Virus record (IMG/VR): IMGVR_UViG_3300035670_000436
Coordinates: 1 to 43,654 of that record
Length of the DNA stretch: 43,654 nucleotides
Reading direction: 5' to 3' (one strand)
Source of the DNA: a virus
Within the stretch, counting starts at the first letter, position 1. Each line of letters begins with the position of its first letter. A program made the position numbers and the translations under genes. A model generated the notes under the pieces. That model was not told where the DNA came from. It made no database searches and saw nothing but the letters and a program-made list of their open reading frames with translations. Positions 1 through 43,654 of the stretch are shown one piece after another.

Positions 1-127
1 GATGATGGTGAGCCTTACCTGACTACGCAGAAGGCTATGATCAGCCGTGACGGTATCGGCGCGGGAGTTAACTTCGATCCTGATACCGCTGTCAAGACTG
101 CACAGGCAGAAGCGTTGAAGAAGGCAT
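1..127. repeat. 127-bp exact direct repeat with 43528-43654 (circular-assembly overlap or terminal redundancy)
   Basis: gatgatggtgagccttacctgactacgcag...gttgaagaaggcat is identical at both window ends. Confidence 0.95.
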
Positions 128-372
128 GTCACCAGTATGGTATCGCATTGTACTTGTGGGATTCTGCTGAACGTGACTTTGTAGAGTTGCAGCGGCAGGC
201 TGCCAAGAGTGATGTTGCACTCAAGCAGTTGGTCGTAGCGTACACACAGCGCGTACTAGAACTTGATCCTGGAGTCATGCCTGAGAAGGATCAGATGACC
301 ACAGCCCTTGGCATTGACGAACTAGAAGTTGATACTATTCGTCAGGCCCTTACTAGTGTAGGAGTGCTCTAA
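1..372 (+). CDS. Rad52/Sak-like single-strand annealing protein, C-terminal part (continuation of ORF 43261-43654 once the overlap is collapsed)
   Basis: Frame 1 is open from base 1 and in phase with the ORF that runs off the window end. Contains ...RDGIGAGVNFDPDTAVKTAQAEALKKACHQYGIALYLW, a Rad52-type annealing-domain signature. Confidence 0.6.
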   Translation, partial: DDGEPYLTTQKAMISRDGIGAGVNFDPDTAVKTAQAEALKKACHQYGIALYLWDSAERDFVELQRQAAKSDVALKQLVVAYTQRVLELDPGVMPEKDQMTTALGIDELEVDTIRQALTSVGVL

Positions 373-638
373 TGAAGTTGTATGATCGTGATTTTATTCT
401 CAGCCAGTTGACCGCTATGCAGGAACAGCGCCGACTCGTCATCAGTATCCTATTTGATATGGATCAGCGGATGGAAGAGATCGAGAACTTTGTGTATAAT
501 CAGGACAAGTTGGCTAATCCTTTCCACTACGATACCATGTGTAACTGTGATGATTGTGAGTGTCAGCGGAACACGTATCGTGTGATGGTTGAGGATGATG
601 TAGATATTATGGATGATGCTTCTTACCGGATGGACTGA
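372..638 (+). CDS. hypothetical protein, 88 aa, Cys-rich (CNCDDCECQ)
   Basis: TAATG stop/start overlap with the upstream gene. No family recognised. Confidence 0.5.
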   Translation: MKLYDRDFILSQLTAMQEQRRLVISILFDMDQRMEEIENFVYNQDKLANPFHYDTMCNCDDCECQRNTYRVMVEDDVDIMDDASYRMD

Positions 639-1570
639 TGATTGTCGCTATCGACACAGAAACCACAGGCGTAGCCTGGGATGATGATGCGTTCATGATC
701 AGCATGGCATCCGACAGTTTCACGCGCATATATGATAAGCGTATTGTTTCTGATACTAAATGGGAGAACATGGTAAACGAAACTATTGTTACCCTTCGTG
801 CTGCTGATCATATTATAATGCACAATGCAAAGTTTGATATCCAAAAACTTTGTCGCCTTGGTATTCCGCTTCGTGTATTTCTTAACAAGTTTGAGGACAC
901 ACAAGCCATCGCCCACCTGATCGATGAGCATCAGTCCACAAGCCTGAAGAAACTAGCACAAAAGTATCTCAACGAAACCACAGATGAGGATGAGGTACTC
1001 AAGGCGTGGCGTCGCAAAAACAAACTGAAGAAGGAGGATGGTTATGCGCCGATTCCTAACGAGATTCTTGCACCGTACGCAGCCAAAGACGCAGAGTTCA
1101 CATTGCGGCTTTACAATTTACTTTGGCCTCGACTGCCCGAAGATCTGCACTCGTTGTATCAAACAGAGAAGGACCTAACCATTGCACTACTAGACATTGA
1201 GGCTCGTGGCATGCGAGTCGATACCAAGTATGTATTACACAAGCGTAAGGAGTATGGTGATCGGATTTACAAACTTAAGTCTCGTATTGGGAAGATTGTT
1301 GGAGAAGAGTTCAACCCGCAATCACACCAGCAGGTTCTCGCAGCCCTTGAAGAACGAGGACTCGTGGTATCCTCTACCTCCAAAGAGTCTCTTGCGGGAT
1401 TGGATGATGAACTCGCACAACTAATCCTAGAGTTGCGAGAAGCGAACAAGATCAAGGCTACGTATTTTGATGCTATGCATGAGGAAACTAAGGATGGCAT
1501 TCTTCATCCTAACTTTCGTCAGCATGGTACTCGTACTGGTCGTATGAGTAGTGGAGCAGCAGAAGCATGA
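638..1570 (+). CDS. polA: family A DNA polymerase, N-terminal fragment (3'-5' exonuclease plus thumb)
   Basis: Exo I IDTETTG, Exo II HNAKFDIQKL, Exo III YAAKDAEF. Ends ...HPNFRQHGTRTGRMSS-GAAEA*, inside the conserved TGRLSS..PNLQNIP block. The stop overlaps the next ATG (ATGA). Confidence 0.85.
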   Translation: MIVAIDTETTGVAWDDDAFMISMASDSFTRIYDKRIVSDTKWENMVNETIVTLRAADHIIMHNAKFDIQKLCRLGIPLRVFLNKFEDTQAIAHLIDEHQSTSLKKLAQKYLNETTDEDEVLKAWRRKNKLKKEDGYAPIPNEILAPYAAKDAEFTLRLYNLLWPRLPEDLHSLYQTEKDLTIALLDIEARGMRVDTKYVLHKRKEYGDRIYKLKSRIGKIVGEEFNPQSHQQVLAALEERGLVVSSTSKESLAGLDDELAQLILELREANKIKATYFDAMHEETKDGILHPNFRQHGTRTGRMSSGAAEA

Positions 1571-2343
1571 TTAGTGTCATTACCCCATTATACAATACAC
1601 CACCGAATGTTCTAGCCCGTACATGGCATAGTCTCAAGCATCAGACGTATACTGATTGGGAATGGATCGTATGGGATGATTCGCCTAATGATCTGGCGTG
1701 GCGACAAGTCTACGGATTCTGTGCAGATGAACGCTACACCATTCGCATGTATCGTAGTCACGTATCTAGTGGTATCATTGGTGAGGTCAAGCATCAAGCC
1801 TTTATGATGGGACGAGGAGATATCCTCGTAGAACTCGATCATGATGATGCCCTCACTCATAACGCACTAGAAGAGATCAGCCTCGCATTTGAGGATGATG
1901 ATGTAGCGTTTGTATACTCTAACTGGGCTGAGATCAATGAGGAAGGACAATCCTGTAGGTATCCTGAAGGTTGGGCGTTCGGTTATGGTAGGGATTATTA
2001 TGATGATGTGTACAAGATGTGGGTAATGCGAGCACCAGAGATCAATCGTACCACACTCAGTCATATCGTATCAGCCCCGAATCATGTACGCGCATGGCGC
2101 AGAATCCCCTATCATATTCTTGGTGGGCACGACACCACACTCAGAGTCGCTGATGATTATGATCTAGTAGTACGAACACTCACCACCTGCACCGGATACA
2201 AGCATATCGACAAGTTACTCTACCTACAATATATTCATGCTAACACAGCACAACGAGTACACAATAAGGAAATCCAAGACAAAGTAGCACTACTATCCGA
2301 TAAGTATCGAGAAGAAATCGAGGCTCGTTATGCCGCCATTTGA
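1567..2343 (+). CDS. family 2 glycosyltransferase (GT-A fold), inserted between the two polA fragments
   Basis: N-terminus ISVITPLYNTPPNVLARTWHSLKHQTYTDWEWIVWDDSPND plus ELDHDD (DxD-like), typical of GT2. Confidence 0.75.
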   Translation: MISVITPLYNTPPNVLARTWHSLKHQTYTDWEWIVWDDSPNDLAWRQVYGFCADERYTIRMYRSHVSSGIIGEVKHQAFMMGRGDILVELDHDDALTHNALEEISLAFEDDDVAFVYSNWAEINEEGQSCRYPEGWAFGYGRDYYDDVYKMWVMRAPEINRTTLSHIVSAPNHVRAWRRIPYHILGGHDTTLRVADDYDLVVRTLTTCTGYKHIDKLLYLQYIHANTAQRVHNKEIQDKVALLSDKYREEIEARYAAI

Positions 2344-2515
2344 TTATTACGAACAGGACGAGGATGGTAGTTGGAACTGGTATTATTGTAGCATGCTTAC
2401 AGAGAATGCGTTAGAAACCATTGAGAAGCCTTGGCCCGTATTTGCAGACTCGTTCGACGCAGCCATGAACATCTTTATGGTACTAGTAAAACTCAAATAT
2501 CATGGAGTAGCATGA
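2330..2515 (+). CDS. hypothetical protein, 61 aa, acidic and Trp-rich
   Basis: Overlaps the GT2 end by 14 nt. Its TGA overlaps the ATG of the downstream polA fragment (ATGA). No family recognised. Confidence 0.45.
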   Translation: MPPFDYYEQDEDGSWNWYYCSMLTENALETIEKPWPVFADSFDAAMNIFMVLVKLKYHGVA

Positions 2516-3255
2516 ACGTACAAAATATTCCCCGAACACAGAAGGATGTGAAACGTGCGTTTGTCCCCAAACTATCATGCTTTTTGTTCTTTGATTATAA
2601 GGCCATCGAAGTACGGCTATTGGCATACTACCTTGCCCGTGCGATTAATGATACTAGTCTCTCCCAAGAGATTATCTCCGGCATGGATCCGCACGCTGTC
2701 ACCGCTCAAGGCTTGTACGGACGAGAGAACATCAGCGACGAGGAACGTCAAACAGGTAAGACACTAAACTTTAGTATTATCTATGGTGGTGGGACACCCA
2801 CAATTATGAGGCAGTTAGGCGTGTCATACAAGGAGGCTAGGCGTCTCCTGAAGGCATACCATACTACTCGTCCTGGTATCAAGCGACTCAATGAGAGCCT
2901 CGCAGAAGCCCTTAAACGGAAAGGATACGTACAGAGCCTCTACGGTAGGCACTTGCATGTAGAAGAGGAACATAAGACTCTCAACGCTCTGATCCAAGGA
3001 TCAGCCGCAGACCTCATGCGAGACGCTGTAGTACGAGTACACAAAGAACTCGATCAGCATTATGCTAGCCATATCGTCAACATCGTACATGATGAGATCA
3101 TCATTGATGCGGACAAGAATGAGATAGAACAACTAATACTAATTATTCCTAACCTGATGGGGAATAAACTCGTAGAGAAATACGTTAGTATAGAAACAGA
3201 TTGTGAGATTAGTCATACTAACTGGGCAGATAAGGAAGAATATAATGGCAATTGA
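2512..3255 (+). CDS. polA: family A DNA polymerase, C-terminal fragment (palm/fingers, all catalytic motifs)
   Basis: Starts MNVQNIP. Motif A FFDYKAIEVRLLAYY, motif B RQTGKTLNFSIIYGG, motif C VNIVHDEIIID. GGAG lies 4 nt upstream of ATG 2512. The ORF-track start at 2431 is probably only read-through of a decayed duplicate. Confidence 0.85.
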   Translation: MNVQNIPRTQKDVKRAFVPKLSCFLFFDYKAIEVRLLAYYLARAINDTSLSQEIISGMDPHAVTAQGLYGRENISDEERQTGKTLNFSIIYGGGTPTIMRQLGVSYKEARRLLKAYHTTRPGIKRLNESLAEALKRKGYVQSLYGRHLHVEEEHKTLNALIQGSAADLMRDAVVRVHKELDQHYASHIVNIVHDEIIIDADKNEIEQLILIIPNLMGNKLVEKYVSIETDCEISHTNWADKEEYNGN

Positions 3256-3481
3256 TGATCCAGTAAACAGCCCCAAACACTACACACAAGGCGACATGGA
3301 AGTCATTACTGCTATCGAAGGATTGGGACTTGACTACCACCAAGGTAATGTGCTAAAATATGTAGCGCGATACCGACACAAGAATGGATTGGAGGATCTA
3401 CGCAAAGCAAAATGGTATATTGACAGGCTCATCTATATTGAGGAGCAGAAAGCAGTAAAACAGCAAAGGAGTTATGTGTGA
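3245..3481 (+). CDS. DUF3310-like small protein
   Basis: SPKHYTQGDMEVITAIEG...GNVLKYVARYRHKNGLEDLRKAKWYIDRL matches my recollection of the DUF3310 pattern. AAGGAAG lies upstream of ATG 3245. Confidence 0.55.
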   Translation: MAIDDPVNSPKHYTQGDMEVITAIEGLGLDYHQGNVLKYVARYRHKNGLEDLRKAKWYIDRLIYIEEQKAVKQQRSYV

Positions 3482-4221
3482 GAATTCTAAAGTTAACAAG
3501 CCCGTATATGCGTGGTAAGGATGTGAAGGCCGCTCAGCGAGCATTGCGTAAGGCTAAGGCATGGGTTGGTCCGATTGATGGTATCTTCGGTCCTCAGACT
3601 GCGGCTGCTGCGAAGCAGGCTAAGTGGATGCTAGGCTATCCTGAAAAGGAGTGCACTCAGACGTATGGTCAGGCATTGCATGATTATCTGACTGGTAAGA
3701 AGAAGCCTAGTATGCTTATGCGTCGTCGTGCTGAGAAGCGTAAGGTTTCTCATAAGCCAATGCGTGAGAAGGCACTAGAAGAGTCTATCAAGTGGATTGG
3801 TACCAAGGAGAATCCGCCTCACTCTAACAAGGTTATGTTCTCCGAATGGTATGGTCTGCGAGGACCCTGGTGTGCAATGTTCGTAACATGGTGTTACACC
3901 CAGGCTGGAAGCAAATCGTTCGACCCTAAGAAGGCTCGATGGGCATACTGTCCCTTCATGGTAAATGATGCTCGCGCTCAGCGCAACGGCCTCGTCGTAG
4001 TCCCCGTCGATCAGGTACAGCCTGGAGACATTGCTATGTTTGATTGGCATCGTGATGGCATCAGCGATCATGTAGGCATCGTAGAAACCAAGCCTAACAA
4101 AGGTAAATTTAAGTGCATCGAAGGCAACACGGCTGTAGGTAATGATAGTGACGGCGGTGCTGTCATGCGTAGGGATCGTAACACTAGTCAGGTACAAGTA
4201 TTCATTCGTGTCGTAGCGTAG
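3478..4221 (+). CDS. endolysin: peptidoglycan-binding domain plus CHAP peptidase
   Basis: GTG start after AAGGAG. PG_binding_1-like GKDVKAAQRAL...IDGIFGPQTAAAAKQAKW. CHAP-like catalytic Cys (GPWCAMFVTWCY) and His (SDHVGIVE). Confidence 0.8.
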   Translation: MRILKLTSPYMRGKDVKAAQRALRKAKAWVGPIDGIFGPQTAAAAKQAKWMLGYPEKECTQTYGQALHDYLTGKKKPSMLMRRRAEKRKVSHKPMREKALEESIKWIGTKENPPHSNKVMFSEWYGLRGPWCAMFVTWCYTQAGSKSFDPKKARWAYCPFMVNDARAQRNGLVVVPVDQVQPGDIAMFDWHRDGISDHVGIVETKPNKGKFKCIEGNTAVGNDSDGGAVMRRDRNTSQVQVFIRVVA

Positions 4222-4230
4222 GAGAATAAG

Positions 4231-5508
4231 TTGATCACAGAGTCGCATAAGAATTGGTTTGAGAATGAGCGCGGCATCAGCCTCGCAACTCTTGAAGCCT
4301 TCGGTATCGAATCCAGTAGTGATGATTGGGTCATGATGCCGTATGGTAATCGTCAGCGGTTCCGTCGAATGGCAGAACCCCGCACGTTCAAGTGGGGCAA
4401 GGGCGAAGGCACCAGCCTCTATCAGCCTCAGAGCATGAAGAAGGAGAATTATGCTTTCCTCTGCGAAGGAGAGACTGATACCATGCGACTCTATGAGGAG
4501 GGCATCCAGAGTGTGTATGGCCTACCAGGCTTCCAAACATTTAGTGAGGACACACTCAAGCCCCTCCGCGAGTATGAGAAAGTATTCGTAGTACTAGACA
4601 ATGATGCAAACTATAATGTCAAGACGACTGTTGACCAGGCATGGGCTAGGCTACGAGGCGCTCTAGGCTCCAAGGCTAGGCGTATCCAACTCCCAGATGA
4701 TGTCAAAGATGTTTGCGAGTTCTTCGACTCGTACAGCATTGATACGCTACGCGACATCACTAAGAATGCTGCGAATGGTAATTATCATTACCAGTCACTC
4801 GACCTTGCAGCACCACCCCCAGAATACGAATGGCTCGTGAAGGGCCTCATCTGTAAGGGTGACACTACGCTGCTAGTCGGAGAGCCTAACGTAGGTAAGT
4901 CGTGGCTCAGCCTAAGCCTCGCAGTCAGCATCGCAGACGGCACCAACACTTGGCTAGGACACGAGGTCTGCACACAAGGTCGCGTACTCTACATTGATGA
5001 GGAGAATCCGCATGATGTTGTATATCATCGTCTTCGCCAGTTGGGCGCTGTATCTTTTGATAATATACGGTACCTACACAGGCAAGGCATCCGATTGGAT
5101 CGTAACTTTGATAAACTACTTGACGAAGCAATCGCATACGAACCAACGATGATCGTCCTCGACAGCCTCACCCGACTCCACACCAAGGATGAGAATAATG
5201 CTGGCGAGATGGCAAAACTATTCAATGATAGTATCAATGTGATTTGTCGAGAAACAGGCGCAGCCGTACTAATTATTCATCATACTAACAAGGTACAGTC
5301 CGACTCTTCGTACGTTAAGACTCGTGGGTCTAGTGATATTGGCGCAGCAGTCGATTCTGGCCTTGAAGCACGGAAGCAGGAAGGTAACCGCTTCAACCTC
5401 GTACACTTCAAAAGCAGGCGATCTAGGACTGGAGGCTTGACACGAGTAGAAATCTGTGATACCATTGATGGTAAGGTAGAGTTTGTTCTACACGACGAAC
5501 CCTTTTAG
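4231..5508 (+). CDS. bifunctional primase-helicase (Toprim domain plus RepA/DnaB-like P-loop ATPase)
   Basis: TTG start after AGGAG. Toprim FLCEGETDTMRL...VVLDNDAN. Walker A GEPNVGKSW. Walker B MIVLDSLTRLH. Confidence 0.8.
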   Translation: MITESHKNWFENERGISLATLEAFGIESSSDDWVMMPYGNRQRFRRMAEPRTFKWGKGEGTSLYQPQSMKKENYAFLCEGETDTMRLYEEGIQSVYGLPGFQTFSEDTLKPLREYEKVFVVLDNDANYNVKTTVDQAWARLRGALGSKARRIQLPDDVKDVCEFFDSYSIDTLRDITKNAANGNYHYQSLDLAAPPPEYEWLVKGLICKGDTTLLVGEPNVGKSWLSLSLAVSIADGTNTWLGHEVCTQGRVLYIDEENPHDVVYHRLRQLGAVSFDNIRYLHRQGIRLDRNFDKLLDEAIAYEPTMIVLDSLTRLHTKDENNAGEMAKLFNDSINVICRETGAAVLIIHHTNKVQSDSSYVKTRGSSDIGAAVDSGLEARKQEGNRFNLVHFKSRRSRTGGLTRVEICDTIDGKVEFVLHDEPF

Positions 5509-5516
5509 GAGGTATT

Positions 5517-5876
5517 ATGAGTGAACCAGAAGTTATCGTAGGCCCTTGGGGCGGAGAGGAGTACGACATGGCAGAGCAGGAGTTCCAGTCCGCTGTCGAA
5601 GAGTTAATCGCAACGAATAATGAGGAGATGCTGGGACGCACCATCGCTGGAGTTCTAGAGTTCCTCACCATCAAGGCTATCCTTGACGGACCATACTATG
5701 TTCTCAACGAGGATAGTACTGCTGTTACCATCATCGCTTCTGGTGAGGATGCTGAAGCAGCCGTCAAGTCTCTACCCGATAATTTTAAGAATTGGGATGA
5801 GGTAGAGCCGGTCGAGTATTTGACCGATACTGATCCGGGTGATGAGGCTGATGAGCCTACCCCCGAATCGGAGTAA
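5517..5876 (+). CDS. hypothetical acidic protein, 119 aa
   Basis: AGGAGG RBS. Coding-like composition. No family recognised. Confidence 0.5.
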   Translation: MSEPEVIVGPWGGEEYDMAEQEFQSAVEELIATNNEEMLGRTIAGVLEFLTIKAILDGPYYVLNEDSTAVTIIASGEDAEAAVKSLPDNFKNWDEVEPVEYLTDTDPGDEADEPTPESE

Positions 5877-6177
5877 ACAATGGAAGGATTGGGAGCGTGA
5901 GGTCGCTCGCGATCTTGGCGGGACTCGTACTGGTCCTCGTGGTTTTGATGTACCAGACGTAACCGACCTACCCGGAGACTTCGCTCCGGAATGCAAGTAT
6001 CAGAAAAGGCTCTCTCTGAAGGATGCGGACCTAAAGCAGGCACAACACAATGCTAAAGGCCGTGAGTGGTCCCTATTCCTCAGAGAAGCCCGCTCTGGTA
6101 GACGATACGTAGTAGTACCCTACAAGACATTCCTCAAAATGTGGGATGCATACACAGAAGGAGAAACAAATGAGTGA
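5839..6177 (+). CDS. putative PD-(D/E)XK-type endonuclease / Holliday-junction resolvase-like protein
   Basis: WEREVARDL...GFDVPDV...FAPECKYQK gives a D...ExK arrangement. The start is ambiguous (GTG 5839, ATG 5842 or 5851). Confidence 0.4.
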   Translation: MMRLMSLPPNRSKQWKDWEREVARDLGGTRTGPRGFDVPDVTDLPGDFAPECKYQKRLSLKDADLKQAQHNAKGREWSLFLREARSGRRYVVVPYKTFLKMWDAYTEGETNE

Positions 6178-6526
6178 GTACATGACTGTTGCTGGTATCG
6201 TTCAATTCGACCCGCGCAATCGTCAGGCTGGAGGCAAGGAGGTTCGTGACGTTCTCATCCGCGCCCTCAACAGCACCAAGAATTTTAGCATCACCGTGTG
6301 GCCTGAGAACACGGTCGAGATCAACAAGGGTGACTTCATCATCGCTGATGGTAAGTACACCCAGACCACGGGACAGAACAAGGAAGGTGAGCAGGTCACG
6401 TATCATAACTTGTCCGCCACCAACGTTCTCCGATTCTCCGGAGACTCTGGTACTGCTGCTGCCCCGACCACCCCGAAGATCGCTGCCGTACCCGACATGG
6501 ACACGGGCGACGACTTCCCGTTCTAA
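6170..6526 (+). CDS. ssb: single-stranded DNA-binding protein
   Basis: AAGGAG RBS before ATG 6170. OB-fold-sized body, Gly/Pro/Thr linker and an acidic C-terminal tip DTGDDFPF like the SSB DDDIPF tail. Confidence 0.75.
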   Translation: MSEYMTVAGIVQFDPRNRQAGGKEVRDVLIRALNSTKNFSITVWPENTVEINKGDFIIADGKYTQTTGQNKEGEQVTYHNLSATNVLRFSGDSGTAAAPTTPKIAAVPDMDTGDDFPF

Positions 6527-6804
6527 TGATCAGCCCTGACGATCAACGTGTCAGGGATTATTCAAGACTAATCGCTGATGCTGCATACAAGTTCCGCAAA
6601 GCAGCAGAATATGATGATCTGTACCAGGAAGGCATGATCGCAGTCTGGTCGTGTCCGCCTGGTGCAGACTCAAAATATATTAGCGCAGCAATATTCAACA
6701 GAATGAAAGACTGGATTAGGTATGTAAAACGCTTACGACACCTACATACTGTCTCTTACGAAGAGATCATGGAGCACGAAGATGTATCAGAAACAAACAG
6801 TTGA
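6526..6804 (+). CDS. sigma-70 region 2-like protein (N-terminal half of a sigma factor)
   Basis: YDDLYQEGMIAVW...YISAAIFNRMKDWIRYVKR resembles sigma region 2.1-2.4. Confidence 0.55.
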   Translation: MISPDDQRVRDYSRLIADAAYKFRKAAEYDDLYQEGMIAVWSCPPGADSKYISAAIFNRMKDWIRYVKRLRHLHTVSYEEIMEHEDVSETNS

Positions 6805-7078
6805 GGACATGCTAAGAAACTATACAACCATCACACATTATATTATGCATAGTGGTGATGAGGAAGTGCATTCTTATAAGTTGGATCTGGACATCGCTCT
6901 GCAAAAACTCCAAGATTTTAGTGGTAACCTACACAAGACAATTATTAGTGTATTTGTTTGGGGGATTCCCATCCAGGAACAAGCGAAGAGAATGAATGTA
7001 TCTAAGCGTCAGATCAGCCGCAGGCTCGATGATGGTCTGCATTTTCTGACAATGATTATGAATGGAGAAGTTCTATGA
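6782..7078 (+). CDS. sigma-70 region 4-like HTH protein (C-terminal half of a sigma factor)
   Basis: LHKTIISVFVWGIPIQEQAKRMNVSKRQISRRLDDGLHFL resembles the region 4.2 HTH. It is in the +1 frame relative to 6526-6804 and overlaps it by 23 nt. Confidence 0.55.
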   Translation: MYQKQTVEDMLRNYTTITHYIMHSGDEEVHSYKLDLDIALQKLQDFSGNLHKTIISVFVWGIPIQEQAKRMNVSKRQISRRLDDGLHFLTMIMNGEVL

Positions 7079-7845
7079 TGAGGATTGACGCCTCTAACAA
7101 GGATCGTTTTGAGTTTGGTTTGGAAGCACCATTAGAATTGAAGGGTGATTGGGCTGTTACGGCTGACTGGCACGTACCATTGTATGATGCTACTCTTGTG
7201 AACATGTTCCTAGACGAAGCAGCAGATTATAATAATCTGTTGATCGCTGGAGACTTCCTCAACGGAGACTCACTCAGCCAGTACATGCCTAAGCAGAAGA
7301 GTGCTGGCATTGAGAAGGAAGTATACGAAGCGAAGAGCCTCATGGAAGTATTGTATTCTAACTTTAAGCATATCGTGTTCCTTCGCGGCAATCATGATTA
7401 TCGGTATACGAAGGCTACAGAGTATCGTGAAACCTTCGTAGAATCCATGACGAACCTGTTTGAGGATGTGCCCAGGCATGGTTGTCGAATCAAATTCTCA
7501 GAGTTGGATCATTGTTACCTAGTCAGTAATAAAGAGCGATACTTTATCGCTCATCCTGATTCGTATTCTAAAAGCCCGCTGAACAATCCCACAGCAATCG
7601 CTGCGGTTAAGAAGTGTCATGTGCTCACAGCGCATACGCATCATTGTGCTATGGGCTGGGATCCTAGCGGAGAGTTCATTGTTGGAGAGTTGGGTGGCTT
7701 CTTCAACATTCCACAAACAGAATACTTGCAAGGCACCACAACATATCCGAACTGGTGTAACGGGTATTGGTTTATCACAAATGGTAAGCCGGATATGGTA
7801 TCGTATGGTGCTCGTGGTTTGAAGACGAGCGCTACAAGAAAATAA
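7075..7845 (+). CDS. calcineurin-like metallophosphoesterase
   Basis: Motifs in order: ADWHVP, IAGDFLNGD, LRGNHDY, TAHTHH. Confidence 0.7.
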   Translation: MMRIDASNKDRFEFGLEAPLELKGDWAVTADWHVPLYDATLVNMFLDEAADYNNLLIAGDFLNGDSLSQYMPKQKSAGIEKEVYEAKSLMEVLYSNFKHIVFLRGNHDYRYTKATEYRETFVESMTNLFEDVPRHGCRIKFSELDHCYLVSNKERYFIAHPDSYSKSPLNNPTAIAAVKKCHVLTAHTHHCAMGWDPSGEFIVGELGGFFNIPQTEYLQGTTTYPNWCNGYWFITNGKPDMVSYGARGLKTSATRK

Positions 7846-7849
7846 TAAT

Positions 7850-7931
7850 GGGGCCGTGGTGAAATTGGCAGACACGACGGACTTAAAATTCGTTGCCTAC
7901 GGGCGTGAGGGTTCGAACCCCTCCGGCCCTA
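7850..7931 (+). tRNA. tRNA-Leu (anticodon UAA), type II with long variable arm, no encoded CCA
   Basis: Acceptor GGGGCCG/CGGCCCT (G1:U72). D arm GTG..CAC. Anticodon stem ACGGA/TTCGT with loop CTTAAAA. Variable arm GCCTACGGGCGT. T arm GAGGG-TTCGAAC-CCCTC. Confidence 0.85.
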
Positions 7932-7947
7932 CTATGAAAGGAGAAGT

Positions 7948-9861
7948 ATGAGCCTACCAACAGATTATCAGACGTTCATCGCAACGTCTCGTTATGCTCG
8001 ATGGTTGGATGATCAGAAGCGTCGAGAATACTGGCCCGAAACGGTCAGCCGGTATGTAGAGTTTATTGATGGTCACTTGCAGATGAAGCATAATTATAAG
8101 ATGGATCGTGTCCTAAAGGCTGAGATCATTGATGCTATTGTTAATCTAGAAGTGATGCCTAGTATGCGAGCATTGATGACGGCTGGTCCAGCCCTGCTAC
8201 GAGAGAATGTGTCTGGGTATAATTGTTCATACACGCCTGTGAATCATCCTCGATGCTTCGATGAGATCCTCTACATCCTCATGAATGGTGTAGGCGTAGG
8301 CTTCTCCGTCGAGCGGGATGAGATTAACCAATTGCCAGTAGTGAATGAGCATTTTGAACAGTCGGATACAATCATCAAGGTGGCTGATTCTAAGGCTGGG
8401 TGGGCTAAGGCACTACGCGAATTGATCGCTATGCTTTATAGTGGGCAGATCCCACAATGGGACATGAGTCAGATTCGTCCTGCTGGTAGTCGCCTGAAGA
8501 CGTTTGGCGGTAGAGCATCTGGACCGGGACCACTAGACGACTTGTTCAAGTTTACCGTAAACGTATTTCAGAATGCTGCTGGGCGTAAACTCTACGCGGT
8601 GGAGTGTCATGATCTTGTATGTAAAATTGCTGAAGTGGTCGTGGTTGGTGGGGTTCGGCGCTCCGCGCTCATCAGCCTTTCCAACCTATCGGATGGTCGT
8701 ATGCGAAATGCCAAGTCGGGAGAATGGTGGACGGATAATCCGCAGCGAGCCTTGGCGAACAATAGTGTGGCCTATACCGAAACGCCTGGTATGGATGCGT
8801 TCATGGAGGAATGGTTAAGCCTCTACGAGTCCAAGAGTGGTGAGCGTGGAATCTTCAATCGTGAAGCCGCTAAGAAGCAAGCAGCGAAGAATGGGAGGCG
8901 CGAGTATGAGCATAACTTTGGAACAAACCCGTGCTCTGAGATTATTCTCAGGCCACACCAGTTTTGCAATCTCACGGAAGTGGTCGTTAGAGCCGATGAT
9001 GGGCCACACGATCTACAAAGAAAAGTCAGGATCGCTACGATTCTTGGGACCTTCCAAGCCACCCTTACAGACTTTAAGTATCTCCGTAAAGTGTGGAAGC
9101 AGAACACGGAAGAAGAGCGTCTCCTTGGTGTTTCTCTCACAGGTATCTTCGACAATGAGAACATGGTGGACAAGGGCACGATCCGTCTTGTTCCGCTTCT
9201 CAAAGAGTTAAAGCAGGAGGCGATCACTACTAATGCTAAGTATGCTAAGCAGATTGGTATTCCTCAGTCTACTGCCATTACTTGTGTCAAGCCTAGTGGT
9301 ACTGTCTCTCAGTTGGTGGACTCCGCTAGCGGCATTCATCCTCGTTATTCCGAGTATTATATTCGTCGTGTACGTGGTGATGTCAAGGATCCGCTCACAC
9401 AATTCTTGATTGATGCTGGTGTGCCTCACGAGGCTGATGTGATGCAGCCTGATAATATGATGGTATTCTCGTTCCCACAGAAGGCTCCTAGTAAGACGCG
9501 AGAGTTGACTGCTATTCAGCATCTCGACTTGTGGCTCGCTTATCAGGAGTATTGGTGTGAGCATAAGCCTAGTATTACGGTGAGTGTGGCTGAGCATGAG
9601 TGGATGAGTGTGGGTGCTTGGGTGTTTGATCATTTTGATGAGGTTAGTGGTATCTCCTTCTTGCCCAAGTCGGATCATACGTATCGTCAGGCTCCTTACG
9701 AAGCGATTACGAAGAAGGAGTATGAGGCGTTGGTGAAGGAGTCTCCTAGTAAGATCGAGTGGGAGCGTTTGGCAGAGTACGAGTTAGAAGATAATACAGA
9801 ATCTTCGCAGACGTTTGCTTGTGCTGCTGACTCGTGTGAGGTTGTTGATATTAAGGCATAA
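7948..9861 (+). CDS. nrdJ: class II (adenosylcobalamin-dependent) ribonucleotide reductase
   Basis: 637 aa. Active-site block FGTNPCSEIILRPHQFCNLTEVVV and overall RNR-like sequence. AAGGAG RBS. Confidence 0.8.
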   Translation: MSLPTDYQTFIATSRYARWLDDQKRREYWPETVSRYVEFIDGHLQMKHNYKMDRVLKAEIIDAIVNLEVMPSMRALMTAGPALLRENVSGYNCSYTPVNHPRCFDEILYILMNGVGVGFSVERDEINQLPVVNEHFEQSDTIIKVADSKAGWAKALRELIAMLYSGQIPQWDMSQIRPAGSRLKTFGGRASGPGPLDDLFKFTVNVFQNAAGRKLYAVECHDLVCKIAEVVVVGGVRRSALISLSNLSDGRMRNAKSGEWWTDNPQRALANNSVAYTETPGMDAFMEEWLSLYESKSGERGIFNREAAKKQAAKNGRREYEHNFGTNPCSEIILRPHQFCNLTEVVVRADDGPHDLQRKVRIATILGTFQATLTDFKYLRKVWKQNTEEERLLGVSLTGIFDNENMVDKGTIRLVPLLKELKQEAITTNAKYAKQIGIPQSTAITCVKPSGTVSQLVDSASGIHPRYSEYYIRRVRGDVKDPLTQFLIDAGVPHEADVMQPDNMMVFSFPQKAPSKTRELTAIQHLDLWLAYQEYWCEHKPSITVSVAEHEWMSVGAWVFDHFDEVSGISFLPKSDHTYRQAPYEAITKKEYEALVKESPSKIEWERLAEYELEDNTESSQTFACAADSCEVVDIKA

Positions 9862-9893
9862 AAAAAAGACCCCGGCTTTCGCCGGGGTCTTTA
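9861..9893. terminator. bidirectional rho-independent terminator between the convergent arms
   Basis: A7-GACCCCGGC-TTTC-GCCGGGGTC-TTT: a 9-bp GC stem flanked by an A-run and a T-run. Confidence 0.85.
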
Positions 9894-9896
9894 ACA

Positions 9897-11255
9897 TTAC
9901 ATATTTCTTAACCATTCAGCCAATTGTTCTCTAACCTCTCTTCGAACTAAACTTGGATCAAACGCATCTTCTCCAACGCCCCAAGAACTACCAAATTTAA
10001 CACGAGGTTTAATAGTCTTAGAGAAACGCTCCATTCGTAGTGGGTCTGTTAATGTTTCACTTACTTTAGAAAGCCTGGATATAGTATCGATATATGCTTT
10101 ATTTGTTGCCGCCTCATCTGAAAACTGTCTAATAAACGGTAAGTCGCCAGCGCCTAAAGCCATTTCTCTGGCTACCTCATACGGCCCAGAGCCTTTAATT
10201 CTACTATTAAAAAAGTCATCTACTAAAATTAGTTCGTTAGGGCTAAGCGCTGCTCGACCCTGTTTTTCTAATTTATCTAAAATAGGAGTAAGTTCAAGAA
10301 CATCAGAAACTTCATCAGCATATCTAAGTGCATTGCTTACTGTATCAGCCCCAGTAAAAGCCGCACCAATTACATGCTCTTTAGGAGCAGTAACAGCAGA
10401 TCTGCCATATCTTGAAGCAGGATTAGTAATAAAACCAAAAGAACTAGATTCAGGCCCCAAATCGCTACGCCTAATATTAATAGCCCTTTTTACAGCCTCA
10501 ACCGAAGGAGTAGGATCTCCAAAATCAAACGGCCTTCCTCTAGCCGCCACACTAATTTCATTAAGAGATGCTTCAGGAACATCAAGCAGCCTACCAAAAT
10601 CAGAAAAAGGAATATTTAACCAATTAGAGGCGCGCTCAAACCCGCCCTTTGCCGTCTGTCTAAAATAAGGAATCTGCGTTTCTTCTGGAACATCAATACC
10701 CCTAAAAGATAATTCGCCTTCTCGCGCTAATCTTCCTAAATTAGGATATCGTCTCATAACAAAAGAACCTAACGTAGGATCTCCTGTAATAATTTCAGAC
10801 AAAGACTTTAAACCTTTTCTGCCCGACTCAAATCTTCCCCTACCAGTTTTAACTAGAGGGCCAGCCGCGCGTCTAGCAACACTACCAATTACACCACTAC
10901 CCCCATACTCTTCAATAAACCCCTTAACTTCGGGGCTTTCCATAGCCGCACTAATCTGTAAATTACGCCGATCCTCTCGACTAAGATTAGGATTTTCAGC
11001 CGCCTGTTGAATAATATTAGCCCTATTTCGTGCTTGTGCCGCCTGTTCAGACATGCCTCCAAGAAGACGAGTGTTAAATAAAGGAGAAAAACTAAGCCTT
11101 TCAAATAAACTAGCCTTAGGTTTTGTCGGAGCCTCCATAGGCGCAGGAGTAGAGAACGCTAATTCGCGCTTAGCCTTAGCCTTAGGAATAGCAGAACGCT
11201 TCATCTGTCGATTAGCAAGCATCTGCCTATAATTAGCACCCCCCTCAACAGCCAT
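9897..11255 (-). CDS. hypothetical protein, 452 aa (last gene of the morphogenesis arm)
   Basis: AGGAGG RBS. Long ORF with the arm-typical G/T-ending codon bias. Confidence 0.6.
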   Translation of the reverse strand: MAVEGGANYRQMLANRQMKRSAIPKAKAKRELAFSTPAPMEAPTKPKASLFERLSFSPLFNTRLLGGMSEQAAQARNRANIIQQAAENPNLSREDRRNLQISAAMESPEVKGFIEEYGGSGVIGSVARRAAGPLVKTGRGRFESGRKGLKSLSEIITGDPTLGSFVMRRYPNLGRLAREGELSFRGIDVPEETQIPYFRQTAKGGFERASNWLNIPFSDFGRLLDVPEASLNEISVAARGRPFDFGDPTPSVEAVKRAINIRRSDLGPESSSFGFITNPASRYGRSAVTAPKEHVIGAAFTGADTVSNALRYADEVSDVLELTPILDKLEKQGRAALSPNELILVDDFFNSRIKGSGPYEVAREMALGAGDLPFIRQFSDEAATNKAYIDTISRLSKVSETLTDPLRMERFSKTIKPRVKFGSSWGVGEDAFDPSLVRREVREQLAEWLRNM

Positions 11256-11264
11256 ACCAACCTC

Positions 11265-11675
11265 CTACGCAGACGGACCAGACGACTTAGAAGGCATATA
11301 CATATCCTTCCAAGCATTCAACCCCTTAACAACACCACCAACAGACTTAGTTTTAAGACCACCAGCAATAGCATAAGCAAGAGGCTCAGCAAAAGTACTA
11401 AGCCCACCACGAGGCGTCATTCTACTTCTAGCAACACCACGCATAATACTATTACCCCGCTGAATACGATTAACACCTTTACGATTCTTACGAGTACTAT
11501 ACTTTACAGCATTAACATCATCAGAATAATCCTCAATAGTTTCCCTATACAGACTAGGCTCTACAGCGCCGGGTAAACGCCGCACCGTACCCCGCTTTCC
11601 GCCCTTGGGAAAAGCAGGAGCAGCCATAGAAAGTTTAGGCGACTTAGGCTTTTTAAGATTACCATAAACAGGCAT
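11265..11675 (-). CDS. hypothetical basic protein, 136 aa
   Basis: Tightly packed after the upstream stop. Lys/Arg-rich. Confidence 0.5.
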   Translation of the reverse strand: MPVYGNLKKPKSPKLSMAAPAFPKGGKRGTVRRLPGAVEPSLYRETIEDYSDDVNAVKYSTRKNRKGVNRIQRGNSIMRGVARSRMTPRGGLSTFAEPLAYAIAGGLKTKSVGGVVKGLNAWKDMYMPSKSSGPSA

Positions 11676-11677
11676 AA

Positions 11678-12076
11678 CTACCGCCCCATCCGTTTACGAA
11701 TAGCCATAGAACGAGCAATCTGCTTAGCCTTATCCTTACCCTGAACCTGCTTTAACTTTAACTGATAACGACGCTCCCAATCAGCGGCACGAGCCGCCTC
11801 ACGAGTAGCCATACTATGCTGTTGCTGCGCAGCAGGATTACCCTGAAGAGACTTAGGAACCGCAGGCGGAGGCGTTCCAGGAGCAGGACGACTCTTACCG
11901 GCATTAAGTTCTCCCGTACGAGCAAGTTGCATAACCCTAGCCCTCATAGTTGCACGACGAGCAGCCTCAGTCGTTCCAGCACTAACCTTACTAACCTTAG
12001 GAACGGGAGGCTTACCCATATTAGAGCCTCGACCGCGACCAGAACCCCCGCCGACTCTACGCTTACCGAGACCCAT
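11678..12076 (-). CDS. hypothetical highly basic protein, 132 aa
   Basis: TAATG overlap with the upstream gene. Arg/Lys/Gly/Ala-rich low complexity. Confidence 0.5.
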   Translation of the reverse strand: MGLGKRRVGGGSGRGRGSNMGKPPVPKVSKVSAGTTEAARRATMRARVMQLARTGELNAGKSRPAPGTPPPAVPKSLQGNPAAQQQHSMATREAARAADWERRYQLKLKQVQGKDKAKQIARSMAIRKRMGR

Positions 12077-12276
12077 TATTCATCCCAACCTTTCTGAGCC
12101 TGATACTCACGAACAATATTATACGCAAGCGATAATACAGCAGCAAGACCAGCCACAAACGGAGCCGCCACATCACCCGGCTCATCAATACCAGCAATAC
12201 CATCAACTAACAATACAGCAAGAAACGCCTGAATAAACGTTAATGCTGCACGAGTAAAAATCTCACGCCAATTCAT
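12076..12276 (-). CDS. two-TM membrane protein, holin-like (resembles r1t-type holins)
   Basis: MNWREIFTRAALTFIQAFLAVLLV...VAGLAAVLSLAYNIV gives two hydrophobic helices and a charged C-terminus. ATGA overlap with the upstream gene. Confidence 0.5.
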   Translation of the reverse strand: MNWREIFTRAALTFIQAFLAVLLVDGIAGIDEPGDVAAPFVAGLAAVLSLAYNIVREYQAQKGWDE

Positions 12277-12467
12277 CGGTAGTCCTTTTTCATCCCGCGC
12301 TTGGGGGCCGATGCCCGCTGTCGCGCTAACCTATTAGTTGCAATCTTCTTACGAATCTTCGACAACTCCGGCGCATAAACACCAATCGGCTGCTTTCCCA
12401 TAGTCCCAGTAGCATACTGTTGATCAGGACTCTGAACACGACTACCAGTTCTAATCCACTCCGGCAT
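12273..12467 (-). CDS. hypothetical basic protein, 64 aa
   Basis: AAGGAGG lies 6 nt upstream of ATG 12467. The longer ORF-track start has no RBS. Confidence 0.45.
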   Translation of the reverse strand: MPEWIRTGSRVQSPDQQYATGTMGKQPIGVYAPELSKIRKKIATNRLARQRASAPKRGMKKDYR

Positions 12468-12478
12468 AACAATCCTCC

Positions 12479-12715
12479 TTAAATCGCCTGTGTAACAAAC
12501 CAAATAATACCAGCAAGAATACCACCAGAAAGCACACTCGTAGCAACCATCATCTGCATACGCTTACCCTCCTTCTCACCCTGCCACTTCGCCTCCTGCA
12601 TCTCCAACTCCGTCACCCGACCATTAGTACGCTTAACCTCAGAATGAATCTGCTGAAGCCTAGCATCCATCTCATCGAGCCGGTGAAGAATAATCTGAAT
12701 ATCACCCTCACTCAC
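12479..12715 (-). CDS. coiled-coil protein with C-terminal TM anchor (possible lysis or membrane protein)
   Basis: N-terminal heptad-like helix, then MMVATSVLSGGILAGIIWFVTQAI. Confidence 0.5.
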   Translation of the reverse strand: MSEGDIQIILHRLDEMDARLQQIHSEVKRTNGRVTELEMQEAKWQGEKEGKRMQMMVATSVLSGGILAGIIWFVTQAI

Positions 12716-12721
12716 ATCTGA

Positions 12722-15700
12722 TCACCCCCCACCAAGAATCATATTAACCTGTGACTGACTAAGACCCCTCAACTGAGCCTCGCTAGGATACTGCTCACGC
12801 AACTGTTGCAACACAATCTGCACCATCTCAGGATCAGAATTCTGAAACTTAGGAACATAATACGTCAAAACAAAATCCCTAAGCCGACGCCACTCCTCAA
12901 GATTCTCAGCAGCCTTCGTACGCTGAGACTTAAACGCCTTCTTCTGCTCCTCAACAAGCACACCACTAGCATCCCATTGCTGCTTCGTCATCTCATCAAG
13001 CATAACAGGATCAAGGCTCATAACACGAGAAGGAGCAAACACATTAAACAAACCAGCAGCAGTAGTCGTCGGGAAACGCTGACTCATACGCTGAGGCACA
13101 GCCCTCAACTTAGAATTCTCAGGATCATTAGGATTAACAAAAATATCCTCAGCATTATTAATATCCCTAGCCTCATTAAGATCCATCTCAGTCTTAAACA
13201 AATTAGCAGTCTGAGCAATCACAGGGAAAGACTGATACATATCAGCATAATAACTCAATAGGCTTTGATTCTTCTGATCCTCAGTAAGAGGAATACCCGT
13301 AAGAGGATCAACGCCCAACTGTTGAGCGATACCACCCACAAGGTATGGGTTCATGCCCTGAGTAAGTTTACCCATGTCACCAAGATCAGTACGCAGTCCA
13401 GGAATAATACCCTGCACCTGAGCAAACGAACGACCAGTCTGACCAAGCGGATTAACACTACCACTCATCACAAAATTAAGACGAGTAGGATCGAGTCCTA
13501 GAACATTAGCAACACTACCCGCGAGAGGAATACTTTCAAGCATCCACTCTGGCAAGCCACCAGCCTCCAACTGTTCAGCATAACCATAATTACCCATATT
13601 AAACATCACATTAGAAGTAATAGGACGATCCTGAACAAGCCGCTTAGTGAACAAGGCCGAATGCCTAGTCCAAGCATAGAAGGGTAACAGGAAGTCACGA
13701 ACCGTCTTCTCAGCCGGAGTGAACCAACGATAATTACCAACAACACTATCAGCCTGGTATCGCATCTCACGAAGCAGAAAAGGATTATAAAACTCACTAT
13801 TACGATCCGCGATCAGTCGAAGCGCAGCATGAAAACGAGTCTGCTTACCAATCAAACGCTCAGGCACAGCAGTACTCATATAATCAGTAACAACCTGACT
13901 ATTCATAAACTTAGCAAACAACGGATCACTCATTGCAGCCTTCTTCATAATCATAGCCCGAAGAGCAGACTCAAACGCGAACGCAATAATATAACCGAAC
14001 GAGGCGACAGTCTTAGCGACCTTACCACCAATACGAGCAGGCTTATTATTAAGCAGAGGACGCATCACACGAGCCGCACTAGGAGCCTTCCGATCCGCAG
14101 CATTAACAAGATCCGTAAGGCGCTGACCACGAACAGCCATATCCTCCATGAAAATGTTACCACTAGCAAAATCATCAGAGAAGATCTCTTTAAGGATCAT
14201 ATAATCATCGCCCAACTGGGCAAGATCCACGATCTCCCTCCGCTGCTCACGACGCATCTTACGACCCTTAAACGTAGCCTCACGAGCAGCATTCTGCGCA
14301 CCCTTAGCAAGAAGACTAGCCATAATCTGTGGTGCCCACTCAGGACGAGCAATCATAAGCATAATACTCGACCCGACAACCTGCTGATTAATAAATCGAG
14401 GACTCATAGCAAGCACCAGAGTCTTAAACAAGTCACTAGCACCATACAGAATCTTCAACACCTTATTATTAGAACGACGCGCAGACTCACCAAACCGCTT
14501 ATGAATAGCCTTAGGAATTACCATAATATACGAATTAGGATCACGCAAACCAAGCGAAGCATAACGCGCAGCAACATCCTCAGGAGCCAACTCTGCCAAC
14601 TCCTTAGCATCCAACAAACGAATCATACTCGTATCAATAAACTGCTTACTAATATCCTGCTCCCAATCAGCAAGCCTCTGCAAACGCTGCTCAGAAAGAA
14701 CCATACTCATCGCATCAAAATAATTCATCTTAACACGATAATGCGTCTTCCCATCCAACTGGATCTCGTCAACCGTACCAACATTCTGCGCTTCCAAATC
14801 ACCCTGCTTACGAGTAGTAGCATACGCCTCAGCAGCAGCACGATTATCAAACACACGATAATTAACAAGCGGAATATAACGATCCTGATTATCAAGATAA
14901 TCACGAACACTAATCGGCACAGCAGTATCCTCAATCGTCTGCTCATAAAACTCTGTCACACGACGCTGAGTAGCCCGCATACTCGCAGCCAACTGCACAT
15001 CAAACTGGTACGAAGCAAGACCAGACGCAATAACCTCATTACGATTCTGACGGTTAGCAAACGATTCTGGACCACGAACACCACGAGTACTAATCTTATC
15101 CACAAAGTCTCGCGCATTCGGAAACAACTTATTCATCTTATTAACAATCGCTACCTCAACATCAATTTGACCCTCAGCAGGGCTTTTAAACTTAACCTTA
15201 CCCGTACGACTACGCGACAAAGCCCACTCTGGAATCCACACAATATCATCACTAAGCAAACCCTTACGCTCAAACGTCATATCAGCATCATCAAAATTAC
15301 CCTCAACACGAAGATAACGCATCGGATAGAATGTCATACGAGGACCAGCAACCTCATCAGTCAATCTCTCGCCAGTAATAGCAACATCCTCCAAACGCTG
15401 CCTACCAGTACGAGTACTCACAGTCACAGGCTTCACAGACTCATCCAAGAATAAGACAGGACGACCACCAGAATCACGAGTAGCCATATCCTCCTTCAGC
15501 CTAGCAAAACCATCATTAACCTGATCCATAAACTCTGCGACACCCTTAACACTAAGATCAACCACATTACCATCAGCATCAGATAACTGTCGAACATCAG
15601 CCTTAAGCAATTCGGGAATACGCATATTAGGATTAATCATCGGCATCACACCGCCACGAAGAACATTAGCCCCATCAGCGCCAAGTTCGGCAACAACATC

Positions 15701-18700
15701 CTCCGGAAGAAGACGACTAGCCGTAAGAATCAATGCGTACGTACGCTGAAATGCTGCAAGAGCACGAGGATCAGCCTCACCCTTAAGAACACGATTATTA
15801 CGCTCAGACAATAACATCATCGCATCACGCATCTTAGCAACACGACGACCACGCTCAGTACGCGGAATGCCCTGATCATCAATATCAAGAATAGAAGCCA
15901 TAGCATCACGATAACGACGCTCAAACTCTGGCGTCATATAACGATCATAATCAACCTCAAGCAGCCTAATCTCACCACCACCAGCCCGCTGAGGCATACC
16001 AAACGACTCACCCAACTCTTCAGCCTCATCAAGCCTACGGTTAATAGTCGCAATAAACGCAGCATAACCCTGACCATTACCACCCGCAGCAGCCCAAGCA
16101 GCCATCTGCTCAGCATCATCAAGATCAGCATTAGACAATTCTTGTAACTGACGCTCAACCATAAACTCTCGACTAGCCATATCCGAAACAAACGGATCAG
16201 ACTCTCGCATAGCCTTACCATAACGATACTGGAAACCAATCAGAGGAAAATTAATACCAATCTTCGACTTCTGAAAACCCAGCATAGCATTCTGAAAACC
16301 ACGACTCGCAGGATTACCAGCAAGACGAATATACACACGATCCTTAGCCTCCGCAGCATACTTCTGCGACAACTTATCCAAGAACGAGCCAGCCTCAGCA
16401 TCAGGCACAGCATCGCGAACATTAAGAGCAATATAACGAGGTTCAAAAAACGTAGCAGCACGATCAATACGACCAGCACTATACATCTGATTCAATTCAC
16501 CAAAATTACCCTCACTCATAAGGACACGCATAACTGCTTCAGCATTAGGCGAAGAACCAGTCATAACCTGCCGCTGTACCTTAGCGAACTGTCGAGCACT
16601 CATACCAGCACGACTAGCCTTAGTCGTCATAGCAGCAACCTTAGCGACTTGTGCGCCCTTCGTAGCCCAACCAGCCACAGGCACAACAGTCAAAAGATCA
16701 AGAATAGGGGCAAGCGGATCCTCCAATGAAGAATCAACAAACCCATCCACACTAGAATACCGACGCTCATAATCCGACTTAATCGCATCAAGCGCATCCA
16801 TAGGATTATCCACAATACTATACAAACCATACGGAATAGCCGCAGTAGTCCGAACAATACTTTTAGCAAAATTCTTCTTAACCTCATTCGTAGCCTGCCA
16901 AGCATTCATATTCGTACGAATAGCCTCAGCACTAGTCGGCGATAAAGGACCAGCATTACCCAACTCTGCAAGCCTACCCAGAGCAAACTCTGCCGTATCC
17001 GTCTGGAACGACATATAATCTTCCTTATTACCAATAATCTCATTATAACGATCCGTACCCAGATCATTAAAAAACTCGTTAGCAAGACCAACAACTTCTG
17101 GACTAAGATTAGCATCCCCAGCAATAGCCTTATTAACCATATTAATAAAATCAACCTTCTGACGGTCACGCAAGTATTCTGCACTACGAAGATCCTCAGT
17201 AGCCTTATTAATCTCAGCACCAACCGTCTGACCACCAGACAATAAGTCTGCCAAGCGGCCAAGCGTAGACTCTTCCTCTAAACCAAGAGCCTCCGACGAG
17301 CGAACAGTATTACGCGCCGACGTATCCCCACCAGTAGGAGCATTAAAACTTTCTTTAATGCTCTTAAGAACATCAGGAGGAATATCCTCAGAACGACCCT
17401 GCATAATAAGAGCACGAGCATTAGCATACTGCTCTTCGGGAGTAACATTAGTGAAGAACTCTAATCGAGCCTCCTCCTGATACAAGCGCTGTTCAGCCTC
17501 TTCTTCAAGACGACGCTTAGTAGCAGCACTAGCCCTCTCCTTCTGACGCTCAGCCGCTTCAGTCTGACGAGCAATATCAGAAAAATTAATTCCCTGCATA
17601 TCATTAATAAAACGATTCTGCACATCCGCATACGTACCCTGCGGACTAAACGAGAACATATACGTCTTTAACTCGTCAACCTCAGTCGTATTAGCCTTAC
17701 CATTAAGAAACTTATTCCACAAGGCTAACCCGCGAGTGCCACCCTTATCCTCAATCTCATCAACAATCTTACCACGCCACTTAGCATCTGCTTCACGATA
17801 ATCCTTATACTTCGCAGCCATAGCCTCAAAATCAAACTCGTACTCAACCGTAGTACCAGTCTTCATTGTGACCTTATCAGCCTTATTAGGATCCGTAGAC
17901 TTCTCAACAACCGGATACTTCTCTTTAACCTCTACACGCTTAATATTCTTCTCACTCTGAGGATCATAAATAAACGCACTAGAACGAGGATTAAGACCAT
18001 AAATAGCCGAATAATACTCAAACCTATCATCAAACGAATAACTAGGCTTACGCTTCTCATACTCTAACTGTGTACGATCAGCACCAGAAGAAACCTTAGC
18101 CTTATAATTCTTAGAAAGAAAATTCTGCAAAGCAACAGGACTAGCAACAACAACAGGCTCTTCAACATTAGAACCCTTGCGCTTAACATACGCCATAATC
18201 CCATTACGAATCATATCTTGAGCATCTTTTTGCGTTACATCAAACGCTGCGCCCTTAGAATCAATAAAACTACGAACACCCGCCAGTCGCGCATCAGCAC
18301 CAGATACACCAGGCTTAGCAAACGCGAACATATCAAACGAGCCAAGATACCTTTCAGAATCAGGCACACTATACGGAAGCCTCTGACCAGTCTCATCACG
18401 AATAATACGACTAATCGCAGGCGTAATAACATTAGAAGGAATACCCTGAGGATACTTCTTTTTATAATAATTAGAAACCGTCTTATCATCATAACGATAA
18501 TTACGGCGCATCCATCGCGGAGTCCGCGCAGAGCCAGACGGTAAATACTTATATTCTACTCTACGGCTCCGCTGTCTTCGCTGCCTGATATTACTAATCT
18601 GAGCATTACTAAGATTCCACGCGGGATCTCTGCCCTTAGTAGGACCAATAACAGTCGCTTGACTACCCGGAGTCCTTGCCTTCATCGGGTCAAACGTACT

Positions 18701-18703
18701 CAT
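12722..18703 (-). CDS. giant virion-associated protein, 1993 aa (internal/ejection-protein candidate)
   Basis: Uninterrupted 5.98-kb ORF between internal-protein-like genes and the holin-like cluster. No catalytic motif recognised by eye. Confidence 0.7.
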   Translation of the reverse strand: MSTFDPMKARTPGSQATVIGPTKGRDPAWNLSNAQISNIRQRRQRSRRVEYKYLPSGSARTPRWMRRNYRYDDKTVSNYYKKKYPQGIPSNVITPAISRIIRDETGQRLPYSVPDSERYLGSFDMFAFAKPGVSGADARLAGVRSFIDSKGAAFDVTQKDAQDMIRNGIMAYVKRKGSNVEEPVVVASPVALQNFLSKNYKAKVSSGADRTQLEYEKRKPSYSFDDRFEYYSAIYGLNPRSSAFIYDPQSEKNIKRVEVKEKYPVVEKSTDPNKADKVTMKTGTTVEYEFDFEAMAAKYKDYREADAKWRGKIVDEIEDKGGTRGLALWNKFLNGKANTTEVDELKTYMFSFSPQGTYADVQNRFINDMQGINFSDIARQTEAAERQKERASAATKRRLEEEAEQRLYQEEARLEFFTNVTPEEQYANARALIMQGRSEDIPPDVLKSIKESFNAPTGGDTSARNTVRSSEALGLEEESTLGRLADLLSGGQTVGAEINKATEDLRSAEYLRDRQKVDFINMVNKAIAGDANLSPEVVGLANEFFNDLGTDRYNEIIGNKEDYMSFQTDTAEFALGRLAELGNAGPLSPTSAEAIRTNMNAWQATNEVKKNFAKSIVRTTAAIPYGLYSIVDNPMDALDAIKSDYERRYSSVDGFVDSSLEDPLAPILDLLTVVPVAGWATKGAQVAKVAAMTTKASRAGMSARQFAKVQRQVMTGSSPNAEAVMRVLMSEGNFGELNQMYSAGRIDRAATFFEPRYIALNVRDAVPDAEAGSFLDKLSQKYAAEAKDRVYIRLAGNPASRGFQNAMLGFQKSKIGINFPLIGFQYRYGKAMRESDPFVSDMASREFMVERQLQELSNADLDDAEQMAAWAAAGGNGQGYAAFIATINRRLDEAEELGESFGMPQRAGGGEIRLLEVDYDRYMTPEFERRYRDAMASILDIDDQGIPRTERGRRVAKMRDAMMLLSERNNRVLKGEADPRALAAFQRTYALILTASRLLPEDVVAELGADGANVLRGGVMPMINPNMRIPELLKADVRQLSDADGNVVDLSVKGVAEFMDQVNDGFARLKEDMATRDSGGRPVLFLDESVKPVTVSTRTGRQRLEDVAITGERLTDEVAGPRMTFYPMRYLRVEGNFDDADMTFERKGLLSDDIVWIPEWALSRSRTGKVKFKSPAEGQIDVEVAIVNKMNKLFPNARDFVDKISTRGVRGPESFANRQNRNEVIASGLASYQFDVQLAASMRATQRRVTEFYEQTIEDTAVPISVRDYLDNQDRYIPLVNYRVFDNRAAAEAYATTRKQGDLEAQNVGTVDEIQLDGKTHYRVKMNYFDAMSMVLSEQRLQRLADWEQDISKQFIDTSMIRLLDAKELAELAPEDVAARYASLGLRDPNSYIMVIPKAIHKRFGESARRSNNKVLKILYGASDLFKTLVLAMSPRFINQQVVGSSIMLMIARPEWAPQIMASLLAKGAQNAAREATFKGRKMRREQRREIVDLAQLGDDYMILKEIFSDDFASGNIFMEDMAVRGQRLTDLVNAADRKAPSAARVMRPLLNNKPARIGGKVAKTVASFGYIIAFAFESALRAMIMKKAAMSDPLFAKFMNSQVVTDYMSTAVPERLIGKQTRFHAALRLIADRNSEFYNPFLLREMRYQADSVVGNYRWFTPAEKTVRDFLLPFYAWTRHSALFTKRLVQDRPITSNVMFNMGNYGYAEQLEAGGLPEWMLESIPLAGSVANVLGLDPTRLNFVMSGSVNPLGQTGRSFAQVQGIIPGLRTDLGDMGKLTQGMNPYLVGGIAQQLGVDPLTGIPLTEDQKNQSLLSYYADMYQSFPVIAQTANLFKTEMDLNEARDINNAEDIFVNPNDPENSKLRAVPQRMSQRFPTTTAAGLFNVFAPSRVMSLDPVMLDEMTKQQWDASGVLVEEQKKAFKSQRTKAAENLEEWRRLRDFVLTYYVPKFQNSDPEMVQIVLQQLREQYPSEAQLRGLSQSQVNMILGGG

Positions 18704-18717
18704 ATTAACTCCTTAAA

Positions 18718-19488
18718 TTAACTTTGAACTGTTTCGCTTGGCTCAGAGGACGGACTCGCCCCACCACCGCCCCTATTTTTACGCCAAGCAGCATTAACAT
18801 CCTTCAACGGAATATTAAAATCACGAGCAATCTGCTTACGCATAGCAAGAGTCTCAAGCGCCTGAAGACCAATCTGACCACGCTTAAGCGCATTATCAAG
18901 ACGCATAGCACGATCCTGCATAGGCAGACGACGGATCTCTTCACGCAACGCCACACGCTGCAACCGCTGAGTAGCAATATCACCCATCTGAGCAGCCGGA
19001 GTAAGAACATCAGCCGCAATACGACCAGCCTCCTCCTCCTTAGCCATCGCCTCACGAGTAAGCATCTGCCGCTCCTCCTCACCACGCCTAAGCGCACCCT
19101 GCGTAACAAGAGCCTGAGCCAACTGTGCCTGCTGCGTAAGAGCAGAACCCATCAACTGTGCAGAACCACCAGCACGAGCAGTACTACGAAGCATAAGATC
19201 CACAGCACCCTGATCCATATTAGGAAGACTACCCGCAAGCCCCGCTAAACTACCAGCCAACTGGGCACCAGCAGCACCAGCACGCTCACCAACCATCCCA
19301 GCCTCCTGCAATGCTGGAGCAAAAAAGCCTCCAACCTGCTGCTGAATAGCCTCAGGACTAAGATAAGACGCAAGCATCTGACGCAAACCCTGCGCAGTCT
19401 GACTAACCGGAGCAGCAGAAGATGCCGCATAATTACGAGCCTGATTACCAAAACCACCAAAAGGCAAGCCTCTAGTATCAATAGCCAT
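18718..19488 (-). CDS. Ala/Gly/Gln-rich structural (internal virion-like) protein, 256 aa
   Basis: RBS-like GGAGGTG upstream. Position and composition only. Confidence 0.5.
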   Translation of the reverse strand: MAIDTRGLPFGGFGNQARNYAASSAAPVSQTAQGLRQMLASYLSPEAIQQQVGGFFAPALQEAGMVGERAGAAGAQLAGSLAGLAGSLPNMDQGAVDLMLRSTARAGGSAQLMGSALTQQAQLAQALVTQGALRRGEEERQMLTREAMAKEEEAGRIAADVLTPAAQMGDIATQRLQRVALREEIRRLPMQDRAMRLDNALKRGQIGLQALETLAMRKQIARDFNIPLKDVNAAWRKNRGGGGASPSSEPSETVQS

Positions 19489-19500
19489 TAAACACCTCCT

Positions 19501-20259
19501 CTAAGGTTTCTTAAACCATGCTTTTTGTGACGGACGCCACAACCAAATAATACCACCAGGTCCACGATGAACCTTTACTTCATTAGGATTCTTAGGCGGT
19601 CCAGGATTATCCCCCGGCCTACCCTTTACACTAAACTCCTTAGGCTTATACTGGCTAGGGTCCTCCCAAGAAGGCGGAGCCGGAGGCGGTGGGGGAGGAG
19701 CAGGAGCCATAGGAGGCTCTGGAACAACAGCACTAGTATCAGTCAAAGTAACATTCTCAGCCATACCAGTACCAGCAGTAGTAGCATCAGTAGCCCTAGC
19801 AGACAAAACATCACCATACGCACCACGCACAGTCCCATACTGCTGACCAAGCCCAGCAAACAACTGCCCACTAAGAGCGCCCATACGACCAGCACCAAGC
19901 GTTTCAGAAAGCCTCTCACGCTGCCTAGCCAAACCACCAGTAATACCACTCACACGAGCGCCAAGCCTAGCCTCAGCCTCCTCCGCAGCAGTCTCCTGTG
20001 CAGACTGAGCAAACAAACCAGTAGTACCATACTGACCACCAGCCGTAGGCATAGTCATAATAGCCTTACCCTGATCATCAAACTGAAGAACCTTATCAGG
20101 ATCATACGCATCACCAGCAGCAGTAGTCGAATACTGACCACCAGCACCAGGCATCTGCCAACCATACTGCATCATCATCTGATCAACAGCATTACCAGCA
20201 TCCTCAACCGCCTGACGATAAGCAAGACCAGCCTGAAGCGCACTAGAAGGAACACTCAT
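19501..20259 (-). CDS. structural protein with poly-Pro tract, 252 aa
   Basis: PPMAPAPPPPPPAPP linker and a basic C-terminus. Assigned by position. Confidence 0.5.
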   Translation of the reverse strand: MSVPSSALQAGLAYRQAVEDAGNAVDQMMMQYGWQMPGAGGQYSTTAAGDAYDPDKVLQFDDQGKAIMTMPTAGGQYGTTGLFAQSAQETAAEEAEARLGARVSGITGGLARQRERLSETLGAGRMGALSGQLFAGLGQQYGTVRGAYGDVLSARATDATTAGTGMAENVTLTDTSAVVPEPPMAPAPPPPPPAPPSWEDPSQYKPKEFSVKGRPGDNPGPPKNPNEVKVHRGPGGIIWLWRPSQKAWFKKP

Positions 20260-20261
20260 AA

Positions 20262-20522
20262 TTACACCTTCTTAATCCACTTAACAGTACCAGGCGGAGT
20301 ACCCAACGCATTATTCATATCCGTCGAAGAAGGAGTCGTAGCACCAGTCAACTCTTCCCAACCAGTAGGCACACTACCAGTAGCCCACAACATAATCATA
20401 CCCGGCACAGCAACACGCTGATACAACTTCGTATCAATATCAACAATAAGACTATTAATACCATTATAACCAGCAAGACCCGAACCAGACAATTCTGCAA
20501 AACCAAAATTAGTTGTTGCCAT
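20262..20522 (-). CDS. tail-collar-domain-like small fibre protein, 86 aa
   Basis: PGMIMLWATGSVPTGWEEL resembles the phage tail collar motif. AGGAGGTG RBS. Confidence 0.5.
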   Translation of the reverse strand: MATTNFGFAELSGSGLAGYNGINSLIVDIDTKLYQRVAVPGMIMLWATGSVPTGWEELTGATTPSSTDMNNALGTPPGTVKWIKKV

Positions 20523-20532
20523 AACTCACCTC

Positions 20533-21648
20533 CTAACCCCAAACAGCAGGATAAATTTGTTTCCAATTAGAACCATCATACACATAAACATTATCTTCAG
20601 AGTTTACATATACCGCATTACCCTCTGTAGGAGTAAGAGCGTTTCGTGCAGTAATATCTGCAACAGTAGGGAATGTATTACCCTGCGGTCCTTGGGCGCC
20701 CTGAGGGCCTTGTGGTCCCTGCGAGCCTGTATCTCCTTGGGGTCCTTGTGCACCAGTATCTCCCTGGGGACCCTGGGGTCCTACCGCTCCTTGCGGACCA
20801 GTATCTCCCTGTGCACCTTGTGCCCCTTGCGCTCCTTGCGCGCCTGTGTCTCCTTGAGGTCCTTGAGGCCCCTGAGAGCCTTGAGCACCTGTGTCTCCTT
20901 GTGGACCCTGGGAGCCTTGTAGTCCGGTGTCACCTTGGGGCCCTTGCGATCCCTGAGCACCAGTATCCCCTTGGGGACCTTGTGGACCAGTATCACCCTG
21001 CGGTCCTTGGGGACCTTGTGCACCAGTATCTCCCTGTGGTCCCTGTGGCCCTTGGCTACCCTGAGGACCCGTATCTCCTTGGGGACCTTGTGCTCCAGTA
21101 TCGCCTTGAGGGCCCTGTGCACCGGTATTACCCTGCGGTCCTTGAGGACCAACAGCCCCTTGGGCGCCCGTATCACCTTGTGGACCCTGAGCACCTGTGT
21201 CGCCCTGTGGTCCCTGTGGCCCGGTAGCGCCCTGCGCCCCAGTATCTCCTTGAGGTCCCTGAGCGCCAACATCCCCCTGAGGACCCTGCGCTCCCTGAGC
21301 GCCCTGCGCTCCAGTATCCCCCTGAGGGCCTTGAGCGCCCGTATCGCCCTGGGGGCCTTGAGGGCCTACATCACCCTGCGGACCTTGACTACCCTGAGCG
21401 CCCTGACTACCCTGCGCACCCTGAGCACCAGTATCCCCCTGAGCGCCCTGACTACCCTGCGCACCCACATCACCCTGCGGACCCTGAGGCCCAGTAGGAA
21501 GACTAAAATTAACAAGATCAACACTCATAGCCTCAAACTTATTAGCAAGATTAGTCGCAAGCAACTCGATATGATAAGCGACATTAGAAAGACTCTCATC
21601 ACCATCAGGATACGGAAAACCATACTTTGCAGTATATTTAATAGCCAT
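20533..21648 (-). CDS. collagen-like tail fibre protein, 371 aa
   Basis: About 91 uninterrupted G-X-Y triplets ([13 protein letters not shown]...) between an N-terminal anchor ([13 protein letters not shown]) and a 47-aa C-terminal knob. Confidence 0.8.
20674..21492 (-). repeat. 9-nt periodic G-X-Y coding repeat inside the fibre gene
   Basis: Degenerate GGN-CCN-CAR / GGN-GAY-ACN units throughout. Confidence 0.85.
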
Positions 21649-21651
21649 GCA

Positions 21652-21891
21652 TCACCTCCTAAATGTTGCTTGTTCTAATCGTTCTAAACGAAAATCTTGA
21701 ATCTCAGCAGCCGTATACGTTGTGTTAGTACTAGGATTAGTATCACTTGTTGTAGGCGTAGTAATATTCGTAGCATTACGCTGAAACAAAACCTGCTCAA
21801 CATACGAGTTAATCTCATTACGAATAATCTCTGTAACCCAACGCTGAAACGCTTGCTTACCCTGTGGTGTAGTAAGATCATAATCCTGCAT
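21652..21891 (-). CDS. hypothetical protein, 79 aa
   Basis: Starts 2 nt after the upstream stop. No family recognised. Confidence 0.45.
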   Translation of the reverse strand: MQDYDLTTPQGKQAFQRWVTEIIRNEINSYVEQVLFQRNATNITTPTTSDTNPSTNTTYTAAEIQDFRLERLEQATFRR

Positions 21892-21893
21892 AA

Positions 21894-24800
21894 TCAGACC
21901 CTACTTACACGCATAGGCTTGAAACCAATATTCCAAGAATCCACAATAACCGTATGCGGACGCTTAGGTGTTTGATAATTAGAAGGACGATACTTATTCA
22001 TCTGGTATAATCTAAACCCGGCAGACGGGTACCGCCAACTAATCTTCTTCTTACGACGAGTAAACTCCGAATCTGTAAGTTCATACCAAGAAATATTCTC
22101 TGCTTCAAGATTCTGCCAAGTAGACCTATTAGGCGACAACAGTTTAGGAAACGTAATAGTTTCTAACTCGTTCCACGTATACGTAGACTCTTCAAAAGTT
22201 TCCCAATTACGATGCCGCTTCTTCTGCACATCAATACGATCATTATCTTCCAAGTCTACAATATCCATACGAATACCACCATCGAGAAGATAAAGGTTTA
22301 GCATTATTTGTCGGAACCACTTTTTCAGTACTGGATCACCAACAGTATAATGCTTGGTTTGTAAGTAAAAATCAGGACCCTTATAGTATAAGTCTACTTG
22401 TTTTCCTAAGTTTTCGCTTAGTTCAGAGTCGAGTACTGTGTTGTGCGTGTTCTGCGGGTTAAGCATGCTGTCAACGTCGATAAGACGAGCATACGTACCC
22501 GTAAGATTATCAGGATCAACAGCATTAATGCCCGCATAACCCTTCGTACCACCAGCACTATCCAACTTAATAAACCCACGAAAATCAAAATTACTAATCG
22601 CTGTAATAGCATTACTAGGCAGATAGATAGCAAACGTCATTGCTTCGATAAAGTTTACTGGCCCCCAAACAAACTGGAGTCCCTTGCTCCAAGTATTACC
22701 CGTAGAAGCAAGGGGAAGCGTCTGCACAGTAACCGTGCCACTAGCAGTAGCATTAACAGGATTACCAGACAAATCCTCCAACTCAATCTCAGTAGGATCA
22801 ACTACAGCGGCAATAACCGTATTAGCAGGAATACCCGGACCAAGCACATAATAACCAACCGTAATTGGTGTAATATCTACAAACTCAACATCATCAGTAG
22901 TGCCAGTCAAATCAACCGCAGAACCACCAGACGAGGCAGAAATCTCAAACGTATTTGTTGTAGCATTAATAACATAATAATCAGTAGTGTCAACCGTAAG
23001 GCCCGTAACAGTACCAATATTCGTAAAACGAATAATAGTATCATCAACTAAACCATGATTATTAAGAGTAATCTCATCTGTGCTTACATCAGCATTACCT
23101 GTAAGAGTAGGCAAAGAAATATTAGTAATAGCATCATCACCACTAGTTGTAGTAACCCCCACTAGTGACGTTCCAGCAGACCACAAACCACCACTATTCT
23201 GCTGAGACGCACCCTCACTAGAATACATACGATACGAATCCCAATACACAGGCACATTATTCTCAACATTAAAATCATCAAGAGTAAAATCAGGATCCCA
23301 CTCATCAAACGGAAAACCCTGAACATCAGGCGTACTCGTATAACCAGTCGCATAACGCGGTTCATAACGAAGAGGAGTATAATTAGACGCAAAACCACTA
23401 AACGTCATAAACAAATAATCCTTATAAAAGAATCCGTAAATACGACGCTCAGTAGCATCAAACGTCTTAATACTATCCGTATAATACGAACCAAGATTAG
23501 ACTCAGTAAGATTCCTAACCGTAGCACCATCATAAAACAAGATACCATTCTTTGCAGCCCAGAACACACCACCACCATACTCAACAATACTCTGCGCGCT
23601 TAAACAACCCTCAGGATACAACTCTTCCAACGAGAAGTTAGCGCGATAATTACCACGAAGAATATATGTCTTATCTTCAAGAAAAATAACAAGACCAGAA
23701 GCAGAAGTAGCAATACCACGCATCTGCTGCGTACCAGGAATAATAATCGAGTCCGCCGCGTCACGAGACAAGTCAACACTCTCAGGATCATGATACGCAC
23801 TAAACACAATACGATTCTCCGTACCAAGCGTACCACCATTCCCATACCATTGATACCCAGCATACGTCGTATTAAAAATACCAGGATACGAAGTAGCATC
23901 ATTAGACTGTGTAATCGCTGTATAAGGACGAGCAACATACTCATCAGCATTCATAGGAATAATATCTGTATGATATACTGGGTCTAAACTAAGCGCTGCA
24001 TTATTCGTAACACTAGCAACATCACCAAGCCATTCGCTATCACTAGCACGATACAACGCCCAACGAGTACCACTAGCCGTACCAGCAAGATCAGCGGAAG
24101 CAAAATGCCCCTCACCCTCACTCCCAATCGTACCACTCGTAACAGTTAAACCATGCGCAGTCTTAGTGATAAGGCCACGACCATGATTATGCACATAAGG
24201 ACGAATGTTAACAAACTTAATATCCGCCGCAGTATTACTACCTGCAAGGGCGCCATATCCATAAGTACGAATACAATCCTTCTCAAGATCAACCCAAGAA
24301 CCATCAGTAGCCCAAGTCTTAAGAACACCAAGATAACGATCCTCAGTACCACTAACCTTACGATACACAAACATACCCGCGCTTAACTTGGTTGTGTCAA
24401 ACGTACCAGTAATACGATTAGTATAAGTCGTGTGACCACCAATCGTAAACGTTACATTAGAATTGGTTCCCGTAAGATCAATCGGCGAACCACCAACAGT
24501 AGAAGCAATCTGAAAATCATTCGTAGCAGAATTTACAATATAATACACAGTACCCGTAGAAATACCAGTCACAGTACCTAGACTAGTAAACGTAATAGGA
24601 TAACCATTAGGATAGCCATGATTATTAAGAGTAATCTTATCATTGCTAACTGTAACAGCCGCAGTAATACCAGTATTATTCGTCACACCAAGCGTACACG
24701 AATTAACCGTATAATCACCCTCACCAGTACCACCACGCCAATAATACAAAAGATTCTTATTCGACGCACTAGCAGTACCATAATTTTCCAACAACCCGAT

Positions 24801-25202
24801 AAACACACCACCATTAAGCCCAGGCCGGGAAAACACAATCGTATCCTGACGAACACTAGCAATCGTACAAAAACAAGTCTTACGATACTGAGAATTATAA
24901 AATAACACACGAGTCGTAGTACCATCAGTAACAATAATACCAAGCACATTCTCATTATCAGGATTACGAGTATTCACAACCCCAATAACGCGCTCCTCAT
25001 CCGCATTAGGCTGAGCAAGAGCAGTACCAGCCTCATTATACAAAGGCAGCGTAGTATACGGAGCACGACGACGCAACTGACCAACACGATCAAAAAGAAT
25101 ATCCTGCGACCAACGAACAAACTGTTCCGGAATAAACGAGCCGGGAGCCGCCTGATTCATACCCTGAACAGCACCAACCTGATTAACAAAACTTAGCGAC
25201 AA
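21894..25202 (-). CDS. large tail protein, 1102 aa (nozzle / tail tubular B-like by position) with an internal domain duplication
   Basis: TTG start after AAGGGGGTG. Position after the adaptor-like gene. Two ~60-aa repeats at 24465-24647 and 22899-23084. Confidence 0.5.
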   Translation of the reverse strand: MSLSFVNQVGAVQGMNQAAPGSFIPEQFVRWSQDILFDRVGQLRRRAPYTTLPLYNEAGTALAQPNADEERVIGVVNTRNPDNENVLGIIVTDGTTTRVLFYNSQYRKTCFCTIASVRQDTIVFSRPGLNGGVFIGLLENYGTASASNKNLLYYWRGGTGEGDYTVNSCTLGVTNNTGITAAVTVSNDKITLNNHGYPNGYPITFTSLGTVTGISTGTVYYIVNSATNDFQIASTVGGSPIDLTGTNSNVTFTIGGHTTYTNRITGTFDTTKLSAGMFVYRKVSGTEDRYLGVLKTWATDGSWVDLEKDCIRTYGYGALAGSNTAADIKFVNIRPYVHNHGRGLITKTAHGLTVTSGTIGSEGEGHFASADLAGTASGTRWALYRASDSEWLGDVASVTNNAALSLDPVYHTDIIPMNADEYVARPYTAITQSNDATSYPGIFNTTYAGYQWYGNGGTLGTENRIVFSAYHDPESVDLSRDAADSIIIPGTQQMRGIATSASGLVIFLEDKTYILRGNYRANFSLEELYPEGCLSAQSIVEYGGGVFWAAKNGILFYDGATVRNLTESNLGSYYTDSIKTFDATERRIYGFFYKDYLFMTFSGFASNYTPLRYEPRYATGYTSTPDVQGFPFDEWDPDFTLDDFNVENNVPVYWDSYRMYSSEGASQQNSGGLWSAGTSLVGVTTTSGDDAITNISLPTLTGNADVSTDEITLNNHGLVDDTIIRFTNIGTVTGLTVDTTDYYVINATTNTFEISASSGGSAVDLTGTTDDVEFVDITPITVGYYVLGPGIPANTVIAAVVDPTEIELEDLSGNPVNATASGTVTVQTLPLASTGNTWSKGLQFVWGPVNFIEAMTFAIYLPSNAITAISNFDFRGFIKLDSAGGTKGYAGINAVDPDNLTGTYARLIDVDSMLNPQNTHNTVLDSELSENLGKQVDLYYKGPDFYLQTKHYTVGDPVLKKWFRQIMLNLYLLDGGIRMDIVDLEDNDRIDVQKKRHRNWETFEESTYTWNELETITFPKLLSPNRSTWQNLEAENISWYELTDSEFTRRKKKISWRYPSAGFRLYQMNKYRPSNYQTPKRPHTVIVDSWNIGFKPMRVSRV

Positions 25203-25217
25203 TCCCGCTCACCCCCT

Positions 25218-25946
25218 TTAATACGTCCAATCATACGAATCAGAAAGAATATGAATCCTATCCGTACGATCATACTGATTCATCCAAATATCATTCCTCA
25301 TCTGCTGATAACGAGACTCAAACATATTCTGAAACAACGCAGCCTGAGGATCATCATTAACAAGAAACGCCTTCACAAGAGCACCATACACAATAATACT
25401 ATGATGACGACTAGGAATAAGAAAACCCGCCGTATCCAAAACCTCAGTAGTATTCACAGGAGTCTGAAGAAAATACAAACGATACTCCGTATCACCATTC
25501 ACAGCAGGATACACATACAAATCCTCACCAACAAAATAATACCGATCCGGCGTACCAGTCGGATCAAGAACACGATAATTCTTCTCAATCGTATCATTCC
25601 GCTCAGGAGTCATAATAATATCATTCGACTTATCCACAAACGACAACACACTATTAAGATTATACTTCGTATGCGGATACTCCTGAGGATTATTCTGCGC
25701 ATCAGTAAGACTATTATCCAACTTATTATCCGCAGTCTTAACCCTAAACAAACCGCCCTCAACCGTAACCTGCGTCGTACCACCAGGCATAACAAACTCT
25801 ACAGTCTTCTCAAGAAAAGGCCAAGGCTCACGAGTAACAACATCAAGATACGCCTCATTAAGCAGAAGCAACTTCTGCGAATCCTCAAAATCCTCAAAAC
25901 CATAAAGATCCATCTGATCATACATCTCATCCAGCGTCACTCGCAT
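25218..25946 (-). CDS. putative adaptor / tail tubular A-like protein, 242 aa
   Basis: AAGGGGG RBS before ATG 25946. Assigned by size and position only. Confidence 0.35.
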   Translation of the reverse strand: MRVTLDEMYDQMDLYGFEDFEDSQKLLLLNEAYLDVVTREPWPFLEKTVEFVMPGGTTQVTVEGGLFRVKTADNKLDNSLTDAQNNPQEYPHTKYNLNSVLSFVDKSNDIIMTPERNDTIEKNYRVLDPTGTPDRYYFVGEDLYVYPAVNGDTEYRLYFLQTPVNTTEVLDTAGFLIPSRHHSIIVYGALVKAFLVNDDPQAALFQNMFESRYQQMRNDIWMNQYDRTDRIHILSDSYDWTY

Positions 25947-26358
25947 CACCCCCTTCACCATCCATAAAAACTTTAATCACAGGACTCTTACCATGCTGAC
26001 GCAAAAAATGCTCAACAACCTCAGCCGACTCAGCGCTAGCCTCATCCGCAGCATCCCGATACTTCTTCTTAAACTTCTCCTGCGACTCCATAATCTCATC
26101 ATAAATCTGAAACCCATGCTTATGAGCATCCGCCCTATGCACACGCCGCATAACCTCATCAACCGGAGGCAACTCCTGCCCAAATCCAATCACCGGATAC
26201 GCCGGTTCAGGACGAGGCATTCTAATAAACACACACCAATCCCAAGTCTCCGCATTCCGCGCAAAAAACAAACGCTCATCATACTCACGAACCGCGCGAT
26301 CAATACGAATCTCATCAAAACTCATCTCACCATGACCAGGAATATAAATACCCTTCAT
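25927..26358 (-). CDS. hypothetical protein, 143 aa
   Basis: TGATG overlap with the upstream gene. Confidence 0.45.
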   Translation of the reverse strand: MKGIYIPGHGEMSFDEIRIDRAVREYDERLFFARNAETWDWCVFIRMPRPEPAYPVIGFGQELPPVDEVMRRVHRADAHKHGFQIYDEIMESQEKFKKKYRDAADEASAESAEVVEHFLRQHGKSPVIKVFMDGEGGDASDAG

Positions 26359-26630
26359 CAGCAATCCCACGCCCTCAAACTTTTATTAATACGACTATTC
26401 GGATCATTACGAGTCTTAGCACTCGTCAACTTCCTCTTCATGCCCTGCATACGCGCACAAAACGAACGACGCCTAGCAGCAGCCTTAGGACTCTTCTTAG
26501 CCTGCGCCCGCTTCACAGGAGGCTTCAACGTACCACCAGTCTGCGCCTTATACGAAGCACGACCACGCGCATTCAGACCCCCAGAAGGGTTCTGACCTTC
26601 CTTCCTCTGCCAAGCAGCCGACTTAGCCAT
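26358..26630 (-). CDS. small basic protein, 90 aa
   Basis: Starts MAKSAAWQRKEGQNPSGGLNARGRASY. Lys/Arg-rich. Confidence 0.45.
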   Translation of the reverse strand: MAKSAAWQRKEGQNPSGGLNARGRASYKAQTGGTLKPPVKRAQAKKSPKAAARRRSFCARMQGMKRKLTSAKTRNDPNSRINKSLRAWDC

Positions 26631-26693
26631 TACCCCGCCGCCGCTTAAAATAACGAAGCCGATACTTCCAATGCGCAAAACTACTCACCAGGA

Positions 26694-26825
26694 TCACCTC
26701 TTCTTCTTTTTAAGTTTACCTTCTTTTTGTAATTGTTTCGTAGCAATAGCATAAGCCAACTCTTCCTTCATCTTAGGATTGCCACGCATAATACTTGCTT
26801 TTCTATCCTCAAGAATCTTAGGCAT
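26694..26825 (-). CDS. small basic protein, 43 aa
   Basis: AGGAGGA RBS before ATG 26825. Sequence MPKILEDRKASIMRGNPKMKEELAYAIATKQLQKEGKLKKKKR. Confidence 0.45.
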   Translation of the reverse strand: MPKILEDRKASIMRGNPKMKEELAYAIATKQLQKEGKLKKKKR

Positions 26826-26826
26826 G

Positions 26827-27222
26827 CTATCCTCCTCTAGCCGAACGCCCAGCAGCCTTAGCCGCTTTTGTATTCGCAACAAACTGTTTACCCTTACGAC
26901 TACCAGCCTGCTTTTTACGATTCGTAGCAGCCTTCTCAGCAGCGCTTAACTTATTCCAAGCAGCATCCGGCAAGTAACGAGTCGTGCCGCCCTTACGCGC
27001 AGCAGGCTTACCATCACTCGTACGCCACTTCTCACTCGTCCACTTAGCCAAACTCTTTTGAGCCTTTGTCTTAGGCCCTTTATAACCACCGCCAGCCTTC
27101 TTATATCGCATAGTAGCAATTTGCGCCTTACGCGCACTCCATTGTCCAGGCTTACCGCCCTTACTTCCAGCCTTAACGCTAGCCACAATGCGTTTCCACA
27201 TAGCCTCATTCGTACGCGACAC
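26827..27222 (-). CDS. basic protein, 131 aa
   Basis: GTG start after AAGGAGGTG. Contains GGKPGQWSARKAQIATMRYKKAGGGYKG...RYLPDAAWNKLS. Confidence 0.5.
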   Translation of the reverse strand: MSRTNEAMWKRIVASVKAGSKGGKPGQWSARKAQIATMRYKKAGGGYKGPKTKAQKSLAKWTSEKWRTSDGKPAARKGGTTRYLPDAAWNKLSAAEKAATNRKKQAGSRKGKQFVANTKAAKAAGRSARGG

Positions 27223-27246
27223 AAATCACCTCCTTATGTTAGAATA

Positions 27247-27268
27247 GGGAGGGGCCAAAGCCCCTCCC
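27247..27268 (-). terminator. GC-rich hairpin immediately downstream of the capsid gene (attenuator or terminator)
   Basis: GGGAGGGGC-TTTG-GCCCCTCCC on the minus strand, followed by TATTCT. Confidence 0.55.
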
Positions 27269-27276
27269 CACCCTAA

Positions 27277-28524
27277 TTAGATACCCGTATCAGTCCCACC
27301 ATCAACCGTGATACCCGACAGCACAACATGATTATTGCGCTTCGTAACACCAAGGTTCATGTAACGAGTCATAACAGCCTCAAAGGCGTCATAACCCGCG
27401 ACCTGACGCAGCGTCTGCCCATCAGCATCCAGGAAATGCCAGTCCTGATCAGAGAACACCTTCACGGTGGACTCGTCAAGCATGTAAAGACGACCATACG
27501 GCGCGTCAATATCAGCAATAACCGGCATCCCGCCATACTCAATCGTCTGGAAACCAGCAACATAGTTGTAGGATTCCGGATCGACGTAACGCACGTTCTG
27601 ATCAAGCAGGTTGAAGATCTCGCGCTGAACGCCCAGCGAAGTGACCATCACAGACGGACGACCACCCTCAAGGCGAATCAGGTTAAGACCCTGCTGAAGA
27701 TCATCAAGAGCAATCGCGCCAACAGACCCGATGCGCTTGTTATCCCAGAACGGCTTAGCGGAAGGATCAATCTCGCCAAACGGCTCCTGACCAATCGAAA
27801 CGATACGAGCAAGCCCGTCAACCTCGTTCGACCGCGAACCCGTAGCCAGAACACCATTATCAATACCAGCACCCGCCCGGAACACACGAGTCGAAGAAGT
27901 AGTCGAAACAGCCGAACCACTAATCGTAATCGTAGCATTCGTGTAATCAACCGCCGTAATCGAAACGCCAGCAGCCACATTATCAACATTAGCCGTAGTA
28001 CCAAGATCAATAACCATACCAACATACAACTGACCCTTACGGATCGCTTCCTTACCACCATCCGTGTCTAACTGGACAGTCGTCGAAGAAGTCGTCGTAC
28101 CACAATCACAAATGATACCCTCGCCCTTAGAATACACCTGGCGAGCCAGATCCTTCTGAAGATCAGCACGAATACCATCAAGTTCGCCCTTAAGCGCCTG
28201 AAGGAACGCACCAGCCTCATTCTTCGTCTTCGCCATCGACGGACCAGTAACCTGCACACGACCATACAGATACTTCAGATCGTACACAGCCTTATCATAC
28301 GTCTGGTTCCCCGAAGCGGGCAACTGGGCGGACTCGGCGCGAGCACCAATACCACCAGAACGACTTGTATGAAGCGGCACATAAGCCCGCTTACCAACCA
28401 GATCCTCCGACGCAGCATTAAGCCGATTCAGAAGAAGAACCTCATTATTTAACTGCTCCGCAACCGGCCCAAGATAATACTCCTTGAGAATGTCGCTGAG
28501 CGTAGTAAGAGTAGCACCAGCCAT
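27277..28524 (-). CDS. major capsid protein (HK97-fold type)
   Basis: 415 aa. AAGGAGG RBS. N-terminus TLSDILKEYYLGPVAEQLNNE is typical of HK97-like capsids. Follows the scaffold gene and is followed by a hairpin. Confidence 0.75.
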   Translation of the reverse strand: MAGATLTTLSDILKEYYLGPVAEQLNNEVLLLNRLNAASEDLVGKRAYVPLHTSRSGGIGARAESAQLPASGNQTYDKAVYDLKYLYGRVQVTGPSMAKTKNEAGAFLQALKGELDGIRADLQKDLARQVYSKGEGIICDCGTTTSSTTVQLDTDGGKEAIRKGQLYVGMVIDLGTTANVDNVAAGVSITAVDYTNATITISGSAVSTTSSTRVFRAGAGIDNGVLATGSRSNEVDGLARIVSIGQEPFGEIDPSAKPFWDNKRIGSVGAIALDDLQQGLNLIRLEGGRPSVMVTSLGVQREIFNLLDQNVRYVDPESYNYVAGFQTIEYGGMPVIADIDAPYGRLYMLDESTVKVFSDQDWHFLDADGQTLRQVAGYDAFEAVMTRYMNLGVTKRNNHVVLSGITVDGGTDTGI

Positions 28525-28546
28525 CCTACCAACACCTCCTTATAAT

Positions 28547-29347
28547 CTAGGAAATGTTACGAACAACCTCCATAGCCGCCCTATGCGCATCATCCAGATT
28601 CTTAAAACCCGGACTAGGCGTAGCATTCGGCCCAGTAGGAACAGGCGTAGCCCCCTGAGGGACCTGCTTAGCCTGCAAATAATTACCCAGCAAACGCTGC
28701 TGAATACCATGATACTGCTCCGCCGCAGCCTGCAAATCACCATCAGTCGAATACGCAAGACTATAAATAGCCTCAATATCCTGATCAGAATACTGCGGAT
28801 TAGCCAGACGAATCTGATTCTCCACAACCTCTAACTCTGACATAATCTCAGCCTGCTGCTGCTGAAACAACATCTCCTCCCGGAACTCGCGCATAGCCTC
28901 AAGTTCCTGCGCCAAAGACGGAGGAAGATTCTCGTAACCCTCATCAACAGGAGCATCACCATAAGGAGTCTGACTAGTATTGTCCGGTTGCTCCCAATAC
29001 GATTGTACACGCGACACAAACTCGTTCGCAACCTGAGGGTCGTTTTCCAATCGTCTAAAGAAGTCCACAATATTAACAGCCTCATTAGGATCAACACCTA
29101 ACTCGGAAAGCGAATCATTATACCTTCGCAATTCCGCAATCTCCTGAGTCTTACGAGTATAATCAGCCTGCATAGACCGATACACCTGCTGTAAATCCTC
29201 AGGAAGCGTATTCGGATCAAACCCAGTAAAGGATTCAGCCTCCGGCTGATTGTCCCCCACCATACTTGTATCCGAATCCTGGAAATCTTCTACAGGAAGA
29301 TCCCCCGCGAGAGCCTCAGTAGCGCCCTCTAAATCAAACTCCGCCAT
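28547..29347 (-). CDS. scaffolding protein
   Basis: Acidic, helical, 266 aa, located between the portal region and the capsid gene. Confidence 0.6.
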   Translation of the reverse strand: MAEFDLEGATEALAGDLPVEDFQDSDTSMVGDNQPEAESFTGFDPNTLPEDLQQVYRSMQADYTRKTQEIAELRRYNDSLSELGVDPNEAVNIVDFFRRLENDPQVANEFVSRVQSYWEQPDNTSQTPYGDAPVDEGYENLPPSLAQELEAMREFREEMLFQQQQAEIMSELEVVENQIRLANPQYSDQDIEAIYSLAYSTDGDLQAAAEQYHGIQQRLLGNYLQAKQVPQGATPVPTGPNATPSPGFKNLDDAHRAAMEVVRNIS

Positions 29348-29874
29348 CAGTCTTCTCCTTTACTTAAGAGTCCCATCATGGGTTGCTCTACAATGACTTC
29401 GGCGTCAATAATCTCACCAGCGCGAGCCTCAGCCGCACCAACAAGACCATCAACAAAACCACTCATAAGTTCCTTCATATCCTCCCGTGACGGAAGCGTA
29501 TGCACAGTCTCAGTTCGCTTAGTAGCCAGTCCGGACGCAAGACGAATCTTATCATCCATAATACCAACCACCGTAGCGATTGCTGATAACTGTTTCACCT
29601 CAGCCTCAGGAATCAACTCTTCCAACTTATTCATGGCAGATTCTCTCACACGATTAGCATGATGAACAAACTCATACTGTTGTGCTGGAATCTCATCAAG
29701 CACCTCCTCAGGAGGGCCATTCTCTTCCCACTCCTTAACCCAGTACCTAAACGTACCATGCGGAATATTACACTCACGCGCTGTTTTCCGCACATTCTTC
29801 TCATTACTAATCCAAAGAACATACGCCGCAGCCTTATCCTCTGCGGACCATTGAACAACTCGTTTAGAAGCCAA
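29347..29874 (-). CDS. HTH-domain protein, 175 aa (small-terminase-like candidate)
   Basis: N-terminal WSAEDKAAAYVLWISNEKNVRKTARECNIPHGTFRYWVKEW is HTH-like. TTG start overlapping the portal end. Confidence 0.4.
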   Translation of the reverse strand: MASKRVVQWSAEDKAAAYVLWISNEKNVRKTARECNIPHGTFRYWVKEWEENGPPEEVLDEIPAQQYEFVHHANRVRESAMNKLEELIPEAEVKQLSAIATVVGIMDDKIRLASGLATKRTETVHTLPSREDMKELMSGFVDGLVGAAEARAGEIIDAEVIVEQPMMGLLSKGED

Positions 29875-32200
29875 CCCCGCTCATCTCCTCCTCATACTTC
29901 TGACGCATCTTCTGCTCATGCATCATCTCATCCTCAGTAAGTTTCTGAGAAACCCGTTCCTGGAACTGACCAATCGGACCAGCACCCGGAGACTCAGCAT
30001 TCGGCTTATCCTTATTATCAATAACCACAGTATCAAGCGGCGGCTCAAGAAGTTCCTGAGGCGTAACATTCTTAATACCACTATTACCGATAATCTTCGA
30101 ACCAGTCGTAGGACCAACCGCACCACGCAACTGAAGCGACACACGCGGAGGCTCACCAGTAGGCAGATTCTTCTGATCAAGCATCTGCTGCGTCATCATA
30201 TAATGCTTCTGAAAACGCTCCTGCGCATCAAGAGGCAACTCGTCAAACTCTGGACTCTTCATATACAACGCATGCGTCTCCAAATGAGAAGCATGATTCT
30301 CAAACGGCAACGGTTGCAAACCAGCATCCATACTCTGCTGCAACAACTCCTGCGGAACAGGAAGCGCCTGACCCGTAGCCGGATCAATATCAGGATTCAT
30401 CATCGTCATCAACAATTGCTGCTGCGCCTGCTGATGCATAGCCATATTAATCGGCTTACCATCAATAAGTTTATCATGCTCTCGCATAGCCTGCTCCTCA
30501 TCCGCCTGGAACTGAGCCTGAAGCGTCTTAAAATCAGCCATATCAAGATACTTATACGCCTTAGCAGGACTAATAATACCCATCTGAAGCATCTGCAACA
30601 CACGAGCCTGACGACCAGCACGAGTACGCGGAAGACCACTACCAGTCTCAACCTTCACACCAACACCAGCAAGAATATCCGCAGACTCAAACCGTTCAAC
30701 CTTCGGCTTAGAACCCACACCCGTAATCATCAGCATACGCGGCTCCTGATAATACTTCTGCGCCAACTCTAGCATAAGATTACCAGCCAACTCCAAACTC
30801 TTCTCCATCATAAGAATCTGAGGCGCAAGCCTATCAACCGCAGCCTCCTGAAGAAGATCAATAGCAACACCAGCCTCAACATTCGGAGGCACATCACCCT
30901 GAAGAATCTCAGTCAAACCAAAAACATCCTTCAAACGAGCACCAAGATCCTGCAAATGATCATACACATACGGAGGCAACCCTGGAAGAGGAATAGCCTC
31001 AGGCACACGACCAGCAACCGGATTATACTCAAAAATAGCGCCCGGCTCATCCGTAATACGCTGACGCAAAGAACCAACCGGAGCCAACATCTGAGGCTTC
31101 AACGTAAGATTCTTATACTCAATAATCTGCGACAACGTACGATTAAGTTCCTTCTGCAACGGAATAGCCTGCTCAACCACACTCGTATCATACAACTGAC
31201 CAGGAATACGCATACCAGGAAACTTCACAATAGGCAACTTCATAAACGGATACGGCCAATCCGACTCGTACAACACAATACTAGGATCCTTCGTAAACAC
31301 CACATACTTACCATTAGGATACTTAGCAGACGGCAAAAAATACCCAATATAAACCGTACGCACATTCTCCTTCGTCTTCGCATCCACATTACCAAAAATA
31401 CCAGGCAATGTTTCATCAGGATACTTATTCACAGCATTCGGCTTTAACTTCACACCATACTTCTTCTGAATATCCTTAGGATCCATCGGATGCACACAAA
31501 TCGCCCACTTACAATCCTCAAACACCTGAGCCGAATCATCCAAATACACATCAAACGGACTCATCACCTCAACCTTAATCTCACCCTCAAACACCTCCTG
31601 CTCAAACATCCCAGGCTCCATACCCATCATCTCAAGCCGCTGCTTAAAAAAGTGTTCAATCAGAGGATTAACAATAGGCTGACCCGTCTCAGGCTCAACC
31701 ATCAACTTCACACTAGAACCAGTATGATCATCCCAACTAATCTTCCAAAAACCATTACCACAAATAATACTCCACATCATCGCCTCTTCACGCTTAGACG
31801 ACAAATTAAACGCATCCCACCAATACTCAAGAAGAGCCTCAGCAACCTCAGTCGCCTTCATAGCCTCATACGAAGACTGGCCCGGAGTAGCATAAAACTG
31901 TGGCTTAGACTTAACAAGACGAGCAAGCAAACCATTAGAATGCGGAGCAATCTGATTCGCAATCATACGCACACGATAACGAGGCTTATCACCCTCATCC
32001 GTAGGCAAAGACTCGATACGACGAGTCTTACGATTATAAAACACATACTGCTTACCCTTATAAAACGACAAATTTAACTTCCATTGCCGCTCCATAAGTT
32101 CACGCTGACGCTGCAACTCGTCAACCTTCTTCACAAAAGAATCAGCGGGAGCAAACCCCCGAGGACGATCCTCATCACTAAAATTAGCCTCACGGTCCAC
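29864..32200 (-). CDS. portal protein
   Basis: 778 aa. GTG start after AAGGGGG. Lies between TerL and the scaffold/capsid genes. Gln-rich helical C-terminal extension. Confidence 0.7.
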   Translation of the reverse strand: MDREANFSDEDRPRGFAPADSFVKKVDELQRQRELMERQWKLNLSFYKGKQYVFYNRKTRRIESLPTDEGDKPRYRVRMIANQIAPHSNGLLARLVKSKPQFYATPGQSSYEAMKATEVAEALLEYWWDAFNLSSKREEAMMWSIICGNGFWKISWDDHTGSSVKLMVEPETGQPIVNPLIEHFFKQRLEMMGMEPGMFEQEVFEGEIKVEVMSPFDVYLDDSAQVFEDCKWAICVHPMDPKDIQKKYGVKLKPNAVNKYPDETLPGIFGNVDAKTKENVRTVYIGYFLPSAKYPNGKYVVFTKDPSIVLYESDWPYPFMKLPIVKFPGMRIPGQLYDTSVVEQAIPLQKELNRTLSQIIEYKNLTLKPQMLAPVGSLRQRITDEPGAIFEYNPVAGRVPEAIPLPGLPPYVYDHLQDLGARLKDVFGLTEILQGDVPPNVEAGVAIDLLQEAAVDRLAPQILMMEKSLELAGNLMLELAQKYYQEPRMLMITGVGSKPKVERFESADILAGVGVKVETGSGLPRTRAGRQARVLQMLQMGIISPAKAYKYLDMADFKTLQAQFQADEEQAMREHDKLIDGKPINMAMHQQAQQQLLMTMMNPDIDPATGQALPVPQELLQQSMDAGLQPLPFENHASHLETHALYMKSPEFDELPLDAQERFQKHYMMTQQMLDQKNLPTGEPPRVSLQLRGAVGPTTGSKIIGNSGIKNVTPQELLEPPLDTVVIDNKDKPNAESPGAGPIGQFQERVSQKLTEDEMMHEQKMRQKYEEEMSGVGF

Positions 32201-32332
32201 TCCACACCCCCTTACTAATCAATAAACTCAATATCAGAAGCAACAAGCCCAGTAGATTCTAACAACGACTTATACTCGTGCGGACTAATCATACCCTGAT
32301 TCAACGCCCAATCCGCATCCTGCTCCTCCTCA

Positions 32333-32671
32333 CTAATCCTTAGTTGTCCCAGCGGTACGTCGCTTAGCGGTTGGCTTCCCTCCAGCCTTAGCCTTTCCAA
32401 CCGGAGCCTCTCCTCCTCCAACGCTAGCATCCTCTCCGTCCACGACCTCTGCGTTTCCAGAATCTCCCGCATCACGCTTAGTAATAGTGTATCCTGCCTG
32501 CTCCGCCAACCAAACAATCGTAGCCTCCTTAACAACACGAGTGCGATGATTACGCAAATACGTCGTAGAACGATTCTTTACACCAGTATCAAACACCTTC
32601 TCACCCGGCGTACAACGCTCACCCGTAATAGCATCAGCACCATTACCACGAATCTCAATAAAACCAGTCAT
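32333..32671 (-). CDS. hypothetical protein, 112 aa
   Basis: ATG directly follows the TerL stop. Good RNY codon periodicity through the Gly/Ala/Glu-rich tail. Confidence 0.5.
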   Translation of the reverse strand: MTGFIEIRGNGADAITGERCTPGEKVFDTGVKNRSTTYLRNHRTRVVKEATIVWLAEQAGYTITKRDAGDSGNAEVVDGEDASVGGGEAPVGKAKAGGKPTAKRRTAGTTKD

Positions 32672-34141
32672 TTACCACATACTCCCTAAATATTCGTCAA
32701 CAAAACGGTCTTCGCTCTTATCATTCGACGGCCTATCCTGCAAAACCCAGTCTGGAAGGCCCGAAGGGTCCTTCTTTTCCTCAAAAAACGATTCTCCAAG
32801 CAACGCACCAGCCGTACGCAACGCAATCTCCACCGAATCCAAACAGTCATCTTTAGGATTACTAATACTCGCATCATAATTGATCCACTCATCAATAAAA
32901 TCCTTATGCTCAGCCTTCACACGCACCTTACCAATGCGAAAAAGCGGACTCATAGCCATAATACGCTCATACTTCTTACCTTTAGCAAAAATAGGAACAA
33001 TAGGAGGCATACTTGGCAGCCTTTCAGCCTGCTGGACCAAGGCTGCCTGATACGCATTAGACTCGATACCTATAATATCCGGATTATATCTTAGATAATA
33101 TTCTTGGATTCGTTCTAATTGTTCTACGAATGGTATTTTTGCGGCGTATTGGTCGATTAGGAATACTTGGTTATTGTCTGAGACGCCTACGACGCTGATT
33201 ACGAAGCGGTCACCCCTGCCGCTCATGCTTACTGCGGGGTCTACGCCCATGTATTTGCGTAGTTTTTGTAGTGTTCCGTCACTATTACGGGGTAGATCGT
33301 CTTCGGTATAGTATTTTAACCATTCTCCGGACAGGTCGCGGCCTGCCATCGAGTCGAAAGCAGCCATATATTCTTGCGCAAACAAGAGCGGGTGGTATCG
33401 TTGCTTGGTATATTCCCATTCTTTCTTAGGAAAGTACGGATTATCAATGCTTCGATACTCTACCCGGCCCTGGTTAGGGTCTTTCATCGCGTCTTTGTTC
33501 CAGAATTCTTCGTAAAACCAGTTTTTACCATCCGGAGTGGTTGTTGTGATAAGCAAACCCTGCTTATCTGACAAGGCGGGTCGCATTACCTGCCACGGCT
33601 CCTCGCTCCTAATAAACGCGGCCTCGTCCATCCAGAGAATATCAAGGCCCGCGCCGCGAAGACTCTGAGGATCATCCGACGACTTGAACTCTACAAGACT
33701 ACCATTAGGAAATTCAAAGGTCATTGCGCCCCGGTTTTCTTTCACATCCTTACCGATAGACATCCCAGCCTCCGTAATAACCTTACGCAAAGTTAAAAGA
33801 GCCGGACGCAATACCTTATAATCTTTACTCGTAGCCCACACCCAGAGAGGATTATCAGAATCCTTCCCATACGCATCCTTATGAAACTGGTCAGGATACA
33901 TACAATAGAATAATACTTCCCACGCAGCCGAAAGAGTCTTACCTCCCCGGCGCCCAGCCACCAGATGCCTAAACCGCGTCAAAGAAGCCTCATTAGCATT
34001 ACAATGAAACAAAGTCTGGTAATAATGCGGCGCATACCCATTAGACAAGAACCAGCCCATCTTCTCAGGAAATTGTAGAATAATCTCTTCCAAATCCTTA
34101 GGCTTAACACTAACACCATCTTTAAACGTATAATTAGGCAT
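32672..34141 (-). CDS. terL: terminase large subunit
   Basis: Walker A VAGRRGGKT. Walker B ILWMDEAAF. RNaseH-like nuclease motifs GVDPAVS...FVISVVG, IGIESNAYQ, DDCLDSVEIAL. Confidence 0.85.
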   Translation of the reverse strand: MPNYTFKDGVSVKPKDLEEIILQFPEKMGWFLSNGYAPHYYQTLFHCNANEASLTRFRHLVAGRRGGKTLSAAWEVLFYCMYPDQFHKDAYGKDSDNPLWVWATSKDYKVLRPALLTLRKVITEAGMSIGKDVKENRGAMTFEFPNGSLVEFKSSDDPQSLRGAGLDILWMDEAAFIRSEEPWQVMRPALSDKQGLLITTTTPDGKNWFYEEFWNKDAMKDPNQGRVEYRSIDNPYFPKKEWEYTKQRYHPLLFAQEYMAAFDSMAGRDLSGEWLKYYTEDDLPRNSDGTLQKLRKYMGVDPAVSMSGRGDRFVISVVGVSDNNQVFLIDQYAAKIPFVEQLERIQEYYLRYNPDIIGIESNAYQAALVQQAERLPSMPPIVPIFAKGKKYERIMAMSPLFRIGKVRVKAEHKDFIDEWINYDASISNPKDDCLDSVEIALRTAGALLGESFFEEKKDPSGLPDWVLQDRPSNDKSEDRFVDEYLGSMW

Positions 34142-34149
34142 ACGCCCTC

Positions 34150-34287
34150 CTAGTGTGGCCTCCGCGCATTACAAGCCCCACAACGACGCATATAATACTG
34201 ATTCTCACTAGAACACTTAACACAAGACCAGGATTCTTTAGGAACATCAATCTTACGAATCTTGGGTTGAACATTAGAATTAAACAC
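34150..34287 (-). CDS. 45-aa zinc-ribbon micro-protein (RanBP2-type-like W-C-x2-C...C-x2-C)
   Basis: GTG start 5 nt after the upstream stop, with GAGGAG as RBS. Sequence FNSNVQPKIRKIDVPKESWSCVKCSSENQYYMRRCGACNARRPH. Below the ORF-track cutoff. Confidence 0.4.
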   Translation of the reverse strand: MFNSNVQPKIRKIDVPKESWSCVKCSSENQYYMRRCGACNARRPH

Positions 34288-34290
34288 TAT

Positions 34291-34533
34291 CTACTCCTCA
34301 GTAGTATCCTCAACAATAAGAGTAGGATACATAACTTTAATCATCTTATCAGTAAAACCAAGACTCTTAGCATGATTAACCGTCGCGGCGCGAGTTTCAG
34401 CCTGCCGCGCCTTCTCGGCCTGTCGTTCGCGGTCAGCCTTCTCGTCAGCCTTCCGCTGCTTGATCTCGTCCGGCGTAAAGTCGCGCTCAACGATCTTGCC
34501 GGTATCGCTCCAAACTTCGGTAACGTTAGGCAT
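34291..34533 (-). CDS. hypothetical protein, 80 aa, charged helical centre
   Basis: ATG 34533 overlaps the upstream stop (ATGCCTAA). Confidence 0.45.
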   Translation of the reverse strand: MPNVTEVWSDTGKIVERDFTPDEIKQRKADEKADRERQAEKARQAETRAATVNHAKSLGFTDKMIKVMYPTLIVEDTTEE

Positions 34534-35314
34534 CGCGATACCCATACACACGGAGAGTGCCCGTCAGGTTGCCCGATGAGGGGAAGATCGAAAAACCATC
34601 ATACGATGTTCCTACCAGATGGTGACCCGCAAGGTAATGCGTTGTCAGGTTGGCGACATTATCGTCGCCGGTTGCGGAAGAGTGAAATAGCGTAGCCACC
34701 GCATCAAATGGGCGGAAAATATCAAGCGTAAGGGAAGTGCGGTCAGCAAACGCATAACCATATTCCCAATACGTCACGTTATTGCCGCGCCAACTCGAAA
34801 TAGTTGCGCTTTGGCTACTGGTCTGAATCCCGGAAAAATAGTAATTAACGGAAGAATCTGTACCGCTTGCACGCATCCTCATACGAAGAATGCTCCCGGA
34901 AACACTAGCCGATGTCGTATGCAGCATCACTCTGTAGTTATCGTACGTCGCTGAAAAACAATCGTTGACGTTGATTGCAGATGATGTCGAAAACGCTACG
35001 GTCGTGATATGCACCATCCCCACCGTATCTAACTTAGTCTGAGCCGAAGTAGGCACACCATCAGTCGAATCCAAATCACTAACCTCAACCCAAGCAGAAC
35101 CAGAATACACAAACACCTTCTGATTATCCAACTGATACACCATCGTACCCTCAGCAACACTCAAAGCACTCTTAGCCGAATCATCAGCAACAGTCACATG
35201 ACCAAACTTAATCGAATCAAAATTATCCCGAACATAAGTATTCCAATCCGACGCCAGAATCTCACTAGTCCCCGCCGTCTGAGTAGGAACACCATCCATA
35301 TTCGCGTAAGACAT
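34526..35314 (-). CDS. tail fibre / receptor-binding-like protein, 262 aa (first gene of the arm)
   Basis: N-terminus ...ILASDWNTYVRDNFDSI and a Ser/Thr-rich beta-like C-terminal half. GAGGGGGG RBS. Confidence 0.45.
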   Translation of the reverse strand: MSYANMDGVPTQTAGTSEILASDWNTYVRDNFDSIKFGHVTVADDSAKSALSVAEGTMVYQLDNQKVFVYSGSAWVEVSDLDSTDGVPTSAQTKLDTVGMVHITTVAFSTSSAINVNDCFSATYDNYRVMLHTTSASVSGSILRMRMRASGTDSSVNYYFSGIQTSSQSATISSWRGNNVTYWEYGYAFADRTSLTLDIFRPFDAVATLFHSSATGDDNVANLTTHYLAGHHLVGTSYDGFSIFPSSGNLTGTLRVYGYRDA

Positions 35315-35329
35315 AAAACACCCCCCTCA

Positions 35330-36050
35330 GGATAAAATAGAAAAAAAACATGCCTCTACTAATAACAACGAAAAAAGTAACAAAAAAGTGACATTAAAGT
35401 CTACTGTGCTAAAAATATTTATGGTTTAATATATATATATGTCAGTATTGGAACGGGGGATGCCCTATGCATATATGGAATATATGCTAGGAGCCTAAAA
35501 CTAGTAGTTACTAGTTTTAGTAGAGCCTGGTAATATTATACACTTTGTGTATAATATTCTAGTATTGCCGGATGACTAGTATATATATAACCCTATGGGT
35601 TATACTATATACTACTAATAATCCTATCAGCCTATATATATTATATATATAATATATATAATACTCTAGTACTACAATGTAGTACTAGGTTTATAGTACT
35701 AAGTAAGTATACTTAGTACTATACTTATACTACTAACTTTGTTAGTAGTAAAGCCAAATAATACTTAGAATAAGTATTGTTTGTTATGACACTTTGGTAC
35801 TAGACTTAGTACTACTACTTGTAGTAGTACTGGGTAATATCCTTACTTGTAAGGATATTAGTTTCTACTTCTTCTCTTATTTAAGAACTACTGTGCCTTT
35901 GGCAAGTAGTTCTATAAGAGATAGAAGTAGGTTTAGACTCTCTACTCCTATGAGTAGAGAGTCTAGGGAGTTGGCCGAAAGACCATATATCCCTTCAGTA
36001 CGGTTCTACTTCGTAACGTAGTGAGAAGTAGAACCTACTAGAAGGGAATA
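35330..36050. promoter_or_regulatory. AT-rich divergent control region containing at least 13 distinct perfect hairpins/palindromes and (TA)n tracts
   Basis: See findings for arm coordinates. No credible ORF. Lies between the divergently transcribed arms. Confidence 0.8.
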
Positions 36051-36053
36051 AAG

Positions 36054-36512
36054 ATGACCAACGACGAACTCCTCAGCAAGATCGATTCGCTGTCCGCCGA
36101 TCAGATCAACGATCTGAAGGCTGCTCTTGCTCCTTCGGAGCAGGACGAGTCGGTCGAGGTTCCGGCGAAGCCGGTCGGCAAGATCAAGTGCAAGGTCTGT
36201 GGCTTCCACAAGAAGCCTCGCAAGGTGCTGGTGGACACCGGTATCTGCAAGGTCTGCACCGATGCCGTCAAGGACGGCAAGGACGGCGAGATCGAAGTCG
36301 TCGGTCGGATGGGCAAGCGTGGCCGAAACTCCGTTTCGGTGGTGATCGACGGTCAGCGGTTCCGCGTCAAGCGGCTGTCGAGCAAGCACTCGGAGCGTGT
36401 CGCAAAGCGACACGGCAGCAAGGCCAAGGGCCATGCCCGCAAGGGCAAGCAGGGCTCCACGCCGCCGCAGGGCCTGCCCACGTCGAGCCGCCTGCCGGGT
36501 GACCCCCGGTAG
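36054..36512 (+). CDS. zinc-ribbon protein with basic tail, 152 aa, GC-rich codon usage
   Basis: CKVCGF...CKVCTD pair. G/C-ending codons dominate. GAAGGGA RBS-like sequence upstream. Confidence 0.55.
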   Translation: MTNDELLSKIDSLSADQINDLKAALAPSEQDESVEVPAKPVGKIKCKVCGFHKKPRKVLVDTGICKVCTDAVKDGKDGEIEVVGRMGKRGRNSVSVVIDGQRFRVKRLSSKHSERVAKRHGSKAKGHARKGKQGSTPPQGLPTSSRLPGDPR

Positions 36513-36516
36513 GCAC

Positions 36517-36545
36517 TTGCACCTGCCCCGCATACCTGCTACGCT
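36517..36545 (+). promoter_or_regulatory. candidate sigma-70-type promoter
   Basis: TTGCAC, 17 nt, TACGCT, about 40 nt upstream of gene 36584. The CTTGCACC word recurs at ~38128. Confidence 0.3.
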
Positions 36546-36583
36546 AAGCACACACTCACGGAAAAACCGGAGGTTTTTGTAAA

Positions 36584-36796
36584 ATGTGGATTGTTGTAGA
36601 ATCGGTACCGTTCGATTATGATGACTACGGAGTTCTTCGTTCGTATGGTCCGTACGAGTCGGAAGCGGGTGCGACGGAAGCCTGCGAGAAGTTGCGCAGG
36701 GTGTGTGCGGAGGACCTGGAGAAACTGCTCACGGTCGATCCAAGGTTTCCTTGGACTGAGTACAACTATGAGGTTGTCGAGTTGGTGATGTTCTAG
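36584..36796 (+). CDS. hypothetical protein, 70 aa
   Basis: Preceded by the SD-in-hairpin motif AAAAACC-GGA-GGTTTTT. Confidence 0.5.
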   Translation: MWIVVESVPFDYDDYGVLRSYGPYESEAGATEACEKLRRVCAEDLEKLLTVDPRFPWTEYNYEVVELVMF

Positions 36797-36824
36797 TACC
36801 AAAGGTACTACCAAAGCACGACCC

Positions 36825-36874
36825 GGGACTAATGGCGCGATGTTTGCAGGAGGGTTCGAATCCCTCAAGTCCCA
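36825..36874 (+). ncRNA. tRNA-like minihelix E1 (acceptor plus T arm only, no D or anticodon arms)
   Basis: GGGACT/AGTCCC acceptor. T arm GAGGG-TTCGAAT-CCCTC. Discriminator A. 18-nt linker. Confidence 0.5.
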
Positions 36875-37018
36875 TTGTCCACCACGAAGATTCCCCTCCT
36901 ATACGGAGTACTGGCAGGGGTAGGTGGTAAAAAGGATTCCTTTGGAATCTGTAATCGGTTCGGTTTTGGTACGAGAGTCTCCGACTTGTGCTATCCGGAT
37001 CGGGTGGACAATCCCTTC

Positions 37019-37096
37019 GGGGCCGAATGGCACGACTCTGGCGTAAGACCGCATGCGGAGCGCTAGAGTACCAGGGTTCGATTCCCTGCGGCTCCA
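37019..37096 (+). ncRNA. tmRNA-TLD-like / tRNA-Ala-like element E2 (G3:U70, no anticodon loop)
   Basis: GGGGCCG/CGGCTCC acceptor with G3:U70. Discriminator A. T arm CAGGG-TTCGATT-CCCTG. 9-bp helix 37035-37043/37061-37069 with a 17-nt cap. Confidence 0.55.
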
Positions 37097-37124
37097 TCCT
37101 ATTACCAAAACCTGGAGGTTTTGT

Positions 37125-37313
37125 ATGACAAATGAAAAGATTCATACAATCGAGTTTCGTGGTACTGTCCGTGTTCGGGAAAGCGATATGATTGCTTGTA
37201 TCAACATGATCGAAGAAATCTTCGATATGTTTGGTGCTGTTCCTGAAGATATGCACAAGTCTCGTCCTGGAACTTTCAGTATCATGACTCATCATGATAC
37301 TAACTGTGAGTAA
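37125..37313 (+). CDS. hypothetical protein, 62 aa
   Basis: Preceded by TACCAAAACCTGGAGGTTTTG. The ORF-track start at 37053 lies inside the tRNA-like element. Confidence 0.5.
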   Translation: MTNEKIHTIEFRGTVRVRESDMIACINMIEEIFDMFGAVPEDMHKSRPGTFSIMTHHDTNCE

Positions 37314-37337
37314 ATACCAAAACCTGGAGGTTTTGAC

Positions 37338-37580
37338 ATGACGGAGTACACCCTTGAGGATCAGATCGCTACGCTGCGTAAGCAGTCGGAGCGGGCGCTC
37401 GACATGCTGAACGAGATCATGGTCGCGTACATGGACCGCTGCACGGACTTGCACATCCGCCCGGACTGGGACATGTTCTGGAGCATGACGAAGGTCGCGG
37501 ACATCCTGATGGGCTTGGCTGAGGGCGAAACCGAACAGCAGTTGACCGTGCTGGTCGAGACGCTGCGCCGCGAGAACTAG
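37338..37580 (+). CDS. hypothetical protein, 80 aa, GC-rich
   Basis: Preceded by an identical TACCAAAACCTGGAGGTTTTG. Confidence 0.55.
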   Translation: MTEYTLEDQIATLRKQSERALDMLNEIMVAYMDRCTDLHIRPDWDMFWSMTKVADILMGLAEGETEQQLTVLVETLRREN

Positions 37581-37584
37581 ATAT

Positions 37585-37630
37585 CCTCTAAATAGATCTC
37601 TAAACGAAGTGAAGAGATCTATTATAGAGG
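37585..37630 (+). promoter_or_regulatory. long imperfect hairpin, copy 1 (AGATCT-containing arms)
   Basis: CCTCTAAATAGATCTCT, 11 nt, AGAGATCTATTATAGAGG. Confidence 0.6.
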
Positions 37631-37647
37631 AATCTCAGAAGGAGAAA

Positions 37648-37896
37648 ATGGTGGAACTGTTTGACATTAGCAAGGTCAGTCCTAGCAAATTGAAGAACAT
37701 CATCAAGATTGTGACGGATTGCAATGCGTTGTCGTTGACCGCTTATGGTCATTACCTTACCCCGGAGGGTAAGGAAGTGTTGCTGGATATGGTATCGTTT
37801 ATGTTCAGCAATGCTGATCCTGAGTGGAAGCATCCGATCACGGAAGTGCGTCGCCGTTCGTTCGATGCTATGCTCTGCACGATCCTCTACCCGTAA
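37648..37896 (+). CDS. hypothetical protein, 82 aa
   Basis: AAGGAG RBS before ATG 37648. Confidence 0.5.
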   Translation: MVELFDISKVSPSKLKNIIKIVTDCNALSLTAYGHYLTPEGKEVLLDMVSFMFSNADPEWKHPITEVRRRSFDAMLCTILYP

Positions 37897-37915
37897 ATCC
37901 TGAAAGGATTCTGAC

Positions 37916-38092
37916 ATGATCTACAACGTCGAGTTTGCAGACCTGCGCATGGTGTACCTGGACTATCAGAGCGTGGAGGGTTACGAATATCGTAACCTTT
38001 CGTATGCTGATATGGTCGAACTGGTCGAGTATGTGGAAGCAATGGGGTATGACTTCCATGATGTTGCTTATGTGTGGGAGGTTGCTGCGTAG
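37916..38092 (+). CDS. hypothetical acidic protein, 58 aa
   Basis: GAAAGGA upstream. Sequence MIYNVEFADLRMVYLDYQSVEGYEYRNLSYADMVELVEYVEAMGYDFHDVAYVWEVAA. Below the ORF-track cutoff. Confidence 0.45.
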   Translation: MIYNVEFADLRMVYLDYQSVEGYEYRNLSYADMVELVEYVEAMGYDFHDVAYVWEVAA

Positions 38093-38197
38093 CATGCTCT
38101 GAGACGCACATAAACGCCTCTCTGAGGCTCTTGCACCCCTGTACTTATGGTACCCTACTGGGTACCCCTACCAAACCGTTAGAAAGGCTAAAATAAA

Positions 38198-38467
38198 ATG
38201 TCTCAGTTTACTAACATTTACATGTACATTGACGTTGATGGTAACGTCGTCAGTCATGACGACCCGTATGCCTACATTATGGCAGGCTTTGGTATCGGCT
38301 GCCGCATCGTGGACATCTACATGCGCTATCCGACGTTTGAGGCGCCCATCGATAGCGAGTGGCAGTCTTTCGAGTGTGTTACGCTTTCGCATGACATTTG
38401 TTGCGTCGAGGACGTACTAGAAGCCGTTGCTACGGCTATCGGTGTTGACGACAAGGATCTGGTATAA
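38198..38467 (+). CDS. hypothetical protein, 89 aa
   Basis: The only long ORF in the interval. No family recognised. Confidence 0.5.
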   Translation: MSQFTNIYMYIDVDGNVVSHDDPYAYIMAGFGIGCRIVDIYMRYPTFEAPIDSEWQSFECVTLSHDICCVEDVLEAVATAIGVDDKDLV

Positions 38468-38487
38468 GAACTACTTATCTCTATACT

Positions 38488-38532
38488 CTCTAAATAGATC
38501 TCTGAACTTTAGTGAAGAGATCTATTATAGAG
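38488..38532 (+). promoter_or_regulatory. long imperfect hairpin, copy 2
   Basis: CTCTAAATAGATCTCT, 12 nt, AGAGATCTATTATAGAG. Confidence 0.6.
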
Positions 38533-38563
38533 AGATAGAGAGAAGTAAGGAAAGGAAAACAGC

Positions 38564-39472
38564 ATGGCAATGTCTCCCGAAATGAAAAACGATCTGTACA
38601 AGACTGTTACTACTGGTCTCATCGAGCAGATGGAGCAGGGCGTAGCGATCTGGCAGAAGCCTTGGGTTACTAGCAAGGCTCATCAGCCCCGCAACGGTCA
38701 TCATGATCGTGCATACAACGGTTTTAACCGTATCTACCTTGGTATGTTGCAGGACCAACTTGGTAGCAATGATCCTCGCTGGTACACCTTTGAGAATATC
38801 AAGGACTTGCAGCGCAAGGATGAGAAGATCAAGTTGCGCAAGGGTAGCAAGTCTACCATTGTGGTATACAATGGTCCTAGCACGTACACGGTTGAGAATG
38901 ATGAGGGTGAGCAGGAGGAGCGCACTTCGTGGCGACTCATCTACTATCGTGTCTATCATGCTAGCATGATCGAGAACCTGGCAGAGTATCAAGTTGACCT
39001 TGAGCATGAGCGTGTCGATGATATCGACATCGAGCATCCTGGTATCGAGTCTATGCGTGACTGGTGCGACCAACTTGCAGGCTTCTCGCATGGTGGTACC
39101 AAGGCATGCTACATTCCTTCGGAGGATGCTATCCGTCTACCAGAGGTTGATACTTTCCATAAGACTTCGTGGTATGCTCAGACTCTGGCGCATGAGATCA
39201 TTCATGCTACTGGTCATGAGTCTCGCATCAATCGGCTGGAGCGCACCGGCTTTGGTACTAGCACGTATGCCAAGGAGGAACTCATTGCTGAGTTTGGTGC
39301 TGCGATGATGCTTGGTAGTTATGGTATTCCGGTGGACATGGAACAGTCCGCTGCTTACCTGAAGTCGTGGGCTGAGCGGTGTAAGGATGAGCCTAGCCTG
39401 CTTGTGAGTGCGGCTAATGCGGCAGAATATGCTGCGGATTATGTAATGCAGGACGAGTACGCTGTAGCGTAG
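38564..39472 (+). CDS. ardC: ArdC-like protein (N-terminal ssDNA-binding domain plus C-terminal zincin metalloprotease)
   Basis: IWQKPW...PRNGHHDRAYNGFNRIYL...DPRWYTFENIKDLQRKDEKIKLRKGSKST and HEIIHATGH (HExxH). Confidence 0.65.
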   Translation: MAMSPEMKNDLYKTVTTGLIEQMEQGVAIWQKPWVTSKAHQPRNGHHDRAYNGFNRIYLGMLQDQLGSNDPRWYTFENIKDLQRKDEKIKLRKGSKSTIVVYNGPSTYTVENDEGEQEERTSWRLIYYRVYHASMIENLAEYQVDLEHERVDDIDIEHPGIESMRDWCDQLAGFSHGGTKACYIPSEDAIRLPEVDTFHKTSWYAQTLAHEIIHATGHESRINRLERTGFGTSTYAKEELIAEFGAAMMLGSYGIPVDMEQSAAYLKSWAERCKDEPSLLVSAANAAEYAADYVMQDEYAVA

Positions 39473-39485
39473 AAAGGTACATGAC

Positions 39486-39674
39486 ATGTACGATGACGAT
39501 GACTGGTCCGACTGGTATGAGGATGGTCCTGACCTGGACTGGGACTGGGAGGATTCGGACAACCCGTCTGATGAAAGCCTTGGTGAGTCTGATTTGGTAT
39601 CAGACTTGGGTGAAAAGGTGGATCATATGATGACTGATCCTGGATACTACGACCGGATTGTGGGGTGGTTCTAA
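39486..39674 (+). CDS. highly acidic Asp/Trp-rich small protein, 62 aa
   Basis: MYDDDDWSDWYEDGPDLDWDWEDSDNPSDE... Confidence 0.5.
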   Translation: MYDDDDWSDWYEDGPDLDWDWEDSDNPSDESLGESDLVSDLGEKVDHMMTDPGYYDRIVGWF

Positions 39675-39871
39675 TGGAGGAGCCTATGGACTGGTATGAC
39701 GAGTTGGATATCAACTTTCTTCGGCCTGCTGATACTAATGATTGGTATGATTTGCCAGATGATTGCTATGAGTATGGCGAGGGCCTGCGCGACTATTGGC
39801 TTGATGAGCAAGCCGATGCGTACCATGACTACATGTTCGACGACCTGAATGAGGAGTATGACAATGAGTGA
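39674..39871 (+). CDS. highly acidic small protein, 65 aa
   Basis: TAATG overlap with the upstream gene. Sequence MEEPMDWYDELD...DDLNEEYDNE. Confidence 0.5.
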   Translation: MEEPMDWYDELDINFLRPADTNDWYDLPDDCYEYGEGLRDYWLDEQADAYHDYMFDDLNEEYDNE

Positions 39872-40289
39872 CAGTCTTGCTATGAGCATTACTATCAACG
39901 AGTACAACAGCCTATCTGCGGCTACGGAGGATGCTAGTATTCTCCTGCCTATCGTCAACGACTTTTTTACTCGTTGCATCGAGAATGGTGAGACGCAGAA
40001 GATTGTAGACTCTGTGGATGCTAGTGTTTGTGATACTGGTATCGATTTTCATGAGACTCTTAGCGCTCTTGAGCGTATGGGTCTGCCTATGGACCCTACC
40101 TGGTTTGATCGTGACTACAATGTCACGTTCGTCGTGCCTGTCACGGTTACCGTCATGGTAGAGGCGGCTACTGCTAGGCAGGCAGAGGAAGGGGCTATTA
40201 GCGAACTTGATGCTAATGGTGTAGAAGCCTACATGATGGATTATAGTGTTCATTATGATGCTGAAATCACCGAAGTCACGGAGGTGTGA
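39864..40289 (+). CDS. hypothetical protein, 141 aa
   Basis: GAGGAG lies 6 nt upstream of ATG 39864. Confidence 0.5.
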   Translation: MSDSLAMSITINEYNSLSAATEDASILLPIVNDFFTRCIENGETQKIVDSVDASVCDTGIDFHETLSALERMGLPMDPTWFDRDYNVTFVVPVTVTVMVEAATARQAEEGAISELDANGVEAYMMDYSVHYDAEITEVTEV

Positions 40290-40290
40290 C

Positions 40291-40845
40291 ATGACCACTA
40301 TTGCTAACAAGTATTTTCATACACTGTCCGCTTATGGTATCGAGCAGGCTATCGAAGAGGGTACGACTTGGTATCCTAATGCGTACAAGTTTTGTAAGTT
40401 TGCTGCTAAGCATCATGATGTGACGCCTCAGCGTGTTGCTGCGATGCTTGCGGTTACTAGCCCTCGCGCTCGATGGAAGTCTAATACGCTGGCTGTAGCC
40501 ATGCTGCTAGAAGATATGCATAAGCCTGCATACAAGCATGCTAAGTCGTATGGTATTCTTGGTGCTAATGCTGCCAAGGGTATGCTCGTCGCTAATGATA
40601 GGTACTACAGTCGTCATGTTACAGGACCAAAGGTCAGCACATTCTACCTTAATATTCTTGGTTGGCAGGAGCCTGTTACTGTAGACTCGATCATGAGTAA
40701 GGCTGCTGGTTATGGTAGTGATGTGAACAATCGTATTCGTACTGAGGTTACGGATGCTGTGAATACGCTTAGTCAGGTCATCGGCCTGTCTCCGCGCGAC
40801 ACTCAGGCTGCGGTCTGGATCGCGTATCGTGGTACTCCCGCATAA
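40291..40845 (+). CDS. hypothetical protein, 184 aa
   Basis: GGAGGTG RBS. No family recognised. Confidence 0.55.
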   Translation: MTTIANKYFHTLSAYGIEQAIEEGTTWYPNAYKFCKFAAKHHDVTPQRVAAMLAVTSPRARWKSNTLAVAMLLEDMHKPAYKHAKSYGILGANAAKGMLVANDRYYSRHVTGPKVSTFYLNILGWQEPVTVDSIMSKAAGYGSDVNNRIRTEVTDAVNTLSQVIGLSPRDTQAAVWIAYRGTPA

Positions 40846-40907
40846 TACCAGGGAGTATGTGCATAGTCTACACAATATTCTAGGCAACTTGTAATAAGGA
40901 ATAAAGT

Positions 40908-41099
40908 ATGCTACCCTATCGTTATAAAAATATACCTATAGGAGATACTATGCATAATAATGAACCTATGAGTTACGAAGAATATCTAGAGTGGGATAGA
41001 GAGTATAGTGATTACGAATACTATATCTCTCTTAGAGATAAGTATAGGAATAAGGTTGATACTAGTGATGATGATGTTAAATGGGAGCCAGGATTCTAA
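40908..41099 (+). CDS. hypothetical protein, 63 aa, AT-rich
   Basis: ORF after a 62-nt gap. Confidence 0.4.
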   Translation: MLPYRYKNIPIGDTMHNNEPMSYEEYLEWDREYSDYEYYISLRDKYRNKVDTSDDDVKWEPGF

Positions 41100-41338
41100 T
41101 GCGTATTACAGAACAAGATTGCTTGTATATGTCTTTTGTGCAACTACTCCATGCTATGGAGTATTTGGAGATTGCTAATACGTATGCGACTAGAGCATTG
41201 AATCGCATTGATGCTCCGCATCCTTATCCGGATTCCGTAGCAGCACAGGCTATGGATTATCAGGATGCTATCGATGCTGCGCGTCGAGAGATTGGTAATC
41301 GGCTCAACACTTGGAATAGTGGTAACTATGAAGAGTAA
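41099..41338 (+). CDS. hypothetical protein, 79 aa
   Basis: TAATG overlap with the upstream gene. Confidence 0.45.
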   Translation: MRITEQDCLYMSFVQLLHAMEYLEIANTYATRALNRIDAPHPYPDSVAAQAMDYQDAIDAARREIGNRLNTWNSGNYEE

Positions 41339-41603
41339 AAAGAAGAAGCAACGTAAGGAGCATGAGGTAGTTGTTACTTATAAGCGAAAGCGGGGTCGTC
41401 CTTCTGGAATCAATCCTGTGGTGGCTTGGCATATTGAGTTGGATAACGAGTTTGTTGGAACGAGCCCTACTCTCAATGGGGTAAGCCATATGCTGTATGA
41501 TATGGGGTATAAGACTTGGGCGTTTCGTAGGTTTCCTGATAAGAAGAATCGTCCCCGATACAAGGCTACTGTTTTGTGGTTTGATAAGGAGAAGGAATCG
41601 TAA
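41328..41603 (+). CDS. hypothetical basic protein, 91 aa (KRKRGRPSG AT-hook-like)
   Basis: ATG 41328 overlaps the upstream gene end. Confidence 0.45.
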   Translation: MKSKKKKQRKEHEVVVTYKRKRGRPSGINPVVAWHIELDNEFVGTSPTLNGVSHMLYDMGYKTWAFRRFPDKKNRPRYKATVLWFDKEKES

Positions 41604-41737
41604 TGGCTGTTGCTGGTAGTATGAAGAAGAATAAGTTGGAGGCTGCTATGCAGCGACGCTTGGAGCGTGGTAAGAAGAAGGCAGAAGCCAAGGCTCTGCG
41701 TCAGGCTCGCAAGATGAAGGAGAAGCAGCGTGTATAA
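41603..41737 (+). CDS. 44-aa Lys/Arg-rich helical micro-protein
   Basis: TAATG overlap with the upstream gene. Below the ORF-track cutoff. Confidence 0.35.
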   Translation: MAVAGSMKKNKLEAAMQRRLERGKKKAEAKALRQARKMKEKQRV

Positions 41738-41906
41738 GTTTGCTACCAAGTCTGAGGATGATTACTTCACCGCTGCCGTATTCTACAACGGGCAGAAACT
41801 AGTAGAACTTAGCATCGACAAAGAAGAGGATCAGTTTGCCATGTTCGTCTATGATGGTAATGATAACCAAGAGGGAGCATGGTACGATTATGAAGAGTCT
41901 GATTAG
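41730..41906 (+). CDS. 58-aa acidic micro-protein
   Basis: GTG start overlapping the upstream stop. Fills an otherwise unassigned 150 nt. Confidence 0.35.
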   Translation: MYKFATKSEDDYFTAAVFYNGQKLVELSIDKEEDQFAMFVYDGNDNQEGAWYDYEESD

Positions 41907-42744
41907 TAACATCAAGCAGGACACTAATGCTGCTCGCAACGATCTTCTACTGCACTTCTCTACACACTTGCAGCATGACCGGCACACAGCGATCTATCAT
42001 AAGCAAGGTTATCCTACCGATACTTGGGATCGTCCCTGGATGAACACACTCCCCCTGCTACAAGGCACAGCCATCCACAATCATCTGCATAGTATCCTAC
42101 CGGATTACTATCAGTCGTATGAGGCTGAACAGCCTGTTAATGCTAGTCGTGAGAACTTTAAGTACTTCTGGACCGGCACAGTCGATGCGTACATCATCGA
42201 TCATGATGACACACTATGGCTAATCGACTACAAGACTATTAGTGGCTCGTCGTTTGAGTATCTTGATGGTCCTAAGCCTGAGCATGTCATGCAGGCTAGT
42301 GCTTACTATCATTTCAACACTATCACTCCTGACAAGATGGCTATCGTATACTTGCCTACTAGCGCGGATTATCGTCGGCGATGGCCTGAGCCTGAGGTCA
42401 TGGAGTTTGAGCCTATCAGCCTCGATGATATGCGGGCTAGGATCATCCAGGTCGAGCATGCCATTGATGTGTATTATGGGCTACACAAACTGCCAGACTA
42501 CCCGCAAGGAGAGTACAAGTGGCGTGAAAATAAGAAACTAAAGTGTTGGGACTTGTGGTACTACCCACACTACTCAACTATGTTTTGTCCCTGGAAGGGA
42601 CAGGAGGATGATCCCTGTGGATGCAGTAACGATAAGCGTCTTTGCGTTGGTTCTTGGTATCTGTCTGGTCATATTGATGGCGACGAGAAAATGGTTATGA
42701 ATCATCTCAAGCATTGCCCAGGTTACACCAAGGACGAAGCATGA
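41890..42744 (+). CDS. PD-(D/E)XK exonuclease, Cas4/RecB-like, with C-terminal Cys cluster
   Basis: GTAIHNHL...VDAYIIDHDDTLWLIDYKT...QASAYYHF and CPWKGQEDDPCGCSNDKRLC. Confidence 0.65.
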   Translation: MKSLISNIKQDTNAARNDLLLHFSTHLQHDRHTAIYHKQGYPTDTWDRPWMNTLPLLQGTAIHNHLHSILPDYYQSYEAEQPVNASRENFKYFWTGTVDAYIIDHDDTLWLIDYKTISGSSFEYLDGPKPEHVMQASAYYHFNTITPDKMAIVYLPTSADYRRRWPEPEVMEFEPISLDDMRARIIQVEHAIDVYYGLHKLPDYPQGEYKWRENKKLKCWDLWYYPHYSTMFCPWKGQEDDPCGCSNDKRLCVGSWYLSGHIDGDEKMVMNHLKHCPGYTKDEA

Positions 42745-42824
42745 TTACTGGTATTATTATCGTACTAGTAATTGCTATCCCTTGGTTTCTTGGTATTACT
42801 CTAGCGATTGGAATGGATGACTAA
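42741..42824 (+). CDS. 27-aa hydrophobic single-TM peptide
   Basis: ATGA overlap upstream and TAATG overlap downstream. Sequence MITGIIIVLVIAIPWFLGITLAIGMDD. Confidence 0.4.
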   Translation: MITGIIIVLVIAIPWFLGITLAIGMDD

Positions 42825-43252
42825 TGCAAACTTTTGTACCCGAACCTGACATGGAACATAGTGTTCGTGTCCTTGACCGTCAGCGGCTTGGTAAGCAGCG
42901 TGTCGAGACTCTACAGATTATGAAGGCTCTTGCTGGTCTTAGCAAGGGTTGGACTAATCATCCTGCTACTCGTATGTGGCGTGGTTATGAGCATGCTCTG
43001 CTTGTATACCAGGCGCATACTGTTGCAGAGTGGAAGCGTCGAGGCTACAAGGATACTTGTTGGGAAAAAACCCTCGATGTGTACGATCAGCACTTCCGTC
43101 AGCATGAAGGTGTAAGTATGCCACATTGGTGGCGAGACAATCGTGTCCATGATTCACACAAGTCGGCCCTTGTATTCAAGGCCCCCGACTGGTATAGTGT
43201 AATCTACCCAGAAGTTGTTGGCGAATATAACTATTACTGGCCTGTAGACTAG
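42824..43252 (+). CDS. pyrimidine-dimer DNA glycosylase-like protein (endonuclease V / Pyr_excise-like)
   Basis: VLDRQRLGKQRVETLQI...KGWTNHPATRMWRGYEHALLVYQ...EWKRRGYKD pattern. Confidence 0.5.
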   Translation: MQTFVPEPDMEHSVRVLDRQRLGKQRVETLQIMKALAGLSKGWTNHPATRMWRGYEHALLVYQAHTVAEWKRRGYKDTCWEKTLDVYDQHFRQHEGVSMPHWWRDNRVHDSHKSALVFKAPDWYSVIYPEVVGEYNYYWPVD

Positions 43253-43260
43253 GAGAATAA

Positions 43261-43654
43261 ATGATTCCGAAAGAACTCACAGAAAAGTTTCACCCCAGCC
43301 TGGTACGAAAAAATCAGAGTGGTCAGGATTATGTAGCCATTGATGGTTACATCAATCGACTCAACGAAGTACTTGGTCATGCTTGGGCGTGGCAGATTAA
43401 TAAGTCAGAGTTCTATCCTGATGCTGCGCCTACCACGAAGAACGGTAAGCCACAGTATGTGGCTATTGTGCAGGGCACACTCACGATTATCCTATCTGAT
43501 ATTGGTGTGATTAGTGTTGGTGATGAAGATGATGGTGAGCCTTACCTGACTACGCAGAAGGCTATGATCAGCCGTGACGGTATCGGCGCGGGAGTTAACT
43601 TCGATCCTGATACCGCTGTCAAGACTGCACAGGCAGAAGCGTTGAAGAAGGCAT
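43261..43654 (+). CDS. Rad52/Sak-like single-strand annealing protein, N-terminal part (continues at base 128 of the circle)
   Basis: GQDYVAIDGYINRLNEVLGHAWAWQI. The ORF is open to the window end. AGGAGAA RBS. Confidence 0.6.
   Translation, partial: MIPKELTEKFHPSLVRKNQSGQDYVAIDGYINRLNEVLGHAWAWQINKSEFYPDAAPTTKNGKPQYVAIVQGTLTIILSDIGVISVGDEDDGEPYLTTQKAMISRDGIGAGVNFDPDTAVKTAQAEALKKA
43528..43654. repeat. second copy of the 127-bp terminal direct repeat
   Basis: Identical to 1-127. Confidence 0.95.

Follow-up and report, generated by a model that had tools for sequence, protein, structure and literature searches.

In the uncultured podovirus-like phage studied here (genome ~43.6 kb), a family A DNA polymerase is encoded in two ORFs, polN and polC, which are separated within the catalytic palm domain by a GT2 family glycosyltransferase gene and a small second ORF (Table 1). 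This arrangement is probably an old and functional two-subunit PolA, the intercistronic junction of which acts as a hotspot for recombination and homing nucleases and collects mobile cargo. The split is best read, from comparison of related sequences, as clade-wide and as predating the genes now present in the gap. The window is the whole stretch of DNA analyzed, 43,654 nt (IMGVR_UViG_3300035670_000436, positions 1-43,654).

Table 1. Features of the split polymerase locus in the window.
Feature	Position	Strand	Description
polN	638..1570	+	310 aa; 3'-5' exonuclease (Exo I-III), thumb, first palm element up to TGRMSS, 5-aa tail GAAEA
GCATGA junction hexamer, first	1565..1570	+	polN stop (TGA) overlaps the following ORF's ATG
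GT2 family glycosyltransferase	1567..2343	+	258 aa; PF00535; predicted soluble, GT-A fold, DxD (LDHDD)
orf61	2330..2515	+	61 aa, small acidic protein; second cargo gene
GCATGA hexamer, second	2510..2515	+	orf61 stop TGA overlapping the polC ATG
polC	2512..3255	+	247 aa; NVQNIP start, motifs A, B, C (palm + fingers)

The four chained ORFs described in the initial annotation were recovered with the same coordinates and the same overlaps (ATGA at 1567-1570, 14 nt at 2330-2343 and ATGA at 2512-2515). The polN product ends in ...HGTRTGRMSSGAAEA followed by the stop, polC begins with MNVQNIP, and the two are read in different frames with 941 nt between them; a GGAG Shine-Dalgarno-like element sits inside the GAAEA-tail codons of polN. 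In Pfam searches polN matched DNA_pol_A_exo1 (PF01612, 9.7e-19) and also covered positions 5-123 of the DNA_pol_A profile (PF00476), while polC matched positions 127-380 of the latter (9.7e-50). The Exo I-III motifs DTET, NAKFD and YAAKDA were read from the polN translation, and polC carries all three of motifs A (DYKAIEVR), B (RQTGKTLNFSIIYG) and C (VHDE), which align to Bst Pol I. In alignments to PDB entries, TGRMSS at the end of polN and NVQNIP at the start of polC both aligned to Klenow, Taq and Bst; polN residue 305 falls on Klenow S671 (TGRLSS) and polC residue 2 on Klenow N675 and Taq N580 (NLQNIP). The break lies where it had been placed, between TGRMSS and NVQNIP, and corresponds to a three-residue palm linker (Klenow 672-674). 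It leaves the TGR motif, with the equivalent of Klenow R668, on polN and the equivalents of Klenow Q677/N678 on polC, and the catalytic motifs are complete across both halves. Exonuclease and polymerase are carried on a single polypeptide in proofreading Pol I-like family A enzymes and on two ORFs here.

Purifying selection acts on both polymerase halves, on GT2 and on orf61, with dN/dS of 0.14 for polN and 0.11 for polC (29 sequences). A family A polymerase appears to tolerate a permanent break within its catalytic palm domain. The replicative enzyme would permanently consist of two subunits, polN contributing exonuclease, thumb and TGR and polC contributing NxQNIP and motifs A-C, which may assemble non-covalently into a Klenow-like enzyme; a single-sequence AF2 model of the fused polN/polC sequence gave a pLDDT of 37, too low for use. 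The minor-groove 'reader' residues would then lie on different chains, a condition persisting across a large and abundant clade of uncultured phages, and engineers of split polymerases could take such a pair as a template from nature. The break is also a caution for annotation and for surveys that use polA as a marker, as such genes will be miscalled or truncated.

The same break was found in relatives irrespective of what lies in the gap. polN is 65-74% identical in 28 IMG/VR relatives, four of which (L010, L011, L027 and L029) lack any insert and yet are broken at that very codon, the two ORFs overlapping by ATGA; these read ...TGRMSSGAAEA and a stop, with GCATGAACGTACA directly beginning polC. 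Searches with polC returned 431 homologues at E<=1e-10, the best 120 of which were all 235-263 aa. In a library of 1.84 billion representatives, the ~60 best polC clusters were 38-54% identical and nearly all 200-290 aa, and their full-length members start with M-N-x-Q-N-I-P. At three distant loci (L126, L128 and L130) the polN tails are ...SSSAERG, ...SSSKARE and ...SSGAGE, each followed by a stop, which in L128 is directly followed by ATG. Hundreds of assemblies made independently (from JGI, ENA, Logan, Tara and NCBI) show the split, and it would be common to a large radiation of uncultured phages and older than the gap genes.

A contiguous form of the gene exists in related genomes, and this, with purifying selection on both pieces, is the pattern of genes in pieces. 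The homologues P0262, P0307 and P0303 are unbroken, reading TGRM(A/S)C(S/A)(E/S)PNLQNIP or similar. The initial annotation is borne out in that one ancestral family A polymerase is here encoded in two ORFs; in distant IMG/VR loci as well, the polymerase is in frame across the junction. A rough NJ tree grouped the split C-halves into one clade, sister to the contiguous P0262 (…TGRMACSEPNLQNIP; 634 aa, 44% identity). All trees were NJ trees with midpoint roots, so that a one-time origin for the split, like the direction of gain and loss, is provisional.

Phage polA genes often contain introns or inteins, group I introns interrupting those of SPO1, Bastille and others, and a single polypeptide could in principle be restored here through splicing of the RNA or the protein, through programmed frameshifting or through ribosomal bypass; in the empty-site relatives the frames would be joined by a -1 shift at GCA-TGA. 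No Rfam match at E<=1 was found in positions 1-4500, no intein or split-intein sequence was found at the locus, and no slippery heptamer was found at the junction. Two ORFs, conserved, under selection and in other frames, take up the whole 941-nt insert. Past TGRMSS, polN continues for 5 aa only, so split-intein halves are absent; the leader of polC is 1 aa. The earlier exclusion of a group I intron and of an intein therefore stands, and the earlier proposal that the polymerase works as two polypeptides is supported to the extent that no intron or intein route was detected and both halves are selected. The hundreds of independent assemblies, and a dN/dS of ~0.1 in both halves, speak against a pseudogene and against an artefact of assembly or sequencing. 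We give hardly any credence to a rejoined product or an artefact.

The content of the gap is highly variable, with at least six gene families, HNH and Endonuclease VII included, occupying it among relatives. The states observed were empty, orf61, GT2, GT2+orf61, orf66+GT2, orf75+GT2+orf61+HNH, and a ~1-kb block of orf75-family ORFs with GT2 and orf61. An HNH endonuclease (phrog_2255/3106 at ~1e-21) lies in the gap of L014 and is the single HNH found in the close clade, and L126/L127 and L130 have Endonuclease_7 between their halves. In the window's own gap, which holds GT2 and orf61 only, no homing endonuclease gene was found, so that nuclease-driven mobility rests on these three relative lineages and on analogy.

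Pairs of close relatives differ by discrete cassettes. Two inserts, one of 1034 nt (orf75+GT2) and one of 274 nt (HNH), each placed exactly after a junction ATG, distinguish L004 from L014 (DNA identity 95.8% in polN and 89% in polC). The empty L010 and the GT2-bearing L009 (polC 98.1% identical, polN 80.5%) differ by a 764-nt cassette with GCATGA at both borders. Between the window and L014, DNA identity is 82% in GT2 and 83% in orf61, compared with 71% in polN and 70% in polC; the GT2-orf61 pair of the window is best read from these values as having been acquired or exchanged horizontally among members of the clade. The mosaic identity break at the junction (98% vs 80%) resembles nuclease-marked exchange boundaries as reported earlier (PMC10448857). 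Empty, nuclease-occupied and cargo-occupied sites form a natural series, sometimes in phages >95% identical nearby, which could be used for testing how accessory genes move via homing nucleases and intercistronic junctions.

The initial annotation had held that insertion of GT2, with or without orf61, into a contiguous polA made the split in this lineage and left a decayed target duplication (ATGGTACT… / YGTSKTQISWSS). Among close relatives GT2 occupies the gap most often (in 21 of 29 unique contigs), all of the close clade's deepest branches bear an insert, and empty sites are nested among occupied ones, so that the empties may be secondary deletions. The four insert-free relatives are nonetheless split identically, the same break is found at 38-54% identity with nucleases or nothing and no GT2 in the gap, and the window's cassette is younger than its flanks by the identities given above. 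Alignment to contiguous PolA and to relatives with and without the insert thus upholds a contiguous ancestor and speaks against GT2 as the cause. The duplication fared no better. An 11/12-nt repeat, ATGGTACTCGTA / ATGGTACTAGTA, is present at 1524 and 2477 (p ~0.03 against random 60-mers), and adding the frame upstream of polC raised the Pfam score by 5.6 bits; but this 1.3 kb contains seven repeat families of comparable kind, the signal was not reproduced in relatives with the same orf61 (L014, p=0.65; L004, p=0.14), and the alternative frame upstream of the polC ATG has stop codons in relatives. The 2477 copy falls within the orf61 coding frame (MVLVK). We take the repeat to be at chance level. 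The one repeat that flanks consistently is the 6-bp stop/start overlap, GCATGA, which bounds the cassette on both sides in relatives; since it is also required by translational coupling, it is no proof of a transposition-type target duplication. A split caused by the GT2 cassette is accordingly considered very unlikely.

Another possibility is that a point frameshift or nonsense mutation split the gene and that the gap was later colonized passively by ordinary illegitimate or homologous recombination, the nucleases being incidental. The simplest state is a bare ATGA overlap, or in L128 a stop and then ATG, frameshift-born PolA fission is documented (PMC10201439), the close clade holds one HNH only, and the cassette borders are merely 6-bp microhomologies. 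Compared with contiguous relatives, however, the junction has in addition a Shine-Dalgarno-like GGAG, a 5-aa tail and a stop/start, which exceeds a 1-nt change; two nuclease families occupy the exact gap in three separate lineages, and the identity break between L010 and L009 falls at the junction, like the nuclease-marked boundaries described in PMC10448857. We regard this course of events as unlikely, and prefer an old two-subunit PolA with a recombination and insertion hotspot at its junction.

Under the preferred explanation, the hotspot would consist of the Shine-Dalgarno-like GGAG and then the GCATGA stop/start, beside motif-coding DNA conserved above the gene average; the flanking DNA is so conserved in the alignments, but is not the most conserved stretch. 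Some lineages have free-standing homing-type nucleases at this site (HNH for L014; Endonuclease VII for L126 and L130), and small cargo genes (GT2, orf61, orf66 and the orf75 family) would gather and swap there, each entering in such a way that the ATGA/GTGA termination-reinitiation chain is kept down to polC. More tentatively, and with some doubt on our part, the break may be a long-lived, nuclease-serviced 'cargo bay' in an essential gene, in which nucleases and homologous recombination shuttle accessory genes between divergent phages because the flanks are conserved essential coding sequence and the GCATGA stop/start restores itself. Expression of cargo would then be guaranteed, and its loss would risk the polymerase. 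A stronger version would have orf61 or GT2 functionally tied to the two-piece polymerase, through its assembly or through modification of DNA or the replisome.

The nearest parallels are the genes in pieces of T4-like phages. According to PMC2988022, gp43A and gp43B of Aeromonas phages 25 and 44RR co-purify and are active (Petrov et al. 2006, cited there), and the Aeh1 RNR split by mobE in nrdA keeps its function (Friedrich et al. 2007, cited there). As in that account, an essential replication enzyme contiguous in relatives is found as two cistrons broken at a critical region, the gap is bare or holds a homing endonuclease depending on the phage, and the halves are retained. The gp43A/B polymerase is of family B, whereas the present case is of family A, is broken at TGR|NxQNIP, extends over a much wider radiation and is known from sequence alone; unlike in the T4-like cases, cargo other than nucleases (GT2, orf61 and further genes) also sits in the gap and is translationally chained to the half that follows. 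This locus shares with split-intein fractured genes that have an endonuclease between their parts (PMC2677866), and with phage polA genes interrupted by group I introns, the interruption of a conserved enzyme gene at a conserved motif and a nuclease in the gap of some members, but here no intein halves and no ribozyme were detected at the locus and the product cannot be re-joined.

Among family A polymerases, that of the OM43 phages MEP401 and MEP402, which are viable and in culture, is split, with a small ORF between its parts (PMC10580990; OP830906). MEP401 is similar in having a ~43-kb podovirus-like genome, RNR, primase/helicase, and exo+N-pol and C-pol ORFs. Its gp13 runs through …TGRLSSSSPNLQNFDGEIKTLFLSRYGE and a stop (…SPNLQNFDGEIKTLFLSRYGE and a stop) and its gp15 starts with MILNADAKALEW, just before motif A; its break, after PNLQN…, thus differs from that of the window, upstream of NVQNIP, in lying ~18 residues further downstream. 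Its gap is without reported GT2 or nuclease (PMC10580990), and its record was absent from the 40 best phage matches to polC, all <=33% identical. A family A polymerase is likewise made from two genes in the S-SBP1-like T7-like cyanophages, an exo|pol fission in which an AF2 complex of the halves superposes on unsplit PolA (PMC10201439), and in the LUZ24-like Pseudomonas phages, with ~ten small ORFs between 'DNA polymerase part I' and 'part II' (PMC3890496). In both of these the break is at the exo/pol domain boundary, whereas here it is inside the polymerase domain, after the thumb, and puts the equivalents of Klenow R668 and Q677/N678 on separate chains.

GT2 is mobile cargo and not part of the polymerase. 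It matched PF00535 at 7.6e-19 (68.7 bits; cut-off 23.3), its motif E89-L-D91-H-D93-D94 is invariant in 39 homologues, and its AF2 model (pLDDT 90.6, pTM 0.90) has a GT-A Rossmann-like fold. On this model and a dN/dS of 0.15, it is predicted to be an intact, selected GT-A enzyme. Foldseek searches with the model returned K4CP (TM 0.70-0.75) and SpsA, TarS, TarP and RmlT (E ~1e-13 or better), so that the predicted fold resembles enzymes that modify envelope glycopolymers. TarP of a S. aureus prophage (PDB 6h1j; E ~1e-13) is likewise a phage accessory GT-A GT2 with a DxD, but the window's GT2 is 18% identical to it and is without the TarP C-terminal trimerization domain. The best GenBank phage matches, at 41% (megaphage) and 31% (S-CRM01), are not characterized, no characterized close homologue was found, and no partner glycosylation gene was found among the window ORFs scanned. 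The acceptor is most likely a glycopolymer or protein, of the host envelope or the virion, rather than DNA. Homologues numbered 1324, many in unrelated phages, and elsewhere adjoin tail-fibre genes and 2OG-Fe(II) oxygenases, neighborhoods that point equally to virion modification. This ~257-aa GT2 is widespread in phages, shifts from one genomic context and phage lineage to another, and may modify the virion or the host envelope. The companion orf61 matched no Pfam family, had a dN/dS of 0.24, and is the lone gap occupant in some relatives.

The four open reading frames of the split family A polymerase (PolA) locus were delimited by ORF listing and direct reading, which confirmed the arrangement proposed in the initial annotation in its overlaps, motif distribution and break site. 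The frames are co-directional and overlap in order by ATGA (polN/GT2), 14 nt (GT2/orf61) and ATGA (orf61/polC). In Pfam, polN matched a 3'-5' exonuclease domain and DNA_pol_A profile positions 5-123, polC matched DNA_pol_A positions 127-380, and the ORF behind polN matched Glycos_transf_2; orf61 had no family match in Pfam or PHROGs. Exo I-III are carried by polN and motifs A, B and C by polC. By alignment to solved structures, TGRMSS, the last conserved residues of polN, corresponds to Klenow 666-671, and NVQNIP, the first residues of polC, to Klenow 675-680 (Taq 580-585), so that the three-residue linker T672-D673-P674 is replaced by "GAAEA-stop / Met"; the equivalents of R668 and of Q677/N678 are carried by separate polypeptides, polN and polC respectively. 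No RNA family, intron or ribozyme was matched by Rfam in 1-4500, even at E<=1, in keeping with the earlier exclusion of a group I intron. A scan of the same interval for promoter-like and terminator-like sites gave none beyond shuffled expectation, and the four genes look like one operon. The GC content of the insert is the same as that of its flanks. A fusion of polN and polC, modelled by AlphaFold2 with no MSA, reached a pLDDT of only 37, too low for use.

Coordinates of features in the window and in related loci (L-numbers)
Feature	Contig	Position	Strand	Remarks
polN	window	638-1570	+	310 aa
GT2 glycosyltransferase	window	1567-2343	+	258 aa
orf61	window	2330-2515	+	61 aa
polC	window	2512-3255	+	247 aa
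DUF3310 gene	window	3203-3481		directly 3' of polC
92-aa ORF	window	6526-6804	+	Sigma70 region 2, 3.9e-6
98-aa ORF	window	6782-7078	+	region-4 part of Sigma70_ECF, 7e-6; overlaps 92-aa ORF
1993-aa ORF	window	12722-18703	-	no PHROG match
Collagen-repeat tail-fibre protein	window	20533-21648	-	
ArdC-like antirestriction/metallopeptidase protein	window	38564-39472		ArdcN + MPTase-PolyVal
DenV-like pyrimidine-dimer glycosylase	window	42824-43252		
Endonuclease VII-family gene	L126	3248-3727		PF02945
Endonuclease VII-family gene	L127	235-714		PF02945
Endonuclease VII-family gene	L130	1324-1746		PF02945
HNH gene	L014 (IMGVR_UViG_3300035670_000410)	4601-4879		
Small gap protein, one copy	L014	3382-3609		
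Small gap protein, two tandem paralogues	L034	4067-5009		
Region upstream of polC	L129	1-510		not polN
GT2 homologue and 2OG-Fe(II) oxygenase	L119/L120	7356-8798		oxygenase PF13640
GT2 homologue and 2OG-Fe(II) oxygenase	L121	2917-5956		oxygenase PF13640

No GenBank phage was matched by megablast with window positions 1-6000, and protein identity to any deposited phage was ~33% at most. IMG/VR held ~40 contigs with polN and polC 58-78% identical to those of the window. The four proteins were mapped onto IMG/VR contigs and the junctions read, giving 29 unique polymerase pairs; both occupied and empty gaps were found, and all were split. The commonest state is GT2 alone in a 760-nt gap. GT2 is accompanied by orf61 in the window, L015, L022/23 and L030, by a 66-aa ORF (orf66) in L035/37 and L036, by orf75, orf61 and an HNH gene in L014, and by orf61 and a ~1-kb block including two orf75-family paralogues in L034. 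An orf61 homologue stands alone in L004, L032 and L038; L024 has a 164-nt insert with one 29-aa ORF and no GT2 or orf61 homologue; and the gap is empty in L010, L011, L027 and L029. A word-based homologue search found only nine close relatives of orf61, and orf61, orf66 and orf75 matched nothing in Pfam or PHROGs except for one weak match of a paralogue. The small proteins in the L014 and L034 gaps form a family ending IRAAIRAAIGS(D/E)K(V/A), whose sole match is this weak one, of one paralogue, to a PHROG of unknown function.

The initial annotation had held that insertion of the GT2-orf61 cassette split a contiguous polA and left a short, decayed target duplication. The four empty-site relatives do not bear this out, being split all the same. 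Their polN still ends TGRMSSGA(A/V)EA-stop, and its TGA overlaps the polC start codon, ATG or GTG (…GAAGCATGAACGTACA…); in L010-type genomes the junction reads …GGAGCAGCAGAAGCATGAACGTACAGAATATTCC…. Even without any cassette, then, the polymerase is encoded in two pieces. The repeat cited as the duplication, ATGGTACT(C/A)GTA, does exist at 1524 and 2477, and local alignment against random 60-mers, run on the window and 16 relatives, gave p ~0.03 for the window. Seven short repeat families of this kind, this one included, occur within 1.3 kb. In L014 and L004, where orf61 shares 79-84% identity, the same comparison gave p=0.65 and p=0.14, and L034 and L038 likewise showed no significance. At 2477 the repeat encodes a conserved orf61 peptide, MVL(V/A)K, and the alternative frame (YGTSKTQISWSS), which had been read as polymerase remnant upstream of ATG 2512, is interrupted by stop codons in relatives. 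A target duplication was rejected, the repeat being at chance level, not reproduced in relatives and part of orf61 coding, and we regard it as a coincidence. The only consistent flanking repeat is the hexamer GCATGA, which is also required by translational coupling. As the main explanation we consider the reverse causal order quite probable: the polymerase would already have been in two pieces, and its junction would then have become a hotspot receiving exchangeable cargo, with the GT2-orf61 pair as the interchangeable occupant in the window.

In each gap state the preceding gene either overlaps polC by a stop/start ATGA or GTGA or abuts it directly, and an SD-like GGAG/AGGAG lies upstream; in the empty gap the GGAG is encoded within the codons of the GAAEA tail itself. 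This anatomy is as would be expected for termination-reinitiation coupling of polC to any upstream ORF. Median dN/dS over relatives (Nei-Gojobori) was 0.14 for polN, 0.11 for polC, 0.15 for GT2 and 0.24 for orf61, ratios that are approximate because synonymous sites are near saturation; even so, all four genes clearly appear constrained.

Exchange at the junction was read from pairwise DNA comparisons, which reveal clean events of recent date. L010 (empty) and L009 (GT2) are 98.1% identical in polC and only 80.5% in polN, and differ by a 764-nt cassette with GCATGA on both flanks; the mosaic breakpoint falls exactly at the junction. At the DNA level L014 and L004 share 95.8% identity over polN and 89% over polC, and L014 has a 1034-nt insertion (orf75+GT2) right behind the polN-stop/ATG and a 274-nt insertion directly 3' of the ATG used as polC start in L004. 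The ORF so added next to polC encodes an HNH endonuclease (PHROG E ~1e-21), whose insertion after the L004-type ATG has displaced the polC start codon; as a query this HNH protein matched only its own contig. In L014 polC, ATT replaces ATG and overlaps the HNH TAA stop (ATTAA), and an in-frame ATG lies nine codons upstream. Between the window and L014, DNA identity is 82% for GT2 and 83% for orf61 and only 71% (polN) and 70% (polC) in the flanks, which gives the cassette a more recent common ancestry than its surroundings. Gap states are intermixed across a neighbour-joining (NJ) tree of the close clade. In two distant split lineages, Endonuclease VII-family genes lie between polN and polC and overlap both neighbours. 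Conservation over the first 30 nt of polC is 0.88 against a mean of 0.74 (third positions, 0.74 against 0.58); the DNA flanking the junction is thus above the gene average, yet other stretches are more conserved. Such conserved flanks fit the usual preference of homing nucleases, and a nuclease-driven component of the mobility, taken alone, seems slightly better than an even bet.

The best 120 database relatives of polC are all 235-263 aa long. HMMER was run exhaustively on 1.84 billion cluster representatives. Nearly all of the ~60 best clusters, at 38-54% identity, are 200-290 aa, and in those fetched M-N-x-Q-(N/T)-(I/L)-P stands at residue 1 or close to it. A full-length contiguous PolA is first met at 44% identity (P0262, 634 aa, …TGRMACSEPNLQNIP…), and in alignment to contiguous homologues both halves fit one PolA, as the initial annotation had supposed. 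Distant loci break at the same point as the window: TGRFSSSKARE-stop is followed directly by ATG-NLQNIP in L128, and an Endonuclease_7 gene separates TGRLSSGAGE-stop from NLQNIP in L130 and TKRFSSSAERG-stop from NIQTLP in L126/L127. Downstream synteny with the window extends to the DUF3310 gene in L126/L127 and to an AAA_25 helicase in L126/L127 and L130. IMG/VR yielded no usable relative for the single distant queries P0243 and P0245. When the C-terminal halves were compared in a rough NJ tree, the split proteins all fell into a single clade whose sister was P0262. This suggests a single ancient fission, but only provisionally, as the tree rests on distances and midpoint rooting. In L129, a distant split lineage represented by a contig of only 1.7 kb, polC is preceded by an unrelated 98-aa ORF and then ~200 nt with Cys-rich (CxxC-like) coding potential; polN may lie elsewhere in that genome. 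In marine IMG/VR polA loci of ~27-30% identity (L096, L101, L102, L109/L111 and L088), gaps of ~320 nt to 1.3 kb separate the N- and C-terminal PolA matches at other positions, and probably reflect further introns, inteins or gene insertions.

Split replication genes are known from several phages. The two parts of the T4-like family B polymerase gp43A/B, separated by either a seg endonuclease or a spacer that is not translated, co-purify and are active, and the nrdA-mobE split RNR of Aeh1 retains function (PMC2988022). Among PolAs, S-SBP1-like cyanophages have an exo|pol fission at the domain boundary, described as the first such case in this family (PMC10201439), LUZ24-like phages have a polymerase "part I/part II" with about ten small ORFs between (PMC3890496), and PolA is split in a lineage of uncultured cyanophages as well (bioRxiv 10.1101/325100). 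The cultivated OM43 phages MEP401/402 have a family A polymerase split inside the pol domain, with a small unknown ORF between the parts (PMC10580990); by our reading of OP830906 the MEP401 break lies ~18 residues downstream of that in the window, just ahead of motif A. Nothing relevant to split PolA was found in Kazlauskas & Venclovas 2011 (PMC3201878) or Amgarten 2017 (PMC5418858). Literature coverage was incomplete and is weak evidence of absence, but within it no description was found of a PolA break between TGR and NxQNIP, or of a glycosyltransferase or rotating cargo/nuclease set within a split polymerase. A split PolA with cargo is a variant on the known "genes-in-pieces" theme and not a new category.

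An AlphaFold2 model of GT2 built from 39 homologues (pLDDT 90.6) has a GT-A fold, with the GT2 domain of K4CP chondroitin polymerase (TM 0.70-0.75), SpsA and the wall-teichoic-acid glycosyltransferases TarS, TarP and RmlT as nearest solved structures. The DxD motif and ~60 other positions are invariant. The family gave 1324 matches, many ~60% identical; the best BFVD match was an uncultured Caudovirales phage protein (60%), and the best GenBank phage matches were a 735-kb megaphage (41%) and cyanophage S-CRM01 (31%). On contigs of unrelated phages (WhiB is encoded by at least two of these), GT2 lies at the end of the tail/tail-fibre module or just ahead of the endolysin, and these varied contexts mark it as a mobile phage accessory gene without a fixed position. 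The modelled fold would favour a glycopolymer or protein as acceptor. The DNA glucosyltransferases of T4 are of the GT-B type, which makes DNA seem the least likely target. Homologues in unrelated phages often adjoin 2OG-Fe(II) oxygenases; no such partner was found in the window. In L119/L120, L121 and two further contigs, ~60%-identical homologues lie at most one gene from the oxygenase; the pair comes after tail-collar fibre genes in L119/L120, which encode WhiB, and a tryptophan-halogenase-like gene is close by in L121. This pairing suggests that the two form a module for hydroxylation and glycosylation of virion or fibre proteins.

Outside the polymerase locus the window is a podovirus-like genome, with portal, major capsid protein, large terminase, RNR, primase-helicase and CHAP endolysin genes and one tRNA-Leu. 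Its collagen-repeat fibre is a candidate GT2 acceptor, although nothing links the two. An ECF-type sigma factor appears to be in two pieces too. In IMG/VR relatives its halves almost always occupy separate reading frames, sharing one in only ~3 contigs, and the arrangement is reminiscent of phage sigma systems made of two proteins, for example T4 gp55/gp33.

What the first reader, a model, noticed from the sequence alone, without database searches (positions are those of the whole stretch)
36794..37096. Tandem anticodon-less tRNA-like RNAs; the second looks like a tmRNA tRNA-like domain with no mRNA domain
Seen directly:

(1) E2, 37019-37096. The 5' strand GGGGCCG pairs with the 3' strand CGGCTCC over 7 bp. 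This includes a G3:U70 wobble, the alanine identity element, and is followed by discriminator A. A canonical T arm CAGGG-TTCGATT-CCCTG abuts the 3' strand. Between acceptor and T arm there is no D stem and no 7-nt anticodon loop. There is only a 9-nt linker AAUGGCACG and a 9-bp helix (37035-37043 with 37061-37069) capped by 17 nt. The ends GGGGCCGAAUGGCACGAC... and ...GUAC-CAGGGUUCGAUUCCCUG-CGGCUCCA resemble, from memory, the two ends of bacterial tmRNA (E. coli GGGGCUGAUUCUGGAUUCGAC... and ...GGAC-GCGGGUUCAACUCCCGC-CAGCUCCACCA). That amounts to a tRNA-like domain plus a stub of helix P2, without pseudoknots or a tag ORF. I found no Ala-rich short frame.

(2) E1, 36825-36874. It has a GGGACU/AGUCCC acceptor, T arm GAGGG-TTCGAAT-CCCTC, discriminator A, and only 18 nt in between. 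It shares AAUGGCNCGA with E2.

(3) The spacer between E1 and E2 is closed by a perfect 10-bp helix (36874-36883 ATTGTCCACC with 37003-37012 GGTGGACAAT). It holds further hairpins (CTCC-TATAC-GGAG; AGGATTCC-TTT-GGAATCT). A 7-bp hairpin (36794-36810) precedes E1. Neither element encodes CCA.

Inference: these are not decoding tRNAs. Candidate roles are chargeable decoys or mimics (AlaRS, EF-Tu, SmpB, CCA-adding enzyme, RNase P), a minimal ribosome-rescue RNA, or bait or antidote for tRNA-targeting defence nucleases.
Basis: partly seen in the sequence, partly recalled or inferred. Interest (0 to 1): 0.85.

Follow-up and report, generated by a model that had tools for sequence, protein, structure and literature searches.

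The report
Phage mini-tmRNA plus a smaller tRNA-like RNA
A phage carries a 78-base copy of only the tRNA-like end of the bacterial ribosome-rescue RNA (tmRNA), a known but barely catalogued phage trick that proves to be widespread, and next to it sits a smaller 50-base tRNA-like RNA of unknown role.

Summary
E2 (37019-37096) is a tRNA-like-domain-only (TLD-only) "mini-tmRNA". Rfam's tmRNA model aligns it end to end, with about 300 nt of pseudoknots and tag frame missing (46.6 bits, cutoff 47). A covariance model trained without E2 scores it 73.3 bits. The same model scores the one published precedent, the mycobacteriophage DS6A "TLD only" tmRNA, at 67.6 bits.

Two truncated IMG/VR scans gave at least 118 distinct family members. 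All that pass have G3:U70 and A73, and the acceptor, P2 and T arm covary strongly. ARAGORN and GenBank annotation miss almost all of them.

E1 (36825-36874) is a real, conserved 50-nt acceptor plus T-arm element. A relative carries a compensatory A4:U69 to G4:C69 change. E1 has G3:C70 and no P2, so it is not a demonstrable family member.

Related contigs carry E1 alone, E2 alone, or both in the same intergenic slot, so the two are separable modules. The 139-nt spacer is strongly structured but has no homologues.

Most likely role, inferred and not shown: E2 is processed, alanylated, and competes with host tmRNA for SmpB and stalled ribosomes.

Verdict: a new member of a known kind, with moderate interest.

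The parts
36794..36810 (+). A 7-bp hairpin, UAGUACC-AAA-GGUACUA, that overlaps the TAG stop codon of the upstream 70-aa gene. It marks the left edge of the RNA slot.
   Evidence: Folding gives -6.5 kcal/mol, z = -3.4. The hairpin is identical in all five locus architectures, even where the upstream coding sequence has diverged. Its function is unknown. It has no U-tract, so it is not a classical terminator.
36825..36874 (+). E1, a 50-nt tRNA 'top half'. It has a 6-bp acceptor (G1-C72, G2-C71, G3-C70, A4-U69, C5-G68, U6-A67), a connector AAUGGCGCGAUGUUUGCAG, the T arm GAGGG-UUCGAAU-CCCUC and discriminator A. It has no G3:U70 and no P2 helix.
   Evidence: Sequence and fold. E1 stands alone in L239 and L246. 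There it carries a compensatory A4:U69 to G4:C69 change, and the conserved block ends exactly at the predicted RNA ends. Covariance-model scores are 21-26 bits, inside the range that ordinary tRNAs reach (up to 34 bits). Its D-loop-like motif AAUGGCGCGA matches E2's AAUGGCACGA.
36874..37012 (+). A structured 139-nt spacer closed by a perfect 10-bp helix (36874-36883 with 37003-37012). It contains three or four internal hairpins and ends 6 nt before E2.
   Evidence: Folding gives -54.9 kcal/mol, z = -4.0, and 0 of 200 shuffles fold as well. There is no Rfam match. The only homologues are identical contigs. The spacer is absent from relatives that carry E1 alone or E2 alone. Its function is unexplained.
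37019..37096 (+). E2, a 78-nt TLD-only mini-tmRNA.
- Acceptor: 37019-25 with 37089-95, including G3:U70.
- D-loop analogue: 37026-34.
- P2 helix: 37035-44 with 37060-69.
- A-rich bulge and apical hairpin CCGCAUGCGG: 37049-58.
- T arm: 37072-88.
- Discriminator: A37096.
   Evidence: Rfam RF00023 gives 46.6 bits, aligned globally over model positions 1-374 with about 300 model positions deleted. Model R2, trained without E2, gives 73.3 bits against 67.6 for DS6A. Family covariation is shown. Close relatives show G22.U46, then U.U, then U-A in P2.
37103..37123 (+). The repeat UACCAAAACCUGGAGGUUUUG, a 7-bp hairpin that encloses the Shine-Dalgarno sequence of the next gene. It marks the right edge of the RNA slot.
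   Evidence: An exact second copy lies at 37315-37335 and a variant at about 36560-36580. It follows E1 or E2 in every architecture seen.

Best explanation
The locus lies in the early rightward operon of a lytic, podovirus-like phage, probably an actinophage. It holds two independent small-RNA modules.

E2 is a homologue of the phage DS6A-type TLD-only tmRNA. It has the acceptor stem, D-loop analogue, T arm and a short P2 helix capped by a small hairpin. It has no pseudoknots and no tag reading frame.

Inferred mechanism, none of it shown here:
1. The polycistronic transcript is cut by RNase P at G37019 and trimmed after A37096, and CCA is added.
2. AlaRS charges the RNA through G3:U70 and A73.
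3. The Ala-RNA binds SmpB and EF-Tu as host tmRNA does.
4. Because it cannot template a tag, it competes with host tmRNA for SmpB and for stalled ribosomes. This suppresses ssrA tagging and trans-translation during infection.

E1 is a further reduced relative or mimic of the same tRNA 'top half'. It cannot accept alanine (G3:C70). Most likely it acts as a non-chargeable competitor or as an RNase P / CCA-enzyme processing module.

The spacer is a lineage-specific structured linker. It brings the 3' end of E1 and the 5' end of E2 together.
For: Identity of E2:
- Rfam tmRNA aligns globally at 46.6 bits with the mRNA-like domain deleted.
- DS6A's published TLD-only element scores 43.2 bits the same way. 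It shares the GGGGCCG/CGGCUCC acceptor and the CCGCAYGCGG hairpin.
- The held-out model R2 gives E2 73.3 bits, DS6A 67.6 and Alone3 67.7.

A family under selection for structure (36 sequences):
- 97.3% of cells are paired against 73.7% in shuffles.
- The covariation score is 0.616 against 0.142 in shuffles and at most 0.114 for slid registers.
- G1-C72, G2-C71 and G3.U70 are invariant.
- In a scan that did not use the hairpin, 84 of 89 elements have G3:U70.

A viral family:
They yielded at least 118 distinct elements.
- Only 6 of 80 pattern hits in 596 Gb of bacterial genomes are real.

No conserved neighbouring protein was found, so host partners are likely.

Function by precedent: the DS6A-like TLD inhibits E. 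coli tmRNA, perhaps by titrating SmpB (PMC4131195 and PMC11915505, citing Mao 2009).

Modularity and exact conserved boundaries are shown. The early-region context, upstream of an ArdC-like anti-restriction gene, is shown.
Against: - There are no expression, processing, charging or SmpB-binding data for any member other than the cited E. coli experiment, which I could not read first-hand.
- E2 departs from the family consensus at two conserved junction motifs: GGCACGAC instead of GGUUUCGAC, and GUAC instead of GGAC.
- Why inhibiting trans-translation would help a phage is not established. The same data fit tag-less rescue.
- E1 lacks G3:U70 and P2, and its model scores lie within tRNA noise.
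- The spacer has no comparative support at all.
- The host is unknown.
Confidence: 0.6

Rival explanations
1. Tag-less ribosome rescue rather than inhibition. Ala-E2 with SmpB and EF-Tu enters stalled ribosomes and accepts the nascent chain. With no resume codon, the peptidyl-RNA drops off and is hydrolysed. Ribosomes are freed and phage proteins escape ssrA-directed proteolysis.
For: - All charging and ribosome-entry determinants are conserved across the family.
- CDS-less tmRNAs are retained, together with SmpB, in some mitochondria and plastids, and are thought still to help with incomplete mRNAs (PMC11915505).
- One family member lies next to a PTH2 peptidyl-tRNA hydrolase gene.
Against: - The PTH2 neighbour occurs in only 1 of 150 neighbouring proteins.
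- The cited experiment reports inhibition even for a non-chargeable version (PMC4131195).
- No release mechanism is known for a peptidyl-TLD.
Confidence: 0.22
2. Decoy or bait for host defence enzymes that attack the acceptor or T-arm half of tRNAs or tmRNA, such as CCA-end nucleotidyltransferase or pyrophosphokinase toxins and tRNA nucleases. This would apply especially to E1.
For: - Both elements keep only the tRNA top half.
- They sit in an early operon with an anti-restriction gene.
- 41 of 113 family members lie within 500 nt of phage tRNA genes.
- DS6A and Alone3 also carry RNA ligases.
Against: - No defence system is known to target the tmRNA TLD.
- The invariant G3:U70 and the conserved SmpB-side junction motifs are not explained by a generic decoy role.
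- No recurrent neighbouring gene was found.
Confidence: 0.1
3. The elements are cis-acting 'punctuation'. tRNA-like folds recruit RNase P and 3' processing enzymes to cut the early polycistronic mRNA between cistrons, and there is no trans-acting product.
For: - E1 or E2 always lies between two cistrons, flanked by conserved hairpins.
- Either element can fill the same slot.
- E1 has no amino-acid identity element that I can recognise.
Against: This does not explain family-wide conservation of alanine identity and TLD-specific motifs in unrelated phages and genomic contexts. It also does not explain the presence of two such elements in tandem here.
Confidence: 0.07
4. E2 is an attP core or a decayed fragment of a captured host ssrA gene, and is not a functional RNA.
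For: tmRNA genes are common phage integration sites (PMC10865867, PMC11915505).
Against: - Both halves of the TLD are present and pair perfectly.
- No integrase was found among the ORFs scanned.
- The family shows compensatory evolution.
- DS6A integrates at tRNA-Lys, not at ssrA (PMC10865867).
Confidence: 0.01

Closest known systems
Mycobacteriophage DS6A 'TLD only' tmRNA (JN698994 28478-28557; listed as 'Standard, no CDS' in the tmRNA database)
   Same: - Phage-encoded and about 80 nt long.
- The same acceptor stem, GGGGCCG/CGGCUCC, with G3:U70 and A73.
- An AAUGG D-loop analogue.
- A P2 helix capped by AAA(A/G)-CCGCAYGCGG.
- No pseudoknots and no tag frame.
- Similar scores with Rfam tmRNA (43.2 against 46.6 bits) and with the held-out model R2 (67.6 against 73.3 bits).
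   Different: - Different phage type and presumably a different host.
- The P2 sequence differs.
- E2 has GUAC rather than G(G/C)AC at the junction between P2 and the T arm.
- E2 sits beside a second tRNA-like element and a structured spacer.
- Neither is annotated in its record.
Bacterial one-piece tmRNA (Rfam RF00023)
   Same: The tRNA-like domain matches: a 7-bp acceptor with G3:U70, a D-loop analogue without a D stem, a T arm, and the P2a helix emerging where the anticodon arm would be.
   Different: E2 lacks PK1-PK4, the resume codon, the tag ORF and its stop codon. About 11 nt stand in place of about 300. E2 scores 0.4 bits below the Rfam gathering cutoff. CCA is not encoded.
CDS-less organellar tmRNAs (jakobid and oomycete mitochondria; plastid forms of about 65 bp)
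   Same: These are reduced to little more than the TLD and are presumed to act with SmpB without tagging.
   Different: The organellar forms are usually permuted or of independent origin. No sequence homology to them was shown here, because Rfam clan competition hides any weaker hit. They are cellular, not viral.
tRNA-Ala acceptor/T-arm minihelices and tRNA-like small RNAs such as mascRNA
   Same: E1 is an acceptor plus T-arm 'top half' with a short connector. Its best Rfam hit is a weak one to mascRNA-menRNA (19.5 bits, cutoff 42.5).
   Different: E1 has G3:C70, so it lacks alanine identity. The mascRNA hit is far below threshold and has no biological link to E1.

Membership tests
tmRNA, standard one-piece (RF00023) | A tRNA-like domain: a 7-bp acceptor with G3:U70 and A73, a T arm, and a D-loop analogue with no D stem or anticodon arm. 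| tested here: met
   E2.
tmRNA, standard one-piece (RF00023) | An mRNA-like domain with a resume codon, tag ORF and stop codon, flanked by pseudoknots. | tested here: not met
   The Rfam alignment deletes about 300 model positions. Only a 17-nt cap lies between the P2 strands. No frame with a conserved stop codon is seen in relatives (by eye).
tmRNA, standard one-piece (RF00023) | The score reaches the Rfam gathering threshold of 47 bits. | tested here: not met
   E2 scores 46.6 bits and is not reported in gathering mode. ARAGORN is also silent.
Phage TLD-only mini-tmRNA (DS6A type) | An RNA of about 60-90 nt consisting of the TLD plus a P2 helix closed by a short hairpin, encoded by a phage. 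| tested here: met
   E2. The family architecture is shown.
Phage TLD-only mini-tmRNA (DS6A type) | Sequence and structure homology to the described DS6A element and its relatives. | tested here: met
   Model R2, built without E2, DS6A or Alone3, gives E2 73.3 bits and DS6A 67.6 bits. The tRNA background reaches at most 34 bits.
Phage TLD-only mini-tmRNA (DS6A type) | Alanylation by AlaRS, SmpB binding, and inhibition of host trans-translation. | not testable with these tools
   Only the determinants G3:U70 and A73 are seen. The functional precedent is known second-hand from PMC4131195 and PMC11915505.
Phage TLD-only mini-tmRNA (DS6A type), applied to E1 | G3:U70, a P2 helix, and a model score above the tRNA background. 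| tested here: not met
   E1 has G3:C70 in both known variants. It has at most a 4-bp stub in place of P2. It scores 21-26 bits, and tRNAs reach 34 bits. E1 resembles the family in its D-loop motif and its top-half architecture. It is not filed as a member.
tRNA (RF00005), including intron-containing tRNA | A D arm and an anticodon arm with a 7-nt loop, and detection by tRNA models. | tested here: not met
   ARAGORN and Rfam find only tRNA-Leu at 7850-7932. The sensitive local scan reports no tRNA hit for E1 or E2.
Permuted two-piece tmRNA | The gene order is T arm, 3' acceptor strand and CCA first, and the 5' acceptor strand with the coding piece downstream. | tested here: not met
   E2 is colinear. 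The tmRNA_permuted model gives only 11.9 bits on the T arm. The UCCACCA that follows E1 is not adjacent to a T arm.
attP or ssrA 3' fragment | Only the 3' half of ssrA is present, with identity to a host gene and an integrase nearby. | tested here: not met
   Both halves are present. No integrase was found in the scanned ORFs. Direct identity to a host gene was not searched.

The most novel reading that the evidence does not exclude
The phage mini-tmRNAs may not be mere SmpB sponges. They could form a widespread, dedicated viral system that reprogrammes ribosome rescue, giving tag-less release that spares phage proteins. The 50-nt non-alanine E1 type would then be a second, undescribed class of tRNA top-half RNA with its own target, for example toxins that attack tRNA acceptor ends. 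The tandem E1-spacer-E2 unit would be a co-processed two-RNA operon.
Probability: 0.2. Interest if true: 0.75.

Novelty: new member of a known kind. Interest (0 to 1): 0.5.

Why it matters
Trans-translation is nearly universal in bacteria and is an antibiotic target. A single phage-encoded TLD-only tmRNA (DS6A) has been a curiosity since 2009. This window adds a clear new member. Following it up shows that the kind is common in phage contigs: at least 118 distinct sequences came from two truncated scans. Isolated Streptomyces phages also carry it.

The family is under strong structural selection with invariant alanine identity. Standard annotation misses nearly all of it: ARAGORN called 2 of 113, and Rfam scores fall just under its cutoff.

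That makes a testable case that many phages manipulate ribosome rescue. It also supplies natural minimal SmpB and AlaRS ligands. E1 and the modular slot show how such RNAs are swapped between related phages.

Tried and rejected
1. Ordinary or intron-containing tRNA. ARAGORN and Rfam find nothing at E1 or E2.

2. Permuted tmRNA. The idea was prompted by the UCCACCA just after E1. It is rejected because no T arm abuts that sequence and E2 is colinear.

3. attP remnant. Rejected for the reasons given under rival explanations.

4. A self-cleaving ribozyme (HDV-like, hammerhead and similar) or another known RNA in the spacer. A sensitive Rfam scan found nothing.

5. Conservation in TerL-related IMG/VR contigs. 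The region 35400-38600 is variable, and none of 57 loci carries E2. Only loosely E1-like elements of about 49 nt were found, in L083 and L096.

6. Pattern searches for more E1 homologues in IMG/VR and in metagenomes. They returned only tRNAs or chance hits.

7. Homologues of the spacer. None exist beyond identical contigs.

8. A conserved protein partner. None was found among 150 neighbouring ORFs.

9. A recurrent closing helix upstream of mini-tmRNAs. Enrichment is only weak: 40 of 106 against 50 of 212 at control positions.

10. Invariance of the CCGCAYGCGG hairpin. This turned out to be partly an artefact of my search pattern. In an unbiased sample only 25 of 84 elements have it, and the rest have other small, covarying hairpins.

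11. L417, with three tandem pattern matches, is an unrelated 90-nt repeat.

12. Mao et al. 2009 could not be retrieved. The supplements of the tmRNA database paper held nothing on phage entries.

Full report
**1. What is in the sequence**

- E2 (37019-37096) folds as predicted (-37.0 kcal/mol, z = -2.8). The fold has four parts:
  - a 7-bp acceptor with G3:U70 and discriminator A;
  - a 9-nt D-loop-like connector;
  - a 10-bp helix capped by an A-rich bulge and the small hairpin CCG-CAUG-CGG;
  - a canonical T arm.
- E1 (36825-36874) folds as a 6-bp acceptor plus T arm with an 18-19-nt connector (z = -1.6, not significant on its own).
- The spacer between them is closed by an exact 10-bp helix and is unusually stable (z = -4.0; 0 of 200 shuffles fold as well).
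- ARAGORN and Rfam at curated thresholds see only a normal tRNA-Leu(UAA) at 7850-7932.

**2. Identity of E2**

- A sensitive Rfam scan of 36700-37200 aligns E2 globally to the tmRNA model RF00023. All 374 model positions are covered, with about 300 positions of pseudoknots and tag frame deleted. The score is 46.6 bits against a cutoff of 47, with local E = 2e-17.
- The literature holds a direct precedent. [quoted passage not shown] - The 2025 tmRNA database paper repeats this. It lists only nine 'Standard, no CDS' sequences among 97,179 (PMC11915505).
- I located the DS6A element at JN698994 28478-28557. It scores 43.2 bits with Rfam tmRNA. It shares E2's acceptor GGGGCCG/CGGCUCC, the AAUGG motif and the apical CCGCAYGCGG hairpin.
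- BLAST also found unannotated homologues inside the tRNA arrays of Streptomyces phages Alone3, LuckySocke, GiJojo, pSt2308 and BRock.

**3. A large family**

It yielded 87 distinct elements of 76-86 nt, all with seven acceptor pairs, G3:U70 and A73.
- On a 36-sequence alignment, 14 of 21 pairs show compensatory changes. In total 97.3% of cells pair, against 73.7% in shuffles. The covariation score is 0.616, against 0.142 for shuffles and at most 0.114 for slid registers. G1-C72, G2-C71 and G3.U70 never vary.
- Covariance-model scores separate cleanly. Family members score 50-98 bits, and ordinary tRNAs in the same loci score at most 34 bits.
- A second model was built without E2, Alone3 or DS6A. 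It scores them 73.3, 67.7 and 67.6 bits. This is the membership test that does not depend on E2 itself.
- The first scan required the hairpin, so I repeated it with a pattern from the D-loop analogue and T loop only. Of 89 distinct elements, 84 have G3:U70, but only 25 have CCGCAYGCGG. The rest carry other small hairpins that covary, for example CCACAAGUGG and CCGUAUACGG. The apical hairpin is therefore a structural feature, and CCGCAYGCGG is its commonest version.
- Shorter forms of 60-63 nt, with a simple 4-6-bp P2 hairpin, also exist (48-57 bits).
- ARAGORN of 113 elements. Of the 113, 41 lie within 500 nt of a tRNA gene, and CCA is encoded in 11.
- In 596 Gb of bacterial genomes, only 6 of the first 80 pattern hits are genuine. 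Most of these are on Actinomycetota MAG contigs or short contigs. The family is essentially viral.
- Among 150 neighbouring ORFs no partner protein recurs. WhiB (3 neighbours) and DUF732 point to actinobacterial hosts, and a single neighbour is a PTH2 peptidyl-tRNA hydrolase.

**4. The locus is modular**

Exact-protein look-ups of the flanking small genes recovered five architectures of the same slot. The slot lies between the conserved hairpin UAGUACCAAAGGUACUA and the repeat UACCAAAACCUGGAGGUUUUG.

| Contigs | Content of the slot |
|---|---|
| Window, L234-L236 | E1, spacer, E2 |
| L239, L246 | E1 alone |
| L243, L244 | E2 alone |
| L367 | A 61-aa ORF, then E2 |

- The conserved blocks begin and end exactly at the predicted RNA termini, and the flanks differ between architectures.
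- E1 in L239 and L246 reads GGGGCU...AGCCCC, where the window has GGGACU...AGUCCC. This is a compensatory change of pair 4:69.
- In E2, the P2 pair 22:46 is G.U in the window, U.U in L243 and L244, and U-A in L367.
- E1 and E2 are therefore separate units, each maintained on its own. The tandem arrangement and the spacer are specific to this lineage.
- The spacer has no homologue outside identical contigs, so its structure cannot be tested by covariation.
- More distant TerL relatives lack E2. Two of them (L083, L096) carry loosely E1-like elements of about 49 nt. The L083 element has G3:U70 and sits in a similar hairpin-element-RBS arrangement.

**5. What E1 is**

- E1 shares the atypical D-loop motif AAUGGCNCGA with E2, where the family consensus is GAAGGUUUCGA. 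This suggests common descent within this phage lineage, with loss of P2.
- E1 has G3:C70 in both variants. By the established alanine identity rule it should not be charged by AlaRS.
- Its model scores (21-26 bits) lie inside the tRNA background.
- I therefore describe it as a conserved tRNA top-half RNA that resembles a maximally reduced TLD. I do not file it as a family member.

**6. Genomic context**

- The window is the whole 43.6-kb contig. It encodes:
  - a P22-like portal and a large terminase subunit;
  - a family A DNA polymerase split by a glycosyltransferase gene;
  - a primase-helicase and a ribonucleotide reductase;
  - a CHAP/PG_binding_1 endolysin.
- No integrase was found among the ORFs scanned. 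The TerL is at most 26% identical to GenBank phages.
- E1 and E2 lie in the rightward early operon, among small ORFs of unknown function and about 1.5 kb upstream of an ArdC-like anti-restriction gene.
- No convincing promoter or terminator flanks them, so excision from a polycistronic transcript is assumed.

**7. Mechanism**

Shown here:
- homology to the tmRNA TLD and to the DS6A element;
- conservation of alanine identity;
- conservation of the D-loop and P2-junction motifs that canonical tmRNA also conserves (consensus line);
- structural covariation;
- viral distribution;
- absence of a dedicated protein partner.

Inferred:
- processing by RNase P and CCA addition;
- charging by AlaRS;
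- binding of SmpB and EF-Tu;
- competition with host tmRNA, so that ssrA tagging and trans-translation are reduced.

The main rival is that the RNA performs rescue without tagging, as proposed for CDS-less organellar tmRNAs. My data do not separate the two. Decoy-for-defence and cis-processing roles are less well supported for E2 but remain open for E1. The attP-remnant reading is rejected.

**8. Verdict**

- The core interpretation of E2 is supported, but it is a known kind. The locus is a new member of it, with a new reduced companion (E1) and an unexplained structured spacer.
- The wider result is that this kind is common in phages and nearly invisible to standard annotation. That is the most useful outcome.
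- Interest is moderate.

Noticed in passing
window 36560-36583, 37103-37123, 37315-37335: Three consecutive early genes are each preceded by nearly the same hairpin, (U)ACCAAAACCUGGAGGUUUUG: a 7-bp stem with loop UGGA. The hairpin buries the GGAGG Shine-Dalgarno sequence. The same repeat forms the junction at which the E1 and E2 modules are exchanged between related contigs. It may be a translational control element, an RNase site or a recombination boundary.
   Followed up: partly
window 638-3255: The family A DNA polymerase is split into two ORFs. One carries the exonuclease domain and the N-terminal polymerase part (638-1570). The other carries the C-terminal polymerase part (2431-3255). 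A family 2 glycosyltransferase gene (1567-2343) lies between them.
   Followed up: no
L001 (Streptomyces phage Alone3) 2872-2997, and the same element in L104 (LuckySocke): Directly upstream of the mini-tmRNA lies an unannotated tRNA-like gene. It has normal acceptor, D and T arms (Rfam tRNA, 37.5 bits). A 62-nt insert stands where the anticodon loop should be. It may be an intron-containing tRNA or another anticodon-less tRNA-like RNA.
   Followed up: no
L001 about 3137-3215; L105 (GiJojo) about 728-808: An unannotated tRNA-Cys(GCA)-like element with an aberrant D region lies downstream of the mini-tmRNA. Its 8-bp acceptor shows compensatory differences between the Alone3 and GiJojo phages.
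   Followed up: no
L105 (Streptomyces phage GiJojo, PP725410) 484-726: The annotated CDS 'gene 44, hypothetical protein' starts inside the mini-tmRNA and runs across it. This is probably a mis-annotation. The homologous stretch in related phages carries no annotation at all.
   Followed up: no
L116 9838-9905, L121 (minus strand) 9063-8995, L161 474-541: In one group of IMG/VR phages the mini-tmRNA is preceded by a leader of about 70 nt. The leader has two hairpins and a long-range helix (GUGGACCUGGC with GCCAGGUCCAC). That helix shows a compensatory change between contigs and ends 3 nt before the RNA's 5' end. This is reminiscent of the window's spacer helix.
   Followed up: partly
L083 4393-4441 (minus strand); L096 255-302: Distant TerL relatives of the window phage carry elements of about 49 nt with an acceptor and T arm. 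These elements have an extra C between the T stem and the acceptor. The L083 element has G3:U70 and sits between a hairpin and the next gene's ribosome-binding site. They may be further members of an E1-like class.
   Followed up: partly
L417 13600-14051: A 90-nt tandem repeat array matched the mini-tmRNA search pattern three times by chance. It is not a tRNA-like RNA: the covariance model gives no hit.
   Followed up: yes
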